A stretch of 64,000 nucleotides of DNA from an uncultured Eubacteriales bacterium (GCA_902793245.1 CADBCX010000008.1:155-64154), one strand, 5' to 3'; numbered from the stretch's first letter, positions 1 to 64,000 are shown. Numbers and translations are program-made. The notes: generated by a model from the sequence alone, not told the origin.

Positions 1-305
1 CCGGCTGCGACGGCGTGGCCATTGGACGCGCCGCGCTGGGCAATCCCTGGATCTTCGCGGAGATCAAAGCGGCGCTGGCAGGGGAGAGCTACAGCCCGCC
101 GCCCTTCTCCCAGGTGATCGACACCGCCCTGCGCCAGGCCCGGGAAATGGCGGCATGGAAGGGCGAACGCAGCGCGCTGCTGGAAATGCGCAAGCATTTC
201 GCCTGGTATACCGCCGGACGGCGCAACTCCGCCCAGGTGCGCACCCGGGTCAACCTGGCTTCCTCCTTTGAAGAAGTGGAAACGCTTCTTCGGACGCTTG
301 AATAG
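1..305 (+). CDS. dusB: tRNA-dihydrouridine synthase, C-terminal fragment (gene starts upstream of window)
   Basis: ORF runs off the 5' edge. Tail GRAALGNPWIFAEIK...EMRKHFAWY is typical of the Dus family C-terminal region. TAG stop at 303-305. Confidence 0.75.
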   Translation, partial: GCDGVAIGRAALGNPWIFAEIKAALAGESYSPPPFSQVIDTALRQAREMAAWKGERSALLEMRKHFAWYTAGRRNSAQVRTRVNLASSFEEVETLLRTLE

Positions 306-309
306 CATA

Positions 310-470
310 TATTACTTCGGCAACTATATATGACCACGATCTGCTTGTCTAAAGCGCCAGCTGCTGTGTTGTCGTCGGTCGCCGATACTACGGCATCGCC
401 TCCCTCCTCCGCCTTGCATCTGTCGCTTTATCCTGCGCATCTCATTGGCAATATATAATTGCCGAAGTAA
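310..470. repeat. 22-bp AT-rich inverted repeat pair (21/22 match) flanking a 117-nt GC-rich spacer
   Basis: TATTACTTCGGCAACTATATAT at 310-331. Its reverse complement with one mismatch lies at 449-470. The right arm also contains the local palindrome GGCAAT-ATATA-ATTGCC. Confidence 0.6.
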
Positions 471-487
471 TAGAAAGGAACGTGACC

Positions 488-1924
488 ATGAGAAAACTGT
501 TTTGCCTGCTGCTGGCCCTGGCGCTGCTGTGCGCCGCCCTGCCCGCGTTTGCCGCGGAAACCGCGGAACTGGGCAAGCCCTTTCAGGACTTCACCGTAAC
601 CACCATTGAAGGGGAGATATTCACCCTCTCCGAAGCGCTGAAAACCCACGAGGCGGTGTATGTGAACCTGTTCGCCACCTGGTGCCCGCCCTGCGAGATG
701 GAGTTTCCTTACATGCAGCAGGCCTATGAGGAATACGGCGACCGGGTGGCGGTGATCGTGATTTCCATCGAGGAAACCGACAGCGCGGAAAAGCTGGCCG
801 AATACCGGGACAGCCACGGCCTGACCATGCCGATAGCGCCAGCGGGGGACGATTGGATCGCCCGGTACGCGGAAGCGTACTCCATTCCCGTGAGCATGAT
901 GATCGACCGCTTTGGCAGCCTGGCCCTGCGGCACACCGGCGCGGTGACGGACGCCGATTCCTTCCGCCGCATGTTCGAGGCTTTCCTGGGCGATAGCTAC
1001 AATGAAACCAAAACCTTCCAGGAAATCCCGAAGGCCACCCTGACCATGGAGTTCCCTTCGGATGAGGCGCTTTCCGCCGCCCTGAACGCCGAAGGCAGCG
1101 CCATTGCTTTCACCAGCGACCCCCTGCGCCAGGACTATCCTTTCCTGCCCGCGGAACAGGACGGGCAGACAGGCGTTTCCCCTTTCAACACGGATCAAAG
1201 GGGAGTCGATTTTTCCTGCCGGGCGCAGATCACCGCCCAGGCAGGGGACGCGCTGGCCTTTGAAGTGAGCTGCGACCTGGTTCTGGGCTCCAACAGCCTG
1301 CTGGTTGAAGTGGACGGCGAGATCATGAAGTATTTTATGGGCAGGCAGGATGGGCGCGCCTGTACGATTGCCCTGCCCGAAGGCGAACATGAAGTGCGGT
1401 TTGTTTACGAACAGTGGGAGCCCCAGGAAACCGGCAAGCCGTTCCTGACCCGGGCCAGGCTGCTGTCCGGCGGGGAAGCGGAAGCCGCGCTGGCGGCGCT
1501 GCCGGTGTATCCCGTCTTTGAAGCCGCTGATATCATCGTCAAAGATGAGGCCGCGAAGCGGGGCTATTTTGAATACATGGGGCAGCCCGCCCTGGCCGGG
1601 TGTGTGCTGAACGGCGGCACGGCGGACCTGGAACTGACAGTCGCTGCCGACGCCGACCCGGAAAATGTGTTCTTCCTTGATACGATGCGGCCCGATGACA
1701 TCATGCTACTGAGCAGCCTGCTCACGGAGGACGGCGCGGGCTATCATTACCGGATGCAGCTGGAACCGGAAGCCGGTTCCGCTTACGCTGTCATGCAATG
1801 TCTGTTTCCCCGCTTCACCGTCCAGCTCCTGATCATGCAGGATGCGGACGCCGTGCAGCAGGTGATCAGCGACTATGCGGCGCAGGGCTATGCCCTCACG
1901 TGGGTGCCGGAATCGGATGAATGA
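488..1924 (+). CDS. TlpA/ResA-like thiol-disulfide oxidoreductase with signal peptide and a ~300-aa C-terminal extension of unknown function
   Basis: Signal peptide LLLALALLCAALPAFA. WCPPC redox motif in a thioredoxin-fold context (VNLFATWCPPCEMEFPYM). ATG at 488 is 8 nt after AAAGGAA. Confidence 0.8.
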   Translation: MRKLFCLLLALALLCAALPAFAAETAELGKPFQDFTVTTIEGEIFTLSEALKTHEAVYVNLFATWCPPCEMEFPYMQQAYEEYGDRVAVIVISIEETDSAEKLAEYRDSHGLTMPIAPAGDDWIARYAEAYSIPVSMMIDRFGSLALRHTGAVTDADSFRRMFEAFLGDSYNETKTFQEIPKATLTMEFPSDEALSAALNAEGSAIAFTSDPLRQDYPFLPAEQDGQTGVSPFNTDQRGVDFSCRAQITAQAGDALAFEVSCDLVLGSNSLLVEVDGEIMKYFMGRQDGRACTIALPEGEHEVRFVYEQWEPQETGKPFLTRARLLSGGEAEAALAALPVYPVFEAADIIVKDEAAKRGYFEYMGQPALAGCVLNGGTADLELTVAADADPENVFFLDTMRPDDIMLLSSLLTEDGAGYHYRMQLEPEAGSAYAVMQCLFPRFTVQLLIMQDADAVQQVISDYAAQGYALTWVPESDE

Positions 1925-2138
1925 TTTCAATTCAGGGATTTCACCTCGAACAAAATATCCGCCACAGGCGGCTGTCCGAGGCTCGTTCCCTTCCGGGAAA
2001 GACGATAAAAACGCATTTTCCGGCAAGGATTCAGACGATGCGGAATGATCTGATTTTTGCTTTCCTGGAAGGGAACGGAGGGCAACTCCCCGAGTAACGA
2101 CTCATGAAACAAAAAACAGTTGAAATACACTTTGGGTA

Positions 2139-2167
2139 TTGACACAAAAAGGATGTTACGATATGAT
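2139..2167 (+). promoter_or_regulatory. sigma-A type promoter of the T-box operon
   Basis: TTGACA (2139-2144), 17-nt spacer, TATGAT (2162-2167). Confidence 0.55.
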
Positions 2168-2174
2168 TTGTATA

Positions 2175-2445
2175 CAAACCGTTGAAGCGGAGATCAAACC
2201 GTCGAGCGCACTCACAGAGAGCCGGGGAGGCTGGGAGCCCGGCAGAAAGCGGCGCGGCAAATGGACCGCTGAGGGAAAGGTGAACGGCGTTTTCGCCCGG
2301 TAGCCGGACCGTATGCCTGCGTTAAAGGCAGGAAATGTGTTGGCATTTCCGAAAGAGTGGATGAACGGATGCCCGTTTATCAACAAAGGTGGTACCGCAG
2401 AGCATATCCTGCCCTGTCCTTTGAAGAGGACAGGGCTGTTTTTAT
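2175..2445 (+). promoter_or_regulatory. T-box leader (tRNA-sensing riboswitch), probable Trp (UGG) specifier, with intrinsic terminator
   Basis: Stem I AG box AGAGAG (2216-2221). Distal loop GGCUGGGAGCC (2229-2239). Base helix AGCGG (2186-2190) pairs with CCGCU (2266-2270), with UGG-A (2262-2265) immediately 5' of it. T-box sequence AAAGGUGGUACCGCAG (2385-2400). Terminator GCCCTGTCC/GGACAGGGC plus T-run (2411-2443). Confidence 0.8.
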
Positions 2446-2465
2446 TGATAAGGAGGCGTGTTCCC

Positions 2466-2774
2466 ATGGCGATCCGGCATCTGGTGCTGATGCGGCTCAA
2501 ACCCGGCGTGTTCACAGAGGAAGCCCGGCAGGATTATATCGATACCTTCGCGGCCCTGAAAGCGGCGCTGCCCGAGGATGTGCTGGACGCGAAGGTATAC
2601 GAAAACCTGGTGGACCGGCCCCAGAACATGACGGTGATGGTGGAAATGATTTTGAAGGACGAAGCCAGCCTGCCCAAGTATTTGCAGCACCCCCTGCACC
2701 AGGGCATCGGCCGGCGGTACAACCCCTTCGTGGAAGCTATTGCTTCCTTTGACTGCGAGGTGAGCGAGCCATGA
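2466..2774 (+). CDS. Dabb (stress-responsive alpha/beta-barrel) domain protein
   Basis: 102 aa. N-terminus MAIRHLVLMRLKPG is typical of Dabb proteins. RBS AAGGAGG at 2450-2456. Stop overlaps the next start (ATGA at 2771-2774). Confidence 0.7.
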   Translation: MAIRHLVLMRLKPGVFTEEARQDYIDTFAALKAALPEDVLDAKVYENLVDRPQNMTVMVEMILKDEASLPKYLQHPLHQGIGRRYNPFVEAIASFDCEVSEP

Positions 2775-3865
2775 TTCAGTCCATGCCGAATTACTCCCTC
2801 CGCCTCCCCGCCTGGACGGTGGGCACGGACGCCCTGAACGCGATGAAAGACGTGATCCCCGCCGGGCAGAAGGCCGTGGTCATCGGCGGTAAAAAAGGCA
2901 CCGCCGCTATCCGGGAACGGCTGGAAAAGGCGGCGGCAGGGCATGTATCCCTGCTGGATTTCCTCTGGTACGGCGGCGAAGCATCGGAAGGAAACATTCA
3001 GATGCTGGCCGCAAAAGACGCCGTTCAGCGGGCGGACATGATCTTCGCTGTGGGCGGCGGCAAGGCCCTGGACACCTGCAAGGCGCTGGGGCTGCGCATC
3101 GGCAAACCGGTCTACGCTTTCCCGACCATCGCTTCCACCTGCGCCGCCTGCACCGCCGTGGCGATTCTCTACCACCCCGACGGCAGCTTTGCCGGGCCCT
3201 GCTTCCTGCCCGGGCCGCCCGCCCATACCTTTATTGATACGGAGGTGATCGCATCCGCGCCGCCGCGGTACTTGTGGGCCGGGCTGGGCGACACCTACGC
3301 CAAGTATTTTGAATCCTCGGTGTCCAGCCGCGCGGACGACCTGGCCTACTACCACGCCTTAGGCGTCAGCGTCAGCCGCTCCTGCCTCGATCCCCTGCTG
3401 CAATACGGGGAGAAGGCGTACCGCGACCATCTGGAAAAGCAGGTGACGGAGGAGCTGACCCAGGTGATCCTGACCATCATCGTCACCACCGCCGTCGCCT
3501 CCATCCTGCTGACAGCGGACAAAATCATCGACTACAACACCGGCCTGGCCCACGCCGTGTTCTATGCCCTGACCGCGTTCCCGGAATTGCACATGGAGCG
3601 CGACCATCTCCACGGCGAAGTGGTGGGCTTCGGGGTGCTGATCCTGCTGCTGGCCGACGGCCAGGAGGACATGTTCCAAAAGATGTATGCTTTCAACCGT
3701 TCCGTGGGCCTGCCCACCCGGCTGGAGGATATCGGCATCACGGAAAAAGACCTGGAACGGGTGCTGCCCAAGGTGCTGTCCATGCCCGATATCGCCCACA
3801 ATCCCTACCCCGTCACGCTTGATATGCTGTCCGGCGCGTTCCGGCGGCTGAAAGAAATGCATTAA
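2771..3865 (+). CDS. iron-containing alcohol dehydrogenase family protein (glycerol dehydrogenase-like)
   Basis: 364 aa. AVGGGKALDTCKA nucleotide-binding motif and later His-rich metal-site region (HAVFYAL, HLHGEVVGFG). Confidence 0.8.
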   Translation: MIQSMPNYSLRLPAWTVGTDALNAMKDVIPAGQKAVVIGGKKGTAAIRERLEKAAAGHVSLLDFLWYGGEASEGNIQMLAAKDAVQRADMIFAVGGGKALDTCKALGLRIGKPVYAFPTIASTCAACTAVAILYHPDGSFAGPCFLPGPPAHTFIDTEVIASAPPRYLWAGLGDTYAKYFESSVSSRADDLAYYHALGVSVSRSCLDPLLQYGEKAYRDHLEKQVTEELTQVILTIIVTTAVASILLTADKIIDYNTGLAHAVFYALTAFPELHMERDHLHGEVVGFGVLILLLADGQEDMFQKMYAFNRSVGLPTRLEDIGITEKDLERVLPKVLSMPDIAHNPYPVTLDMLSGAFRRLKEMH

Positions 3866-3880
3866 GAGGAGGACAAGAAA

Positions 3881-4864
3881 ATGAAAAAGCTGGTATCTTT
3901 GCTGATGGCTTTGACCCTGGTGCTCTGCTGCGTGTGCGGCGTTTCCGCGGAAGACAAGAAGCAGTACAAGATCGGTATCGTATTGATGATCGAAAACGGC
4001 GCGTTCGTGGACATGAAGAACGGCGTCATCAAGGGCCTGAATGACCTGGGCTATGTGGAAGGCGACAACCTGACCATTGACTACCAGTGCGCCCAGGGCG
4101 ACGCCACCAACCTGCAGACCATCTGCCAGAACATGGACGACGGCAGCTACGACCTGGTCGTGACCGTCGCCACCCCGCCCACCCAGGCGTTCGTCGGCCT
4201 GGAATCCAAGACCCCCAACGTGTTCTGCTCCGTGGCCGCGCCTGTTGTGGCGGGCGTCATGAGCGCCCTGGACACCCCGGACATGAACGCCACCGGCACC
4301 TCCAACGCCATTCCCGCGGGCGACATCATCGGCCTGGGCCTGCAAATCACCCCCGACGTGAAAACCTTCGGCCTGGTGTACTCCACCAGCGAAGTGAACG
4401 CCGTCAACGCCATGAACAACGCCAAGGCGTTCCTGACCGAAAACGGCTACAAGTTCATCGAAAAGACCGTCGCCAATTCCGGCGAGGTGCAGACCGCCAC
4501 CCAGGCCGTGCTGGAACAGGGCGCGGACGTGCTCTTTGTGGCGAATGACTCCGTGGTGCAGGCCGCCGTGGATATCCTGGCCGAGCTGTGCACCGAGGCG
4601 GGCGTGCCCACCTACTGCTGCTCCGCCACCACCGTCAAGTCCGGGTGCCTTGCCACCCTGGCCATGAGCGATGAGTACATCGGCATCGTCACCGCGGGCA
4701 TCGCCGCCCAGGTGCTTTCCGGCACCCCCGTCGCCGACATCCCCGCCATCGTGGTGCCCGCCGATATCGTGTCCGTCAACAGCGACACCCTCGCCGCTCT
4801 GGGGCTCACCCTGCCCGAATCCGTGCTGGCGATGGGCGAAGTGCAGTATCTGAAGGCGGAATAA
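3881..4864 (+). CDS. ABC transporter substrate-binding lipoprotein (ABC_sub_bind/TrpX-like family)
   Basis: Lipoprotein-like signal LTLVLCCVCG. The periplasmic-binding fold pattern resembles the family paired with BPD_transp_2 permeases. Confidence 0.75.
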   Translation: MKKLVSLLMALTLVLCCVCGVSAEDKKQYKIGIVLMIENGAFVDMKNGVIKGLNDLGYVEGDNLTIDYQCAQGDATNLQTICQNMDDGSYDLVVTVATPPTQAFVGLESKTPNVFCSVAAPVVAGVMSALDTPDMNATGTSNAIPAGDIIGLGLQITPDVKTFGLVYSTSEVNAVNAMNNAKAFLTENGYKFIEKTVANSGEVQTATQAVLEQGADVLFVANDSVVQAAVDILAELCTEAGVPTYCCSATTVKSGCLATLAMSDEYIGIVTAGIAAQVLSGTPVADIPAIVVPADIVSVNSDTLAALGLTLPESVLAMGEVQYLKAE

Positions 4865-4871
4865 AAATTTA

Positions 4872-4963
4872 AGAGAACAGAGTACAGAGTTCAGTGTACA
4901 GATGATATAGCTTGGCGTCATGCTCACGAAAATCTGTACTCTGCACTCTGTACTCTGCACTCT
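4872..4963 (+). repeat. heptad-array hairpin repeat, copy 1 (GAGTNCA tandem heptamers / loop / TGNACTC heptamers)
   Basis: The 31-nt arms (4872-4902 and 4933-4963) are complementary at 27/31 positions. Same architecture as 15367-15477 and 19547-19650. Confidence 0.85.
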
Positions 4964-5017
4964 CGTTCCTCTCCCAGACAGAAAATCAACAACTGTTGAA
5001 AAAAGGACTGACCAGCC

Positions 5018-5911
5018 ATGAAACTATTGATCGGCTCGCTCCAGCTGGGGCTTTTGTACGGCATCCTGGCGCTGGGGATTTACATCAGCTTCCGCATCCT
5101 GTCGGTGCCCGACCTGACCACGGAAGGCAGCTTTGCCTTCGGCCTGTCGGTATCCGCCGCCATCACCGCCGCGGGGCATCCTGTGCTGGCGGTGTTTGCC
5201 GCGATGCTGGCCGGCGCCCTGGCGGGCAGCGTGACGGGCCTGCTGCAGACCCGGTTCAAAATCCATCCGATTTTATCCGGGATCATCACCATGAGCGGGC
5301 TGTATTCCATCAACCTGGCGGTGCTGGGCGGGTCGCCCAACCTGTCGCTGGTGCGGGCCGCGACGCTGTTCAAGCTCATTCCTTTCCTGAGCAAAAACGA
5401 CGCCATGACCGCGCTGCCCATCGTGGCGGCGCTGGTGTTCCTGGTGCTGGTCATCCTGTTTTTCCACACCCACATCGGCATGTGCATCCGCGCCGTGGGC
5501 GACAATGAGGACATGGTGCGGGCGTCCTCCATCAACGTGAACGCCTGCAAGGTGCTGTCCTTCTCCGTGTCCAACGCGCTGATTGCCCTGTCCGGCGCGC
5601 TCATCGCCCAGTACCAGGGCTACGCGGATATTTCCTCCAGCACCGGCATCCTGGTGGTGGGCCTGGCCTCGGTCATTATCGGGGAAGCGATTTTCGGCAG
5701 GCGCAGCGTCACGCTGGGCTTCATTTCCGCCGTGGCGGGTTCCCTGATTTACCGCTACATCATCGCCTTAGCGACGCGGTACAGCCCCCTGCCCGCTTAT
5801 ATGCTCAAGCTGGTGTCGGCGGTGATCGTGGCGCTGGCCCTCATGATCCCCGCGCTGCGGGAGAACGTGCGGAAAAACCGCCAGAAGCAGGGAGGGAAAG
5901 CCCATGCTTGA
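5018..5911 (+). CDS. ABC transporter permease (branched-chain/sugar BPD_transp_2-type)
   Basis: 297 aa, multi-TM, hydrophobic throughout. Adjacent to the SBP and ATPase. End overlaps the next gene. Confidence 0.85.
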   Translation: MKLLIGSLQLGLLYGILALGIYISFRILSVPDLTTEGSFAFGLSVSAAITAAGHPVLAVFAAMLAGALAGSVTGLLQTRFKIHPILSGIITMSGLYSINLAVLGGSPNLSLVRAATLFKLIPFLSKNDAMTALPIVAALVFLVLVILFFHTHIGMCIRAVGDNEDMVRASSINVNACKVLSFSVSNALIALSGALIAQYQGYADISSSTGILVVGLASVIIGEAIFGRRSVTLGFISAVAGSLIYRYIIALATRYSPLPAYMLKLVSAVIVALALMIPALRENVRKNRQKQGGKAHA

Positions 5912-6707
5912 TATTCGGAACGCGGTCAAGATTTTTGAACGGGGCACCTCCCTGGAACACACCGCCCTGAACCGCCTGAACCTGCATTTGGACGCGGAGG
6001 AGTTCGTCACCATCATCGGCTCCAACGGCGCGGGCAAGTCCACGCTGTTCAACGCCATCTGCGGCACCTTTCTTTTGGATGAGGGTTCCATCGTGCTGGC
6101 CGGGCAGGACATCACCTATTTGAAGGAGCACCGCCGGGCGCTGAGCATCGGCCGGGTGTTCCAGGATCCCATGAAGGGCACCGCGCCTCACATGACCATC
6201 GAGGAAAACCTGAGCCTGGCCTATTCCCGCGCCACTGCCAAGCCGCTGAGCTTCGCCCCTTCCCGCAAGCAGGTGGCGCTGTTTAAGGAACGGATCGCCG
6301 AATTCGGCATGGGCCTGGAGGATCGGATGAAGACCCGGGTGGGCCTGCTCTCCGGCGGCCAGCGCCAGGCGGTGACGCTGCTGATGTGCACCATCGTGCC
6401 GCCCAAGCTGCTCCTGCTGGACGAGCACACCGCCGCCCTCGACCCCGCCACCGCCGACAAGGTGATGGACATCACCCGCCGCACCGTGGCCCAGTACCGC
6501 CTGACCACCCTGATGATCACCCACAACATCGCCTCCGCCCTGTCCACCGGCACCCGCACCATCATGATGGATGAGGGGCAGATTCTGTTCGACATTTCCG
6601 GCGGGGAGCGCGCCAATACCACCGTGGACGACTTGCTGCGCTCCTACTCCGCCAGCCGCCACAAGGCGCTGGACAACGACCGGATGCTGCTGCAGGACAA
6701 ACGGTGA
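5904..6707 (+). CDS. ABC transporter ATP-binding protein
   Basis: Walker A GSNGAGKST, signature LSGGQRQA, Walker B LLLLDEHTAALD. Confidence 0.9.
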   Translation: MLDIRNAVKIFERGTSLEHTALNRLNLHLDAEEFVTIIGSNGAGKSTLFNAICGTFLLDEGSIVLAGQDITYLKEHRRALSIGRVFQDPMKGTAPHMTIEENLSLAYSRATAKPLSFAPSRKQVALFKERIAEFGMGLEDRMKTRVGLLSGGQRQAVTLLMCTIVPPKLLLLDEHTAALDPATADKVMDITRRTVAQYRLTTLMITHNIASALSTGTRTIMMDEGQILFDISGGERANTTVDDLLRSYSASRHKALDNDRMLLQDKR

Positions 6708-6721
6708 TAATCCTTCTCAAA

Positions 6722-6753
6722 AACGCTGCCATTTTTCGGCGGCGTTTTTTGTT
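6722..6753 (+). terminator. intrinsic terminator of the T-box/ABC operon
   Basis: AACGCTGCC-loop-GGCGGCGTT followed by a T-run. Confidence 0.6.
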
Positions 6754-6785
6754 TAGAAAGAGGCGGTATGGCTTCATTTTCATTG

Positions 6786-6835
6786 AATGTATAATATGGT
6801 CAAACTATTTTTTAGATTTGACCATATTATACATT
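6786..6835. promoter_or_regulatory. perfect 19-bp AT-rich palindrome (candidate operator) upstream of GH43
   Basis: AATGTATAATATGGTCAAA (6786-6804) and its exact reverse complement (6817-6835), with a 12-nt spacer. A third related half-site lies at 6869-6883. Confidence 0.55.
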
Positions 6836-6843
6836 TTAACCTA

Positions 6844-6872
6844 TTGCAAAATCAAAAGTGTTGTGATAGAAT
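6844..6872 (+). promoter_or_regulatory. candidate promoter of the GH43/sugar-uptake locus
   Basis: TTGCAA (6844-6849), 17-nt spacer, TAGAAT (6867-6872), with a TG at the extended -10 position. Confidence 0.45.
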
Positions 6873-6944
6873 GTATATATTGGAATAGAAGTGGCGGAAT
6901 CGTGAGGGCGGGCAGCCGTTTTCGCCACAGAGGAGGAACGGCTG

Positions 6945-8408
6945 ATGCGGTACACCAACCCCATTCTCCTGGGCGATTATTCTGACCCGGACGTGATTCG
7001 CGTCGGCGAGGATTTCTATATGATCTCCTCCTCCTTCACGTATGTCCCCGGCATCCCGGTGCTGCACTCCCGCGACCTGGTTCACTGGGAGCTGATCGGC
7101 TATGCCGCACGCCATCTGCCCTTCCCCCAGTACGACAAGCCCGCGCATAAGCGCGGCCTTTGGGCCCCCAGCCTGCGCTACCACAACGGCACGTTTTACG
7201 TGTACGTGTGCATGCCGGACGAGGGGCTTTTTGCGTTCACCGCCAAGGACCCGGCGGGGGAATGGGAATGCCATTATATCAAGGACGTGACCGGCTGGAT
7301 CGACCCCTGCCCGCTGTTTGACGACGACGGCCGGGCCTGGCTGGTGCACGCCTTCGCCGCCAGCCGCGCGGGGATTAACAACGTTTTGTATGTACACAAG
7401 ATGAGCGCCGACGGCCTGACGGTCATCGACAAGGGCCGCATGGTGTACGACGGCGGCGACCACGACGATATTACCGTGGAAGGGCCGAAAATCTATAAAC
7501 GCGAAGGCAAGTACTGGATCCTCTGCCCCGCGGGCAGCGTGAAGCCCGGCTACCAGCTGGCTCTGCGGGCGGACAATATCTATGGCCCCTACGAGCGCCG
7601 GGTGGTGCTGAGCCAGGGAAACACGCCCATCAACGGCCCCCATCAGGGCGGCTGGGTGGACGACGGAAAAGGCAAGGACTGGTTCATCCACTTCCAGGAC
7701 ATGGACGCCTACGGCCGGGTGGCGCACTTGCAGCCCGTGGACTGGTCGGACGGCTGGCCCGTGATGGGAAAGAAGGGCTCGCCTGTGCTGGGCGGCACCA
7801 TCGACCTGCCCCCCTTTGGCGGGGAGATTCCCACCTCCGATGATTTCCAGAACGGCCTGGGCATCCAGTGGCAGTGGCAGGCGAACCCCAATAAGAGCTG
7901 GTACACGGAATTGAACCCCGGCCTGCGGCTCCACGCCGCCCCCGCGCCCAGCTTGTTTGAAGCGGGAAACTTCTTAAGCCAGCTCATGCAGAGCCACGAC
8001 TTTGACATGGACGCGGTGTTCTGGACCCACGCCCAGGACGGCGACATTTCCGGCATCGGCATGATGGGCTATACCTATTATTATATCGCCCTGGGCCAGG
8101 GCCGGGTCAGCCTGAAAATGGGCATGGTGAATGAAATCAGCCGCTGGGTGCCTGACCGGGTGACCGAAACGCCCATCTCGGAAATCATGTGGCCCTATGC
8201 CGAAATCCTCCTGCGGATGCGGGTGCGGCGCGGCAACGTGAGCTTTTACTACGGCGAAGGCCAGCAGTCCATGCGGCCCCTGGGCGGGGAATACCCCATG
8301 ACCTGCGGCGGCTGGACCGGCGCGCGCCCCGGCATCTTCACCCTCAACACCCTGGGAAGATGGGGCGGCTGGGCGGACGTGAAGTACGTCAAAATCACGA
8401 ACCTTTGA
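6945..8408 (+). CDS. glycoside hydrolase family 43 (beta-xylosidase/alpha-L-arabinofuranosidase type), no signal peptide
   Basis: N-terminus MRYTNPILLGDYSDPDVIRVGEDFYMISSSF is classic GH43, followed by a C-terminal beta-sandwich domain. Confidence 0.85.
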   Translation: MRYTNPILLGDYSDPDVIRVGEDFYMISSSFTYVPGIPVLHSRDLVHWELIGYAARHLPFPQYDKPAHKRGLWAPSLRYHNGTFYVYVCMPDEGLFAFTAKDPAGEWECHYIKDVTGWIDPCPLFDDDGRAWLVHAFAASRAGINNVLYVHKMSADGLTVIDKGRMVYDGGDHDDITVEGPKIYKREGKYWILCPAGSVKPGYQLALRADNIYGPYERRVVLSQGNTPINGPHQGGWVDDGKGKDWFIHFQDMDAYGRVAHLQPVDWSDGWPVMGKKGSPVLGGTIDLPPFGGEIPTSDDFQNGLGIQWQWQANPNKSWYTELNPGLRLHAAPAPSLFEAGNFLSQLMQSHDFDMDAVFWTHAQDGDISGIGMMGYTYYYIALGQGRVSLKMGMVNEISRWVPDRVTETPISEIMWPYAEILLRMRVRRGNVSFYYGEGQQSMRPLGGEYPMTCGGWTGARPGIFTLNTLGRWGGWADVKYVKITNL

Positions 8409-8464
8409 ACTCTCCCTGCCTTACGCAATCAACAAAGAACCATTTCAAAAGGGGCTGCTGAAAA

Positions 8465-11431
8465 ATGAACCGTCTTGCCGGGATCGTCCTGCTGATACTC
8501 TGCCTGACAGGGGCGTGCTGCGCCTGCGCGGAAAGCGCGGGAGGCGACTGGGCGGATATGTACGCCCTGTCCGTGGAGAACGCCATCGAGTACGGCGACC
8601 TGCGGGAGGAATGGGCCAAGGAGCCTGACGTGTACAAGCCCGCTCCCCAGGGCGCGGAAATCGTTCTGCTGCCAAAGGACGCGGCGCTGTCCGGCGACAT
8701 CGCCTTGGAATCCGGCTTTGAAGCCTATCCCGGCCTGTATTCCAATGAAAACGAAACCCCGGAAAGCGTGCTGGTGTCCGGTGATAACGAGTGCGCCGCC
8801 GCCTGGAAGATCACTGTGGAGCAGCCCGGCCTGTATGAACTGAAGGTGTCCTACCTGGCCCTGGGCGGCAACGAAATCAAGGTGCAGCGGAAAATCACCA
8901 TCGACGGGGAAACGCCCTACGAGGAAGCCAACAACCTGTGCTTCTACCGGGTATTCGAGGAAGAAATTCAGCCCGACGGCAAAATGCGCCTGAACGCCAT
9001 CAACGACGAGGTCTGGCCCCACATGATCGAAAAGCGCGTGTGGCAGACCGTCCGGGCGGTGGATCAGCAGGCGATTTACGTGGACCCGCTGCAATTCTAT
9101 CTCTCCGCGGGCGAACACGAAATCGTATTGGAATATGTGGATCAGCCCGTGGTGCTGGGGAATATCGCCTTCGTTTCTCCCATCGTTTATCCAACCTATA
9201 AAGAAAAATTGGCGGAATGGCAGGCCGCGGGATACAAGAACGTATCCGACGATACCGTGATCAAATTGCAGGCGGAAAACAGCGCCTGGCGCAGCGAGAA
9301 CGTCATCCGCCGCGAGTCCGACGCCGACCCGCTGACCGAGCCCAAGTCCGGGGCCAACCGGGTGCTGAACATCGTGGGCGGCTACCGCTGGCGCCTGGGC
9401 AACGCGGCGGTGAGCTGGGACATCGACGTGCCAGAAAGCGGGCTGTACGCTCTTCACTTTAAAGTATTGCAGACCACCGACCCCGGCATGCCCTCCTACC
9501 GGCAGATCATGATCGACGGGGAAATCCCCTTTGACGAAATGCGGCTGTACGCCTTCCCCTACGACAGCCACTGGTACGGCGAAACCTTCCGGGACGGCGA
9601 CGGCAATCCCTATTGCTTCTATCTGGAAAAGGGTGTCCATACCCTGACCGCCACCGTGAAGCTGGGGCCCATCGGCGAGATCATGCGCCGCACGGAAAAG
9701 GACACCACCTACCTGGGCCGGGTGCAGCGGGAGATCGTGAAGATCACCGGCACCGAACCGGACTACAACTACGAATACGATCTGTACCGCACCATGCCGG
9801 AGCTGAGCGGGCAGCTGACCTATCTGGCCGGGCGGCTCCAGGAAAGCGCCGACCTGCTTTCCTCCATCTCCAACGAGACCACCTCCATGGAGAACAACTT
9901 CCGCCAGATCATCGACCAGCTTCACTTCTTCTCCGAGGACGTGGACCGGATTCCCAAGGCGTTAAGCGACCTGGACAACGCCCAGACCAACCTGGGCACC
10001 TACATTTCCACCATCGAAAAATGCCCCATGGCCATGGACTACCTGATGCTGTCCTCCCCGGATGTGAGCATGGACATCGCCACCTCCAACTTCCTCCAGC
10101 GCATGGCGGTGACGGGTGAAAACTTCCTGGCCTCGTTTACGAAGGACTATGACAGCGTGGGCCTGATCGTGGACGACAGCAGCGCGCAGGAAACCACCGT
10201 GCTGAACGTGTGGATCGCCCGGGGCACCGAGTGGGGCGAAATTCTGAAAGAGCTGGCTGACGAGGAGTTCACACCCAAGACCGGCATCGTCATCAACCTG
10301 CACGTGCTGCCCACGGGCCAGCTTTCCACCGGCTCCGTGAACACCATCATGCTTTCCGTGGCCAGCGGCACCGCGCCGGACGTGGCGCTTTCCGTGGAAT
10401 ACAACCTGCCCAACGAGTTCGCTTTCCGCGGCGCGGTGTGCGACCTGAGCCAGTTCCCCGGCTTTGAGGACGTCACGAAGAATTTCTATCCCAGCAGCCT
10501 GGTGCCCTTCCAATACAACGGCGGGGTGTACGCGCTGCCGGAGACCATGGACTTTACCTGCATGATCTACCGCCGGGACGTGCTGGCCGAGCTGGGCGTG
10601 GAGCTGCCGGAGACCTGGGAGGATCTGTACCAGAAGGTGCTGCCCCGGCTTTACGAAAACAACATGAGCTTCTCCCTGCCGGTGGATACGTCGGTCTCCA
10701 GCAATTCCCCCGGCGCACTGCGGGGCTTCACCATGCTGCTGCTGCAAACGGGCGGGGATTACTACCATGATAACGGCGCTTCCTCCGCCCTGGACACCCC
10801 CGAAGCCTACAAGGCGTTCAAGGCCTGGACGGACATGTACGCCAACTACGAAATTGACGCGGAAAGCAATTTCTTTACCCGCATCCGCACCGGCACCATG
10901 CCCGTGGGCATCGGCAACTTCACCACCTACATGCAGCTGATGACCTCGGCTCCCGAACTGTACGGACGGTGGAGCATTGCCCCCGTCCCCGGCACGCGTC
11001 AGGCGGACGGCACGGTGAAGCACACCGTCGGCACCACCGCGGCGACGGCGGATATTATTCTTTCCCAGAGCGAAAAGAAAGACGCGGCCTGGGAGTTCCT
11101 CAAATGGTGGAGCAGCGAGGAAACCCAGACCCGATATGGCCGCGAGCTGGAAGCCATTTTAGGCATGGGCGCGCGCTGGAACACCGCCAACGTGAACGCT
11201 TTCTATTCCCTGCCCTGGGACGCCCGGCACGAGCGCGTCATCCGCGCCCAGATGGACGCCGCGGAGGAACAGCTCATCGTCCCCGGCGGCTACTTCACCG
11301 GGCGGCACATCATCAACGCCTGGAACCGGGTGTGCATCAACAACGAAAACGCCCGCGACGCCCTGGAAAAGGCGGTCAAGGACATTAACAAAGAGCTTCA
11401 CAATAAGCGGGTGGAGTTTGGATTAGAGTGA
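8465..11431 (+). CDS. giant (988 aa) extracellular solute-binding protein: two CBM-like beta-sandwich repeats + helical linker + family-1 SBP domain
   Basis: Signal peptide with a Cys-rich end (LCLTGACCACA). Internal duplication (GLYELKVSYLAL...ITIDGETPYEE versus GLYALHFKVLQT...IMIDGEIPFDE). The C-terminal ~420 aa look like a CUT1 sugar SBP. Confidence 0.75.
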   Translation: MNRLAGIVLLILCLTGACCACAESAGGDWADMYALSVENAIEYGDLREEWAKEPDVYKPAPQGAEIVLLPKDAALSGDIALESGFEAYPGLYSNENETPESVLVSGDNECAAAWKITVEQPGLYELKVSYLALGGNEIKVQRKITIDGETPYEEANNLCFYRVFEEEIQPDGKMRLNAINDEVWPHMIEKRVWQTVRAVDQQAIYVDPLQFYLSAGEHEIVLEYVDQPVVLGNIAFVSPIVYPTYKEKLAEWQAAGYKNVSDDTVIKLQAENSAWRSENVIRRESDADPLTEPKSGANRVLNIVGGYRWRLGNAAVSWDIDVPESGLYALHFKVLQTTDPGMPSYRQIMIDGEIPFDEMRLYAFPYDSHWYGETFRDGDGNPYCFYLEKGVHTLTATVKLGPIGEIMRRTEKDTTYLGRVQREIVKITGTEPDYNYEYDLYRTMPELSGQLTYLAGRLQESADLLSSISNETTSMENNFRQIIDQLHFFSEDVDRIPKALSDLDNAQTNLGTYISTIEKCPMAMDYLMLSSPDVSMDIATSNFLQRMAVTGENFLASFTKDYDSVGLIVDDSSAQETTVLNVWIARGTEWGEILKELADEEFTPKTGIVINLHVLPTGQLSTGSVNTIMLSVASGTAPDVALSVEYNLPNEFAFRGAVCDLSQFPGFEDVTKNFYPSSLVPFQYNGGVYALPETMDFTCMIYRRDVLAELGVELPETWEDLYQKVLPRLYENNMSFSLPVDTSVSSNSPGALRGFTMLLLQTGGDYYHDNGASSALDTPEAYKAFKAWTDMYANYEIDAESNFFTRIRTGTMPVGIGNFTTYMQLMTSAPELYGRWSIAPVPGTRQADGTVKHTVGTTAATADIILSQSEKKDAAWEFLKWWSSEETQTRYGRELEAILGMGARWNTANVNAFYSLPWDARHERVIRAQMDAAEEQLIVPGGYFTGRHIINAWNRVCINNENARDALEKAVKDINKELHNKRVEFGLE

Positions 11432-11434
11432 GGA

Positions 11435-12355
11435 GTGATCGCCTTGCAGGCAGCGGTAAAGAAAAGCGGCTTCAGGGAATGGCTGCGGAAGAACGGCACG
11501 GGATACGCTTTCCTGCTGCCCTTCCTGATCCTGTTCGCGGTGTTTGTGATCGTGCCGGTCGCGGTGGCGATGTATTACAGCCTGACCAACTACAACATGA
11601 TCCAGCCCGCCCGGTTTGTGGGGCTAAGCAATTATTCCCAGCTGATCCTGGACGACGACGTGTTCCTGATTTCCCTCAAGAACACGATGGTTTTCGCCGT
11701 CATCACCGGGCCGATTGGGTACTTTGCCTCCTTCCTCATGGCCTGGCTGATTACGCTGGTGAAGAAGGGCAGGGGCTTTTTCTCCCTCATGTTCTACGCG
11801 CCCTCGCTGACCAGCGGCGTGGCCATGGCGAACATCTGGCTCATCCTCTTTTCCGGCGACCGGTACGGCTACATCAATAACCTGCTGCTGCGCTCCGGGC
11901 TGATTCTGGAGCCGATCCTCTGGACGAAGGACGCCACCTACGTGCTGCCCGTGGTCATGATTATTTCCATCTGGATGAGCATGGGCACCGGCTTCCTGGT
12001 GTTCCTGGCGGGCCTGCAAAATGTTGACCCCGCCATGTACGAGGCCGCCCGGGTGGACGGCATCAAGAACAAGTTCCAGGAGCTTCGGTTCATCACCCTG
12101 CCCATGATGAAGCCGCAAATGCTGTTCGGGGCCATCAACGCCATCGTGGGCGCCTTCGGCGTGTTTGACGTGGCCACCGCCGTGGCGGGCCTGCCCAGCC
12201 CCAACTACGCCGCCCATACCATCGTGGCGCACCTGTACGACTACGCCTTCACCCGCTTCAATATGGGCTACGCCAGCGCGGTGGCCATGGCGCTGTTCGT
12301 GATTACGTTCACCCTGGGCCGCATTTGCATGCATGTATTTAAGGACAACACCTGA
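11435..12355 (+). CDS. carbohydrate ABC transporter permease (MalF-like)
   Basis: Six-TM pattern and the EAA-type loop AARVDGIKNKFQELRFITLPMMKP. GTG start, exact start uncertain. Confidence 0.85.
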   Translation: MIALQAAVKKSGFREWLRKNGTGYAFLLPFLILFAVFVIVPVAVAMYYSLTNYNMIQPARFVGLSNYSQLILDDDVFLISLKNTMVFAVITGPIGYFASFLMAWLITLVKKGRGFFSLMFYAPSLTSGVAMANIWLILFSGDRYGYINNLLLRSGLILEPILWTKDATYVLPVVMIISIWMSMGTGFLVFLAGLQNVDPAMYEAARVDGIKNKFQELRFITLPMMKPQMLFGAINAIVGAFGVFDVATAVAGLPSPNYAAHTIVAHLYDYAFTRFNMGYASAVAMALFVITFTLGRICMHVFKDNT

Positions 12356-12374
12356 CGGAAGGAGGCGGAAAAAC

Positions 12375-13265
12375 GTGACTGCAAAAGCTGTGTACAGGCC
12401 CCGTCGGTTCAAGTTCCGATTAAAAAAGCTCACCTTTTCCCGTTTCATGCTCTATCTGCTTCTGACCGCGCTGGTGATGATCGCGGGCCTGCCGCTGTTC
12501 GCCATGGTGTGCCGCAGCCTCATGCCGCTGGACGAGTTGTACATTTACCCGCCCCGGCTCATCGTGCATAAGCCGACGCTGCGCAATTTCAGCGACCTGC
12601 TCACCTCCCTTTCCTCCTCCACGGTGCCCTTCACGCGCTACATTTTCAACTCCCTGTTCACCACCGTGGTGACGGTGCTGGCCAGCGTGATCGTGTGCTG
12701 CATGGGCGCTTACGGCCTGGTGAAGCACAAGCCCGCGGGCAGCGGCCCCATTTTCGCGGTGGTGCTGGCAGCGCTGATGTTCTCCGCCCACGTGACGCAG
12801 ATCCCCAACTATATGGTGGTGAACAAGCTGCGGCTGGTAAACACCTATTGGGCGCTGATCATCCCCAAAATCGCGGTGGCGTACAACTTCTTCCTGGTGA
12901 AGCAGTTCTGCGAACAGCTGCCCGACTCCATCCTGGAGGCGGCCCGCATCGACGGGGCCAAGGAGTTCCGGGTGTTCTGGACCATCGCCATGCCGCTTTT
13001 GCAGCCCGCCTGGACGACCCTGGCGGTATTCAGCTTCGTCAATAACTGGAACGACTATTTCTCTCCCCTGATTTTTATTTCCAGCAACGCCCTGAAAACC
13101 CTGCCCCTGGCCCTGCAAACCCTGTCCGGCGGCGCGGGCGTGGTGGCGAGGGCCGGCACCGTGGGCGCGGCCACGTTCCTGACCACCGTGCCTTCCATCC
13201 TGGTGTTCGCCATCATGCGCGGCAAGGTCATGGAAACCATGTCCTTCTCGGGCATCAAGTCGTAA
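12375..13265 (+). CDS. carbohydrate ABC transporter permease (MalG-like)
   Basis: EAA loop EAARIDGAKEFRVFWTIAMPLLQP. GTG at 12375 is preceded by GGAAGGAGG. Confidence 0.85.
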   Translation: MTAKAVYRPRRFKFRLKKLTFSRFMLYLLLTALVMIAGLPLFAMVCRSLMPLDELYIYPPRLIVHKPTLRNFSDLLTSLSSSTVPFTRYIFNSLFTTVVTVLASVIVCCMGAYGLVKHKPAGSGPIFAVVLAALMFSAHVTQIPNYMVVNKLRLVNTYWALIIPKIAVAYNFFLVKQFCEQLPDSILEAARIDGAKEFRVFWTIAMPLLQPAWTTLAVFSFVNNWNDYFSPLIFISSNALKTLPLALQTLSGGAGVVARAGTVGAATFLTTVPSILVFAIMRGKVMETMSFSGIKS

Positions 13266-13278
13266 GGGGGGAAGGAAG

Positions 13279-14730
13279 ATGAAAAAAGCGTTCATTCTTT
13301 CCCTGGCGCTGCTGCTTCTGTGGCTGCCAACCGCCCGGGCCGTGGTGGGCATGGACGCCTTCGTGGTGGACACCGACACCACCGACGGCGGCGACAATTA
13401 CATTCCCATCCCCGCGGCTTATGAAGTATACGGTACCATCAAGAACCTGGGCGAAAACGGCTTCATGAACCACCCGGAGGATATTTTCGTCGCCCCGGAC
13501 GACACCCTGTACGTGGCCGACGGCGAAAACAACCGGGTGCTGCAAATGACCCGGGAGGGCCGGGTGCTGAATATCATCACCGAAGCCTGCGGAAAAAAGC
13601 TGAACAAGCCCCGGGGCGTGTATGTGCACACCGACGGCAGCGTGTGGATCGCCGACACCGGCAACCTGCGCATCGCCACGCTGAACGCCGACGGCAGCGA
13701 CCGCAAGGAGTACATAAAGCCCGAGTCCTCCCTGCTGGGCGCGAACTTCACCTTCGACGTCCAGAAAATTTTCGTGGCGAATACCGGCTACATCTACGCC
13801 CTCAAGGGCGCGAACCTGATCGCCCTGGACGAAGCGAACAATTTCCGCGGCTACCTGGGCGCCGACAAGGTAGGCTTTTCCCTGAGCCGCTTCCTGGTGC
13901 GCCTGTTCGGCAGCAAGAGCCAGATCGAGCGCACCGTGAAGCAGGAGCCCGCCAGCTATTCCAACTTCTTCATCGGCGCGGACAACATGATCTACGGCAT
14001 CCTGTCCAACAAAAAGACCGCGCAGATTCGCAAGCTCAACTCCGTGGGCACCAACACCTATCCCGAAGAGACCTACGGCTTCATCCTGCCCGACCCCTCG
14101 CTGGGGGCCAACGGCAAGGTGCTGGAGCCTACCTTCTCCGACATTACCGTGGAGGACAACGGCATCATCACGGTGGTGGACCGCATCACCGGGCTGATTT
14201 ACCAGTATGACCAGGACGGCAACCTGCTGTGCTGCTTCGGCGGCACGGGTGACACGGAGGGCCTGTTCCAGATTCCCATCAGCATCGAGGCGGACAGCGA
14301 GGGCTACCTCTACGTGCTGGATTACCAGTCCAACACCATTACCGTGTTCCGGCCCACCCACTTCATCACCCTGGTGCACCAGGCGGTCACGCTCCACGGC
14401 GAAGGCCGCTACCAGGAGGCCCTGGGTTACTGGAAGCAGGCGCTGGAAATCGACAGCAACTATGCCCTGGCCCATCAGGGCGTGGCAAAGATCATGGGCA
14501 AGCAGGAGGATTGGGGCAGCGCCCTGCGCTCCTACGAATTGGCCAACGACCGGGAGGGTTACTCCGAAGCCTTCGCCGAATACCGCCACGAATATTTCCG
14601 GCAGCACTTCCTGCTGGTGGTGGCGTGTACGGTGGCGATTGTGTTCATCACGGTAAAGCTCTTGTCCCTGGCGAAGAAAAAGGCTGACCAGTGGGCCGAC
14701 GACGTGCAGATGGGGAGGGGATTGAAATGA
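13279..14730 (+). CDS. signal-peptide protein with NHL-type beta-propeller repeats, a TPR segment and a C-terminal TM anchor
   Basis: Repeats of the type YVADGENNRVLQM, WIADTGNLRIATL, YVLDYQSNTITVF. TPR-like YQEALGYWKQALEIDSNYALAH. TM segment LLVVACTVAIVFITVKLL. Confidence 0.65.
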   Translation: MKKAFILSLALLLLWLPTARAVVGMDAFVVDTDTTDGGDNYIPIPAAYEVYGTIKNLGENGFMNHPEDIFVAPDDTLYVADGENNRVLQMTREGRVLNIITEACGKKLNKPRGVYVHTDGSVWIADTGNLRIATLNADGSDRKEYIKPESSLLGANFTFDVQKIFVANTGYIYALKGANLIALDEANNFRGYLGADKVGFSLSRFLVRLFGSKSQIERTVKQEPASYSNFFIGADNMIYGILSNKKTAQIRKLNSVGTNTYPEETYGFILPDPSLGANGKVLEPTFSDITVEDNGIITVVDRITGLIYQYDQDGNLLCCFGGTGDTEGLFQIPISIEADSEGYLYVLDYQSNTITVFRPTHFITLVHQAVTLHGEGRYQEALGYWKQALEIDSNYALAHQGVAKIMGKQEDWGSALRSYELANDREGYSEAFAEYRHEYFRQHFLLVVACTVAIVFITVKLLSLAKKKADQWADDVQMGRGLK

Positions 14731-15359
14731 CGGGCTTCAAGCTGTGCGTCATGATGCTGTTCCATCCCATCGTGGTGAGCGAATACATCAAGAAGCAGCG
14801 CGGCGACGCGGGGTTCAAGCGCATGAGCGCCGTCCTGGTGGCGGTGCTGCTGGCCCTGGCGCTGGGCGTGAGCGTGTTCTCCATTTATTTCACGCATTAT
14901 CCCCTGTCCACCGTGTCGGTGCGCAAGGCCAACCTGCTGCTGGAATGCGGCAAGCTGTTCGTGCCGGTGCTGACGTGGATCCTGGCCTCCTACGCCATGA
15001 CCACCATCTTGGACGGCGCGACCAAGATCGGCGAGGCGATGATCTACAACACCCTGTCGCTGATGCCCTACGTGCTGTTCACGGTGCCGGTGGTGCTGCT
15101 CTCCCGCGTCATGGACGGCGGCCAGGCCGGGCTGTATTACACCCTGACCGGCGGGCAGATCGCCTGGGTGATCCTGCTGATGATCGTGGGCCTCAAGGAA
15201 ATGAACGAATACAGCGTGAAAAAGACCGTGCTGGTGGTGCTGCTGACGGTGTTCACCATGGCGGTCATCTGGGCCACCATCGTGCTGCTGTTCACCATCT
15301 CCTCCCAGTTCGTCACCATGATCCGGGAAGTGTACTTTGAAATTGTATACAGGATATAA
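14727..15359 (+). CDS. Yip1-domain integral membrane protein
   Basis: About 5 TM segments. N-terminal LFHPIVVSEYIKKQRG resembles bacterial YIP1-family starts. ATGA start/stop overlap with the upstream gene. Confidence 0.6.
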   Translation: MTGFKLCVMMLFHPIVVSEYIKKQRGDAGFKRMSAVLVAVLLALALGVSVFSIYFTHYPLSTVSVRKANLLLECGKLFVPVLTWILASYAMTTILDGATKIGEAMIYNTLSLMPYVLFTVPVVLLSRVMDGGQAGLYYTLTGGQIAWVILLMIVGLKEMNEYSVKKTVLVVLLTVFTMAVIWATIVLLFTISSQFVTMIREVYFEIVYRI

Positions 15360-15366
15360 AGGAAGG

Positions 15367-15477
15367 AGAGTACAGAGTTCAGAGTGCAGAGTACAGATGA
15401 GTCAGTAAGCGCTTTCAGAATCCTGTATGGACAGACAAAATAAATCTGTACTCTGAACTCTGTACTCTGTACACTCT
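15367..15477 (+). repeat. heptad-array hairpin repeat, copy 2
   Basis: Left arm AGAGTACAGAGTTCAGAGTGCAGAGTACAGA and right arm TCTGTACTCTGAACTCTGTACTCTGTACACTCT around a 47-nt loop. Confidence 0.85.
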
Positions 15478-15530
15478 TTCAAACCGAGCGACTGAATATA
15501 TACCTGCATTGTTAGAACGGAGGGCACAGC

Positions 15531-17657
15531 ATGAAAAAAACCGGTATTCTGTTTTTCCTGCTGATTGCGGCGCTTGCCATCGTGCCCGCTTGGGCGGAAG
15601 AAACAAGCCCGGAGCGTATCCCCGTGGCGGAGAATGACCGGCTGGCGCTGTACCTGGACCCCGGCCTTTGCTCCATTGACATTGAGGACAAGCTGACGGG
15701 CCGGACCTGGTCCTCCACCATGAACGATGAAACCGCCGAAGGCATGAAAATCATCCCCGCCCAGAAAAAGAAAGTGACCAGCCTGCTGGCTGTCAACTGC
15801 ACCAATTTGCAGACCGGCCTGGGCGTGGTGAACAACCTGGCGCTGATGGCGGAAAAAGACCTGAAAGCCTCCTATGAACTGATCGAAAACGGCGTGCGGC
15901 TGACCTATTATCTGGGCACCTACCAGGTGGGCGTCAGCGCGGAAATCACCCTGGACGGGGCCAGCCTGGTGGCCCGGGTGCCTTACGAAAGCATCCGGGA
16001 GGACGGGGACTTTTCCCTGGTCAGCGTGGACATGCTGCCCTTCCTCTTTTCCGCCACCGACAAGGCCGAGGGCTTTTTCCTCTATCCCGACGGCTGCGGC
16101 GCGGTGATGGAGTTTCAGGACAACGCCCATTATAAGGAATCCACCCGGCTCTATCCCGTCTACGGCGATTACCAGAAGCAGGCCACGCTGCTGGACATGT
16201 TCGCCCAGGAAGCGCCGGTGGTCATGATGCCGGTGTTCGCCATGAACCGGGGCGGGCACAGCCTGATGGCGATCATTGAGGAGGGCGCGGAATCCAGCCG
16301 CATTTCCCTGAACTGCTCCAACAACATCATCGGCATCAACTACCTGTTCGCCAACTTCCAGTACCGCCGCGCGTTCAGCGATAAGCGCGTCACCGACCGC
16401 GACATCCGCGTGTACGACAAGGACGATATCAAAACCGACTACCAGCTGCGGGTGCTGTTCCTGGAAGAGGAAAACGCCGATTACAGCGCCATGGCCCGAG
16501 TCTGGCGGGATTATCTGCTGGAGAGGGGCATCGTATCCCGCGGCGAACGCAGGCCCACCGTCGCCATCGACCTGTTTATGAGCGCGCCGGAGGAAGGCCT
16601 GCTGTTCGACACGCCGCGCACCGTGACCACCCTTTCCCAGGCGGAAGAAATCCTGGAATCCCTGGACAGCCTGGGCGTCAAAAACATCCGGGCGTCGGTG
16701 AAGGGCTGGACGGCGGGCAGCTACGGCAAGACCCCTGACCATTTCCCCATCGCCCGCTCCGTAGGCGACAGGGATGCGCTGGTGCATCTGATTGAGACCG
16801 TCCACCGGCTGGGCGGCACCCTGTCCCTCACCGCCAATTTCATGGAAGCCCAGGCCGACGAACGGGGCTACTCCCACCGCAACGACGTGGTGTACACCGG
16901 CAACCACACCGTCCTGACGGACAAGGAAGAAACCGTGTTCATGCTCAGCCCCGACGTGAGCAAGGAAAAGTTTGACCGGTTCCGGAAGGACGCTTCCTCC
17001 TATCCCCTGGACGGCGTGCGCTTCGAGCGGATGGGCCAGTACGTGGGCTTCAATTACGGCGCCCGCCGCTACACCACCGCCGCGGAAGCGCTGGCGCTGT
17101 ACCGGGCTATGCTGGACGAAAGCAAAGCGGCTTTCGGCAGCGCGGAGGCCGAGGGTGGCAACGCCTGCCTGCTGGGCGCGGCGGACTTCTTCACGAATGT
17201 TCCGTATAAGGACTACGGCTGCCAGGCCACCACCCGCGCCGTGCCCTTCTATCAGGTGGCGCTGCATGGGCTGGTGGATTACGCGGGACGGCCCGGCAAC
17301 CTGAGCAGCGATCTGGAACGGGAGGTGCTGCGCTGGGTGGAGATGGGCTACACGCCCTTCTTCGAGCTGACCCACGGCAACACCGAGGAATTGATGTACA
17401 CGAATTATCAAATTCTCTTTTCCGCCGAGTACACCGCCTGGCAGGAGCGGGTGGCCTGGGCCGCGAAGCAGTTCACCGAAGGCCCCCTGGCGGAGCTGGC
17501 CGGCGTGTGCATCGCCGAGCATGAGCGCCTCAGCGACACCCTGGCGAAAGTCACCTATGAAAACGGCGCCGTCGTCTATGTGAATTACGCCGATGAAGCC
17601 GTCCAGGCCGACGGCGTAGATATCCCCGCGCAGAGCTGGAAAGCGGTGCATGAGTGA
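15531..17657 (+). CDS. 708-aa secreted protein of unknown function (possibly glycoside-hydrolase-like; DUF5696-type by context, unverified)
   Basis: Signal peptide LLIAALAIVPAWA. Long ORF with good coding character. I recognise no catalytic motif. Confidence 0.6.
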   Translation: MKKTGILFFLLIAALAIVPAWAEETSPERIPVAENDRLALYLDPGLCSIDIEDKLTGRTWSSTMNDETAEGMKIIPAQKKKVTSLLAVNCTNLQTGLGVVNNLALMAEKDLKASYELIENGVRLTYYLGTYQVGVSAEITLDGASLVARVPYESIREDGDFSLVSVDMLPFLFSATDKAEGFFLYPDGCGAVMEFQDNAHYKESTRLYPVYGDYQKQATLLDMFAQEAPVVMMPVFAMNRGGHSLMAIIEEGAESSRISLNCSNNIIGINYLFANFQYRRAFSDKRVTDRDIRVYDKDDIKTDYQLRVLFLEEENADYSAMARVWRDYLLERGIVSRGERRPTVAIDLFMSAPEEGLLFDTPRTVTTLSQAEEILESLDSLGVKNIRASVKGWTAGSYGKTPDHFPIARSVGDRDALVHLIETVHRLGGTLSLTANFMEAQADERGYSHRNDVVYTGNHTVLTDKEETVFMLSPDVSKEKFDRFRKDASSYPLDGVRFERMGQYVGFNYGARRYTTAAEALALYRAMLDESKAAFGSAEAEGGNACLLGAADFFTNVPYKDYGCQATTRAVPFYQVALHGLVDYAGRPGNLSSDLEREVLRWVEMGYTPFFELTHGNTEELMYTNYQILFSAEYTAWQERVAWAAKQFTEGPLAELAGVCIAEHERLSDTLAKVTYENGAVVYVNYADEAVQADGVDIPAQSWKAVHE

Positions 17658-17669
17658 GGAGGTGTCCCC

Positions 17670-18569
17670 GTGTCTGTGAAAAATGCTGCGGCAGCCCGCA
17701 GGCCCAAGCGCCTGGGCATTGACCGGCGGCGGTCGCTGGAAGCGTATATCTTCCTGATCCCCTGGCTGATCGGCGTGTGTCTGTTTTTCGCCTATCCCAT
17801 CTTTGTGTCCGTGCGCCTGGCCTTTTCGGACATCGTGGAGTTCAAGGGGCTGAAAACCTCCTGGGTGGGACTGGAAAACTTCCGGTACATCTTCTTTTAC
17901 GACATCAACTTTGTCCCCACGTTTTTGAAGGTGGTCACGGACACCCTGCTCAACACCCCGCTGTGCATGGTGTTTTCGCTGATTATCGCCATCTTCATCA
18001 ACCGCAAAATGGTGGGCCGCGGGTTCTTCCGCACGGCGTTCTTTATTCCCGTGCTGCTGGGTACCGGCTACATCATGAAGCAGCTGCTGGGCATGGGCGT
18101 GGACGGCATGACCGTGACCACCGGCATCCTGGTGCCCAAGCTCATCGCCGACCTGCTGGGCCCCAGCATCACCGAAGTGGTGCAGGGCTTCCTGGACAGG
18201 ATCACCGTGGTGCTGTGGAAAAGCGGCGTGCAGATCGTGCTGTTCCTGGCGGGATTGCAGGGCATCTCCGGCTCGCTCTACGAAGCCGCCCGCGTGGACG
18301 GGGCCACGGAATGGGAAATGTTCTGGAAAATCACCCTGCCCATGATTTCCCCGGTCATCATGATGAACGTGGTGTACACCATCGTGGCCTTCTTCACCGA
18401 CACCACCAACCCCCTGGTGGACTACATCTACAAGATGAACTTCACCAATCAGCAGTTTGAGTACGCCGCCGCCATGAGCTGGCTGTACTTCATCTTCGCC
18501 CTGGTGTTGTGCCTGGCCAGCATCCTCTTTATGCGGAAACATATCTATGATTCGGGAGCGAAAGGGTAA
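17670..18569 (+). CDS. carbohydrate ABC transporter permease
   Basis: EAA loop EAARVDGATEWEMFWKITLPMISP. GTG at 17670 follows GAGGAGG. Confidence 0.85.
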   Translation: MSVKNAAAARRPKRLGIDRRRSLEAYIFLIPWLIGVCLFFAYPIFVSVRLAFSDIVEFKGLKTSWVGLENFRYIFFYDINFVPTFLKVVTDTLLNTPLCMVFSLIIAIFINRKMVGRGFFRTAFFIPVLLGTGYIMKQLLGMGVDGMTVTTGILVPKLIADLLGPSITEVVQGFLDRITVVLWKSGVQIVLFLAGLQGISGSLYEAARVDGATEWEMFWKITLPMISPVIMMNVVYTIVAFFTDTTNPLVDYIYKMNFTNQQFEYAAAMSWLYFIFALVLCLASILFMRKHIYDSGAKG

Positions 18570-18585
18570 GAAAGGAGCGTTTTCC

Positions 18586-19530
18586 ATGTCAACGGCGGCG
18601 ATTAAGCGCAATGGCAGAAAGAGCAAGGCGGCGCGGTTCGCAAAGACGTTCACGCTGCGGCTGGCGTTTTATTTCCTGCTCTGCGCGCTGAGCTTTATCT
18701 TCCTCTACCCCTTTATCACGATGATCGTCAAGTCCCTCATGACCGACGACGACCTGGTGAACATCACGGTGAAATGGCTGCCCAGCGAGCTGACCTGGAA
18801 CAACTATGCCATCGCCTACCGCCGCATGGGGTTCAGCCGCTACATCTGGAACAACGTGCTGGTCGGCGCGGTGGCGACCATCGGACATATGTTCTCCTGC
18901 GCCTTGACGGGATACGCCTTCGCGCGGTATAATTTCAAATTGAAGAATGTATTGTTCGTCATCGTCATCCTGATGATGATCGTGCCTGTGCAGGTCATCA
19001 TCTTCCCGCTTTACAAGCAGTATTCGGACTGGAAGTGGCTCAACACCTTCCTGCCCCTGCTGGTGCCCTGTTTCTTCGGCTTCGGCCTGAACGGCGGCTT
19101 CTTCATTTTCCTGTTCCGCCAGTTCTTTATGGGCCTGCCCTACGAAATGGAGGAGGCCGCCCGGGTGGACGGCTGCGGCCCCATCCGCACATATGCCCGC
19201 ATCATGCTGCCCATGGCCCAGGCCCCGATGCTGGTGTGCGGCGTGCTTTCGCTGGTGTGGCACTGGAACGACTACTTTGAGCCGGGCATTTATATCAACA
19301 CCAAGCCCGACCTGCGGATGCTGCCCAGCATCCTGCCTTCGCTGTATTCCCTGCTGAACCAGGAAAACCACACCATGATCCAGGTGAACGACCTGGAGGG
19401 CATCGTGTTCAACGAAGCCATGCTCATGGCCGCCACCTTCCTGTGCATCATCCCCATCATGATCGCCTACCTCTTCCTCCAGCGCAGATTCATGGAGGGC
19501 GTGGAGCGGTCTGGACTCACAGGAATGTAA
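18586..19530 (+). CDS. carbohydrate ABC transporter permease
   Basis: EAA loop EEAARVDGCGPIRTYARIMLPMAQ. ATG at 18586 follows AAAGGAG. Confidence 0.85.
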   Translation: MSTAAIKRNGRKSKAARFAKTFTLRLAFYFLLCALSFIFLYPFITMIVKSLMTDDDLVNITVKWLPSELTWNNYAIAYRRMGFSRYIWNNVLVGAVATIGHMFSCALTGYAFARYNFKLKNVLFVIVILMMIVPVQVIIFPLYKQYSDWKWLNTFLPLLVPCFFGFGLNGGFFIFLFRQFFMGLPYEMEEAARVDGCGPIRTYARIMLPMAQAPMLVCGVLSLVWHWNDYFEPGIYINTKPDLRMLPSILPSLYSLLNQENHTMIQVNDLEGIVFNEAMLMAATFLCIIPIMIAYLFLQRRFMEGVERSGLTGM

Positions 19531-19546
19531 TCTCTCGGTAAAAGAG

Positions 19547-19650
19547 GAGAGAACAGAGTTCAGAGTACAGATGAGTTAGCGTACGCGCTGCGGAACCCAT
19601 GCTTGATCGAGCCTATCCATCTGTACTCTGTACTCTGAACTCTGCACTCT
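19547..19650 (+). repeat. heptad-array hairpin repeat, copy 3
   Basis: Left arm GAGAGAACAGAGTTCAGAGTACAGA, 48-nt loop, right arm TCTGTACTCTGTACTCTGAACTCTGCACTCT. Confidence 0.85.
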
Positions 19651-19716
19651 ATTATCCATCGTTCCCTCGCGGCAGTGAAGCCGCAGGAGATATATTTTTC
19701 AAGGAGGTTTTCTCGT

Positions 19717-21348
19717 ATGAAGAAAATCGTGGCTCTCATGTTGGCTCTGGTCATGCTGCTGTGCATGTGCGGCGCGGCGCTTGCGGCCGACAAGGTGTCC
19801 TACACTCTGCTGCCCTTCTCCAACAGCGTGTATGAACCCTACATCTACGAAGGCCTGGTCGGTATGCTGAAAGTGCAGAAGATGGCTGACGTGGAAATCG
19901 AATGGCAGCCCATCCTGGGCTCCCGCGACGAACAGCCCGCCCTGTACCTGGCGATGCTGGCCAGCGGCAACTATCCCGACGTCATCCAGGCCCAGCACAA
20001 CAACATGTACGCGGGCGGCGTCAGCCAGCTGTTTGCCGATGGCATCATCATTGAGCTGAACGACGTGATCGACAAGTACATGCCCAACTACAAGGCTCTG
20101 CTGGAAGCCCATCCCGAAGTGGCGAAAACCCTCAAGGACGACCAGGGCCGCTACCTGTACTTCACCGTCATCAACCCCGGCTCCACCCCCGATGAGCGCG
20201 TGGCCTTCACCTGGTACGGCCTCCAGGGCCGCAAGGACTGGATGGAGAACGTCGGCATCGAAGAAATGCCCACCACCATCGACGGCTGGTACGAGATGCT
20301 GGTTGCCTTCCGCGACCTGGATCCCAACGGCAACGGCGAACAGGATGAAATCCCCTTCGACGGCGGCGCGTCCGGCTACACCTACTTCATGCCCGCTTAC
20401 GACATCCTGAACGGCGCTTACATCAATCCCGAAACCGGCAAGGTCGGCATCGGCGAATACACCCAGAACTACAAAGCGTTCCTGGAAACCATGAGCAAGT
20501 GGTACGCCGAGGGCCTGGTGAAGGACATCTGGAAGGATGACGGCACCACCGCCGGCGACGAAGAAAAGGACGCCAACATCTACGCTGACCTGGCCGGCTC
20601 CTGGAAGGGCCTGAGCAACTATTGGGAGCAGCGCCTGCCCCAGGTTCTGGAAAAGAACCCCAACGCCGACTTCATCGCCTTCCCCTGGATCGTGGATGCC
20701 AACGGCGTTGCCTACGGCACGGACTATAACTTCTCCTACGGCGACCGCTTCACCACCGTCATCACCGTGGACTGCAAGAACGTGGAAGCCGCTGCCCGCC
20801 TGATCGACACCATGTTCACCGAAGAAGGCACCAACTGCACCACCTGGGGCATTGAGCAGGGCGACGACATCCTGACCATCCCCGAAACGGCATGGTGCCA
20901 GGGCAACGGTACCTACACCGTGGACGAAAACGGCGTGAAGCACGAGACCGAATGGGCCAACCAGATGACCGAAAACTTCTACGACGGCGCGTTCGCCAAC
21001 AAGTACCGCTACGCCATGAGCCACGTGTCCTTCCCCCGCTGGGGCGCCGGTGATTACCTGGCCGCTACCCGCGAGCCCAACTACGTGGCCTCCGCCAAGC
21101 TGTGGGGCGAAGCCTCCAACGCCCTCGAATATCCCGCCGCTATCGTGCTGAGCGTGGACGCCCAGAAGGCCGCCGCGCCCCAGCTGGATGAAATCAACGC
21201 TTACATCAACGACATGACCAAGAAGTTCATCACCGGCGAAGAACCCCTGACCAACTTCGACGGCTACATGGATCAGCTGCAGAAGATGGGCATCGAAGAC
21301 CTCATCGCCGCCTATCAGGCTGCCTATGACCAGTTCATGGCGCGGTAA
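19717..21348 (+). CDS. large (543 aa) extracellular sugar-binding lipoprotein (LplA-like family-1 SBP)
   Basis: Lipobox-like LMLALVMLLCMCG. ATG at 19717 follows CAAGGAGG. Size and composition are typical of oligosaccharide SBPs. Confidence 0.8.
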   Translation: MKKIVALMLALVMLLCMCGAALAADKVSYTLLPFSNSVYEPYIYEGLVGMLKVQKMADVEIEWQPILGSRDEQPALYLAMLASGNYPDVIQAQHNNMYAGGVSQLFADGIIIELNDVIDKYMPNYKALLEAHPEVAKTLKDDQGRYLYFTVINPGSTPDERVAFTWYGLQGRKDWMENVGIEEMPTTIDGWYEMLVAFRDLDPNGNGEQDEIPFDGGASGYTYFMPAYDILNGAYINPETGKVGIGEYTQNYKAFLETMSKWYAEGLVKDIWKDDGTTAGDEEKDANIYADLAGSWKGLSNYWEQRLPQVLEKNPNADFIAFPWIVDANGVAYGTDYNFSYGDRFTTVITVDCKNVEAAARLIDTMFTEEGTNCTTWGIEQGDDILTIPETAWCQGNGTYTVDENGVKHETEWANQMTENFYDGAFANKYRYAMSHVSFPRWGAGDYLAATREPNYVASAKLWGEASNALEYPAAIVLSVDAQKAAAPQLDEINAYINDMTKKFITGEEPLTNFDGYMDQLQKMGIEDLIAAYQAAYDQFMAR

Positions 21349-21429
21349 TGGTCAGGCAATAGGCATTAGGGAATAGGCATTAGATAATAGATTGACTATC
21401 CCAACGAATGCCTAATGACTGAATCCCAG

Positions 21430-21466
21430 CCGGGGCTGTCGGCGCATACCGGCAGCCCCGGTTTTT
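21430..21466 (+). terminator. intrinsic terminator after the SBP gene
   Basis: CCGGGGCTGTCGG-loop-CCGGCAGCCCCGG followed by TTTTT. Confidence 0.7.
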
Positions 21467-21541
21467 CCGAGTGTATAGGAAATTCCGTCCCAGCGGCGGC
21501 ATTTCCTATGCCCTTGAAAATACAGTTTGGAGGAATACATC

Positions 21542-22186
21542 ATGACCATCTACATCTGCGGCGATTCCACCGCGGCCAGCTACAAACCCGAGGAAGCGCC
21601 GATCACCGGCTGGGGGCAGGTGCTTTCGGAATACCTGCCCAGCGTGCGGGTAGAGAACCGCGCCATGGGCGGGCGCAGCACCAAGTCCTTTCTGAGCGAA
21701 GGGCGGCTGCAAAGGATCGAAACGGAGATTCAGCCCGGCGATCTGCTGCTGATTCAGTTCACCCATAACGACACCAGCGACCTGGTCTGGCGGCACACCG
21801 ACCCCTGGACGTCCTTTTATCAGAACCTGCAAATCTTCATCGACACCGCTATGCTGAACAGGGCGCGGCCTGTGCTGATGACGCCCATCTGCCGCCGCTA
21901 CTGGCGGGACGGAAAGCTGCTGGAAAGCCACGGGGAATATCCCGACGTGATCCGCGTGCTGGCGGCGCAAAGAAACGTGCCGCTGATCGACCTGTACGAA
22001 CAGAGCAAGGCTTATGTGCGGCAGTTAGGCGAGGAGGAAAGCAAAAAGCTGTATCTGTATGTGGCACCCGGCATCTATCCCGCCTATCCCAACGGCAACG
22101 CGGACGATACCCACACCCAGCGGAAAGGCGCGGAAACCTACGCCTGGATGACGGCGGAGGCGCTGAAAGGGATGGGGCTGGTTTGA
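21542..22186 (+). CDS. SGNH/GDSL hydrolase, rhamnogalacturonan acetylesterase-like (CE12)
   Basis: Block I IYICGDSTAASY, block III FTHNDTS, block V DDTHTQ. No signal peptide. Confidence 0.8.
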   Translation: MTIYICGDSTAASYKPEEAPITGWGQVLSEYLPSVRVENRAMGGRSTKSFLSEGRLQRIETEIQPGDLLLIQFTHNDTSDLVWRHTDPWTSFYQNLQIFIDTAMLNRARPVLMTPICRRYWRDGKLLESHGEYPDVIRVLAAQRNVPLIDLYEQSKAYVRQLGEEESKKLYLYVAPGIYPAYPNGNADDTHTQRKGAETYAWMTAEALKGMGLV

Positions 22187-22232
22187 ATTAATAGAACAGA
22201 CAGTCTGAGTTCGTAATCATAAAGAAATCCGA

Positions 22233-22438
22233 CCAAAAGCCTTCCCCTTGAGGGGAAGGTGGGCCGCGCGGAGTCAAGAATGAGAGAGTGAACAAGTTCA
22301 TTCGCGCGGCTCGGATGAGGTGGCCCCGTCCCTGTTGCTTCTGGAAACACCTCATCCGTCAGGCGCGAATTTGCTCCGGTATATTGAGCCAACTTGGTTT
22401 CGCGCCTGACACCTTCCCCTCAAGGGGAAGGCTTTTGG
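22233..22438. repeat. composite palindromic element, copy A (29-bp terminal inverted repeats + three internal hairpins)
   Basis: Left end CCAAAAGCCTTCCCCTTGAGGGGAAGGTG and its reverse complement at the right end. Internal stems CCGCGCG/CGCGCGG, GGATGAGGTG/CACCTCATCC and GTCAGGCGCGAA/TTCGCGCCTGAC. Confidence 0.85.
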
Positions 22439-22508
22439 GTAGTTTTATGAACCTACATCTCTGTATTCTAAGAAAGACTCCTCACACAAAGAAAAGGGGG
22501 ACAAGCAT

Positions 22509-24209
22509 ATGTACATCGTAGCGAAGGACGGCTCCGGGGATTTCACTTCCATTCAGCAGGCCATCGACGCCATTCCGGCGGGGGGCCGGACGCCCACCAT
22601 CCTGCTGATTCGCATGAACGAATACCAGGAGCGCGTGGTGGTGGACAAGGACAACGTGCGCATCATCGGCGAGGCGCGGGACAGGACAGTTATCACCGCC
22701 AAGGGCTGCGCCCTGGACAAGGACGAAAACGGCAACGACCGCGGCACCTTCCTGTCCGCCACCTTCATCGTGATGGGCAACAACGTGGAAGTGGAAAACC
22801 TGACCATCCGCAACGACGCGGGGGACGGCCGCGATGTGGGCCAGGCCGTGGCGGTGTACGCGGCGGGCGACCGGGGCGTGTGGCGCAACGTGCGCATGAT
22901 CGCCCATCAGGATACTTTGTTCTGCGGGCCGCTGATGCAGAAGGTCATCAACTTCTACGGCGGGCGCAGGGGCCGCGCCGAAGTGGTGGAATTCGTGGGC
23001 GACTGCCCGCCCACCCAGAGCCGCCAATACTTTGAGGACTGCTTCATCCAGGGGGACGTGGACTTTATCTTCGGCCCCTACCGCTGCTGGTTTGAGCGCT
23101 GCACCCTGTTCATGAACAAGCGGGGCGGCATGTACACCGCCGCCAACACGCCGGAAATTCAGCCCTACGGCCTGGTGTTCCACCAGTGCAGGCTGACCGG
23201 CGAATGCGAGGAAGGCCAGGGCTTCCTGGGCCGCCCCTGGCGCAGGTTCAGCCGCACCGTGTTCCTGGACTGCGACATGGACGAGCATGTGGCCCCCCAG
23301 GGCTTCGCGGACTGGGACGACATCAAGGTGGTCACGGAGCGCTACGCCGAGTATGGCACCACCGGCGTCCGGGCCGACCAGAGCCCCCGCCACCCCAGCC
23401 AGAAACGCATGAACGCCGAGGAAGCGGCCTGCTATACCATTCCCGACGTGATCGGCGGCCCCGACGGCTGGCGGCCCGACAGGCGCACGCCCACCTGGTT
23501 CCTCTGCGGCGATTCCACCATGGCGAACTATCCCGATGCCGTATATCCCATGATGGGCTGGGGCCAGAAGCTGCAAAGCCTGCTGCCGGAGAATGTCTTC
23601 GTGGAAAACTGCGCGGTGAACGGCAGGAGCAGCAAGAGCTTCATCGCCGAAAAGCGCCTGAACTTCATTGAGCTGTGCCTGCGGAAGGGCGACAAGCTGA
23701 TCGTCTCCTTCTCCCACAACGACGAAAAGCCCGACGCCGAACGCTCCACCAATCCCCGCGTCACCTACCCGGAATACCTGGGCATGTACATCGACGCGGC
23801 CCGGCGGCAAGGCGCGGAACCCATCCTCGTCACGCCCATTCCCCGGCGGCTGTTCAGCGACGACGGCAAGCTCGTTCCCACCCACGGCCCGTATCCCGAC
23901 GCCATGCGGGACCTGGCGGCATACCGCGGCGTGCGGCTCGTTGACCTGGAAAAAGCCGCCGCGCAGCTGTTCAGCAAGCTGGGCGCGGAAGGCACCAAAC
24001 GCATCTTCTGCCACGTGCCCGCGGGCAGCAAGAACTATCCCGACGGCTTGCAGGATAACAGCCATCTCCGGGAGGAAGGCGCGGTGCGGATCGCCATGCT
24101 GTTCCTGAACCGGCTGCAGTCGCCTGACCAGCCGGAAGCGGATCTGGAGAAGGCGGAAGCCGCCGATTTTTCCGGTCTGGTGGCCGCGGAGGACAGCGTG
24201 CTATGCTGA
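22509..24209 (+). CDS. bifunctional pectin methylesterase (CE8) / SGNH acetylesterase (CE12) fusion, cytoplasmic
   Basis: CE8 motifs GQAVAV, HQDTL, DVDFIFG, LGRPW. C-terminal half has FLCGDSTMANY, SHNDEKP, DNSHL. No signal peptide. Confidence 0.85.
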   Translation: MYIVAKDGSGDFTSIQQAIDAIPAGGRTPTILLIRMNEYQERVVVDKDNVRIIGEARDRTVITAKGCALDKDENGNDRGTFLSATFIVMGNNVEVENLTIRNDAGDGRDVGQAVAVYAAGDRGVWRNVRMIAHQDTLFCGPLMQKVINFYGGRRGRAEVVEFVGDCPPTQSRQYFEDCFIQGDVDFIFGPYRCWFERCTLFMNKRGGMYTAANTPEIQPYGLVFHQCRLTGECEEGQGFLGRPWRRFSRTVFLDCDMDEHVAPQGFADWDDIKVVTERYAEYGTTGVRADQSPRHPSQKRMNAEEAACYTIPDVIGGPDGWRPDRRTPTWFLCGDSTMANYPDAVYPMMGWGQKLQSLLPENVFVENCAVNGRSSKSFIAEKRLNFIELCLRKGDKLIVSFSHNDEKPDAERSTNPRVTYPEYLGMYIDAARRQGAEPILVTPIPRRLFSDDGKLVPTHGPYPDAMRDLAAYRGVRLVDLEKAAAQLFSKLGAEGTKRIFCHVPAGSKNYPDGLQDNSHLREEGAVRIAMLFLNRLQSPDQPEADLEKAEAADFSGLVAAEDSVLC

Positions 24210-25309
24210 CCGAATACCTGCCCCATTCGGCGGAGGCCGTGGCGGACAGCCTGATGCAAAGGTACGGGCTGCTGCGGTATAAATGGAGCTATGATTTCAG
24301 CGTGGTGTGGCGGGGCATGGAAATGCTCTGGGCCCTCACCGGCGATAAGAAATACTATGATTACATCTTTTACGCCCTGGACGACATGGTAGACGGCGCG
24401 GGCGAACCCGGAGGGTACAGCCGGGACGCCTTCAACCTGGATTTTCTCTGCATCGGCAAGCAGCTGGTTTTCCTGTGGCAGATCACAGGCATGGAAAAAT
24501 ACAAGAAGGCCGCGGCGCTGCTCCGCTCCCAGCTGGACGACCAGCCCCGCACCACCGACGGCGGGTTTTGGCACAAGCAGGTCTACCCGTACCAGATGTG
24601 GCTGGACGGCCAGCACATGGCGATTCCCTTTTACCTGCAATACGAAGCCGCCTTCGGCCCCGACGAAACCGCCCAGACCGACGCGGCGAAGCAGTTGGTG
24701 CTGGCCTGGCGGCACACCCTGAACCCGGAAACGGGTCTTCCCTGCCACGGCTGGGACGAGAAAAAACAGCAGATTTGGGCCGACCCGGTCACTGGCCGCG
24801 CCCCTCACGCCTGGGGCCGGGCTGTGGGCTGGTATATGGCGGCCTTGGTGGACAGCCTGGAGCTGCTGCCCAAAACCAATGCGCTTTATGCTGACGTGTC
24901 GGAGATTTTCAAAACCCTGTCCCAAAAGCTGCTCTCCATCCGGCAGGACGGGGTCTGGCTCCAGGTGCTGGACTGTCCCGGCAGGCTGGGGAATTATCCT
25001 GAATCCTCCGGCTCCTGCCTCATCTGCTATGCGATTCTGAAAGGCGCACGGCTGGGCTATCTGCCGGGCGAGTGCGGCAAAGAAGCGCAAAAGAGCTTTG
25101 AAGCCATCCAGCGGCATTTTGTGGGCTGGATGAAAAACGGCGAAACCTTCGTCGCCAAGTGCTGCCAGGGTGCGGGCCTGGGCGGCAGCACCGGGCGGGA
25201 TGGTTCCTTTGATTACTATATCAGCGAAAACGTGGTCAGCTGGGATTTGAAGGCCACGGGAGCCTATATCCAGGCGGCCTGCGAGGAACAGAGTTATAGG
25301 ACACTTTAA
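24203..25309 (+). CDS. unsaturated rhamnogalacturonyl hydrolase (GH105, YteR/YesR-like)
   Basis: 368 aa with (alpha/alpha)6-type motifs (MWLDGQHMAIPFY, HAWGRAVGWY). Start overlaps the previous gene. Confidence 0.8.
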   Translation: MLTEYLPHSAEAVADSLMQRYGLLRYKWSYDFSVVWRGMEMLWALTGDKKYYDYIFYALDDMVDGAGEPGGYSRDAFNLDFLCIGKQLVFLWQITGMEKYKKAAALLRSQLDDQPRTTDGGFWHKQVYPYQMWLDGQHMAIPFYLQYEAAFGPDETAQTDAAKQLVLAWRHTLNPETGLPCHGWDEKKQQIWADPVTGRAPHAWGRAVGWYMAALVDSLELLPKTNALYADVSEIFKTLSQKLLSIRQDGVWLQVLDCPGRLGNYPESSGSCLICYAILKGARLGYLPGECGKEAQKSFEAIQRHFVGWMKNGETFVAKCCQGAGLGGSTGRDGSFDYYISENVVSWDLKATGAYIQAACEEQSYRTL

Positions 25310-25772
25310 GTGACGAAAGGGACCGACGGGGCTTTGCCCCGCACCCCACCAGGGCGGTGACCGCCCTGGACCCGCAATTGCGGATGTTGCTTGCATTGAC
25401 GATCAAGCCTGGTTCCCGCTGTTGCGTGGAGGAACGAGGAAGTCAATCTTGATACTGTGTTGCTTCTGGCCCGGCGGCGAAGCCGCCAACCCGGATGCTT
25501 TGCATCCGGGGAAAGCCTGGGAATAATCCTCAGGGGAAAGTGAGCTTTCCCCCTGGGATTTTCCCGGCTTTCTTGGGCCAGAAGCCCTCAAACTTTCGTA
25601 AACCCCAGCGCAGCAAGCGGAAGCTGTCGGGTTTTCCCTACGGCGTAATTTCGCTTATTGGGATGCAAGGGATGAAATCCCTTGCCGCAGGTCTGGGGGC
25701 GCGCAGCCCCCAGCGTATCCCTTTGTTTCATAATGCGATAGTGACTTAAGGCGTCCCTGAAAGGAGAACATC
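25310..25772 (+). other. 463-nt hairpin-dense non-coding region (candidate structured RNA or decayed palindromic repeats)
   Basis: At least 8 short perfect hairpins plus a four-way-junction-like domain at 25463-25584, closed by CTTCTGGCCC/GGGCCAGAAG. Only short, low-complexity ORFs. Confidence 0.4.
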
Positions 25773-27104
25773 ATGAACAACCGAATTCAAGCCTTTGTGA
25801 ACCGCCTGCAAAAAGAGGACGTGAACATGCACGGCTTCCTCCTGACAGTGGACGGGCAGGAGAAAGCGAAAGCGTACTACGCGCCGTTTAAGGAAGGCCA
25901 GCCCCACCGGATGTATTCTGTCAGCAAGACCATGACCGTCCTTGCCATCGGCATGCTGCTGGACGAAGGCAAGCTGGGGCTGGACGATCATATCTGTGAT
26001 TATTTCCGGGACTATCTGCCGGAGAATCCCTCTCCGTGGCTGACCGGGCTGACCATCCGGGACATGCTGCGCATGGCCACCTGCTACCGCTGGACCCAGT
26101 ACCGGGAAGGCGTGGACGAGGACTGGGCCAAACCCTTCTTTACCGGCACGCCCACCCACGCGCCGGGCAGCGTGTTCTATTACGACACCGGCTGCTCCCA
26201 GGTGTTCGCCGCGCTGGTGAAGCGCATAAGCGGCCAGGAAACCATCGACTTCCTGGAAGAAAGGCTGTTCAAGCCCCTGGGCTGCCAGGATGAGCGTTAC
26301 TGGCTGCGCGACCCCTCCGGCTGCTGCCAGGGCGGCACGGGCCTGTGCATGAGCCTGCGGGATCTGCACCGGGTAGCCCTCTGTCTGCTGAATGGGGGAG
26401 AGGGCATCGTGCCCGCCTGGTTCGCCAAGGAAATGACGGAAAAGCACATCGACACCCTCATGCAGGCCAACGAGGAAGAACAGTACGGCTACTGCTGGCA
26501 GTGCTGGCGCATCCGCGCGGGCTGGGTGATGTACGGCATGGGCGGCCAGCTGGCCATCGTGTGCCCGGACAAAAAAACCGTGCTCTCCACCATCGCCGAC
26601 GTGCGCCTGGACCCCTGGGGCATCCAGCGGCTGTACGACGCTTTCTTTGAGGAGATTTATCCCTATATCGGGCAGGAGGACATGGAGCCTGTCACGCTGG
26701 AACTGGCCTGCCACACCGTTCCCGACCATCCGGCCTTCGGCATCCCCGAAACCGGGGTGTATCAATTCCCCGACGGCAACCAGATGCAGATGAAGTCCCT
26801 GCAATTGATGGGCGACTGCCTGTACTACGAAAACGCCCACGGCAAATGCGTCCTGCCCTTCGGCCGGGGGGAGAACAGGGAAATCGGCTTCCCCGGTTAT
26901 CCCGGCGTGCCCGGCCTGGCCTGCGGCGGCTGGGTGGACAAAGACCTGCTGCGTATCCGCTGCTACGCCATCGGGGACTCCCCCTGCGGCTTTGACATGC
27001 TGATTCACTTCCAGGGGAACACCGCCACCGTCCAGGGCCGCCGCTCCTACGACGCCATGACCCACGGCTACGAGGGCGTGGCGACGGGCGTTCTCGCGGA
27101 TTGA
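25773..27104 (+). CDS. serine hydrolase, beta-lactamase/PBP4* family
   Basis: S-x-x-K motif YSVSKTM near the N-terminus. 443 aa. RBS AAAGGAGA. Confidence 0.75.
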   Translation: MNNRIQAFVNRLQKEDVNMHGFLLTVDGQEKAKAYYAPFKEGQPHRMYSVSKTMTVLAIGMLLDEGKLGLDDHICDYFRDYLPENPSPWLTGLTIRDMLRMATCYRWTQYREGVDEDWAKPFFTGTPTHAPGSVFYYDTGCSQVFAALVKRISGQETIDFLEERLFKPLGCQDERYWLRDPSGCCQGGTGLCMSLRDLHRVALCLLNGGEGIVPAWFAKEMTEKHIDTLMQANEEEQYGYCWQCWRIRAGWVMYGMGGQLAIVCPDKKTVLSTIADVRLDPWGIQRLYDAFFEEIYPYIGQEDMEPVTLELACHTVPDHPAFGIPETGVYQFPDGNQMQMKSLQLMGDCLYYENAHGKCVLPFGRGENREIGFPGYPGVPGLACGGWVDKDLLRIRCYAIGDSPCGFDMLIHFQGNTATVQGRRSYDAMTHGYEGVATGVLAD

Positions 27105-27153
27105 TAGGGCATGATCGGATGATCCGGTGACCCAAAGGCGGAGGCATGATACC

Positions 27154-28299
27154 ATGAAATTTCTCTTTGCGCCCGATTCCTTCAAGGGTTCGCTGTCGGC
27201 GTTGGCATGCTGCGATCTTCTGGAGACAGCCGCGGCCCGCGTTTTCCCCGGCGTGGAGACCGTGTCCGTGCCCGTGGCAGACGGCGGCGAGGGCACCGTG
27301 GACGCCCTGTTGCGCGCCATGGGCGGCGAGCGGATGCGCACCAAAGTGACCGGCCCGCTGTTCGAGGAAGAAACCTCGGAGTGGGGCCTGCTGCCGGACG
27401 GCACCGCCGTGCTGGAAATGGCCCAGGCCAGCGGCTTGCCCTATGTGCCCGCTGACAGGCGCGACCCGCGGAAAACCACCAGCCTGGGCACCGGCGAAAT
27501 GATCGCCGACGCGCTGGAAAAAGGCGCGCGGCGTCTGCTTATCGGCATCGGCGGCAGCGCCACCAACGACGGCGGCCTTGGTATGCTCACCGCCTTAGGC
27601 GCTGTGTTCACCGACAGAAACGGAAACAGAATCACCCCCATCGGCGGGGAAATGATGCATGTGGCGAAGGCCGATTTTTCCGGCCTGCTGTCCGGGCTGA
27701 AAGAAACGGAAATCACCGTGATCTGCGACGTGACCAACCCGCTGCTTGGCCCGGACGGGGCCACCTTCATCTATGGCCCCCAGAAAGGCGCGACGCCTGA
27801 AATAAGGGATGAACTGGAAGCCGGCATGGCGCACTTTGCCAAGGTCGTGGAAAAGGCCATGGGCCATGATATTTCTTCCTTCCCCGGCGCGGGCGCGGCG
27901 GGCGGTATGGGCGCGGCCCTGGGCGGCGTGCTGGGCGCGAAGCTGAAAAGCGGCATCGACGCGGTATTGGATGCGGTGGATTTTGACAGTAAGCTGGATG
28001 GCGTTTCCCTGGCTGTGACGGGCGAAGGCCGCATGGACGGCCAGAGCGTGCGCTTCGGCAAAGTGCCCGTGGGCGTGGCGAAGCGCTGCGCGGTGAAGGG
28101 CATCCCCACCGTCGCCATCGTGGGCGGCATCGGGGACGGCGCGGAAGGGCTGTTCGACCTGTGCGAAAGCACCATCATGACCACCGTATCCGGCCCCATG
28201 AGCCTGGAAACAGCCATGCGGGACGCCGCCGGCCTCTACGCTTCCGCCGCGGAGCGCCTGTTCCGCGCCATCCGGATCGGCATGGGGCTGGGGAAATAA
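27154..28299 (+). CDS. glxK: glycerate kinase
   Basis: MKFLFAPDSFKGSL...VPVADGGEGTVDAL...GIGGSATNDGGLGML are hallmark GlxK/GarK motifs. Confidence 0.9.
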   Translation: MKFLFAPDSFKGSLSALACCDLLETAAARVFPGVETVSVPVADGGEGTVDALLRAMGGERMRTKVTGPLFEEETSEWGLLPDGTAVLEMAQASGLPYVPADRRDPRKTTSLGTGEMIADALEKGARRLLIGIGGSATNDGGLGMLTALGAVFTDRNGNRITPIGGEMMHVAKADFSGLLSGLKETEITVICDVTNPLLGPDGATFIYGPQKGATPEIRDELEAGMAHFAKVVEKAMGHDISSFPGAGAAGGMGAALGGVLGAKLKSGIDAVLDAVDFDSKLDGVSLAVTGEGRMDGQSVRFGKVPVGVAKRCAVKGIPTVAIVGGIGDGAEGLFDLCESTIMTTVSGPMSLETAMRDAAGLYASAAERLFRAIRIGMGLGK

Positions 28300-28433
28300 A
28301 TGCGGTTTTCCATTTCTTGTTTACACATTTTTCATATTTGCTTGTTGCGCGATACAGGCTTTTTCAGATATAATATAAACGAAAGTGCATGAGCGCATGC
28401 GAAAAAAGAAATAAAACACAAGGAGGAAAACAT

Positions 28434-31316
28434 ATGCTTGGCATTAACATGAACGACGTGCTGACCACGCTCGGCCTGCTGCAGAACCACCTGATTGCGA
28501 TCGGTATCTGCCTGGTGCTGGCCATCATCGTGACCATCGCCGCCGTTAAAATCAAGAAGCCCGCGCGCGGTCTGGTGCGCGGCACCGCCTGGGTGGCGTT
28601 CATCCTGGCGCTGGTGCTGGTGGTGAACCTGATCCTCACCGGCCCCATGTACAGCATGGTGAGCATGGTGTTTAAAAAGAGCGGGGACATCAGCGAGCAA
28701 AGCATCAAGACCGCCCAGGACCTGTGCGAGGACATTGCCGACGAAGGCTTTGTGCTGCTCAAGAACGACGGCCTGCTGCCGCTGGAAGCCAACGCCAAGG
28801 TGAACACCTTCGGCTGGTCTTCCACCAATCCCGTGTACGGCGGCACCGGCTCCGGCTCCCTGTCCGGGCTGTATGAAACCGTCAGCCTGCTCAAGGGCCT
28901 GGAGAACGCGGGCATCCAGTACAACGCCGACCTGGTCAAGTTCTACACCGACTGGCGCGCTGCCCGTCCCGTGATCGGCATGTTCGGCCAGGACTGGACG
29001 ATTCCCGAAATGAGCGCCGAAGAATATGACGCCTCCGGCATCATCGACAAGGCCAAGAGCTATTCCGACACCGCGATCATCGTCATCGCCCGCTCCGGCG
29101 GCGAAGGAGCCGACCTGCCCACCACCCTGGACCCCGCCATTCCCGCTACCTTCGTGGATAACGGCGGCGGCATGTTCGGCGTCAGCGGCGTGCGCCTGAG
29201 CGAATACCCCGAAGACCTGGACGCCTCCAAGCATTACCTGGAGCTGACCACCCGCGAAGCCGCGATGGTGGAAAAAGTCACTGCTGCGTTTGACAAGGTC
29301 ATCGTGGTGATCAACGCCTCCAACGCCATGGAGCTGGGCTGGGTCAACGATTATCCCAGCATCAAGGCTGTCATCCTTGCCCCCGGCCCCGGCCAGACCG
29401 GCTTCAACGCCCTGGGCAACATCATCGACACCTTCGTGGCCGACCTGACCGCCGCCCCCAACTTTAACAACATCGGCGAATTCGTCTACACCAACGCCGA
29501 AGATGTGTCTCCCGAAGTGGCTGGCTGGGGCGGCCCGCCCAGCGTGGTGACCCCCAACTTTGTGGACTATGTGGAAGGCATCTACGTGGGCTACCGCTGG
29601 TATGAAACCGCCGCCGCGGAAGGCAAGATCGACTATGACGCCTCCGTCGTGTATCCCTTCGGCTACGGCCTGAGCTACACCACCTTCGAGCAGAAGATGG
29701 GCGACATCGCCGAAGCCAACGGCGTGCTCTCCTTCGACGTGACCGTGACCAACACCGGTTCTGTCGCCGGCAAGGACGTGGTGGAAGTGTACTACAATCC
29801 GCCTTATGTGAACGGCGGCATTGAAAAGTCCACCGCCAACCTGGTGGCCTTCGCCAAGACCGGCGTCATCGAGCCCGGCAAGAGCGAAACCGTCAAGATC
29901 TCCTTCAGCGTGGAGGACATGGCCTCCTTCGACTACAAGAACGCCAAGGCGTATGTGCTGGACGCGGGCGATTATGTGATCTCCATCAACAAGGACGCCC
30001 ATAACGTCATCGACTCCAAGACCTACACCCTGGCCAGCGCCATCACCTACGGCCAGGACAACAAGCGCGCCAGCGATCAGGAAGCCGCCGTTTCCCGGTT
30101 CGATTACGCCCTGGGCAACGTGACCTACCTGTCCCGCGCCGACGGCTTCGCTAACTATGACCAGGCCGTGGCCGCGCCCACCGACTACACCATGACCGAC
30201 GAAATCAAGGATGGCTTCTACAACCACAAGACCTACGATCCCACCCAGTTCAACAACCCCGACGACAAGATGCCCACCACCGGCGCGAAGAACGGCCTGA
30301 CCATCGCCAGTATGCGCGGCAAGGATTACGACGATCCTCAGTGGGATAAGCTGCTGGATCAGCTGAGCATCGACGACATGGTCAGCCTCATCGGCACCGG
30401 CGGCTATCAGAGCGTGCCCGTCAACTCCGTGGGCAAGACCCAGCAGATCGACTGCGACGGCCCTGCTTCCATCAACAACAACTTCACCGGCAAGGCCTCC
30501 ATCGGCTTCCCCGCGGGCGTCGTGATCGCCTCCACCTGGGGCACCGACCTGGCCAAGAGCTTCGGCCGCTCCATCGGCCAGATGGCGGATGAAATGGATG
30601 TGTCCGGCTGGTACGCTCCCGCCATGAACATCCACCGCTCCGCCTTCGCGGGCCGCAACTTCGAGTACTACTCTGAGGACGGCTTCATCTCCGGCAAGAT
30701 GGCGGCCAACGCCATCCAGGGCGCGGCGGAAAGCGGCGTGTACTCCTTCATGAAGCACTTCGCCCTCAACGACCAGGAGACCCACCGCACCGATATGCTG
30801 CTGACCTGGACCAACGAACAGGCCATGCGCGAGATTTACCTCAAGCCCTTTGAGCTGTCCGTGAAGGAAGGCCACGCGGGCGCCGTCATGTCCGCCTTCA
30901 ACTACATCGGCAACAAGTACGCCGCCGCCACCCCCGAGCTGCAGAAGGAAGTACTGCGCAACGAATGGGGCTTCCGCGGCATGGTGCTGACCGACTACTT
31001 CGGCGGCTACGGCTATCAGGACGCCGATATCCTGATCCGCAACGGCAACGACTTCTGCCTGACGCCCCAGGCCACCGACTTCTCCAAGGTCACCGACACC
31101 ACCAGCGCCACCTCCGTGCTGGCGATGCGGCAGGCCTGCAAGAACATCCTCTACACCACCGCCAACAGCCGCGCCTACGCCACCGATTCCAAGGCGGGCA
31201 TGCCCACCTGGGAAAAGATCATGTACGGCATCATCGCCGCCATCGTGCTGCTCTGCGCGCTGTGGGAGTTCCTGATGATCCGCAAGTACCGCAAAGCCAA
31301 GAAAGCCGCGAAGTAA
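28434..31316 (+). CDS. glycoside hydrolase family 3 with permuted domain order, N-terminal 2-TM and C-terminal TM anchors
   Basis: The alpha/beta-sandwich domain (EGFVLLKNDGLLPL) and Fn3-like domain (YPFGYGLSYTTF) precede the barrel (KHFALNDQE, GFRGMVLTDY). Hydrophobic segments at both ends. Confidence 0.85.
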   Translation: MLGINMNDVLTTLGLLQNHLIAIGICLVLAIIVTIAAVKIKKPARGLVRGTAWVAFILALVLVVNLILTGPMYSMVSMVFKKSGDISEQSIKTAQDLCEDIADEGFVLLKNDGLLPLEANAKVNTFGWSSTNPVYGGTGSGSLSGLYETVSLLKGLENAGIQYNADLVKFYTDWRAARPVIGMFGQDWTIPEMSAEEYDASGIIDKAKSYSDTAIIVIARSGGEGADLPTTLDPAIPATFVDNGGGMFGVSGVRLSEYPEDLDASKHYLELTTREAAMVEKVTAAFDKVIVVINASNAMELGWVNDYPSIKAVILAPGPGQTGFNALGNIIDTFVADLTAAPNFNNIGEFVYTNAEDVSPEVAGWGGPPSVVTPNFVDYVEGIYVGYRWYETAAAEGKIDYDASVVYPFGYGLSYTTFEQKMGDIAEANGVLSFDVTVTNTGSVAGKDVVEVYYNPPYVNGGIEKSTANLVAFAKTGVIEPGKSETVKISFSVEDMASFDYKNAKAYVLDAGDYVISINKDAHNVIDSKTYTLASAITYGQDNKRASDQEAAVSRFDYALGNVTYLSRADGFANYDQAVAAPTDYTMTDEIKDGFYNHKTYDPTQFNNPDDKMPTTGAKNGLTIASMRGKDYDDPQWDKLLDQLSIDDMVSLIGTGGYQSVPVNSVGKTQQIDCDGPASINNNFTGKASIGFPAGVVIASTWGTDLAKSFGRSIGQMADEMDVSGWYAPAMNIHRSAFAGRNFEYYSEDGFISGKMAANAIQGAAESGVYSFMKHFALNDQETHRTDMLLTWTNEQAMREIYLKPFELSVKEGHAGAVMSAFNYIGNKYAAATPELQKEVLRNEWGFRGMVLTDYFGGYGYQDADILIRNGNDFCLTPQATDFSKVTDTTSATSVLAMRQACKNILYTTANSRAYATDSKAGMPTWEKIMYGIIAAIVLLCALWEFLMIRKYRKAKKAAK

Positions 31317-31345
31317 ACGCGGATTCATCCATCGCAAAACCCATC

Positions 31346-31374
31346 CGCCGGGCTCTTCGGAGCCCGGCGTTTTC
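31346..31374 (+). terminator. intrinsic terminator after GH3
   Basis: CGCCGGGCTC-TTCG-GAGCCCGGCG followed by TTTT. Confidence 0.7.
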
Positions 31375-31386
31375 TTCCGGCAAGGC

Positions 31387-31415
31387 TTGCAAAGCGGCGC
31401 TGTCTCGATTATACT
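31387..31415 (+). promoter_or_regulatory. candidate pepT promoter
   Basis: TTGCAA, 17-nt spacer, TATACT. Confidence 0.45.
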
Positions 31416-31453
31416 GGATATCAGTCATCATCCATGAAAGGAAGCGTTTTGAC

Positions 31454-32662
31454 ATGCAGGTTGAAGAACGGTTTTTGCGCTATATCAGCATCGACACCAC
31501 CAGCGACGAGGCGTGCGCCGACTGCCCCTCGTCCAAAAGCCAATGGGAACTGGCCCGGATGCTGGAAAAGGAAATGAAAGAACTGGGCCTGTCCGATGTG
31601 CGGGTGGACGAGCATTGCTATGTGTACGGGTTCATTCCGGCGAACGCGGAAAACGCCCCGGCCATCGGCCTGATCGCCCACATGGACACCTCCGACGCCG
31701 TGCCGGGCGGCCCCATGAACGCGCGCATCCTGCGCTATGCGGGCGGCGACGTGACGCTGGACGCGGACAAGGGCATCGTGATGCGGGAGAAGGACTACCC
31801 TTCCCTCGCGGATAAAAAGGGAAAAGACCTGATCGTGACCGACGGCAGCACCTTGCTGGGCGCGGACGACAAGGCGGGCGTCGCCGAGATCATGACCTTC
31901 TGCGAATACGCGCTCACCCATCCCGAATACCGGCACGGCAAAATCTGCGTGGGCTTTACGCCCGACGAGGAAATCGGGCGCGGGGCCGACCTGTTCGACG
32001 TGGCGGGCTTCGGCGCGGACTTCGCCTACACCCTGGACGGCGGGAAAGCCAATGAAATGGAATATGAAAACTTCAACGCCGCCGCCGCCCGGATCCTGGT
32101 GCACGGCTTTTCCATCCATCCCGGCAGCGCGAAAAACAAGATGCGCAACGCTGTCCGGCTGGCGATGGAGTTTGACGCCATGCTTCCCGCCGACGAGCGG
32201 CCCGAGCACACCGAGGGCTACGAAGGCTTCTACCACCTGACCGACTTCCGGGGTGAAACGCAGCAGGCCGAACTGCGCTACATCATCCGCGACCACGACC
32301 GGCAGAAGTTCGAGCAGCGCAAGCAGCGGATGCAAAAAATCGCCGCTTATCTGAATGAAAAGTACGGCGACGGCGCCTTTGAACTGACGCTCAAAGACAG
32401 TTATTTCAACATGAAAGAGAAGGTACAGGAGAAGCCTGAGGTGATCGACCGCGCCGTGAACGCCATCCGCGCCTGCGGCCTGACGCCCGCCTGCGTGCCC
32501 ATCCGCGGCGGCACCGACGGAGCGACCCTGTCCTATAAGGGCCTGGTGTGTCCCAACCTGGGCACCGGCAGCTACAACCACCACGGCGTGTTTGAATATG
32601 CCTGCGTGCAGGAAATGGAAACTATGGTGGAGATCGCGAAGCGCATCGCGGCGGCGGATTGA
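31454..32662 (+). CDS. pepT: peptidase T (tripeptide aminopeptidase, M20B)
   Basis: MQVEERFLRYISIDTTSDE..., HMDTSD, GADDKAGVAEIM, TPDEEIGRGA are typical PepT motifs. Confidence 0.9.
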   Translation: MQVEERFLRYISIDTTSDEACADCPSSKSQWELARMLEKEMKELGLSDVRVDEHCYVYGFIPANAENAPAIGLIAHMDTSDAVPGGPMNARILRYAGGDVTLDADKGIVMREKDYPSLADKKGKDLIVTDGSTLLGADDKAGVAEIMTFCEYALTHPEYRHGKICVGFTPDEEIGRGADLFDVAGFGADFAYTLDGGKANEMEYENFNAAAARILVHGFSIHPGSAKNKMRNAVRLAMEFDAMLPADERPEHTEGYEGFYHLTDFRGETQQAELRYIIRDHDRQKFEQRKQRMQKIAAYLNEKYGDGAFELTLKDSYFNMKEKVQEKPEVIDRAVNAIRACGLTPACVPIRGGTDGATLSYKGLVCPNLGTGSYNHHGVFEYACVQEMETMVEIAKRIAAAD

Positions 32663-32666
32663 CGCG

Positions 32667-33938
32667 TCAGCGCAGCAACAGGGAAATCAGCTCGCAGAAC
32701 AGAATCAGCCCATGCCCGGCCATGCTGGCGAAAGCCGCGCCGTATATGCCCCGGGCGGGCGTCCATTGCCAGGTGCACAGCAGGGTGGCGGCGGCTCCCA
32801 GCAGCCCGGCGGCCAGGGAACGCTTTTGCAGGCCCAGGCCGGTCATCATCCCGTTCACTGTCTGCTGCACGGGCAGCAGCACCGCCAGCGGCACGGCGGC
32901 GCGGAGCAGCTGCGTCAGTTCGGGCAGGCGGTAAAACAGATTGGACACATAAGGGGCCAGGGCGTACAATCCCGCGGCGGACAGCAGGCCCGTCGCAAGG
33001 CCCGCGGACAGCAGGCGGAGAGCCAGACGGTTTTCCGCCTGTTTTGTTTTGCATCGGGCCATGGCCGGGCCGCCCACCGCCGCCAGCGCGCCGGAAATCA
33101 GGCAGGGCAGGAACATGAGGGGCATCGCCATCCCGCTGAACATGCCCAGCCTGCTCATGGCTTCCGCTTTTTCCAAGCCGCCCGCCATCAGCCGCTGCGG
33201 GATGATGACGCCGCAAAGGGAGCGCAGCCCGGTATGGCAGAAACGGTTCAGCAGCAGCGGCAGGCTGAGGGAGAAGAGCTTTCTTCGCCTGCCCGGCAAT
33301 CGGCTGTCTTTGCGGAAGGAGGGAATGCTTCCCGCCATGGCCAGGATGACTGCCAGCCCAGCCGCCTCGCCCAGCGTGGACGCCACGGCGGGCAGCGCGG
33401 CGCGGTACGCCACCGTGACCCGGGGAACCAAAAACGCCAGCGCGCCCACCACGCCCAGGCGGACGAGCTGCTCCGCCCCTTCGCTCAGCGCGGGCGGCAG
33501 GGCTTTTCCCCGGCCGAAAAAATACCCGTCGTACACGCTGGACAGGCCCACCGTCAGCACGCACGGCGCAAAAAACACCAGGGCGGGCAGCGTTCTTTCG
33601 TCGCCCAGCAGCCGGGCCAGAACCGGCGACAAAAACAAAAACAGCGGCGTGACGCACAGCCCCATCCACGCCGCCATCTGCCGTCCGGCGTACAGGGTCA
33701 GCCGCCGCTGTTCATCGTTCTCCGCCTTGGCGGTCAGGCGGCTCACCGCGCTGGGCAGCCCGGCAGCCGCCGGGGTCAGCGCCAGCATGTGCGCGCCGGA
33801 CGCCAGCTCCGTCACGCCCAGGGCTTCCGCGCCCAGCAGCCGCGAAATCCACAGCCGCAGCCCGAACCCCATCGCCCGCACCAGCGCACCGCAGCACGCC
33901 GTGATCAGCGCCTGCCGCTTCAGGCTTTCCTTCCTCAT
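32667..33938 (-). CDS. MOP-superfamily polysaccharide/peptidoglycan-precursor flippase, SpoVB-like
   Basis: 423 aa, about 12 TM. The N-terminus (LKRQALITACCGALVRAMGFGLRLWISRLLGAEALG) resembles SpoVB/MurJ-like proteins. Confidence 0.7.
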   Translation of the reverse strand: MRKESLKRQALITACCGALVRAMGFGLRLWISRLLGAEALGVTELASGAHMLALTPAAAGLPSAVSRLTAKAENDEQRRLTLYAGRQMAAWMGLCVTPLFLFLSPVLARLLGDERTLPALVFFAPCVLTVGLSSVYDGYFFGRGKALPPALSEGAEQLVRLGVVGALAFLVPRVTVAYRAALPAVASTLGEAAGLAVILAMAGSIPSFRKDSRLPGRRRKLFSLSLPLLLNRFCHTGLRSLCGVIIPQRLMAGGLEKAEAMSRLGMFSGMAMPLMFLPCLISGALAAVGGPAMARCKTKQAENRLALRLLSAGLATGLLSAAGLYALAPYVSNLFYRLPELTQLLRAAVPLAVLLPVQQTVNGMMTGLGLQKRSLAAGLLGAAATLLCTWQWTPARGIYGAAFASMAGHGLILFCELISLLLR

Positions 33939-34215
33939 CCCCTCGCCTCCGCTTCCGTTCAGCGTATGCTGGGGAGAAGCGCTTTATTCTTTCGCAATCG
34001 TTCTGAGTTGCGCTTCTGGGCAGAGCGCGAAAAAGAACAAGGCAGTTCCCGCATGGCACAATCCCCGACAGGACAAAGGCCACCGGCCCTTGGCATGCAG
34101 TGAAAAAAACACTGTGGACAGCACAGGCTTCCATATGGTAAAATAAGCCATAGAGACAAACGGAAGGATACGCCGCCTTGCCAAACGATAAAACAAAGCG
34201 CAGAAGGAGGACAAT

Positions 34216-35172
34216 ATGAAAAAAGTACTTTGCTTTGCCTTGGTTCTGATGGTGCTCTGTGCCGCAGCAGGAATGGCGCTTGCGGCAGATGAACTGGCTG
34301 ACGCCGTATGCCCGGAGGAAGGTTTTTCCACAAAGATTCCAGCAGGATTGAACGCGGCGTATGAGAAAGAAAACGGACTGTGGATTTCCGTGGGCACGCC
34401 GGGCAAGGTGCCCTTTGTGCTGATCAGCCGCCGTCCCCTGGAATTGAAACTCAAAGATCCGGTGAATTACCTGAACAACGTTTACCGGGAGTATATGGAG
34501 AACACATACGGCGACAGGATGATCGGCACCAACCCGTGCAGGGAGTATGAAGTCGGCGGAAAGAAGCTGCTGGGCGCGCGGTATCTGTATAAGGTGCAGG
34601 ACTACACGCTGTGCCTGTTCCGCCTGATCGAAGTGCGGGAGGATGGCGACGTGGAATATTCCGCCAAATACATCGACGGCAAGGGCGAAGCGACGCTCTC
34701 CGTGCTGGAAACGGCCGTCAGGTATTATGAGGTTCAGGAGAAGACAAACGACAATCTCCTTTCCATCACCATCAACGGCGCGGACTACCGAATCGGCACA
34801 AGCACCCTGATTGATTTCGTTGAAAACGGCTGGACATACGAAAAAGAAAACGACGGAGTGTTCGGCCTTTACAGCCCGGAAAACGAAAGCTGGATCTATG
34901 TCAAAACGCTCAATGGGGCCCCGGACGATCCTTTGCTTTCCCTGGACATGATGTGGGCGGACGGGGTGCCGATGGCGTATCAGGGTTTTAACGAAAACGG
35001 TGAACAGACGGACGGCCAGGCAGGGCAATCGCTCTGGGATTGGCTCGTCGATTCCTTTGACGCGCGGGAAAATGAAGACGGCACACTGGTTGCAAAAGTT
35101 CCGCTCAGCAGCGGGAATGATGTGCAAATCGAAACGAGGGGAGTCCGGGTCAGGCTGTCGATCGTTCCCTGA
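34216..35172 (+). CDS. secreted protein of unknown function (PsbP/DcrB-like fold suspected), paralog of next gene
   Basis: Signal peptide. Shares a domain with 35201-36217 (GGKKLLGARYLYKVQDYTLCLFRLIEV...YSAKYIDGKGEATLSVLETAV versus GGRLLPLGRYSYRVKDQSVTMLRVIDS...YTAKYLTGKGADTMAALDAAV). Confidence 0.6.
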   Translation: MKKVLCFALVLMVLCAAAGMALAADELADAVCPEEGFSTKIPAGLNAAYEKENGLWISVGTPGKVPFVLISRRPLELKLKDPVNYLNNVYREYMENTYGDRMIGTNPCREYEVGGKKLLGARYLYKVQDYTLCLFRLIEVREDGDVEYSAKYIDGKGEATLSVLETAVRYYEVQEKTNDNLLSITINGADYRIGTSTLIDFVENGWTYEKENDGVFGLYSPENESWIYVKTLNGAPDDPLLSLDMMWADGVPMAYQGFNENGEQTDGQAGQSLWDWLVDSFDARENEDGTLVAKVPLSSGNDVQIETRGVRVRLSIVP

Positions 35173-35200
35173 GTGAAATGAACCAGAAAGGAGAATCGCC

Positions 35201-36217
35201 ATGCGAAAACTGATCGCGTTCCTTCTTGCCCTGTTCCTGGCGCTTCCCTGTATCGCCGCGCCGGCGGAGGAAGAAAGCGTCATCCGCCGCGCCGTGCCTT
35301 ATCCGGGCGAGAATTTTTCCATCGCCATCCCCGCCCAGTATCTCGCCTTCTACAAAGAAGAACTGGGGCTGACCATCAGCGCCGGCATTGACAAGACGAC
35401 ATTCTATGCGCGGGTGAAGGTGATGCCGGACGATCCCGATACCTTTTCTGAGGAAGATTATTTTGAAAATGTCTGGCTTCCCGGCCAGCGATCCGTCTAC
35501 ATCGGAAAGAACTACAATTTGGTGCTGGACGAGGGGAAAACCCAGACCTATACCGTCTCCGGACGGGAAATGATCGGGCATCCGTTCCTGCTCAAAATCG
35601 CGGGCAAAGAAAACTGCGATCTGATGCTGTTTGACCGCTGGGATGGCAAGGTCATCCGCTATGAACTCTATTTTCCTCAAAATGATCCCGACGCCGCGCT
35701 GCAGCTGTTGGGAAACATGGTGCGCAGCGTAACCAAGCATGCCCTGGCGCCCAAAGAGACCCAGCAAACCGTCGCCCCCATTGTGTGCCCGGAACAGTTC
35801 TTTTCATTCTCCGCCAGGCCCGCTTATCCGTGGGAATTTGACAAAAACAACGGAGTGACGGTCTACACCGAAGAGAAGGGCCGCATCCCGTATATCATGG
35901 TGTACCAGAGCAACAACCTGATCGCAGAAGACTATGAATACCTGAAAGAACAGTATACGCCGCATATCAAAGAAGTCTACGGCGACGATCTGATTTCCTA
36001 TAGCGAGTATGAACGCTTTGCCATCGGCGGCAGGCTCCTGCCCCTCGGCCGGTATTCCTATCGGGTGAAGGATCAGTCCGTCACCATGCTTCGCGTGATC
36101 GACTCCTCCGGGAAGCGCACAGTGGTCTATACAGCCAAGTATCTGACCGGCAAAGGCGCGGATACCATGGCTGCGCTGGACGCCGCCGTCGCCAGCTTTC
36201 AGTCCTCCGTGAGGTGA
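35201..36217 (+). CDS. secreted protein of unknown function, two copies of the same domain
   Basis: Signal peptide LLALFLALPCIAAPA. Paralogous to 34216-35172. Confidence 0.6.
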   Translation: MRKLIAFLLALFLALPCIAAPAEEESVIRRAVPYPGENFSIAIPAQYLAFYKEELGLTISAGIDKTTFYARVKVMPDDPDTFSEEDYFENVWLPGQRSVYIGKNYNLVLDEGKTQTYTVSGREMIGHPFLLKIAGKENCDLMLFDRWDGKVIRYELYFPQNDPDAALQLLGNMVRSVTKHALAPKETQQTVAPIVCPEQFFSFSARPAYPWEFDKNNGVTVYTEEKGRIPYIMVYQSNNLIAEDYEYLKEQYTPHIKEVYGDDLISYSEYERFAIGGRLLPLGRYSYRVKDQSVTMLRVIDSSGKRTVVYTAKYLTGKGADTMAALDAAVASFQSSVR

Positions 36218-36484
36218 CCTCTGCGCCACGGCATGAGATGGAGCAACGGAGATTCGGTAAGCGTATCCCGCCAGGGATTCGCGCGTTCTGCATAGGCAGC
36301 GGAAAAACAAAAAAAACGGACATATCTTTGCCGGAATGTAGCTTTTTGTGCCAATCCTGACATTTATGTTTTTTGTTTTTTCCGTTATAATAAACAGGGA
36401 TCTGGGTGAGAACCCGGCAGATGAAAAAACGCGGTTCAGCCGGATCCCATGCACACAGCAGAAAATATAAGGGAGGAATAAAAT

Positions 36485-36781
36485 ATGACCATCAACAAGC
36501 AACAGAATGGCGGGGTATTGACCCTTGCACTGGAAGGCCGCCTGGACACCGTTACCGCGCCGGAATTGGAAGCGGAACTGCAAAAATCAATGGAGGCCGC
36601 CGACAGCCTGGTGCTGGATTTCAGCAAGCTGGACTACATTTCTTCCGCCGGCCTGCGCGTGCTGCTGTCCGCCCATAAAGCAATGAGCGTCAAGGGCGGC
36701 ATGAAGGTGACGCATGTGAACGAGATCGTCGCGGAAGTGTTTGATGTGACCGGATTTGCGGATATTCTGACGATCGAATGA
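36485..36781 (+). CDS. STAS-domain anti-sigma-factor antagonist (SpoIIAA/RsbV-like)
   Basis: 98 aa. LALEGRLDTVTAPELE...LDFSKLDYISSAGLRVLL contains the conserved phosphorylatable Ser context (DYISSAGL). Confidence 0.85.
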   Translation: MTINKQQNGGVLTLALEGRLDTVTAPELEAELQKSMEAADSLVLDFSKLDYISSAGLRVLLSAHKAMSVKGGMKVTHVNEIVAEVFDVTGFADILTIE

Positions 36782-36790
36782 GGTGAGCGC

Positions 36791-37396
36791 ATGAAAACAG
36801 ATGTAATCGTCGTTTCCAGCAAAGGAAGCCGGATGGAAACAGCCTTGGCCCAGGTGGATAAGGTGGCGGCCTATAAAGGGCTGAAGGGCAAGAATGCTCT
36901 GCATCTGCGCCTGTTGACCGAGGAAATGATGGGCATGATGCGCTCGATCACCGGCGAAACGGATGGGAAATTCTGGATCGAAGATGCGGACGGCGTGTAT
37001 CAGCTGCATTTGCAGGTGGTCACCCGGATGGACAGCCAGAAGCGGAATCAGCTGCTTGCGGCGTCCAGCACGGGAAAGAATGATTCCGCAAAGGGCCTGA
37101 TGGGGCGGCTGCGGGATTTCTTTGACCGGGGGGCGGATGAGGACATCGCATCTTTCACAAGCCCTTTGCTCCTGCCCGGGATGTATGGCGAATCCTCCAC
37201 ACCGACGCTGGATTGGGAATGGTCGATGATGGAGTACGAGGATGCCCTGTCCTACCGGGTCAAGCAAAACGATTCCGCCGCCAAGGAAGCGTGGGATGAA
37301 CTGGAAAAATCCGTGGTTGCCAGGGTGGCCGACGACGTGAGAATCTCTATCAAGGGCCGGACCGTGGAAATGACGATCCTGAAAAAAATGGCGTAA
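36791..37396 (+). CDS. 201-aa hypothetical protein, possible degenerate GHKL/anti-sigma-like partner of the STAS protein
   Basis: Starts 10 nt after the STAS stop. Weak resemblance of LHLRLLTEEMMGMMRSI to the SpoIIAB N-box helix, but without the Asn/His and without G-boxes. Central acidic, disorder-like insert. Confidence 0.4.
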   Translation: MKTDVIVVSSKGSRMETALAQVDKVAAYKGLKGKNALHLRLLTEEMMGMMRSITGETDGKFWIEDADGVYQLHLQVVTRMDSQKRNQLLAASSTGKNDSAKGLMGRLRDFFDRGADEDIASFTSPLLLPGMYGESSTPTLDWEWSMMEYEDALSYRVKQNDSAAKEAWDELEKSVVARVADDVRISIKGRTVEMTILKKMA

Positions 37397-37430
37397 TGCA
37401 AAGGCGTTCGCCGCACAATTGATCATCCGG

Positions 37431-37463
37431 CTGCCAATTTCATGGGAAATTGGCAGTTTTTTT
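37431..37463 (+). terminator. intrinsic terminator of the STAS operon
   Basis: CTGCCAATTTC-ATGGG-GAAATTGGCAG followed by TTTTTTT. Confidence 0.8.
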
Positions 37464-37468
37464 GCAAA

Positions 37469-37497
37469 CAAAAAAAGACCGGCCCTGCCCGGCCGAT
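37469..37497 (-). terminator. intrinsic terminator of the dut-aph-deoD-DUF523 operon (minus strand)
   Basis: On the minus strand, CGGCC-GGGCAG-GGCCG followed by a T-run. Confidence 0.5.
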
Positions 37498-37575
37498 CCT
37501 CCCGCTGGTGCGGGTCTGGGGCGCATAGCCCCGGCATTCCTGTTTTTCACCTTTCATACCAAGGTGAGTGAGCTT

Positions 37576-38007
37576 TTAGAAGATAACAGAAGCGATGGAT
37601 TCTTCGGTTGCGACGGGAATGCTGAGCCGCTTGAGCGTCCGGGCGGCTGTTCCGTCGCCCGGGGTCAGCGTTCCGGAAAAAGAGCCGTCGTACACCTGCC
37701 CGCAGCCGCAGGAAGGGCTTCGGGCTTTGAGAATGGCGCAGTCACAGCGCAAAAGCTGATAGAGCCGCGCGGCTTCCTCCGCGCCTTTTTGGTATTCCTT
37801 GGTCACGTCCCGGCCGTCGCGGGTCACTACCCGTTCTCCCTGGATTTCGGCGGGCGTTCGCGGCGTGGGCAGGCCGCCCAGCTGTTCCGGGCAGACGGGA
37901 ATCAGCTCGTGTTCCTTCGCCAAATCCAGCACCGCCGGACACGCCTTGCTCTCCCCGTCGTACCGGCAGCAAACGCCCAGCAGGCAGGCGCTGACCAGAA
38001 TCCTCAC
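37576..38007 (-). CDS. DUF523 family protein (TudS-like Fe-S thio-nucleobase desulfidase family)
   Basis: VRILVSACLLGVCCRYDG...PVCPEQLGGLPTPR...SPSCG is the Cys pattern typical of DUF523. GTG start overlaps the deoD stop (GTGA). Confidence 0.75.
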   Translation of the reverse strand: MRILVSACLLGVCCRYDGESKACPAVLDLAKEHELIPVCPEQLGGLPTPRTPAEIQGERVVTRDGRDVTKEYQKGAEEAARLYQLLRCDCAILKARSPSCGCGQVYDGSFSGTLTPGDGTAARTLKRLSIPVATEESIASVIF

Positions 38008-38708
38008 GCGATTTCCAGCGCGATTTCCATCATCTGGGTGAAGGTTTCGCGCACCTCCTGGGGACTGAGGCTCTCGCCGGTGAACACGTTGTCGGAAATC
38101 GTCAGCAGGGACAGGGCGTTCTTTCCCGCCCTTGCGGCGTTCAGGTACAGGGCATAGGCTTCCATCTCGATGCACAGCACGCCCAGGTCTTTCAGCACGG
38201 TGGCGGGCTTGACCACGGAGGCGTCATAGAAGGTGTCGGTGGAGTAGACCGGGCCGACCACGATCTCATGGCCCATCTTCCGTCCTGCGGCCACGGCCTT
38301 TTCCAGCAGCTCATAGGAGCAGCAGGGGCCCAGGTTGCCGTTGAAGCCGAACTGCGCGCCGTAATTGGAATTGGTGTAGGCGCTCATGCCCGCCACGATG
38401 GAGCGGATTTTCAGCTTGGGGCTGATCATCCCGGCGGAGCCCACGCGGATGATGTTCTCCACGCCCAGGAAGTTGTACAGCTCATAGGAATAAATGCCGA
38501 TGGAGGGCATGCCCATGCCGGAGGCCATTACGGAGACGGGCTTGCCCTTATATTCGCCGGTGTAGCCCTGCACGCCGCGCACATTGTTGACCAGCCGGGC
38601 GTTTTCTAAGTACGTGTCGGCAATAAACTTGGAACGCAGCGGGTCGCCGGGCATGAGGACGGTGGGGGCAAAATCGCCGGGTTTCGCGCCATTATGCAGT
38701 GTAGACAT
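38004..38708 (-). CDS. deoD: purine nucleoside phosphorylase, DeoD type
   Basis: GDFAPTVLMPGDPLRSKFIADTYLENARLVNNVRG...VMASGMGMPS...IRVGSAG...EMEAYALY aligns closely with E. coli DeoD from memory. Confidence 0.9.
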   Translation of the reverse strand: MSTLHNGAKPGDFAPTVLMPGDPLRSKFIADTYLENARLVNNVRGVQGYTGEYKGKPVSVMASGMGMPSIGIYSYELYNFLGVENIIRVGSAGMISPKLKIRSIVAGMSAYTNSNYGAQFGFNGNLGPCCSYELLEKAVAAGRKMGHEIVVGPVYSTDTFYDASVVKPATVLKDLGVLCIEMEAYALYLNAARAGKNALSLLTISDNVFTGESLSPQEVRETFTQMMEIALEIA

Positions 38709-38761
38709 TTTCATTCCTCCTTTTGGCTGATTATATACCAAAATGAGCAAACGCGCAAGGA

Positions 38762-39553
38762 TTAAAAGAATTCATCCAATAAGATATAATAGCGCAGTTT
38801 TTCCCAGTCAGGGGCAATGCCGAGTTCATCGAACAGCTTTTCGGGCCGGAAACCGGGAACTGTATAGCCGTAGAAGCCGTCGGTGTTGTGTTTCAGGCTG
38901 CGGTAGCACAGGGCGAGGTCGCGCCATTTATCGGCGATGCCCGCGTCCCCCAGGTCGATGAAGCCGCTGACGCGGTTTCCTTCAAAGAAGATGTTGGGCA
39001 GGCAGCAGTCCCCGTGGGAGAAAGCGGGTTCCAGGGGCGGCCTGTTGTTTTCCAGCCAGCTTAGCAGCGCTTCCGGGCTTTCAAACCCGCCGGGGCCGAA
39101 GGTTTCCGGCTCGCAGCGGGAGAAATCCACCAGGCCGTGTTCCAGGCTGTAGCGGGCGTGGGCCAGCTCGTCATCCAGCGTTCGGCTCTGCGGGCAGCCG
39201 GTGATGTCCGTCCGCCAGAGCATGTGCAGCGCTTCCGCTAACAGTTTCAGCAGCAACTCCGGCTGGGTCAGGTAGGCTTTATCGCAGGCCATTTTGCCGG
39301 GGACGCGGGTCATGAGCAGGTATTCCCTCTCCTGATCCCGTTCAAAATCCAGGACGCGGGGCGCTGGCAGCCTGCCTTCCAGCCAGCGCATCACCCGCAC
39401 CATGCCGTCGGTCAGCACGCTGTGAGGCCCGATTTTCAGCACCCTGTCCGGGAACATCAGCACCGTGGAGCCCGACATGCCGGTTTCATTTATCTCATAG
39501 GGCAGGCCATCCATTTGTTTGCGGATGGAAGCGGGAATGCGTTCAAAATCCAT
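38762..39553 (-). CDS. aminoglycoside 3'-phosphotransferase family kinase, APH(3')-like
   Basis: HGDCCLPNIFF (catalytic loop), IDLGDAGIADKWRDLAL and the C-terminal YYILLDEFF are signature APH(3') motifs. Confidence 0.8.
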   Translation of the reverse strand: MDFERIPASIRKQMDGLPYEINETGMSGSTVLMFPDRVLKIGPHSVLTDGMVRVMRWLEGRLPAPRVLDFERDQEREYLLMTRVPGKMACDKAYLTQPELLLKLLAEALHMLWRTDITGCPQSRTLDDELAHARYSLEHGLVDFSRCEPETFGPGGFESPEALLSWLENNRPPLEPAFSHGDCCLPNIFFEGNRVSGFIDLGDAGIADKWRDLALCYRSLKHNTDGFYGYTVPGFRPEKLFDELGIAPDWEKLRYYILLDEFF

Positions 39554-39978
39554 TATTTTTCTCCTGTGGAGCCGATGCCGCCCCGGTCGGGCGCGGTGAG
39601 AAAATCCACCGTTTCCAGCGTTACGTCGGGCATTTTCTTCACGATGCGGAACTGGCAGATGCGGTCGTTCTTTTCGATGCGGGTGTCCCGCAGGGCCACG
39701 GCGGAAAAGTACCACAGGTCGTTGTCCCCGCAGTAGCTTTCGTCGATCACGCCCACGCTGTTGGTCATGAGGATGCCCCACTTTTTGAAGGTGGAGGAGC
39801 GCGGGGACACGTGGGCTTCGTATCCTTCCGGCAGCTTCATGCTCACGCCCAGGGGAATGAGCCGGTACTCCCCCGCCTTCATTTCCACCGTTTCCGCCGC
39901 CCGCAGGTCGATCCAGTCCCCCTGGGGCAGCTTTTCCAACGGGAGGATGTCGGCGTGATAGCGAATTTGGATGGTCAA
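39553..39978 (-). CDS. dut: dUTP diphosphatase
   Basis: 141 aa. [20 protein letters not shown] and DRGGIGSTG are dUTPase motifs. Stop overlaps the aph start (TAATG). Confidence 0.9.
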
Positions 39979-40044
39979 GATATGACCTCCTTACATTTTT
40001 GATCGTTGGAATTCATCGAAGCGGTTATATGAATGAACCAACGC

Positions 40045-40092
40045 TGTCATCCTGAGCGCATCCGAACGCGTCCGGATACGCTCAGGATGACA
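40045..40092 (-). terminator. 14-bp stem hairpin downstream of GH10 (minus strand)
   Basis: TGTCATCCTGAGCG ... CGCTCAGGATGACA with a nested ATCCG/CGGAT hairpin. No clear T-run. Confidence 0.4.
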
Positions 40093-40140
40093 TACAAGGG
40101 GCTTTTATTTCCAATCCATTTCCTTGTCTAAAGTGGCTTT

Positions 40141-41340
40141 TTACTTTTTCAGAGCGTCGTACACTTTATAGAACGCATCCTTATAGTTCAGCTTCAAGTC
40201 CACCAGGCCGCCGTAGGGGCTGTTGAGGTTATAGACATAGTTACCCTTGGGCGCGTTGGTGTCGCCGAGGCCCCAGATGGACACGGCCTTGAGGGGATTG
40301 CCGTTCTCGCCGTTCAAAGCCATGAACACCTGGAACAGCTTGGCGTAATATTCCGCGTGCCTGTCCGCCTGGGTCAGGTCGAAATTGCGCACCGCCATTT
40401 CGGTGATCTGCACTTCGTAGCCCTCGGCGGCGTAGTTGAGAATCTCATCGCGAATCATATCCAGATGGCTGTCCACCAGGCAGCCTTCCTGCACGCCGTA
40501 GCCGCCGATATAGCCCTGCATGCCGATGCCGTCGCACAGCTTCCGGGGGTTGCCGTTTTCATCCAGAGCGGAGGAATTGACCTCTTTGATCAAGGTGCGG
40601 ATGGCCTGGGCCTTGTCGGCGAAGTAGGCGTTATAGTCGTTGTAATACAGCTTGATGTCCGCGCCCAGGGCTTCCACGGCGTTGCGGGCGTACAGGAAGG
40701 CCAGGGACACGTAATCGTCGCCCATATATTTGAGGAACAGGTTTTCCGCGCCGCCGCGCAGGGTGCGCAGGTGCCGGGGATCGCCTGCATTGTATTCGTT
40801 GGGGCCGTCGGCCACGGCTTCATTCACCACGTCCCAGCAGTACACCACGCCGGGGAACTTTTCTTCAAAGTGCTTCACCACTTCGTTGATGTAGTATTCC
40901 GTCCGGGCCTTGATGGTCTCCTGGTCTGCGTAGGGCTTTTTGCTGTCGAAATCCTCGTGGAAGTACCAGTCGGTCATGTAAGCGTCCCACACCAGCACGT
41001 GGCCGCGCACGCCGATGCCGTTTTCCTGGGCCCATTGCACCATCTTGTCAGCCATGGCGTAGTTCATGGCGGGCATGCCGTCCTCCCGCTTCTGGGAACC
41101 GCGCTGGTCCAGCAGGGTGTAGGCTTTCATTTCGTTGGTGGTGGTAATGGAGTTGAAGTGGGCCTTGACCAGTTTCAGGTATTTCTGGTTCCGCAGCTGG
41201 TCAAAGGACAGGGGCGCGCCCAGCTTGAAGCCGTATTGTTCCGTCAGGGTATACATGGGTGCCATTTCCTCCTCCGCAAACGCGGGCACACAGGCGCACA
41301 CCAGCGCCAGCATCAAAAGAACAGCGGTGAACCGTTTCAT
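40141..41340 (-). CDS. endo-1,4-beta-xylanase, glycoside hydrolase family 10, secreted
   Basis: Signal peptide LLMLALVCACVPAFA. GH10 acid/base WDVVNEA and nucleophile ITEMAV motifs. Confidence 0.9.
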   Translation of the reverse strand: MKRFTAVLLMLALVCACVPAFAEEEMAPMYTLTEQYGFKLGAPLSFDQLRNQKYLKLVKAHFNSITTTNEMKAYTLLDQRGSQKREDGMPAMNYAMADKMVQWAQENGIGVRGHVLVWDAYMTDWYFHEDFDSKKPYADQETIKARTEYYINEVVKHFEEKFPGVVYCWDVVNEAVADGPNEYNAGDPRHLRTLRGGAENLFLKYMGDDYVSLAFLYARNAVEALGADIKLYYNDYNAYFADKAQAIRTLIKEVNSSALDENGNPRKLCDGIGMQGYIGGYGVQEGCLVDSHLDMIRDEILNYAAEGYEVQITEMAVRNFDLTQADRHAEYYAKLFQVFMALNGENGNPLKAVSIWGLGDTNAPKGNYVYNLNSPYGGLVDLKLNYKDAFYKVYDALKK

Positions 41341-41526
41341 CCATCATTCCTCCTTGGTTTTATTCCGTATCATTATAACAGGTTTCTCCGCAAAAAGACA
41401 GGTCGGGAACGCCTGCTTTTTGCTTTTTTATGCGTCAGTTTTATCAAAAGCCCTTCTTTTTCATCGGAAAATATGGTATACTTTTCATGCCTGGCAGAAA
41501 GACCAACGAGAAAGGGAGAGAAAAAC

Positions 41527-42675
41527 ATGCGCATTTCTGATTCCATCGTATCCGTGGGCGTTTTCGACAAAGACCTGGATCTGTTTGAGGGCCAGTACGC
41601 CGTGCCCATGGGTGTATCCTATAACTCTTATGTGATTCTGGATGACAAAATCGCGGTGATGGATTCCGTGGACAGCCGCAAGACCAAAGAATGGCTGGCG
41701 AACGTGGAAGCGGCCCTGAACGGCAAGGCCCCGGATTACCTGGTGGTGCAGCACCTGGAGCCCGACCACAGCGGCAGCATTCAGGCGATTGCCGATAAGT
41801 ACCCGGACATGAAGCTGGTCATGACCGCCAAGGCGGCAACCATGCTGCCCCAGTTCGCGGACGCTTCCCTGGCGGGCCGCGCCCAGGGCGTGAAGGAAAA
41901 CGAAACGCTGAATCTGGGCAGCCATACCTTGAAATTCATCACCGCGCCCATGGTGCACTGGCCCGAAGTCATGCTCACCTATGAGGAAAGCGAAAAAGCG
42001 CTGTTCTCCGCCGATGCCTTCGGCACCTTCGGCGACCCGGAAAAGGACGATTGGCTCCCCGAAGCCCGGCGGTATTACTTCAACATCGTGGGTAAGTACG
42101 GCGGCCCTGTGACCACCCTGCTGAAAAAGGCCGCAGCTTTGGATATTCAGGCCATTCTGCCGCTGCACGGCCCCGCGCTGAAAGAAAACCTGGCCTTCTA
42201 TCTGGACAAGTATAAGGTGTGGAGCAGCTACGCGCCCGAGGAAAAGGGCACGCTGGTGGCCTTCGGCTCCCTCCACGGCAACACCGCCGGCGCGGCGAAG
42301 CTGCTGGCGGACGAGCTGAAAGCGCTGGGCGAAACCGTGTCCGTCATCGACCTGGCCCGGGACGACATGGCCCTGGCCGTGGCGGAAGCCTTCCGGTTCG
42401 ATAAAATCGTGCTGGCCTGCTCCACCTACGACGGCAATTTCTTCCCCAAGATGGAAGATTTCCTGCTGCACCTGAAAGCCAAAGCCTTCCAGAAGCGCAA
42501 GGCCGCCCTCATCGAAAACGGCTCCTGGGCGCCCATGGCCGCCAAGGGCATGAAGGCGTACCTGGAACAGATGAAGGACATTGCGGTGTGCGAGAACGTG
42601 GTCACCATCAAGTCCACCGTTTCCGAAGCCAATAAGGAACAATTGAAAGAATTGGCAAAGGAACTGCTGGCGTAA
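41527..42675 (+). CDS. fprA: FprA-family flavodiiron protein (metallo-beta-lactamase + flavodoxin domains)
   Basis: [26 protein letters not shown] (di-iron site) and a C-terminal flavodoxin-like domain. ATG at 41527 follows AAGGGAGAG. Confidence 0.85.
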
Positions 42676-42687
42676 ATCAAGGCTCCC

Positions 42688-42722
42688 GAGGCGGCGCTTC
42701 ACGGCTCCGCCTCGTTTTTTTG
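42688..42722 (+). terminator. intrinsic terminator after fprA
   Basis: GAGGCGG-loop-CCGCCTC followed by an 8-nt T-run. Confidence 0.75.
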
Positions 42723-42751
42723 TTGCGTTTTACGGGGAAATCCGGTATAAT
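42723..42751 (+). promoter_or_regulatory. candidate lepA promoter
   Basis: TTGCGT, 17-nt spacer, TATAAT (42746-42751). Confidence 0.5.
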
Positions 42752-42756
42752 GAATC

Positions 42757-42899
42757 GGATGAGCGCACGGAAGGAGCCGTGGCGCGTCCCGCTGGTTCCC
42801 GAAGGGGTAAACAGCGGGCATCCTGGTGATAAGGATGAGCGCACGGGCGGAGCCGTGGCGCGTCCCGCTGGTTCCCGAAGGGGTAAACAGCGGGCATCC
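42757..42899 (+). repeat. tandem duplication of a 67-nt three-stem structured unit in the lepA 5' leader
   Basis: Units at 42757-42823 and 42833-42899 are identical at 65/67 positions. Each folds as GGATG/CATCC closing two hairpins (GCGCACGG/CCGTGGCGC and CCCGCTG/CAGCGGG). Confidence 0.85.
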
Positions 42900-42917
42900 C
42901 AAAAGGAGGAAACACCC

Positions 42918-44726
<1,809 letters not shown>

Positions 44727-44740
44727 CGGGAGGAACCGTT

Positions 44741-45202
44741 ATGATTGAAGAAATCAAAAATCCCGACGAAAAAGAAGCCATCGCGCGAAAAATCCTGACC
44801 GCGCTGCCGGAATGGTTTGAAAACCGGGAGGCGGTGGAAAAATACATCCGCGAGAGCAGGGATCTTCCTCTTTTAGCGGCAAAGGCGGAAGGAGAACCGG
44901 TCGGTTTCCTGTGCCTGTCGCAGACCGGAAAGGCCACCGTGGAACTCCACGTGATGGGCGTGCTGAAAACATGCCACCGGCAGGGCCTGGGCCGGGCGCT
45001 GGTGGAAAAGGCAAAGGAACTGGCGGCTGCGGCGGGGTATTCCTTCTTCCAGGTCAAGACCGTCCGGGCCGGGATGTATCCGGAATATGACCTGACCAAC
45101 AAGTTTTACCAGGCCTGCGGCTTCCAGGAATTCGAGGTCATCCCGGAAATATGGGGCAAGGAAAACCCCTGCCAGATTTATGTGATGGGGCTGCGGCATT
45201 GA
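44741..45202 (+). CDS. GNAT family N-acetyltransferase
   Basis: 153 aa. Acetyl-CoA motif HRQGLGRALVEKA. Confidence 0.75.
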   Translation: MIEEIKNPDEKEAIARKILTALPEWFENREAVEKYIRESRDLPLLAAKAEGEPVGFLCLSQTGKATVELHVMGVLKTCHRQGLGRALVEKAKELAAAAGYSFFQVKTVRAGMYPEYDLTNKFYQACGFQEFEVIPEIWGKENPCQIYVMGLRH

Positions 45203-45214
45203 AAGGAGCGTTTC

Positions 45215-45925
45215 ATGACCAACATCATCGACATTGCGATCATTGTGATTTTGGGGGCCAGCCTGGTCTATGGTTTGTACCGGGGCTTTGTGCACACGCT
45301 GCTCTCCGTGGCCTGCTGCCTGATTTCCGTGGTGCTGGCGTTTATGTTTGGGCCGAAGCTGGCCGCGCTGGTCAGCGGCAGCGAGGGCGTTTCCTCCACC
45401 CTGGCCACCTACACCGACGCCCTGGTTCGGGTGGGGGATTACAACCTGGCCACCCTGCCGGTGGATCAGCTGCCGTTGGACAGAATTGACCAGATTATCA
45501 GCAGCGTGTCCCTGCCGGAGCCCATTTCCAACATCCTGAGCAGCAATTTGAAGGGAAAGGTCTTTGCCAACTCCGGCGGATTGACCGTCAACGATTATGT
45601 GTCCAACACGGTCGTCGGGGTGGCGGTGAACATCCTGTGCTTTATCGCCGTGTACGCCGTGGCTTATATGGTGCTGTCGGTGCTCACGGGGCTGATCGAC
45701 GCGGTGTTCAAATTGCCCTTGCTTAAACATATGGACTGGCTGGCGGGCGGCGCCTTCGGCCTGCTGCGGGGCGGGCTGATCCTGTATGTGATCTTTCTCG
45801 TCATCCCCATCCTCAGCACCGTCATCCCGCTGGATGCGTTCAATGAGCTGATGTCCCAGAGCACCCTGGCCCCAGTTTTTCAAAGCAACGGGTTCTTCAT
45901 TCGGGTCATTTCAGGAAAACTATAA
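45215..45925 (+). CDS. cvpA: CvpA family membrane protein
   Basis: N-terminus MTNIIDIAIIVILGASLVYGLYRGF is typical of CvpA. Multi-TM. Confidence 0.75.
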   Translation: MTNIIDIAIIVILGASLVYGLYRGFVHTLLSVACCLISVVLAFMFGPKLAALVSGSEGVSSTLATYTDALVRVGDYNLATLPVDQLPLDRIDQIISSVSLPEPISNILSSNLKGKVFANSGGLTVNDYVSNTVVGVAVNILCFIAVYAVAYMVLSVLTGLIDAVFKLPLLKHMDWLAGGAFGLLRGGLILYVIFLVIPILSTVIPLDAFNELMSQSTLAPVFQSNGFFIRVISGKL

Positions 45926-45943
45926 GTCAAGTCGTAAAAATCA

Positions 45944-45974
45944 AAACCACCGGCACGCTTGCCGGTGGTTTTTC
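45944..45974. terminator. bidirectional intrinsic terminator between cvpA and the heparinase-like gene
   Basis: AAAACCACCGGC-ACGCTT-GCCGGTGGTTTTT. Confidence 0.8.
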
Positions 45975-46013
45975 TATGAATCAGGCTTTTTCGATGGTGA
46001 ATACCGCGCTGTG

Positions 46014-47789
46014 TTAGAACGCGGCCGGCGCGGTGACCAGAAGCCGCCAGAGAGAGCCGGGATAATTCCGCGCCATGCGGGGATCGGTGATGGGGATTTC
46101 TTCGGCTTCCGCTGTCATCCCTTCGGGAAGGAGCAGACGGATCGCGCCGGAAAGCACCTGTCCTTTTTCCATCACCGGTTTGTTTCGCAGCATGAATACC
46201 CAGGTGACGGGCTGAGATTGCGTGCAGTTGACTGTATCATGCAGCGTCAGGGTGTTTTCCGATAGCTGGAATTCCCGTTTGAGTGTTTTCAGGCCTACCG
46301 CGTCATACGCCTTGCAGATATACAGGCGCAGGCCGTCGGGCATCCATTTGACTGCTTTCGCCTTGTGCTCTCTGCCCGGCTGCTGTTCCTGGCCGCCGAC
46401 GAGGGGCAGGTTGTGGTAGGCGCTGCGGGTGTGCCACAGGGTGTAGCGCTGGTCAGAAAAGGTTTTGGCGGTGTATACCGCGTTGCCTGCGTCCACGATC
46501 TGGGGCGTCCCGTCCACGAACAGCATGAAGGAGCCCACGTCGTTGTGGTTGTGGTTTTCGCCGTTATTGCCGCCCTTGCAGCAGAGGGTCATGCCCCCTT
46601 TTTCCAGCACGCGCACCTGCAAATCGGGCAGCCACACATCCTTTTCCTGTTTGGGCGGCGCTTCCATGGCGACAGCGGGATGGAACAGCATCCGCAGCAG
46701 GCGGGTGAAGTGGGGCGTGTCGTTCAGCTGGTCGGCTAACGTTCCGCGCATCCGCAGACCCAGGGCGGTGAGGGCAGGCTCTTCCAGCTTTTCCCCCGCC
46801 AGTTGCAGCCGTTCCCCGGAGAGAAAGGGCCGGGCGTCGCAGTCGGCGAAGTTCATGAACCAGCCGTTGCCGATCTCCGCTTTCAGGGGGAACAGCAGAA
46901 TCTTCCTGATTTTTTCCTCATTCCAGAAGCGCAGCCTGCCGCCTGTGACCGTTTCCATCAGCTCCAGGCAGTCCAGCAGCGCGCCGCCCGCCATGTTCCA
47001 GTATCCCGCGCCCTCGTCGCAGCCACCGTCCTCCGGCACACAGGCAAGCCAGCGGTCAAGAAACGCGCAGGCGCGGTCAAATGCAACGGTCAGTCCATCC
47101 TGGCTGATATAAGGATGCAGAAAAAAGCAGACCAGGATATTGGAGACGATCCAGGGCGTCCAGTTGTTCAAATCCTTCCGCGTATTCCCCATCCACCAGC
47201 ATTCGTCATCATGAAGGAAGGGCGAAGCGATGCGCCGATCCATTTCCTCCACAATCCGGAGAGACAATTGCGGAACGGTTTTGAACCGTTCTCCCAGCAG
47301 GTGCAGCGTCAGGGCCAGAATCATCCCGGTCTGGGCGGCGAACAGGTCGATATAATCATCCATCCGGGGCAGGGGATCATCCTTTGCCGCGGGCGCTCCG
47401 GGAATGGGGTTGATGTTGTGGGCGGAAATGACCCAGGTGCTTTCCTCGCAGATGCACCACACCCCGTCGATCACATCATCCAGCGGCGCTTCGGGATGCA
47501 GGCAGCAGTCCAGCACCGCCGCGCACAGCTTCCGCCGCCGCAGAAAATACGGTTCCTCATCCGCCCGGCGGCTGCCGGCGCGCACGAAGGCCATGAAATC
47601 CGTGGCCTTGCGCATGGGGTATTCCACCGCCCTGTACCGGGCGATCAGCGCTTCCAGCTGCTCTTTGTCGGCGTCGGAAATGCTGTCCCAGGCTGCCCGG
47701 TTTTCCGCGGGCGGAAACAGGGCGGCCATCTTTTTCTTGCTGAACCGCTGGATGGGATGCTTTTTCAGATATTCAGAAAGCATATTCAT
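46014..47789 (-). CDS. heparinase II/III-like polysaccharide lyase family protein, no signal peptide
   Basis: NHNHNDVGSFMLFVDGTPQIVDAGNAVYT...YHNLPLVGG resembles the heparinase II/III C-terminal domain. Confidence 0.7.
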   Translation of the reverse strand: MNMLSEYLKKHPIQRFSKKKMAALFPPAENRAAWDSISDADKEQLEALIARYRAVEYPMRKATDFMAFVRAGSRRADEEPYFLRRRKLCAAVLDCCLHPEAPLDDVIDGVWCICEESTWVISAHNINPIPGAPAAKDDPLPRMDDYIDLFAAQTGMILALTLHLLGERFKTVPQLSLRIVEEMDRRIASPFLHDDECWWMGNTRKDLNNWTPWIVSNILVCFFLHPYISQDGLTVAFDRACAFLDRWLACVPEDGGCDEGAGYWNMAGGALLDCLELMETVTGGRLRFWNEEKIRKILLFPLKAEIGNGWFMNFADCDARPFLSGERLQLAGEKLEEPALTALGLRMRGTLADQLNDTPHFTRLLRMLFHPAVAMEAPPKQEKDVWLPDLQVRVLEKGGMTLCCKGGNNGENHNHNDVGSFMLFVDGTPQIVDAGNAVYTAKTFSDQRYTLWHTRSAYHNLPLVGGQEQQPGREHKAKAVKWMPDGLRLYICKAYDAVGLKTLKREFQLSENTLTLHDTVNCTQSQPVTWVFMLRNKPVMEKGQVLSGAIRLLLPEGMTAEAEEIPITDPRMARNYPGSLWRLLVTAPAAF

Positions 47790-49033
47790 TCTCCCTTTGT
47801 AGGTTTCTTCGCCTGATGGTTGCGGTTGGGCCCCCGCAGAAAATCGCCTGCTGACGCGGAATGGGGGAGGGGGATGATCACCCGCTGGCCCGCGATGGAA
47901 ACCGTGTCCCGCCGTTCGCCGGTATCGGCCAGGGTGATGCTTTCCACCCGGAAGGGGACGGAACCCGCCGGGCAGAGCAGTTCCAGCGTGTCGCCCACAT
48001 AAAAGCGGTTTTTCAGCTGCACCGTGGCCTGGCCCTCCTGCCAGCTTTCCACCCGGCCGACGAACTCCATCTCCTGGGTGAACCCGGCGGCTCCCGCCAT
48101 GGGGGAGGGCGGGCTGAAGTAAAAGCCCGTGTTGAAGGCCCGGTGGCTGGCTTTCAGCAGTTCCCCTTCCAGTTCCGGCAGCAGGGCGCGGTAGGTTTCC
48201 TCGCTTTTTGCCAGCGCGTCCAGGGCCCGGCGGTACGCGCCGACGACGGTGGCGACGTAGTATTCCGTTTTCATCCGCCCCTCGATTTTCAGGCTGCTGA
48301 TACCTGCCCCAATCAGTTCGGGCAGGTGGGACAGCATGTTCAGGTCGTAGGCGGAGAGCAGGTAGGTGCCGCGCCCGTCCTCCTCAATGGGCCAGTACTC
48401 GCCGGGCCGCTTCTTCTCCACCAGGGCATACTCCCAGCGGCAGGGCTGGGCGCAGGCCCCCCGATTGCCGCCCCGGCCCGTCAGGTGGTCGGACAGCATG
48501 CAGCGCCCGGAATAGCTCATGCACATGGCCCCGTGGACAAATGCTTCCAGCTCCAGCGCTTCGGGCAGCTGCTTTCTCAGCGCGCCGATGCGTTCCAAAG
48601 AAAGCTCCCGGGCCAGCACGATGCGTTCCGCGCCGCGGTCAAAATAAAACCTTGCGGCCTCGGCGTTCAGGGTGTTGGCCTGGGTGCTGATATGCAAAGG
48701 CAATTCCGGCACTTCCCGCCGCAGCATCAGGAACGCGCCCAGGTCGCTGACCAGCGCCGCGTCCACGCCCAAATCGCAGGCCCGCCGGGCGGCGTCTTTC
48801 AAAGCGTCCATCTCGTCCTGGTAGGGCAGGATGTTCAGGGTCAGATAAAACTTTTTGTTCCGGCTGTGCAGGTATTGCAGGGCTTCTTGCAATTCTTCCC
48901 AGGTGAAGTTGCCGGCGAAGGCCCGCAGGCCGAACGCGGGCAGCGCGCCGTATACCGCGTCGGCCCCGAAGCGCGCGGCGGCCTTCAATTGCGCCATGCC
49001 CCCGGCGGGGGCCAGCAGTTCAGGCAGGTTCAT
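47786..49033 (-). CDS. peptidase U32 family protein
   Basis: ELLAPAGG...AVYGAL...HISTQANTLN...EAFVHGAMCMSYSGRCMLS...CAQPCRW are canonical U32 motifs. Stop overlaps the next start. Confidence 0.85.
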   Translation of the reverse strand: MNLPELLAPAGGMAQLKAAARFGADAVYGALPAFGLRAFAGNFTWEELQEALQYLHSRNKKFYLTLNILPYQDEMDALKDAARRACDLGVDAALVSDLGAFLMLRREVPELPLHISTQANTLNAEAARFYFDRGAERIVLARELSLERIGALRKQLPEALELEAFVHGAMCMSYSGRCMLSDHLTGRGGNRGACAQPCRWEYALVEKKRPGEYWPIEEDGRGTYLLSAYDLNMLSHLPELIGAGISSLKIEGRMKTEYYVATVVGAYRRALDALAKSEETYRALLPELEGELLKASHRAFNTGFYFSPPSPMAGAAGFTQEMEFVGRVESWQEGQATVQLKNRFYVGDTLELLCPAGSVPFRVESITLADTGERRDTVSIAGQRVIIPLPHSASAGDFLRGPNRNHQAKKPTKGE

Positions 49034-49257
49034 TTTCTCCTCCAAATAGTAAAAGCATGTTTGTCAAGGTGCGGCAGCTATGCATTATCATACCATACGG
49101 ATGCGCCGCTGTCCACCGCAAAAAACTTCATGCACCAAGCGGAATGATACGATTCCCGCTTCGTTTCCTGAACAGCGGCGCCGCGTCCGGGACGATTTAC
49201 ATTCCGCCCAAAATGTGATAGGATGGAAACGAAAAAGCATCGGAAGGAGAAAAGGCC

Positions 49258-51682
49258 ATGCGACAGAAAACCGCGGGCAACGCAGCGCGCCTTCTGCTGT
49301 GCGCAGTCCTTTGCCTGCTGTTCTGCGTCCCCGCGGACGGGCAGAGCGAAAATAACAAACGGGTCACCCCGGATGGGGAATTCGCATGGTATTACGCTGC
49401 CTTCGGGGCGAACGCGGACAAGAAAAACAACGGCTATGTGGGCAACGCCAATACGGGCCTCCTCCGCCTGTACTCCCTGCATAAAAAAGGAAAGCTGGTG
49501 AAGGATTCCAATGACGGCGTGGCTTTCTACTATACGAAAATCAATCCGGAGAAAACGAATTTTTATCTTGCCGCCACGGTGGAAATCAACAGCTGGACCT
49601 ATACGAACGGGCAGGAAGGGTTTGGCCTGATGGCCGCGGATACCGTTGGCAAAAACGGGAACCCGCAGCACTTCTGGAACAATTCCTATATGGTCGCGCT
49701 GACCAAGGTGGATTACAAATCGGACGGCCAATCCATCCATATGAAGCTGGGGGTGGCCGCCCAGGAAAAGCGGGGCGTTACTCCGGACATCCTCAATGGC
49801 TCCGGGGAACTGGCAAACCCGGACGCATTTGTGAACCGCCTTTTCCCGCTGGACGTTTCATGCGCGGCCCTGGGTTCCGGCACCTATAATCTGGCTGCGC
49901 GCTACACCAACGATCCCGCCCCGGAAGGAACCGTAGCCGAACCTCGCGCCTCTTTTGATATGAGCATCCTCAAAAACAGCGAAGGCTATACCGTCAGCTA
50001 CATCGACCCGGAGGGCAAAACCACAGCCCACCGCTTCGACGACCTGGAGGCCCTTCGCCAGCTGGATCAGAAGCACATCTATGTGGGCCTGTTCGCCGCC
50101 CGCAACATGGACGTTACGTTCCGCAATGTCCGGATGATCACCTTCGATGCGGAAAAAGACACGCCGCCTGCTGCCGCGATCAAACCGCGGTATCAGGTAT
50201 TGTCCGCGGACATCGCCAACGGAGAAAACCACACGCTGGTGTATCAGGGCAACTTTAACGGCGCGCTGACGGTAAGCGGCGCCGACGGCGAAACGCTTTT
50301 CAGGGGGCCTGCGGCGGCCGGTGAAAGCCTGCGGATCCCGGTATCCCTGGGGGAGGGGGAGAACATCTTTTTCCTTACCGCGGAGCCCGATCCCGAACGA
50401 CCTGCCGCCGAGTATACGGTCCTCACGGAACCGGGGCCCTTTTCCATCGTCCATACCGTTACCCGCCGAACCAATCCGATGCCGGTGGTTTACGTCAGCC
50501 CCACCGCGGGCGCGGATGGGGACGGCACCCGGGAAAAACCCATGACGATTGAAAACGCGGTTCGCTTCCCCGCGCCGGGCCAGCAGATTTACCTGATGGA
50601 AGGCGTCTACACGCTGGAAGACAGGCTGGTGATGGAATGGGGCATCGACGGAACGGAAGGCCAGCCCATCCGCCTGTGGGCTGATCCCGAAGCAAAAACC
50701 CGCCCTTTGCTGAATTGCGCTGGCAGGGACGCCCGGGTGATTCTGGCAGGCAGCCGCTGGCACCTGAAAGGCTTTGACGTGACGGGAACCAGGAGCGGCG
50801 TGCCCGGGCTTCTGGTCTCAGGCAGTGATAACCTGATTGAGGATATATGCGCCTATCGAAACGGGGACACCGGCATCCAGATCAGCTGCTATAAAAGCAC
50901 CGACACCCGGGAAGAATGGCCTTCCCATAACCTGGTGCTGAACTGCACCTCATACGGAAATGCCGACAGCGATTATGACGACGCGGACGGCTTCGCCGCG
51001 AAATTGACCTGCGGGGAAGGAAACGTGTTTGACGGCTGCGTGGCCTTCTACAATTCCGACGATGGCTTTGACCTGTATGCTAAATACGAATTTGGCGCCA
51101 TCGGCCGGGTGACCATTCGGAACTGTGTGGCGTATAAAAACGGATATGTGCTGGAGGACGGAAAGGAAATCGAGGCGGGAGACGGCAACGGCTTCAAGCT
51201 GGGCGGAGAAAGCTTTTCCGGCAAGCCGCTGCTCGCCAACAGCGTTGCCTTCGGAAACAGAGCGTATGGCATTGATTCCAATTCCTGCCCTGACGCGCGG
51301 ATAGAAAACTGCACCGCCTACGAAAACGGCAGCAGGAACGTGATGCTGTACACCACCCTGGGATTGAAAACAGATTTTGAAGTCAGCGGCGTGCTGTCTT
51401 TTCGGAGAAAAAAACAAATCAGCGATTATATCAGGCGGCCAGGATCCTTCCGAGATCTATAAGCCGACCAATTATTTTTATGACAATCATCAATCCGCCA
51501 ATTCGGAAAAAACGAAGGTAAACAAGGCCTGGTTCGTTTCCCTGGATATGGATGCCGCCATTCACGGCGGCGTCACCCGGAACCCGGATGGCACCGTGAA
51601 TATGAACGGATTTCTGGAATTGACCGAAGCGGCGCCGAAGGATACCGGCGCGCGCTTTCCCGCGGTTTTCGAGGGCCGGTGA
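49258..51682 (+). pseudogene. secreted right-handed beta-helix (pectate-lyase-like, PL9-type suspected) protein interrupted by a frameshift at an A7 run
   Basis: The 49258-51462 frame ends 16 codons after A7 (51408-51414). The +1 frame (51377-51682) continues without its own RBS. Beta-helix repeats (NLIEDICAYRNGDTGIQIS, NCVAYKNG, NSVAFGNRAYGID). Confidence 0.65.
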
Positions 51683-51808
51683 TGCGCCGTTGGGCTGATC
51701 CGGAATACAGCGGCATCGTCGCCTCACAGCAAAAGATCAGGGCTAGCCTCCCGTTCTTCACAGAAGGCAAGCCCTGCAGACTGTCGGCAAAGTCCCTGGG
51801 ATGATTGT

Positions 51809-53206
51809 TTATACGACTTTTCCGGGATTCAGAATCCCGTTGGGGTCGAAGGCGGCTTTGATGCCGCGCATCAATTGCATTTGCTTTTCGCCGACGCTTT
51901 CCCGCAGGAAAGCTTTTTTCGCGTGGCCGATGCCGTGCTCGCCGCTGACCTCGCCGTCCATTTCCCGGGCGAGATCATAGAGCTGGTTCATGACGGAAGC
52001 AACCTTCTCCTTCCATTCGTCCTCGGGCAGGTCGTCCCGGCAGACGTAGATATGCAGGTTGCCGTCCCCGGCGTGGCCGAAGGAACGGATGCGCACCTGG
52101 GCTTCTTTTCCGATTTCCACCGTGCGGCGGACAAAGGCGGGAATCACGTCCCGGGGCACCACCACGTCGCACTCGTCCATGGTGGAGGTGCTGCCCTTGA
52201 TGGCTTCCAGGAACGCGCCGCGGGCGTTCCAGATGCTTTCCTTGCGCTCGTCGGTGTCGGCCAGCAGCACATCCCGGGCCCCGATGGACAGGGCCAGGTC
52301 GGTCAGCGTGTCGATGGCGGGCTGCAGGGCTTCCGCGCTGGGGCCGTCCAGGCGCACCAGCAGGTAGGCGTCGGCGCTGGTGTCGGGGAACTGCTTGCCC
52401 AGGTAGGTTTCCGCGCAGGAGATGACCTCCCGCTCCATGAACTCCACCGCCGTGGGGTCGCAGCCGCAGGACAGCACCTGCGGCACCGCGCCGATGCAGG
52501 CGTCCAGGTCGTCAAAGGGCATGAGCAGCGACAGGTTCACTTTCGGTTCGGGAATCAGCTTCACGGTCAGCTTGGTCAGGAACCCCAGCGTTCCTTCGCT
52601 GCCGATCATCAGGTCGATCAGGCTGTAGCCGGAGGAGGTCTTGACAGTCTTGCCGCCCAGCTGAATCAGGCTGCCGTCCGCCAGCGCCACTTCCATGCCC
52701 AGCACGTAGTCCCGCGTGACGCCGTAGCGCACGGCCCGCATGCCGCCCGCGTTGGTCATGGCGTTGCCGCCCATGGTGGCGGTTTTCTCGCCGGGGTCGG
52801 GGGGATAGAACAGGCCGGTGCCCTCCAGCGCTTTGGGGAATTCCATCAGCAGCACGCCGGGCTCCACGGTGGCGGTCATGTTGCGGGTGTCCACCTCCAG
52901 CACCTTTTTCATTTTCTCGGTGCTCAGCACCACGCCGCCGTGAATCGCCACGCAGCCGCCGCAAAGCCCGGTGCCGGCGCCCCGGGGCGTGACGGCGATA
53001 TGGCGCTCGTTGCAGTATTTCAGCACCGCGCAGATTTCCTCGGCGGTCAGCGCCTGCAAAACGGCTTCCGGCAGGAAGTGGCCGTACTCCGTCATTTCGT
53101 CGTGGTCGTAGTCGGTGGAAATCTCCTCCCCGCTGAACACCCGGCCCGGCAGGAGGGAGCGGAAATAAGCCAAATCTTGTTCCGTGACGGGATTGAACGC
53201 GCTCAT
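51809..53206 (-). CDS. lctD: FAD-linked oxidase, GlcD/LctD-type (D-)lactate dehydrogenase
   Basis: FAD-binding PCMH region VTPRGAGTGLCGG. 465 aa. Overlaps the etfA stop. Confidence 0.75.
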   Translation of the reverse strand: MSAFNPVTEQDLAYFRSLLPGRVFSGEEISTDYDHDEMTEYGHFLPEAVLQALTAEEICAVLKYCNERHIAVTPRGAGTGLCGGCVAIHGGVVLSTEKMKKVLEVDTRNMTATVEPGVLLMEFPKALEGTGLFYPPDPGEKTATMGGNAMTNAGGMRAVRYGVTRDYVLGMEVALADGSLIQLGGKTVKTSSGYSLIDLMIGSEGTLGFLTKLTVKLIPEPKVNLSLLMPFDDLDACIGAVPQVLSCGCDPTAVEFMEREVISCAETYLGKQFPDTSADAYLLVRLDGPSAEALQPAIDTLTDLALSIGARDVLLADTDERKESIWNARGAFLEAIKGSTSTMDECDVVVPRDVIPAFVRRTVEIGKEAQVRIRSFGHAGDGNLHIYVCRDDLPEDEWKEKVASVMNQLYDLAREMDGEVSGEHGIGHAKKAFLRESVGEKQMQLMRGIKAAFDPNGILNPGKVV

Positions 53207-54390
53207 GCTTGCTCCTCCTTCAATTGCCGGATGAGGCGCGGCAGAATTTCATACAGGTCGCCCACGATGGCGACGTGCGCCACCTGGAAGATGGGGGCGT
53301 TTTCGTCGGTGTTGATCGCCACGATGTGGTCGCTGCCGTTCATGCAGGCGGTAAACTGAATCGCCCCGCTGACGCCGCAGGTGATGATGAGCCGGGGGCG
53401 GACGGTGCGGCCGGACAGCCCGATCTGCCGGTCATTGGTGGCCCAGCCCTTTTCCACGAGGGGGCGGGAGGTGGCCCAGTCGCCGCCCAGCAGCGCGGCC
53501 AGCTCCTTCACCATTTCCAGGTCGGCTTCCTTTTGCAGGCCGCGCCCGCCGACCACCAGGATCTCCGCGTCGGAAATGCTCTTTTTCGGCGGCACCGGCT
53601 CCACGCTGACGCAGGAGACTTTGGATTCGGAAACGCCCTTGGGAAGCTTGCGGTTCAATATCGTACCCGCCGCTTCCTCGCTGCGGACGGGCGTGTTCAT
53701 TACCTTGTAGCGCACGGTGGCGAACTGGGGCCTTGTATTGGTCGTGATGATCTGGGCCATGATGTTGCCGCCGAAAGCCGGGCGAATCTGCACCAGGTCT
53801 GTATTTTCCCGCAGTTCCAATTTCGTGCAGTCGGCGGTCAGGCCGGTATGGAAGCGGGTCGCCAGCCGGGGAGCCAGGGAACGGCCCAGGCTGGTGGCCC
53901 CTACCAGCACCACGGAGGGATGGGCGAACTTGATATAGTCCTCCACGCAGGCGGCGTAAGCGTCCGCCCGGAAATAGGACAGGGCTTCGTCGTCGTACAC
54001 GGCGACCTCGCTCACGCCGTAATGCCGCAGTTCTTCCGCGAAGGCGGAAACGTTGCTGCCGACCAAGACCGCTTTCACAGCAAAGCCCACCGGCCCGGCC
54101 AGCTCCTTCGCCTTGCCGATCAGCTCCAGGGACACGGGATGCAGCCGCCCGCCGTGGGCTTCGGCAAATACCAGGATGTCCTTCCACTTGGTTTTATCCA
54201 CGGAATCCACCTTGGTTTCCAGCTTGACGATGGCCTTCTCCGGGCAGCTCTTCACGCAGATGCCGCACACCTTGCAGGCGGCGTTCAGGTCGGGCCTGCC
54301 GTCCTTCATGTCGATGGCGCTGAAGGGACAGTTCTTCGCGCAGAGGCCGCAGCCCGTGCATTTTCGTTCCAGGATTGCGATTTTTGCCAT
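53203..54390 (-). CDS. etfA: electron transfer flavoprotein alpha subunit with N-terminal 2x[4Fe-4S] ferredoxin domain
   Basis: CTGCGLCAKNCP and CKVCGICVKSCP motifs, followed by the EtfA fold (GGRGL...SRPLVEKGW...QIGLSGRTVRP). Confidence 0.9.
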   Translation of the reverse strand: MAKIAILERKCTGCGLCAKNCPFSAIDMKDGRPDLNAACKVCGICVKSCPEKAIVKLETKVDSVDKTKWKDILVFAEAHGGRLHPVSLELIGKAKELAGPVGFAVKAVLVGSNVSAFAEELRHYGVSEVAVYDDEALSYFRADAYAACVEDYIKFAHPSVVLVGATSLGRSLAPRLATRFHTGLTADCTKLELRENTDLVQIRPAFGGNIMAQIITTNTRPQFATVRYKVMNTPVRSEEAAGTILNRKLPKGVSESKVSCVSVEPVPPKKSISDAEILVVGGRGLQKEADLEMVKELAALLGGDWATSRPLVEKGWATNDRQIGLSGRTVRPRLIITCGVSGAIQFTACMNGSDHIVAINTDENAPIFQVAHVAIVGDLYEILPRLIRQLKEEQA

Positions 54391-54406
54391 ATCTGCGAAC
54401 CTCCTC

Positions 54407-55186
54407 TCAGATAAACTTCCACTTTTTCAGCTGATCGTGAAGCTTTTCCGCGCAGTCCCCGCCCGTCCAGACCTCATGCTCCACGTCGTTTTCCGGCGGG
54501 AAAATGCGCTCCACCTGGGTGGGGCTGCCGGATAAGCCGTAGTGGCTTTCGTCGGTGTCCAGGAAGGAATCCAGCCCCTGCACGTGAATCGGCCTGTCCT
54601 TCACCTGCCGCGCCGTTTTCAGCGAGGGCAGGCGGGGCATGTAAATGTCCTGCTCCACGGTGATGAGGCAGGGAAAGGGGATATGCACCGTTTCCACCAC
54701 ATCCTGCAATTGCTGTTCCGCGTCCACGCCGTCGCCGCTGACCGTGAGCTTTGACACCCACGCGGCGTGGGGAATGCCCAGGTGTTCTGCGATGGCGGGG
54801 CCCACCTGGGCGGTATCGCCGTCGGTGGTCTGGCGACCGCAGAGAATCAGGTCAAAGTCGCCTACGCTGCGGATGGCCTGGCTGAGGGTATAGCTGGTAG
54901 CCAGCACATCCGCGCCGCCTAAGCGCCGGTCGGAGAACACATAGCCCTCGTCCGCCCCCATCATGTAGGCTTCCCGGATGATGGCCTGGGCCTGGGGCGG
55001 GCCCATGGTGCCGACAGTCACGCTGCCGCCGTGCCGCTCCCGCAGGCGCAGGGCGGTTTCCAGGGCGTACAGGTCATAGGGGTTCATTTTGCTCTGTACG
55101 CCGCCGCGCTTCAGCACGCACGTTTTTTCGTCCACCTGCACCTTGTTCGTGGCGGGCACCTGCTTGATGCAGACAAAAATGCGCAA
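54407..55186 (-). CDS. etfB: electron transfer flavoprotein beta subunit
   Basis: RIFVCIKQVPATNKVQVD. TTG start at 55186, 8 nt after AAGGAGG. Confidence 0.85.
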   Translation of the reverse strand: MRIFVCIKQVPATNKVQVDEKTCVLKRGGVQSKMNPYDLYALETALRLRERHGGSVTVGTMGPPQAQAIIREAYMMGADEGYVFSDRRLGGADVLATSYTLSQAIRSVGDFDLILCGRQTTDGDTAQVGPAIAEHLGIPHAAWVSKLTVSGDGVDAEQQLQDVVETVHIPFPCLITVEQDIYMPRLPSLKTARQVKDRPIHVQGLDSFLDTDESHYGLSGSPTQVERIFPPENDVEHEVWTGGDCAEKLHDQLKKWKFI

Positions 55187-55220
55187 TGCTTTTTCCTCCT
55201 TCTCTGTTTGGAATGATAAA

Positions 55221-55250
55221 CCAAAACCTTCCCTTTTCAGGGAAGGCAAA
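55221..55250 (-). terminator. solo hairpin related to the ends of the composite palindromic element
   Basis: CCAAAACCTTCCC-TTTTCA-GGGAAGG, flanked by A/T runs, between livF and etfB. Confidence 0.45.
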
Positions 55251-55263
55251 AAATCCCAAGTGA

Positions 55264-55992
55264 TTATGAGCCTAAGTACGCTTTCTGAACCGCGTCGTTG
55301 TGCAGCAGTTCAACAGCCTGGCCCTGCATGGTGATCATGCCGGTTTCCATCACGTAGGCGCGGTTTGCCACGGCCAAGGCCATTTGGGCGTTCTGCTCCA
55401 CCAGCAGGATGGTGACGCCGGACTCATGCAGTTCGGTGATGATATCGAAAATCTGCTCCACCAGGATGGGAGCCAGGCCCATGGAAGGCTCGTCCAGCAT
55501 CAACAGGCTGGGGCGGGACATGAGCGCCCGGGCCATGGCCAGCATCTGCTGCTCGCCGCCGGACAGGGTGCCGGCGATTTGCTTTTCACGCTCTTTCAGC
55601 CGGGGGAAGCGCTGGAACATCTCGTCCAGGGAGGCGGGGATTTCGGCGGGGTCGCGGCTGTACGCGCCCATCTCCAGGTTTTCCTTCACCGTCATCTGCT
55701 GGAAAATGCGCCGTCCCTCGGGGCACAGGCTCAGGCCCTTGGGCACGATCTTGCTGGCACCCAGGCCGTTGAGCACCGTGCCCTGCAGTTCCACCGTGCC
55801 CTGCCGGGGCTTGAGCAGCCCGGCGATGGTATTCAGGGTGGTGGATTTGCCCGCGCCGTTCGCGCCGATCAGGGTCACGATTTCTTTTTCATAGACTTCC
55901 AGGGAAATGCCCTTGATGGCGTGGATGGCGCCGTAGTACACATGCAGGTCGGTGACCTTCAGGAGGGGGGATGCCTGCTTGTTTTCGCTCAT
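55264..55992 (-). CDS. livF: branched-chain amino acid ABC transporter ATP-binding protein
   Basis: GANGAGKSTTLN, LSGGEQQML. Overlaps the livG stop. Confidence 0.9.
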   Translation of the reverse strand: MSENKQASPLLKVTDLHVYYGAIHAIKGISLEVYEKEIVTLIGANGAGKSTTLNTIAGLLKPRQGTVELQGTVLNGLGASKIVPKGLSLCPEGRRIFQQMTVKENLEMGAYSRDPAEIPASLDEMFQRFPRLKEREKQIAGTLSGGEQQMLAMARALMSRPSLLMLDEPSMGLAPILVEQIFDIITELHESGVTILLVEQNAQMALAVANRAYVMETGMITMQGQAVELLHNDAVQKAYLGS

Positions 55993-56852
55993 GCCTGACC
56001 CTCCTTCTTTTTGCCCAGATAGGCTTCGATGACCACCGGGTTCGCCTGGATCTCGCTGGCGGTGCCCTTGGCGATGACGCGGCCGAAGTTCAGCACGCAG
56101 ATGCCCTCGCACACCCCCATGACCAGGTTCATGTCGTGCTCGATCAGCAGGATGGCGATCTGGAACTGGTCGCGGATCTTGGCGATGTTCTCCATCAGCT
56201 CTTCCGTTTCACGGGGGTTCATGCCCGCAGCGGGCTCGTCCAGCAGCAGCAGCTTGGGATTCGTGGCCAATGCGCGCACGATTTCCAGCCTGCGCTGGAC
56301 GCCGTAGGGGAGAGACCCCGCCCGTTCGTCGGCTAAGTTCTCCATGCCGAAGATGTGCAGCAGCTCCAGCGCTTTTTCGTGCTGCCGGTTCTCCTGGATC
56401 CAGTAGCGGGGCAGGCGCAGGATGCCGCTGAACATGTCGTACTTGATGTTGTTGTGCAGGCCGATGCGCACGTTTTCCTCCACCGTCATGTTATCGAACA
56501 GGCGGATGTTCTGGAACGTGCGGGCGATGCCCAGCTTGGACGCCTGGGCGATGTCCAGGCCGTGCAGGTCGCGCCCGTTCACCAGCACTGCGCCGCTGGT
56601 GGGCTCGTACACCTTGGTGATCAAATTGAAAATGGTGGTTTTTCCAGCGCCGTTGGGGCCGATGAGCCCGGCGATTTCCGTGCGGCCGATGGTCAGGTTA
56701 AAGTCGTCCACGGCTTTCAGGCCGCCGAACTCGATGCCCAGGTGCCGGGTTTCCAGCACGGGGATTTCGTTGATATCGCGCTCGGGCACGATGCTGTTGG
56801 TCGGCACGGGCACCATTTTGGTGGTGGAATGCTGCTTCTTGATCTGGCTCAC
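55989..56852 (-). CDS. livG: branched-chain amino acid ABC transporter ATP-binding protein
   Basis: GPNGAGKTTIFN and a LivG-type C-terminus. GTGA overlap with livM. Confidence 0.9.
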   Translation of the reverse strand: MSQIKKQHSTTKMVPVPTNSIVPERDINEIPVLETRHLGIEFGGLKAVDDFNLTIGRTEIAGLIGPNGAGKTTIFNLITKVYEPTSGAVLVNGRDLHGLDIAQASKLGIARTFQNIRLFDNMTVEENVRIGLHNNIKYDMFSGILRLPRYWIQENRQHEKALELLHIFGMENLADERAGSLPYGVQRRLEIVRALATNPKLLLLDEPAAGMNPRETEELMENIAKIRDQFQIAILLIEHDMNLVMGVCEGICVLNFGRVIAKGTASEIQANPVVIEAYLGKKKEGQA

Positions 56853-57916
56853 TGCGCGTCACCTCCCGCGGTTTCCTTCCGCTTGAAGGGCGCGATCAGC
56901 CGCTTCATGAAGGACAGGATGGTGGGGTTGTTGGTGAAAATCATCACCAGGATCAGCACCACCGCGTACACCAGCATCCGGTAGTCCGCGAAGGCGCGAA
57001 GCACTTCGGGCAGGATGGTCAGCAATGTGGCGGAAATGACGCTGCCCAGCACATTGCCCAGGCCGCCCAGCACCACGAACACCAGCACGTTGATGCTCTG
57101 GTTGAAGGTGAACTGGGTGGGCACCACGGTGGAGGAGTTGAGGCCGTACAGCGCCCCGGCCATGCCCGCCAGCACGGCGGCGGTGACGAAGGCCATCATC
57201 TTGTACTTGGTCACGTTCACGCCCATGGACTCCGCGGCGATGCGGTTGTCCCGGCAGGCTTTGATGGCGCGGCCCGCCCGGGAATTGACCAGGTTCAGCA
57301 CCACGATCAGCGTGATCAGCACCAGGATAAACCCGGCGGTGAAGGTGGAAATATGCTTGATTTTCACCGCGCCCTTGGCTCCGTCCACCAGCATGATGAT
57401 GCCGTCGGGCAGCTTTTTGTTCAGGAAGGAGGCGTAGAGCCGTCCGTCGCCCGCGCCGATATAGAGCACGTTCACCAGGTTGCGGATGATTTCGCCGAAG
57501 GCCAGGGTCACGATGGCCAAATAGTCGCCCCGCAGGCGCAGCACCGGGATGCCGATCAATGCGCCTACGACGCCGGACAGCAGGCCGCCCGCGACAATGG
57601 CGACCACCAGCCGCAGGGTGGCATCCTCCACCTGATAGGCATTCAGCAGCAAGCCGCTGATCACCGCGCCAGTATATGCGCCAATGCTCATAAAGCCCGC
57701 ATGGCCCAGGCTCAGTTCGCCCGAAATGCCGATGACCAGGTTCAGGGACACCGCCATCACGATCCAGCTGCAAATGGGCACCAGCTGGCCCTTGAGGGAG
57801 CGGGAGATGGTTTTGTTTTCGATCATGGACTGGAGAATCAGGAACGCCCCGATCACCAGCGCGAAGGTGACGATGTTGTAAATGAGCTTGTTGCGCTTGG
57901 CTTTTGTCATTTTCAT
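56849..57916 (-). CDS. livM: branched-chain amino acid ABC transporter permease
   Basis: 355 aa multi-TM protein in a liv-type operon. Confidence 0.85.
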   Translation of the reverse strand: MKMTKAKRNKLIYNIVTFALVIGAFLILQSMIENKTISRSLKGQLVPICSWIVMAVSLNLVIGISGELSLGHAGFMSIGAYTGAVISGLLLNAYQVEDATLRLVVAIVAGGLLSGVVGALIGIPVLRLRGDYLAIVTLAFGEIIRNLVNVLYIGAGDGRLYASFLNKKLPDGIIMLVDGAKGAVKIKHISTFTAGFILVLITLIVVLNLVNSRAGRAIKACRDNRIAAESMGVNVTKYKMMAFVTAAVLAGMAGALYGLNSSTVVPTQFTFNQSINVLVFVVLGGLGNVLGSVISATLLTILPEVLRAFADYRMLVYAVVLILVMIFTNNPTILSFMKRLIAPFKRKETAGGDAQ

Positions 57917-57920
57917 ATCG

Positions 57921-58799
57921 TCACACCTTCTCTCTCACCGGCTTGCCCAGCAGGCCGGAGGGCTTCACCAGCAGCACCACGATCAGCACGGCGAACACGA
58001 TGGCGTCGCCCAGCTCGGTGGAAATGTAGGCCTTGCCGAAAATCTCGATCACGCCCAGCAGCACGCCGCCCAGCATGGCCCCGGGGATGGAGCCGATGCC
58101 GCCGAACACCGCCGCGGTAAACGCCTTGATGCCCGGCATGGAGCCGGTGGTGGGCTGCAAGATTGGATAGGAGGAGCACAGCAGCACGCCCGCAATCGCC
58201 GCCAGGGCGGAGCCGATGGCGAAGGTCACGGAGATCGTGCGGTTCACGTTAATACCCATCAGTTCCGCCGCGCCCCGGTCCTCGCTGACGCAGCGCATGG
58301 CCTTGCCCATCTTGGTCTTGGCAGTGAACAGCGTCAGCGCCACCATGATGACCACGTTGGCCAGGATGGTGTAAATCGTCGCGCTGGCAATATTCAGCCC
58401 GCCGATATGCAGGATGGAGCTGTTGATGAACGTGCGGGGGAAGGACTTGGGATTGGCCCCCCAGATCATCAGCGCCGTATTTTGTAGCAGGTAGCTCATG
58501 CCGATAGCGGTAATCAGCACCGCCAGGCTCGCCGCCTGCCGCAGCGGACGGTAGGCCAGGCCCTCGATGGTGATGCCCAAAATGGTGCAAACCACCATCG
58601 CCGCCAGGATCGCCACGATGGGCGGCAGGCCCCAGTACTGCAAGCCGCAGAACGCGATATACGCGCCCACCATGATAATATCACCATGGGCGAAGTTCAG
58701 CATCTTGGCGATGCCGTACACCATCGTGTAGCCCAGGGCGATGATGGCGTAAATACTGCCAAGGCTGAGCCCGTTAATCAGGTTGTCCAGAAAAATCAT
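57921..58799 (-). CDS. livH: branched-chain amino acid ABC transporter permease
   Basis: MIFLDNLINGLSLGSIYAIIALGYTMVYG is a typical LivH N-terminus. Confidence 0.85.
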   Translation of the reverse strand: MIFLDNLINGLSLGSIYAIIALGYTMVYGIAKMLNFAHGDIIMVGAYIAFCGLQYWGLPPIVAILAAMVVCTILGITIEGLAYRPLRQAASLAVLITAIGMSYLLQNTALMIWGANPKSFPRTFINSSILHIGGLNIASATIYTILANVVIMVALTLFTAKTKMGKAMRCVSEDRGAAELMGINVNRTISVTFAIGSALAAIAGVLLCSSYPILQPTTGSMPGIKAFTAAVFGGIGSIPGAMLGGVLLGVIEIFGKAYISTELGDAIVFAVLIVVLLVKPSGLLGKPVREKV

Positions 58800-58827
58800 G
58801 TTGCCGCATCCCCCAGTGTGTGTTTTT

Positions 58828-58872
58828 CTGGGGGAAACCGCTCTTTGGAGGCCAAAGAGCGGTTTCCCCCAG
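58828..58872 (-). other. perfect 21-bp stem / 3-nt loop hairpin between livJ and livH
   Basis: CTGGGGGAAACCGCTCTTTGG-AGG-CCAAAGAGCGGTTTCCCCCAG. Confidence 0.8.
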
Positions 58873-58952
58873 ACCCCCTTCCGAGAAAGCCATAAAGGGA
58901 AGTATGCCATATTTACAAGGTATCAGTGTAAGGAAAAAATCATCACCAATTA

Positions 58953-58995
58953 AACGAAAACGCGGGACTGGCCCAAAAGACTGGGCCAGCCCGCT
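58953..58995 (-). terminator. intrinsic terminator/attenuator just downstream of livJ
   Basis: On the minus strand, GCGGGCTGGCCCAG-loop-GGGCCAGTCCCGC followed by GTTTTCGTTT. Confidence 0.6.
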
Positions 58996-59034
58996 TTCAT
59001 TCACAAAACGGAATGAATCAATGCGCGGTTGGGA

Positions 59035-60162
59035 TTATTCAAACACGTATTCGCCGTTGACGATGGTGGCGGCCATAGGCGTCTTGGTGACGGCGCCGGA
59101 GGCGTCCCAGGTCATGGAGCCGGTGATGCCGTCCACGGTGATTTCCTGGATGGCGGCAATCAGCAGGTCGCAGGCTTCCTCAGCGCTCATATCGCTGGTG
59201 ATGCCGGCCTTTTCGGCGGCGGCGATGAGGATGTAGATGCCGTCATAAGCGTCGGCCGCGAACTGGATCGGGATCTCGTTGTAAGCGGCCTGATACTTGG
59301 CGACAAAGTTGACCACCTTTTCATCGGTGGAGGTGGCCACGAAGGGGGTCAGCAGCATGACGCCCTCGGCCAGGCTGGTGTCGAAGCCTTCCACGCTCAG
59401 GATGCCGTCCATGCCGTCCACGCCGAAGAAGATGGGCTTGAAGGCCTTGTCCGCGGCGGTCTTGAGGATCAGGGAAGCGGGGGTGTAGTAGATGGGCAGG
59501 AACACGATTTCCGCGCCCGCGTTCTGGGCGTCGGCCACCTGGACGGTGAAGTCGGTGGTTTCATCGGTGAAGGTGGTTTCGGAAACGATTTCCAGGCCCA
59601 GGGTCTTGGCTTCTTCCACGAAGGTGTCGCGGATGCCGGTGGAATACACGTCAGCGTTGTTGTAGATCACGGCGACCTTGGTGCCCAGGCCGTGTCCGGC
59701 GATGTACTGCGCGGAAGCCTTGCCCTGGTTGGGGTCGGTGAAGCAGATCTGGAACATGTTGTCCTTGTCTTCGATGACGGCGGTGGAAGACGCGGAGGGC
59801 GTGAGCATGAACACGCGCTCTTCATACGCCAAAGCGGACGCGGCTTCGCAGGGCTTGGAGGTGGTGGTGCCCAGAATCATCTGCGCGCCGGCTTCCAGGG
59901 CGGCGTTGTAAGCGTTGATGACCTTTTCCACGTTGTGCTCGTCATCTTCTTTGATCAGCTCGATCTTGTACTTGCCGCCCGCCGCGTTCACTTCTTCCAC
60001 GGCGACTTCCGCGCCGTGCAGCGTGGCCAGGCCGTACAAGGCCGCCGCGCCGGTGGTGGGGCCGATATGGGCGATCTTCAAAGTGATCACGTCTTCCGCC
60101 ACGGCGGACGCGACGCTCAGCAGCATGGCAACCGCCATCATGAGAGCAACCAGTTTCTTCAT
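59035..60162 (-). CDS. livJ: branched-chain amino acid ABC transporter substrate-binding protein
   Basis: Signal peptide, then IKIAHIGPTTGAAALYG...AVEEVNAAGG, a LivJ/LivK-like type I PBP. Confidence 0.85.
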   Translation of the reverse strand: MKKLVALMMAVAMLLSVASAVAEDVITLKIAHIGPTTGAAALYGLATLHGAEVAVEEVNAAGGKYKIELIKEDDEHNVEKVINAYNAALEAGAQMILGTTTSKPCEAASALAYEERVFMLTPSASSTAVIEDKDNMFQICFTDPNQGKASAQYIAGHGLGTKVAVIYNNADVYSTGIRDTFVEEAKTLGLEIVSETTFTDETTDFTVQVADAQNAGAEIVFLPIYYTPASLILKTAADKAFKPIFFGVDGMDGILSVEGFDTSLAEGVMLLTPFVATSTDEKVVNFVAKYQAAYNEIPIQFAADAYDGIYILIAAAEKAGITSDMSAEEACDLLIAAIQEITVDGITGSMTWDASGAVTKTPMAATIVNGEYVFE

Positions 60163-60376
60163 AACAAATTTCCTCCTTGTAAAAAAGTCTCAGCGGGCGG
60201 GAACGTTCATGTTTCCTCCCGGAGAAATCAGGTACAACATATTATAAGAAAAAACCCCTGCTTCCGCAAGGGGGGAAAGTGTCTTTCCCCTGTACTTTTC
60301 GGGGGAAAATGAAGATTTTGATCGGATTTATCTGATGTGGTTTTCGCCTGTCACAGCAGTTTGACAAAGTTTGTTG

Positions 60377-60406
60377 TTGACAATTTCTTTGAATGGATGA
60401 TATAAT
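60377..60406 (+). promoter_or_regulatory. candidate promoter of the toxin-antitoxin pair
   Basis: TTGACA, 18-nt spacer, TATAAT. TTGACAA also occurs as a direct repeat 16 nt upstream. Confidence 0.5.
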
Positions 60407-60462
60407 AGATGTGGGAAATCCCACAAGTATTCTTTCCCATCATTGGCAAAGGAGGTGCAGGT

Positions 60463-60711
60463 ATGCAGCACGCTATTCGGGAATATGACGCCAAGCTGGA
60501 CGCAAAACGCCGCATCACGCTTCGGAATGTCCTTTTTGACTTCTACCACGTTTCTGAGTACAGGGACGGAAAGATCGTTTTGGAACCGCGTGAACTGACC
60601 CCGCCTTTTCAGGTGTCGGAAAACACGCTGGGCATGATGGACGAAGCCGTTCAGAATCTGAAAGAAGGAAAGGTTTCACCGGCCCTTGACCTTTCGGAAT
60701 TTGGAGACTGA
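60463..60711 (+). CDS. type II antitoxin candidate (AbrB/MazE-like N-terminus, tentative)
   Basis: 82 aa. ATG follows AAAGGAGG. Ends 2 nt before the toxin start. AKLDAKRRITLRN resembles SpoVT/AbrB-type DNA-binding strands. Confidence 0.5.
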   Translation: MQHAIREYDAKLDAKRRITLRNVLFDFYHVSEYRDGKIVLEPRELTPPFQVSENTLGMMDEAVQNLKEGKVSPALDLSEFGD

Positions 60712-60713
60712 AC

Positions 60714-61091
60714 ATGTATCAGATACATTTGGGCGTTCCCGAGATGGAAACGCTGTGGAATACGCTGCAAGCGAAAGTCCGAAGCCGGACAGCCAGCGCG
60801 GACGAAGAAAAGCGTTATAAGCAAATGGGAAAAGCCATGCGGCTGCTTTCTGAAAATCCCAGGCATCCGGGATTGCAGTCCCATGAAATCAGCGCCTTGA
60901 CAGCCCGATATGGCATGAAAGTATGGGAATCCTATTTGGAAAACCGTACGCCGGGAGCCGGCCGCATCTTCTGGGTATACGGCCCGAATCAACAGGATAT
61001 TACCATCATCGGCCTGGAACCGCATCCAAACGACAAATCCAACGCCTACAAGAAAATCACGCTGTCCGCCATGGAAAAAGAAACGGGATAA
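60714..61091 (+). CDS. type II toxin candidate, RelE/ParE-superfamily-like (tentative)
   Basis: 125 aa. GAGRIFWVYGPNQQDITIIGLEPHPND resembles the C-terminal beta-sheet/His region of RelE/YoeB-type toxins. Confidence 0.5.
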   Translation: MYQIHLGVPEMETLWNTLQAKVRSRTASADEEKRYKQMGKAMRLLSENPRHPGLQSHEISALTARYGMKVWESYLENRTPGAGRIFWVYGPNQQDITIIGLEPHPNDKSNAYKKITLSAMEKETG

Positions 61092-61124
61092 AACAGCCTG
61101 GAGCATTTTCGCCCCAGGCTGTTT
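61091..61124. terminator. bidirectional terminator between the toxin gene and tkt
   Basis: AAACAGCCTGG-loop-CCAGGCTGTTT. Confidence 0.7.
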
Positions 61125-61139
61125 CATACTTGAATGCGA

Positions 61140-63116
61140 TTATTTTCCGATAACTTCCTTGGCGGCCTTCACGGCGTTCTCCACGGTGAAGCCGAATTCC
61201 TTAAACAGGATGGCGTAGGGGGCGGAAGCGCCGTAGTGGTCGATGCCGATGATCTTTCCGTCCAGGCCGGTGAAGCGGTACCAGGGCATGGTGACGCCGG
61301 CTTCCATGGCGACGCGGGCGCGGACGCAGGGCGGGATGACCTTGTCCTGGTATTCCTGGGGCTGCTTTAAGAACAGTTCCATACAGGGCATGGAGATCAC
61401 GCGGGCGTCGATGCCGTCCTTTTTCAGTTCTTCCTTCGCGCCCATCATCTGCTCCACCTCGGAGCCGCTGGCCATCAGCAGCACGTCGGGGGTTTCCTTG
61501 TCGGAGTCGGCCAGGATGTAGCCGCCCTTCATGGCTTCGCAGCCGCTGTTCTCGTACTGGGGCAGGTTCTGACGGGTGAGCACCAGGCAGGTGGGCAGGC
61601 CCGCGGTCAGGGCGGTGAGCCAGGCGGCGGTGGTTTCCTTGCCGTCGGCGGGGCGGAACACCAGCATATCGGGGATGGCGCGCAGGCCGGTGAGCTGCTC
61701 GATGGGCTCATGGGTAGCGCCGTCCTCGCCCACGCCGATGGAGTCATGGGTCAGCACGTAGGTGACGGGAATCTGCATGATGGCGCTCATGCGCATGGCG
61801 TGCTTCATGTAATCGCTGAACACGAAGAAGGTGCCGCAGAAGATGCGCAGGCCGCCGTGGAGGGCAATGGCGTTGCAGATGGCCGCCATGGCGTGTTCGC
61901 GCACGCCGAAGTGCAGGTTGCGGCCCGCCCGGTTCTCGGCGGAGTAGTCGCCGCCGTCCTTGATGTAGGTCTTGTTGGAGGGGGCCAGGTCGGCGCTGCC
62001 GCCCACCAGGTTGGGGAGCAGCTTCGCCAGGCGGTTGATCATTTCGCCGGAGGTGGCGCGGGTGGCCATCTTGTCGCCCCACTGCCACAGCGCGTCGTTC
62101 AGCGCCACTTCGTCGGGCAGCTCGGTGCTGTGCCAGGCTTCCCATTCCTCGGCCAGCTCGGGATAGGCTTTGCAGTAGTTCACGAACAGTTCGTTCCATT
62201 CCGCTTCGGCCTTCTCGTTCTTTTCCATCTGGGCGTGGACGTGCTCGTACACCTCGGGCAGCACGCAGAAGTCATCCGCGGGCATGCCCAGGTTCTGCTT
62301 GGTGGCCGCCACGTTTTCCGGGCCCAGGGGCTCGCCGTGGGCGGAGGACTTGCCTTCCTTGGCGGGGCAGCCGAAGCCGATCTTGGTGGGGCACACGATC
62401 AGGGTGGGCCGCTCGTCCTTCTTGCCTTCCTCGATGGCGGCGATGATGGCGTCCACGTCGTTGCCGTCCTGGAGGCGGATGACCTGCCAGCCGTAGGCTT
62501 CAAAGCGGGCGGGCACGTTCTCCCGGAAGGCGATGTCGGTGCTGCCTTCGATGGAGATTTCATTGTCGTCGTAGAGCAGGGTCAGCTTGCCCAGCTTGAG
62601 GGTGCCCGCCAGGGAGCAGGCTTCGCTGCCGATGCCTTCCATCATGCAGCCGTCGCCGCAGAAGGCGTACACCCGATGGTCCACTATTGGGTAGTTGGGG
62701 CGGTTAAAGTGGGCGGCCAGCATGGTTTCCGCGATGGCGAAGCCCACGGCGTTGGCCACGCCCTGGCCCAGGGGGCCGGTGGTGGTTTCCACGCCCACGG
62801 TGTGGCGGTACTCGGGATGGCCGGGGGTCTTGCTGCCCCACTGACGGAACTGCTTCATATCGTCCAGGGTCAGTCCGTAGCCGGTGAGATGCAGCAGGCA
62901 GTAAATCAGGGAGCTGGCATGGCCGCTGGACAGCACAAAGCGGTCACGGTCGGGCCAGGTGGGGTCCTTGGGGTTGTGCTTCATCTGGTTCATCCACACG
63001 GCGTAAGCCATGGGGGCCATGCCCATCGGCGCGCCGGGATGCCCGCTCTTGGCCTTCTGCACGGTGTCGGCGGCCAGGGTGCGGATGTTGTTGATGGTGG
63101 TTTGGCGGATGTCCAT
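61140..63116 (-). CDS. tkt: transketolase
   Basis: [17 protein letters not shown], full length 658 aa, with a GDGCMMEG thiamine-diphosphate motif. Confidence 0.95.
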
Positions 63117-63174
63117 GGTGATCAGTCCTCCCGTTTTCTAAAGTAAAAATATGTTGTTTGTGTAAGGAAACCAG

Positions 63175-63291
63175 CCAAAAGGCTTCCCCTTGAGGGGAAG
63201 CTGTCACGCGAAGCGTGACTGATGAGGTGGAATGTTTTAACACCTCATCCGGCGCTGCGCGCCACCTTCCCCTCAAGGGGAAGGCTTTTGG
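63175..63291. repeat. composite palindromic element, copy B (short form)
   Basis: Same terminal repeats as 22233-22438. Conserved GATGAGGTG/CACCTCATC internal hairpin, plus GTCACGC-GAA-GCGTGAC and GGCGC-TGC-GCGCC. Confidence 0.85.
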
Positions 63292-63301
63292 CAGCTGCGT
63301 T

Positions 63302-64000
63302 TTACTTTGCTTCAATAAAGTCCCTGAGTTTCCCCAGGTCAATTCCCTCCGCGCCGTCCAGCACAGCGTACAGGGCTTCGGCCATGCGCTTGACGCCGCC
63401 CTTCACGTCGCTTTCAATGTTCAGGGGCAGCACCGGGTCATGGACGGAGAGCCGCAGCAGGAACCAGCCGTCGTTGAGGCCCTCCAGGTCGAAGTTGATG
63501 CGCACGCCCTCCCGGTTGTCCGGGGCGATGTGCCAGCCGGGGGCGAAGGCGGCGTGATCCATCACCTTCTCAATCGCCAGCCTGCCGGCGGAACGGAAGT
63601 CCTCGGCGGTAATGTCCAGGCGGATCTCGGCGCTCTCCACCGGCTCCCGGAGGTCGGCGATGAGGTCGGTCAGTTCCTTGCCCTCCTGTTTCAGCCGCAT
63701 GGCTTCGCAAATCAGCACCGTCACCAGGTACATGCCGTCGTCCAGGAAATGGTTTTCCCGCAGGGCGGCGTGACCGCTGGTTTCAATCGCCAGGGGGCAG
63801 TTGAGGCCCGCTTCGTTCAGGCGCTTGGCCTCGTCGATCACGTTGCGGTAGCCCCGCTTGTAGCGGTAATGCTCGCCGCCCCATTCCATGATGAACTGGG
63901 CAAGCCCCGAGGAAGTGACGGAGTCGGTCACGATGGTCTGGCCTTGCCTGACGGTGTAGGCGGAGAAGTTGTGACCCAACTTTGGAAAATAGTTTGGCTC
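63302..64000 (-). CDS. phosphoglucomutase/phosphomannomutase family protein, C-terminal part (gene continues beyond window)
   Basis: ETSGHAALRENHFLDDGMYL is typical of the alpha-D-phosphohexomutase sugar-binding loop region. The frame is open to the window edge. Confidence 0.75.
   Translation of the reverse strand, partial: EPNYFPKLGHNFSAYTVRQGQTIVTDSVTSSGLAQFIMEWGGEHYRYKRGYRNVIDEAKRLNEAGLNCPLAIETSGHAALRENHFLDDGMYLVTVLICEAMRLKQEGKELTDLIADLREPVESAEIRLDITAEDFRSAGRLAIEKVMDHAAFAPGWHIAPDNREGVRINFDLEGLNDGWFLLRLSVHDPVLPLNIESDVKGGVKRMAEALYAVLDGAEGIDLGKLRDFIEAK

Follow-up and report, generated by a model that had tools for sequence, protein, structure and literature searches.

Three non-transporter genes are fixed members of a nine-gene sugar-uptake cassette with two ABC importers

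Why should three genes whose families have no known role in ABC transport lie between the permease genes of two sugar importers? The question is raised by a 64,000-nt stretch of DNA from an uncultured Eubacteriales bacterium (GCA_902793245.1 CADBCX010000008.1:155-64154), a rumen Clostridia/Christensenellales-like organism. We call this whole stretch the window, and all positions refer to it (Table 1). An earlier, sequence-only reading of the window had placed the three genes between two separate importers and proposed that they form a module for capture or processing.

Table 1. Features of the cassette and its surroundings, in window positions
Feature	Position	Strand	Remarks
GH43 glycosidase with GH43_C2 domain	6945..8408	+	Pfam Glyco_hydro_43 9.5e-65
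SBPbig, giant solute-binding protein	8465..11431	+	988 aa; SBP_bac_1 domain 588-888
Permease 1a, UgpA/MalF-type CUT1	11435..12355	+	BPD_transp_1 2e-12; NCBIfam UgpA/GlcT-like
Permease 1b, UgpE/MalG-type	12333..13265	+	BPD_transp_1 1.5e-11; NCBIfam UgpE/GlcU-like
NHL-TPR membrane protein	13279-14730	+	483 aa; signal peptide, NHL propeller, TPR, one TM
Yip1-domain 5-TM protein	14727-15359	+	210 aa; start overlaps upstream stop (ATGA)
Palindromic heptad repeat (CAGAGTN)n	15362..15480		37-nt arms
DUF5696 protein, secreted	15531-17657	+	708 aa; PF18952
Permease 2a, UgpA/MalF-type	17670..18569	+	BPD_transp_1 1.4e-9; NCBIfam
Permease 2b, UgpE/MalG-type	18547..19530	+	BPD_transp_1 2.1e-18; NCBIfam
Second heptad-repeat copy inside operon	19551..19651		between permease 2b and second SBP
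Second large SBP	19675..21348	+	AlgQ/Smon0123/FusA type; weak DUF3502 tail
GDSL/SGNH esterase	21527..22186	+	Lipase_GDSL_2 2.1e-13
Pectinesterase (CE8) + GDSL fusion	22509-24209	+	context gene
GH88/GH105-type unsaturated uronyl hydrolase	24203-25309	+	context gene

The three open reading frames called by that reading were confirmed, as were its domain calls on their products; these assignments and the gene content are shown. It could assign no motif to the 708-residue protein, but Pfam places the protein in PF18952, DUF5696 (E 5.6e-142, 474.8 bits), a match that bears out its guess that proteins of DUF5696 type occur in such gene sets. The genes are tightly packed, with 13 nt between the upstream permease and NHL-TPR genes, -4 nt between NHL-TPR and Yip1, 171 nt between Yip1 and DUF5696, and 12 nt between DUF5696 and the next permease. 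Antisense ORFs of 1083 and 450 aa gave no family match.

The arrangement is not peculiar to the window. Among 76 genome loci recovered via DUF5696, the order SBPbig, two permeases, NHL-TPR, Yip1, DUF5696, two permeases and, optionally, a further SBP recurs, and is maintained down to about 25% DUF5696 identity. Where the flank is long enough, NHL-TPR and Yip1 immediately precede DUF5696 (62/62 loci) and SBPbig lies upstream (53/53). Two permeases precede NHL-TPR in 56/57 loci and directly follow DUF5696 in 63/66; an SBP of the second type adjoins the cassette in 52 of 60. The block was also present in 9/9 independently annotated contigs with their own gene calls and precomputed Pfam matches, among them Mahella australiensis CP002360, a common human-gut species, a Paenibacillaceae MAG and contigs whose DUF5696 members are very divergent. 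The hosts comprise many gut, rumen and soil Firmicutes, with identical gene order from Christensenellales to Lachnospiraceae, Oscillospiraceae, Mahella and Paenibacillaceae. Because every related locus examined has the same gene order, the arrangement is far beyond chance, and this strict synteny, together with gene content, shows that the three genes belong invariably to a sugar-uptake cassette of nine genes with two ABC importers. We found no paper describing this cassette in the literature searched.

Several claims of the sequence-only reading can be judged on these data. Its suggestion that Yip1, DUF5696 and very large SBPs recur together in Firmicutes held, and the absence of conserved co-occurrence with sugar importers, which it had named in advance as a refutation, did not materialize. 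Nor was its other named refutation met, that the 708-residue protein might be an ordinary characterised GH, since only a remote GH129-fold relationship was found. It was right that importers flank the three genes on both sides and that the locus has neither ATPase nor regulator: from the GH43 gene (6945) to the GDSL esterase gene (22186) we found no ABC ATPase and no regulator. What needs correction is the picture of three genes between two separate importers, as conservation extends over all nine genes as one block. The ATPase at 5904-6707 is part of an unrelated upstream BPD_transp_2 system.

SBPbig has a signal peptide with cysteines, making it a possible lipoprotein, followed by two CBM-like beta-sandwich repeats (residues ~100-240 and ~310-400) and a coiled-coil stalk (~430-560); the best PDB relatives of its SBP domain are Lin1841 (5ysb, 1.3e-24) and other oligosaccharide SBPs. 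The second SBP frame opens with GTG at 19675, but translation more likely begins at ATG 19717, for a length of 543 aa (~543-557 aa overall). Its best structural matches are 5xs8 (6.3e-24) and AlgQ1/2 (~1e-19), and it is similar to Smon0123 and AlgQ, which bind uronate oligosaccharides.

NHL-TPR and Yip1 are the N- and C-terminal halves of one protein that is split in the window; the two are fused in 24 loci, where a single polypeptide of 680-740 aa is encoded. This fusion is shown; the fused homologues are colinear with the window pair, and the window NHL-TPR protein is 33-38% identical to them. An AF2 model of one fused homologue (P0121; pLDDT 86.4, pTM 0.75) is a single chain that joins the propeller and TPR to the TM helix and Yip1 bundle. 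In the window, NHL-TPR begins with a hydrophobic signal (residues 5-23), matches Pfam NHL at 52.8 bits (cut-off 20) and TPR_2 slightly below threshold (25.2 bits, cut-off 27), and has a single C-terminal TM helix (444-462). Its six-bladed NHL beta-propeller, which precedes the TPR helices, matched the NHL propellers of TRIM71, TRIM2 and Brat in Foldseek; these matches were to the generic NHL fold only, with no recognisable sugar-binding or catalytic site. The Yip1 protein has five hydrophobic segments, and its Pfam match covers positions 3-172 of the 173 in the model but falls short of the cut-off (22.5 bits against 28.6); 22/22 orthologues match Pfam Yip1 (best 5e-12). The Yip1 ATG at 14727 overlaps the NHL-TPR stop (TGA, 14728-14730), and a Shine-Dalgarno-like GGAGGGG run lies 8-14 nt upstream of it. 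The overlap on which translational coupling had been proposed is therefore real, and we keep the coupling in our preferred explanation.

The DUF5696 protein has a signal peptide ending AWA|EE and no further TM segment. Its AF2 model (pLDDT 86.7, pTM 0.89) comprises an N-terminal beta-sandwich (residues 30-310), a (beta/alpha)8 barrel (344-650) and a C-terminal beta-sandwich (660-706). The closest PDB structure in Foldseek is ZgGH129/DagB (5opq, E 1.4e-34, TM 0.66-0.70), followed by NagBb (5wzn, E 1.7e-28) and then by GH101, GH36 and GH31, and HHalign links DUF5696 to GH129 with a probability of 98.1% (E 7.6e-14). Model and profile-profile match thus predict the three-domain build of GH129 alpha-glycosidases, and DUF5696 is a remote relative of that fold only, outside any characterised GH family and of unknown activity; neither DUF5696 nor PF18952 was mentioned in the literature searched. 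Whether the GH129 catalytic pair is retained is not clear. The positions aligned to the NagBb pair vary among 131 family representatives: E occurs at 541 in only 28%, and D at 508 in 80%, the window protein having N there. One HHalign register, along with a motif comparison (AYLD-VF vs LYxD-YN), sets 508 opposite the NagBb nucleophile Asp435; a second register sets Asp435 opposite Y504, and the stretch around strand beta4 is of low confidence. With the aligned residues unconserved, it is possible that DUF5696 is not a hydrolase.

Whether the genes share a transcript can only be inferred. On the + strand we found no convincing terminator between 6741 and 22412 in a terminator scan. Upstream of GH43 there are a terminator-like site (6724-6741) and a promoter-like site (6844-6872), and a terminator-like hairpin (22412-22431) lies downstream of the GDSL esterase gene. 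GH43 is likely the first gene of the unit and the GDSL esterase gene the last. The proposal that all belong to the transporter transcript(s) fits the small gaps and the scan, with co-transcription still an inference. The gap between Yip1 and DUF5696 is filled by an inverted repeat with 37-bp arms (RNA fold -59.9 kcal/mol, z -4.7), a further copy of which lies at 4878-4964. Locus L011 lacks it at this junction and has a gap of only 16 nt there; the repeat has no Rfam match. It is a dispersed insertion of REP/MITE-like type rather than a conserved component of the cassette. The hairpin that it places between Yip1 and DUF5696 could uncouple expression of the two.

The substrate, likewise, is inferred from neighbouring genes only. 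In the window the neighbours are pectin enzymes (GH43, CE8, GDSL, GH88/105). GH43 stands upstream of the cassette in the closest relatives (L001, L002, L004-L006, L008, L011, L023), CE8/GDSL and GH88/GH105 families likewise follow it in relatives, and GH28, GH95, PL11 and BT_1020-like proteins are found in related loci. The suggestion of a pectic or hemicellulosic oligosaccharide feed thus held in part: pectin is the probable substrate, in the window lineage only. Because the cassette adjoins GH38 (mannosidases), sulfatases, GH78/GH39 (rhamnosidases) or GH5 (cellulase) in other lineages, we consider it a generic module across lineages. Ordinary GH genes at these loci (GH43, GH28, GH95, others) come and go. 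This variation of neighbours between lineages is a caveat to any inference of substrate.

On balance we favour, without being able to insist on it, a model in which the three genes encode the core non-transporter subunits of one complex-glycan uptake cassette in Bacillota, acting in scaffolding and processing. The earlier idea of capture or processing is thereby taken over as the best explanation, still as an undemonstrated inference. NHL-TPR and Yip1 would form a single membrane protein, here made as two translationally coupled halves, with an extracytoplasmic six-bladed propeller and TPR array on a base of six helices (one TM plus five from Yip1). DUF5696, exported via a cleavable signal peptide and lacking an anchor of its own, would be held by this scaffold, possibly with the SBPs, beside the two CUT1-type permease pairs. 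SBPbig may capture polymer or long oligosaccharide through its CBM-like domains, DUF5696 may trim the bound glycan or hand it over, and the products would enter through both importers, driven by an MsmX-type ATPase that the two share and whose gene lies elsewhere. The putative cargo in the window organism, judged by neighbouring enzymes, would be pectic oligosaccharides. Both the physical complex and the extracellular processing role are inferred. YknW and MsmX, described below, are precedents in favour of the model. Experimental data are lacking for every cassette member, which speaks against the scaffold model, and evidence for interaction is confined to gene order and the NHL-TPR::Yip1 fusion. 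Also against it weigh the absence of DUF5696 fusions, the chance that DUF5696 is not a hydrolase, the propeller's lack of a recognisable sugar-binding or catalytic site, the hairpin ahead of DUF5696, and neighbours that change with the lineage.

The most serious competitor, which remains possible, is a looser association in which DUF5696 is a secreted GH of a new family distant from GH129 and NHL-TPR-Yip1 a YknW-like factor for permease assembly or stability, the two sharing an operon without a scaffolded complex. It is supported by the GH129-like fold and homology, by the many Gram-positive PULs that put secreted GHs beside ABC genes, by the precedent of YknW, a Yip1 protein that assists an ABC transporter, and by our failure to see DUF5696 fused to any partner among the loci. 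Against it, the anchorless DUF5696 never occurs apart from NHL-TPR/Yip1 (in any of the 62 loci or 9 contigs), it always occupies the slot flanked by the two permease pairs while ordinary GH genes vary, and the canonical catalytic pair is unconserved. A purely accidental adjacency of three unrelated genes inserted between independent importers has nothing in its favour beyond the lack of a known ABC-transport role for these families; the identical gene order in all related loci rules it out almost completely.

We think it unlikely that DUF5696 of the window clade is a pseudo-glycosidase, that is, a non-catalytic receptor, its nucleophile replaced by Asn, that binds glycan in a GH129-like pocket and passes it to the SBPs or importers. 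In its favour, position 508 is Asp in all fused-type loci and in L157-L160; Asn or Ser stands there in the window protein and in each of the 38 further members of its clade (33-95% identity), with strong conservation kept in the rest of the protein. One register and the motif comparison align this position with the nucleophile, and a Michaelis complex of ZgGH129 was obtained with a D486N mutant (PDB 8rzk title). However, the second register contradicts this placement, 33/36 of the sequences with N508 have an acidic residue at position 499 (E499 in the window protein), which could substitute, and D187, D594 and E604 are 89-100% conserved in the family. Catalytic residues also move in the superfamily: DagB, which has the same three-domain build, retains one of the two NagBb catalytic residues and uses an N-terminal-domain Asp instead (PMC5698469). 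Less likely still is a sensor role, in which the propeller binds glycan and NHL-TPR-Yip1 signals within the membrane to a membrane-bound AraC-type regulator of ~700-750 aa. At least 29 loci, as well as L162, L164 and L165, have such a regulator next to the cassette, and extracytoplasmic NHL propellers are sensor domains elsewhere, for example in PknD. Yet NHL-TPR-Yip1 has no cytoplasmic output domain and is encoded inside a structural operon between permease genes, and the window, like its closest relatives, lacks such a regulator, here within 64 kb.

The scaffold and processing model can be set against several known systems. Sus-like utilisomes of Bacteroidota combine a SusC/D transporter with glycan-binding proteins and a glycosidase at the cell surface, and neighbouring CAZymes set the substrate. 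The likeness is one of functional analogy only (transporter, glycan-capturing lipoprotein, extracellular glycosidase-like protein) without homology: they work at the outer membrane with TonB and the cassette at the cytoplasmic membrane with ABC importers, and their physical complex is proven, while ours is only hypothesised. AlgQ1/AlgQ2 and Smon0123, the best solved-structure matches of the second SBP (19717-21348; 6e-24 to 1e-19), bind uronate-containing oligo- or macromolecules, but that SBP is a flanking component whose specificity is inferred by likeness. In B. subtilis, MsmX serves several ATPase-less pectin importers (PMC5730181); YesOPQ, YtcQP-YteP and AraNPQ plus LplABC-type systems likewise consist of a CUT1-type SBP and two permeases without their own ATPase, in a context of pectin degradation. 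These are single importers with ordinary SBPs, whereas the window cassette has two importers, and they are not known to include NHL-TPR, Yip1, DUF5696 or a ~1000-aa CBM-bearing SBP.

YknW, a reported modulator of YknXYZ ABC transporter assembly (PMC4887032), is, like the window Yip1, a polytopic Yip1-family protein encoded with an ABC transporter. The Bacillus four-component YknWXYZ is, however, a MacB-type exporter with a membrane-fusion protein, in contrast to the type I sugar importers of the cassette, and YknW lacks the large extracytoplasmic NHL-TPR ectodomain that the window Yip1 carries or is coupled to. The GH129 enzymes (NagBb of Bifidobacterium bifidum, 5wzn; DagB/ZgGH129 of Zobellia galactanivorans, 5opq, 8rzk) match DUF5696 at TM ~0.65-0.7 and share with it the three-domain build and a motif, xLxGWxxxGYxxxxPDxxP, after barrel strand 2. 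Identity is just 14-16%, DUF5696 forms its own Pfam family, the position of the NagBb acid/base Glu478 is variable in it, and the window protein has Asn at the site that best corresponds to the nucleophile. DUF5696 is always found within an ABC importer cassette, whereas GH129 enzymes are not.

The NHL-TPR, Yip1 and DUF5696 genes are fixed parts of a conserved cassette rather than passengers between importers, as follows from the constancy of their order and adjacency. Scanning a DUF5696 alignment against one genome per species (GTDB set) recovered 76 loci, all in Clostridia MAGs from rumen and gut, including Christensenellales, Lachnospiraceae, Oscillospiraceae, Acetatifactor and Avimonas. 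With ORFs called in these loci and iterated HMMs built from the window proteins, the order giant SBP, two permeases, NHL-TPR, Yip1, DUF5696, two permeases, second SBP was seen in essentially all loci with enough flank. Counting only such loci, NHL-TPR and Yip1 lie directly upstream of DUF5696 in 62/62 and two permeases further upstream in 56/57; a giant SBP is near DUF5696 in 53/53, two permeases are downstream of it in 63/66, and the second SBP adjoins in 52/60. The identical block occurs in nine more contigs, for which the gene calls were independent and the Pfam annotation precomputed: Mahella australiensis CP002360, a Paenibacillaceae MAG, a human-gut metagenome (with a member protein in 159 blocks of the assembly collection), GCA_000526435, three contigs reached via a very divergent DUF5696 protein of 898 aa, and two reached from the NHL side. 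The DUF5696 family itself is large: when 1.84 billion cluster representatives were searched exhaustively, 4,251 clusters (at 50% identity) reached E≤1e-3 and 1,783 reached E≤1e-30, the listed best matches being almost all single-domain proteins of 700–900 aa. The sequence-only reading had placed three same-strand genes between the permeases of two separate importers, and had supposed that they co-occur with sugar importers in other genomes. The ORFs, domains and order are confirmed and the neighbourhood counts uphold the co-occurrence, but the picture of two independent importers is to be corrected to one conserved cassette that holds both.

In the window, the cassette sits in a compact array of + strand genes spanning 6.9–22.4 kb, with a CE8+GDSL pectinesterase and then a GH88/105 hydrolase downstream of the GDSL esterase. 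A consensus scan finds terminator-like and promoter-like sites immediately 5' of GH43; as no convincing + strand terminator occurs between the GH43 start and the one listed in the table, it is plausible that GH43 to the GDSL esterase form one transcript, an inference from the scan only, since transcription has not been shown. No Rfam family was found anywhere in 6700–22600, intergenic hairpins included, and megablast against plasmids gave no match to the region. Two long antisense ORFs, one opposite DUF5696 and a permease and the other opposite NHL-TPR, lack a family match and were rejected as probable artefacts of the 60% GC content. Further downstream, the window also encodes a 975-aa GH3 protein with permuted domain order: the GH3 C-terminal domain (122–371) comes first, followed by an Fn3-like domain (463–535) and the GH3 N-terminal domain (706–871).

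Coordinates of the features discussed (in the window, unless a related locus is named)
Feature	Coordinates	Strand	Remarks
Upstream ABC system	3881-6707	+	unrelated
CAGAGTN repeat copy	4878-4964		
GH43	6945-8408	+	
Giant SBP	8465-11431	+	988 aa
N-terminal region of giant SBP	8465-10200	+	580 aa
Upstream BPD_transp_1 permeases	11435-12355, 12333-13265	+	
Antisense ORF	13255-14607	-	450 aa
NHL-TPR	13279-14730	+	
Yip1	14727-15359	+	
CAGAGTN repeat	15362-15480		
Antisense ORF	15402-18653	-	1083 aa
DUF5696	15531-17657	+	708 aa
Codon 508 of DUF5696	~17052-17054	+	
Downstream permeases	17670-18569, 18547-19530	+	
CAGAGTN repeat copy	19551-19651		
Second large SBP	19675/19717-21348	+	
GDSL esterase	21527-22186	+	
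Predicted terminator	22412-22431	+	
GH3 protein	28389-31316	+	
AraC-type regulator, L057	450-2564	-	
AraC-type regulator, L164	1205-3448	-	
AraC-type regulator, L165	18105-19416	-	
AraC-type regulator, L162	16502-18739		

NHL-TPR and Yip1 are one protein, divided in the window. In 24 loci the two domains share a single ORF of 680–740 aa; these fusions are colinear with the window pair at 33–38% identity, and alignment to them puts the split point in a short cytoplasmic linker after the TM helix. The NHL-TPR protein has a signal peptide and a single TM helix (444–462), and meets Pfam NHL (PF01436) with 52.8 bits against a cut-off of 20. Its TPR_2 match (residues 367–394) falls just short at 25.2 bits versus 27, and NCBIfam yields only sub-threshold NHL matches of the ScyF/ScyE type. 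The ATG of Yip1 overlaps the upstream TGA and is preceded by an SD-like GGAGGGG, and hydropathy gives five hydrophobic helices, in keeping with the ATGA overlap and the roughly five-TM Yip1-like protein proposed earlier. Although the window Yip1 scores below the cut-off of PF04893 (22.5 versus 28.6 bits), the match covers model positions 3–172 of 173, and we take domain membership as met because the HMM matches 22/22 aligned orthologues (best 5.1e-12) and the five-TM core is present. A sequence search found no PDB match to the Yip1 alignment. Models for Yip1, DUF5696 and the second SBP are all lacking in NCBIfam.

For a fused homologue (P0121, 38% identical), AF2 gives a model (pLDDT 86.4, pTM 0.75) that comprises a six-bladed propeller at about 30–380 with a flexible insertion, paired helices at 381–462 compatible with about 2–3 TPR repeats, a long TM helix (464–497), and a Yip1 bundle to residue 710, with five predicted helices after the anchor TM. 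Foldseek matches this model to generic NHL propellers (TRIM71, TRIM2, Brat and 'Pizza' designs; TM to target 0.76–0.81 for the first three NHL domains), with non-enzymatic NHL domains ranking first and virginiamycin B lyase only at rank 43. The predicted propeller is therefore likely to serve in binding or docking rather than catalysis, although an enzymatic role is not excluded. A lactonase, Vgb-type lyase or PL-like propeller was not adopted, resting as it does only on sub-threshold SGL and Vgb_lyase matches. As for the Yip1 half, the Yip1 protein YknW modulates assembly of the YknXYZ ABC transporter (PMC4887032); no other bacterial precedent was found in the literature searched.

The DUF5696 protein has no anchor apart from its cleavable signal peptide (AWA|EE), and matches PF18952 over its full length (474.8 bits against a cut-off of 25.6; residues 114–703 to model positions 3–612 of 612). 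The sequence-only reading had described a secreted 708-aa protein without an assignable motif; secretion held, the lack of a motif did not. Of the profile searches that it had proposed for the three proteins, NHL thus came out above its cut-off, Yip1 and TPR_2 below theirs, and DUF5696 at full length.

On the evidence of fold and profile homology, DUF5696 is a remote member of the GH129 superfamily. In its AF2 model (pLDDT 86.7, pTM 0.89) a (beta/alpha)8 barrel stands between an N-terminal and a C-terminal beta-sandwich, the three-domain fold that DUF5696 has in common with the GH129 enzymes NagBb of Bifidobacterium bifidum and DagB of Zobellia galactanivorans (domain build described in PMC5698469). 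GH129 or GH129-like proteins make up the whole of the top 11 Foldseek matches (E 1e-34 to 2e-26), the best in the PDB being the GH129-like 3,6-anhydro-D-galactosidase DagB/ZgGH129 (E 1.4e-34), followed after the GH129 types by GH101, GH36, GH31 and GH97. The DUF5696 protein has no GH129 Pfam match at E≤0.01, so membership at the sequence level is not met. The DUF5696 family profile matches NagBb locally by hmmsearch (E 3.4e-4, 69 residues), through a common GW...GY...PD...P motif, and profile-profile alignment with NagBb sequences recovered from gut metagenome loci gives a probability of 96–98%. The HHalign value of 98% at 16% identity supports homology within the superfamily, not membership of the family. 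DUF5696 is probably a glycosidase in most lineages, its activity being inferred.

Catalytic residues are harder to place. In the NagBb profile-profile alignment, homology itself is plain, but around strand beta4 the register is not stable. Its two forms pair the nucleophile, NagBb Asp435 (DagB Asp486), with N508 or with Y504, at low confidence; neither puts an Asp at this position in the window protein, and we therefore leave the assignment undecided. The nearest carboxylate is E499, aligned to NagBb D430. Of 131 diverse DUF5696 representatives, 80% have D and 15% have N at position 508; N or S stands there in the window protein and throughout its clade (38 members), and D in Mahella and the clade whose loci carry the NHL-TPR–Yip1 fusion. 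E499 is kept acidic in 33 of 36 N508-type sequences of the window clade. Correspondence of position 508 to the GH129 nucleophile is no more than a possibility, given the low-confidence alignment. Position 541, the one aligned to the acid/base Glu478 of NagBb, carries E in the window protein and varies across the family (E in 37/131 representatives and 38/69 loci, with Q, S, T and D common), so that the acid/base criterion is not met. DagB also lacks a residue matching Glu478; Ficko-Blean et al. (PMC5698469) reported that of the two catalytic residues of NagBb it keeps only one, and that it draws on an Asp in the partner subunit's N-terminal domain. Shifting catalytic residues are thus normal in this superfamily. 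Invariant in the 131 representatives are E604, N590, Y318, P186, G190, P572, G606 and P609, with R279 and H664 conserved at 97–98% and D187 and D594 at 89% each. In the window clade, the protein may be active, may use E499, or may have turned into a binding protein; activity is inferred throughout and we favour none of the three.

With two pairs of UgpA/E- and MalF/G-like permeases and two SBPs, and with the ATPase component assumed, the cassette answers to a type I (CUT1-like) importer. The second SBP resembles large SBPs of the Smon0123, AlgQ1/2 and FusA type. The N-terminal region of the giant SBP, which has no family assignment, contains two internal repeats of the pattern W..V...GLY...Y....IDG..P(F/Y), which together with weak similarity to Golvesin_C and GH115_C suggest CBM-like beta-sandwiches; a coiled-coil stalk and a normal oligosaccharide-SBP domain follow. 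Every ~1000-aa SBP of the cassette has kept the repeats and the coiled coil. The sole ABC ATPase near the locus belongs to the unrelated system directly upstream (ABC_sub_bind SBP, BPD_transp_2 permease and ABC_tran ATPase). That one aside, no ABC ATPase was found in the operon or nearby, nor an MsmX-like ATPase in the 64-kb window. To lack an ATPase of their own is usual for Firmicutes CUT1 systems, which MsmX serves (PMC5730181), and by analogy we assume a shared MsmX-type ATPase encoded elsewhere. In many lineages the cassette is flanked by membrane-associated AraC-type regulators of 700–750 aa with a C-terminal HTH_18 (four are tabulated; about 29 other loci have them). None is present in the 64-kb window, where, as in its nearest relatives, a GH43 gene occupies their place. 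The earlier claim of a locus without ATPase or regulator accordingly held. Among features of Gram-positive PULs, the window has the transporter and CAZymes (GH43, CE8, GDSL, GH88/105) and no regulator.

The 171-nt gap before DUF5696 holds an inverted repeat of CAGAGTN heptads with 37-nt arms, which folds to -59.9 kcal/mol (z -4.7). A conserved attenuator between Yip1 and DUF5696 was considered and rejected, as the element is dispersed and is absent from this junction in a 95%-identical locus (L011), where the gap is 16 nt. The element (~100–120 nt, arms up to 37 nt) has two further copies in the window, each between genes of an ABC operon, one of them between the SBP and permease genes of the unrelated upstream system; in two close relatives (L001, L008) it stands at other positions. 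Its scattered positions and its absence from L011 indicate a REP/MITE-like insertion that is not part of the cassette, most likely a dispersed mobile hairpin. An effect on relative mRNA levels remains conceivable.

Genes adjoining the cassette in the window and its relatives encode GH43, CE8, GDSL, GH88/105, GH28, GH95, PL11 and BT_1020-like/BNR proteins, enzymes acting on homogalacturonan, RG-I and RG-II. The idea that the importers are fed pectic or hemicellulosic oligosaccharides is thus likely, as to a pectic substrate inferred from the neighbours, in the window lineage only. Elsewhere the neighbours differ: GH38 and a GH63-like enzyme in Mahella, and in related loci a sulfatase with its maturase (L160), two GH78, GH39 and a sulfatase (L161), discoidin-domain proteins (L162), GH5 (L163) or GH2 (L164). 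From this lineage dependence we infer a generic uptake chassis whose specificity varies by lineage. A separate observation concerns the Avimonas/Ruminococcaceae clade (L054, L063-L065, L067-L069), where tandem BNR_2/BT_1020-like beta-propeller proteins and a DHDPS-family aldolase lie downstream; they may hint at specialisation for RG-II (DHA/Kdo).

The reading that we prefer, with moderate confidence, joins the two importers to a module for capture and processing outside the cell. In it, polymer would be bound by the giant SBP, the NHL-TPR ectodomain would hold the unanchored DUF5696 protein at the membrane, the Yip1 bundle would associate with the permeases, and products would enter through both translocons. 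Composition, topology, synteny, fusion and fold are shown; the complex and its activity are inferred. One alternative is that the components are only loosely associated, and another that their arrangement is due to chance; the conserved order and adjacency refute chance, and the fusion joins NHL-TPR to Yip1, while a physical complex is the inferred step. The DUF5696 protein might instead be a pseudo-enzyme in the window clade, where position 508 is N or S and E499 is mostly kept acidic. A sensor role, in which NHL-TPR–Yip1 would sense the substrate, is a further and unlikely alternative.

A bolder reading, only tentatively offered, is that of a stable supercomplex in the cytoplasmic membrane, a Gram-positive counterpart of the Bacteroidota utilisome. 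Here NHL-TPR–Yip1 would bridge the two ABC translocons and dock the GH129-like protein, which has no other anchor, and the CBM-bearing giant SBP. In most lineages the GH129-like protein would act as an enzyme, whereas in the window clade it would be a receptor, made a pseudo-enzyme by the D-to-N change. If this were true, capture, trimming and import of long glycans would be physically coupled.

The cassette is large and rigidly conserved, and three of its components are without described function: NHL-TPR–Yip1, DUF5696 and the N-terminal half of the giant SBP. Solving the system would show what DUF5696, perhaps the founder of a new GH family, does, would give the first nutrient-uptake function for a bacterial Yip1 domain, and may reveal how monoderm bacteria couple extracellular processing to import; the cultured hosts Mahella australiensis and Cohnella allow direct testing. 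Firmicutes of the gut and rumen take up complex glycans chiefly through ABC-importer loci, whose extracellular steps are poorly understood next to those of Sus systems. No mention of DUF5696/PF18952 and no description of this gene set was found in the literature searched. The ABC-based Gram-positive glycan utilisation locus is already known as a kind; what is, as far as we know, undescribed is the fixed dual-importer build with NHL-TPR–Yip1, DUF5696 and a CBM-bearing giant SBP.
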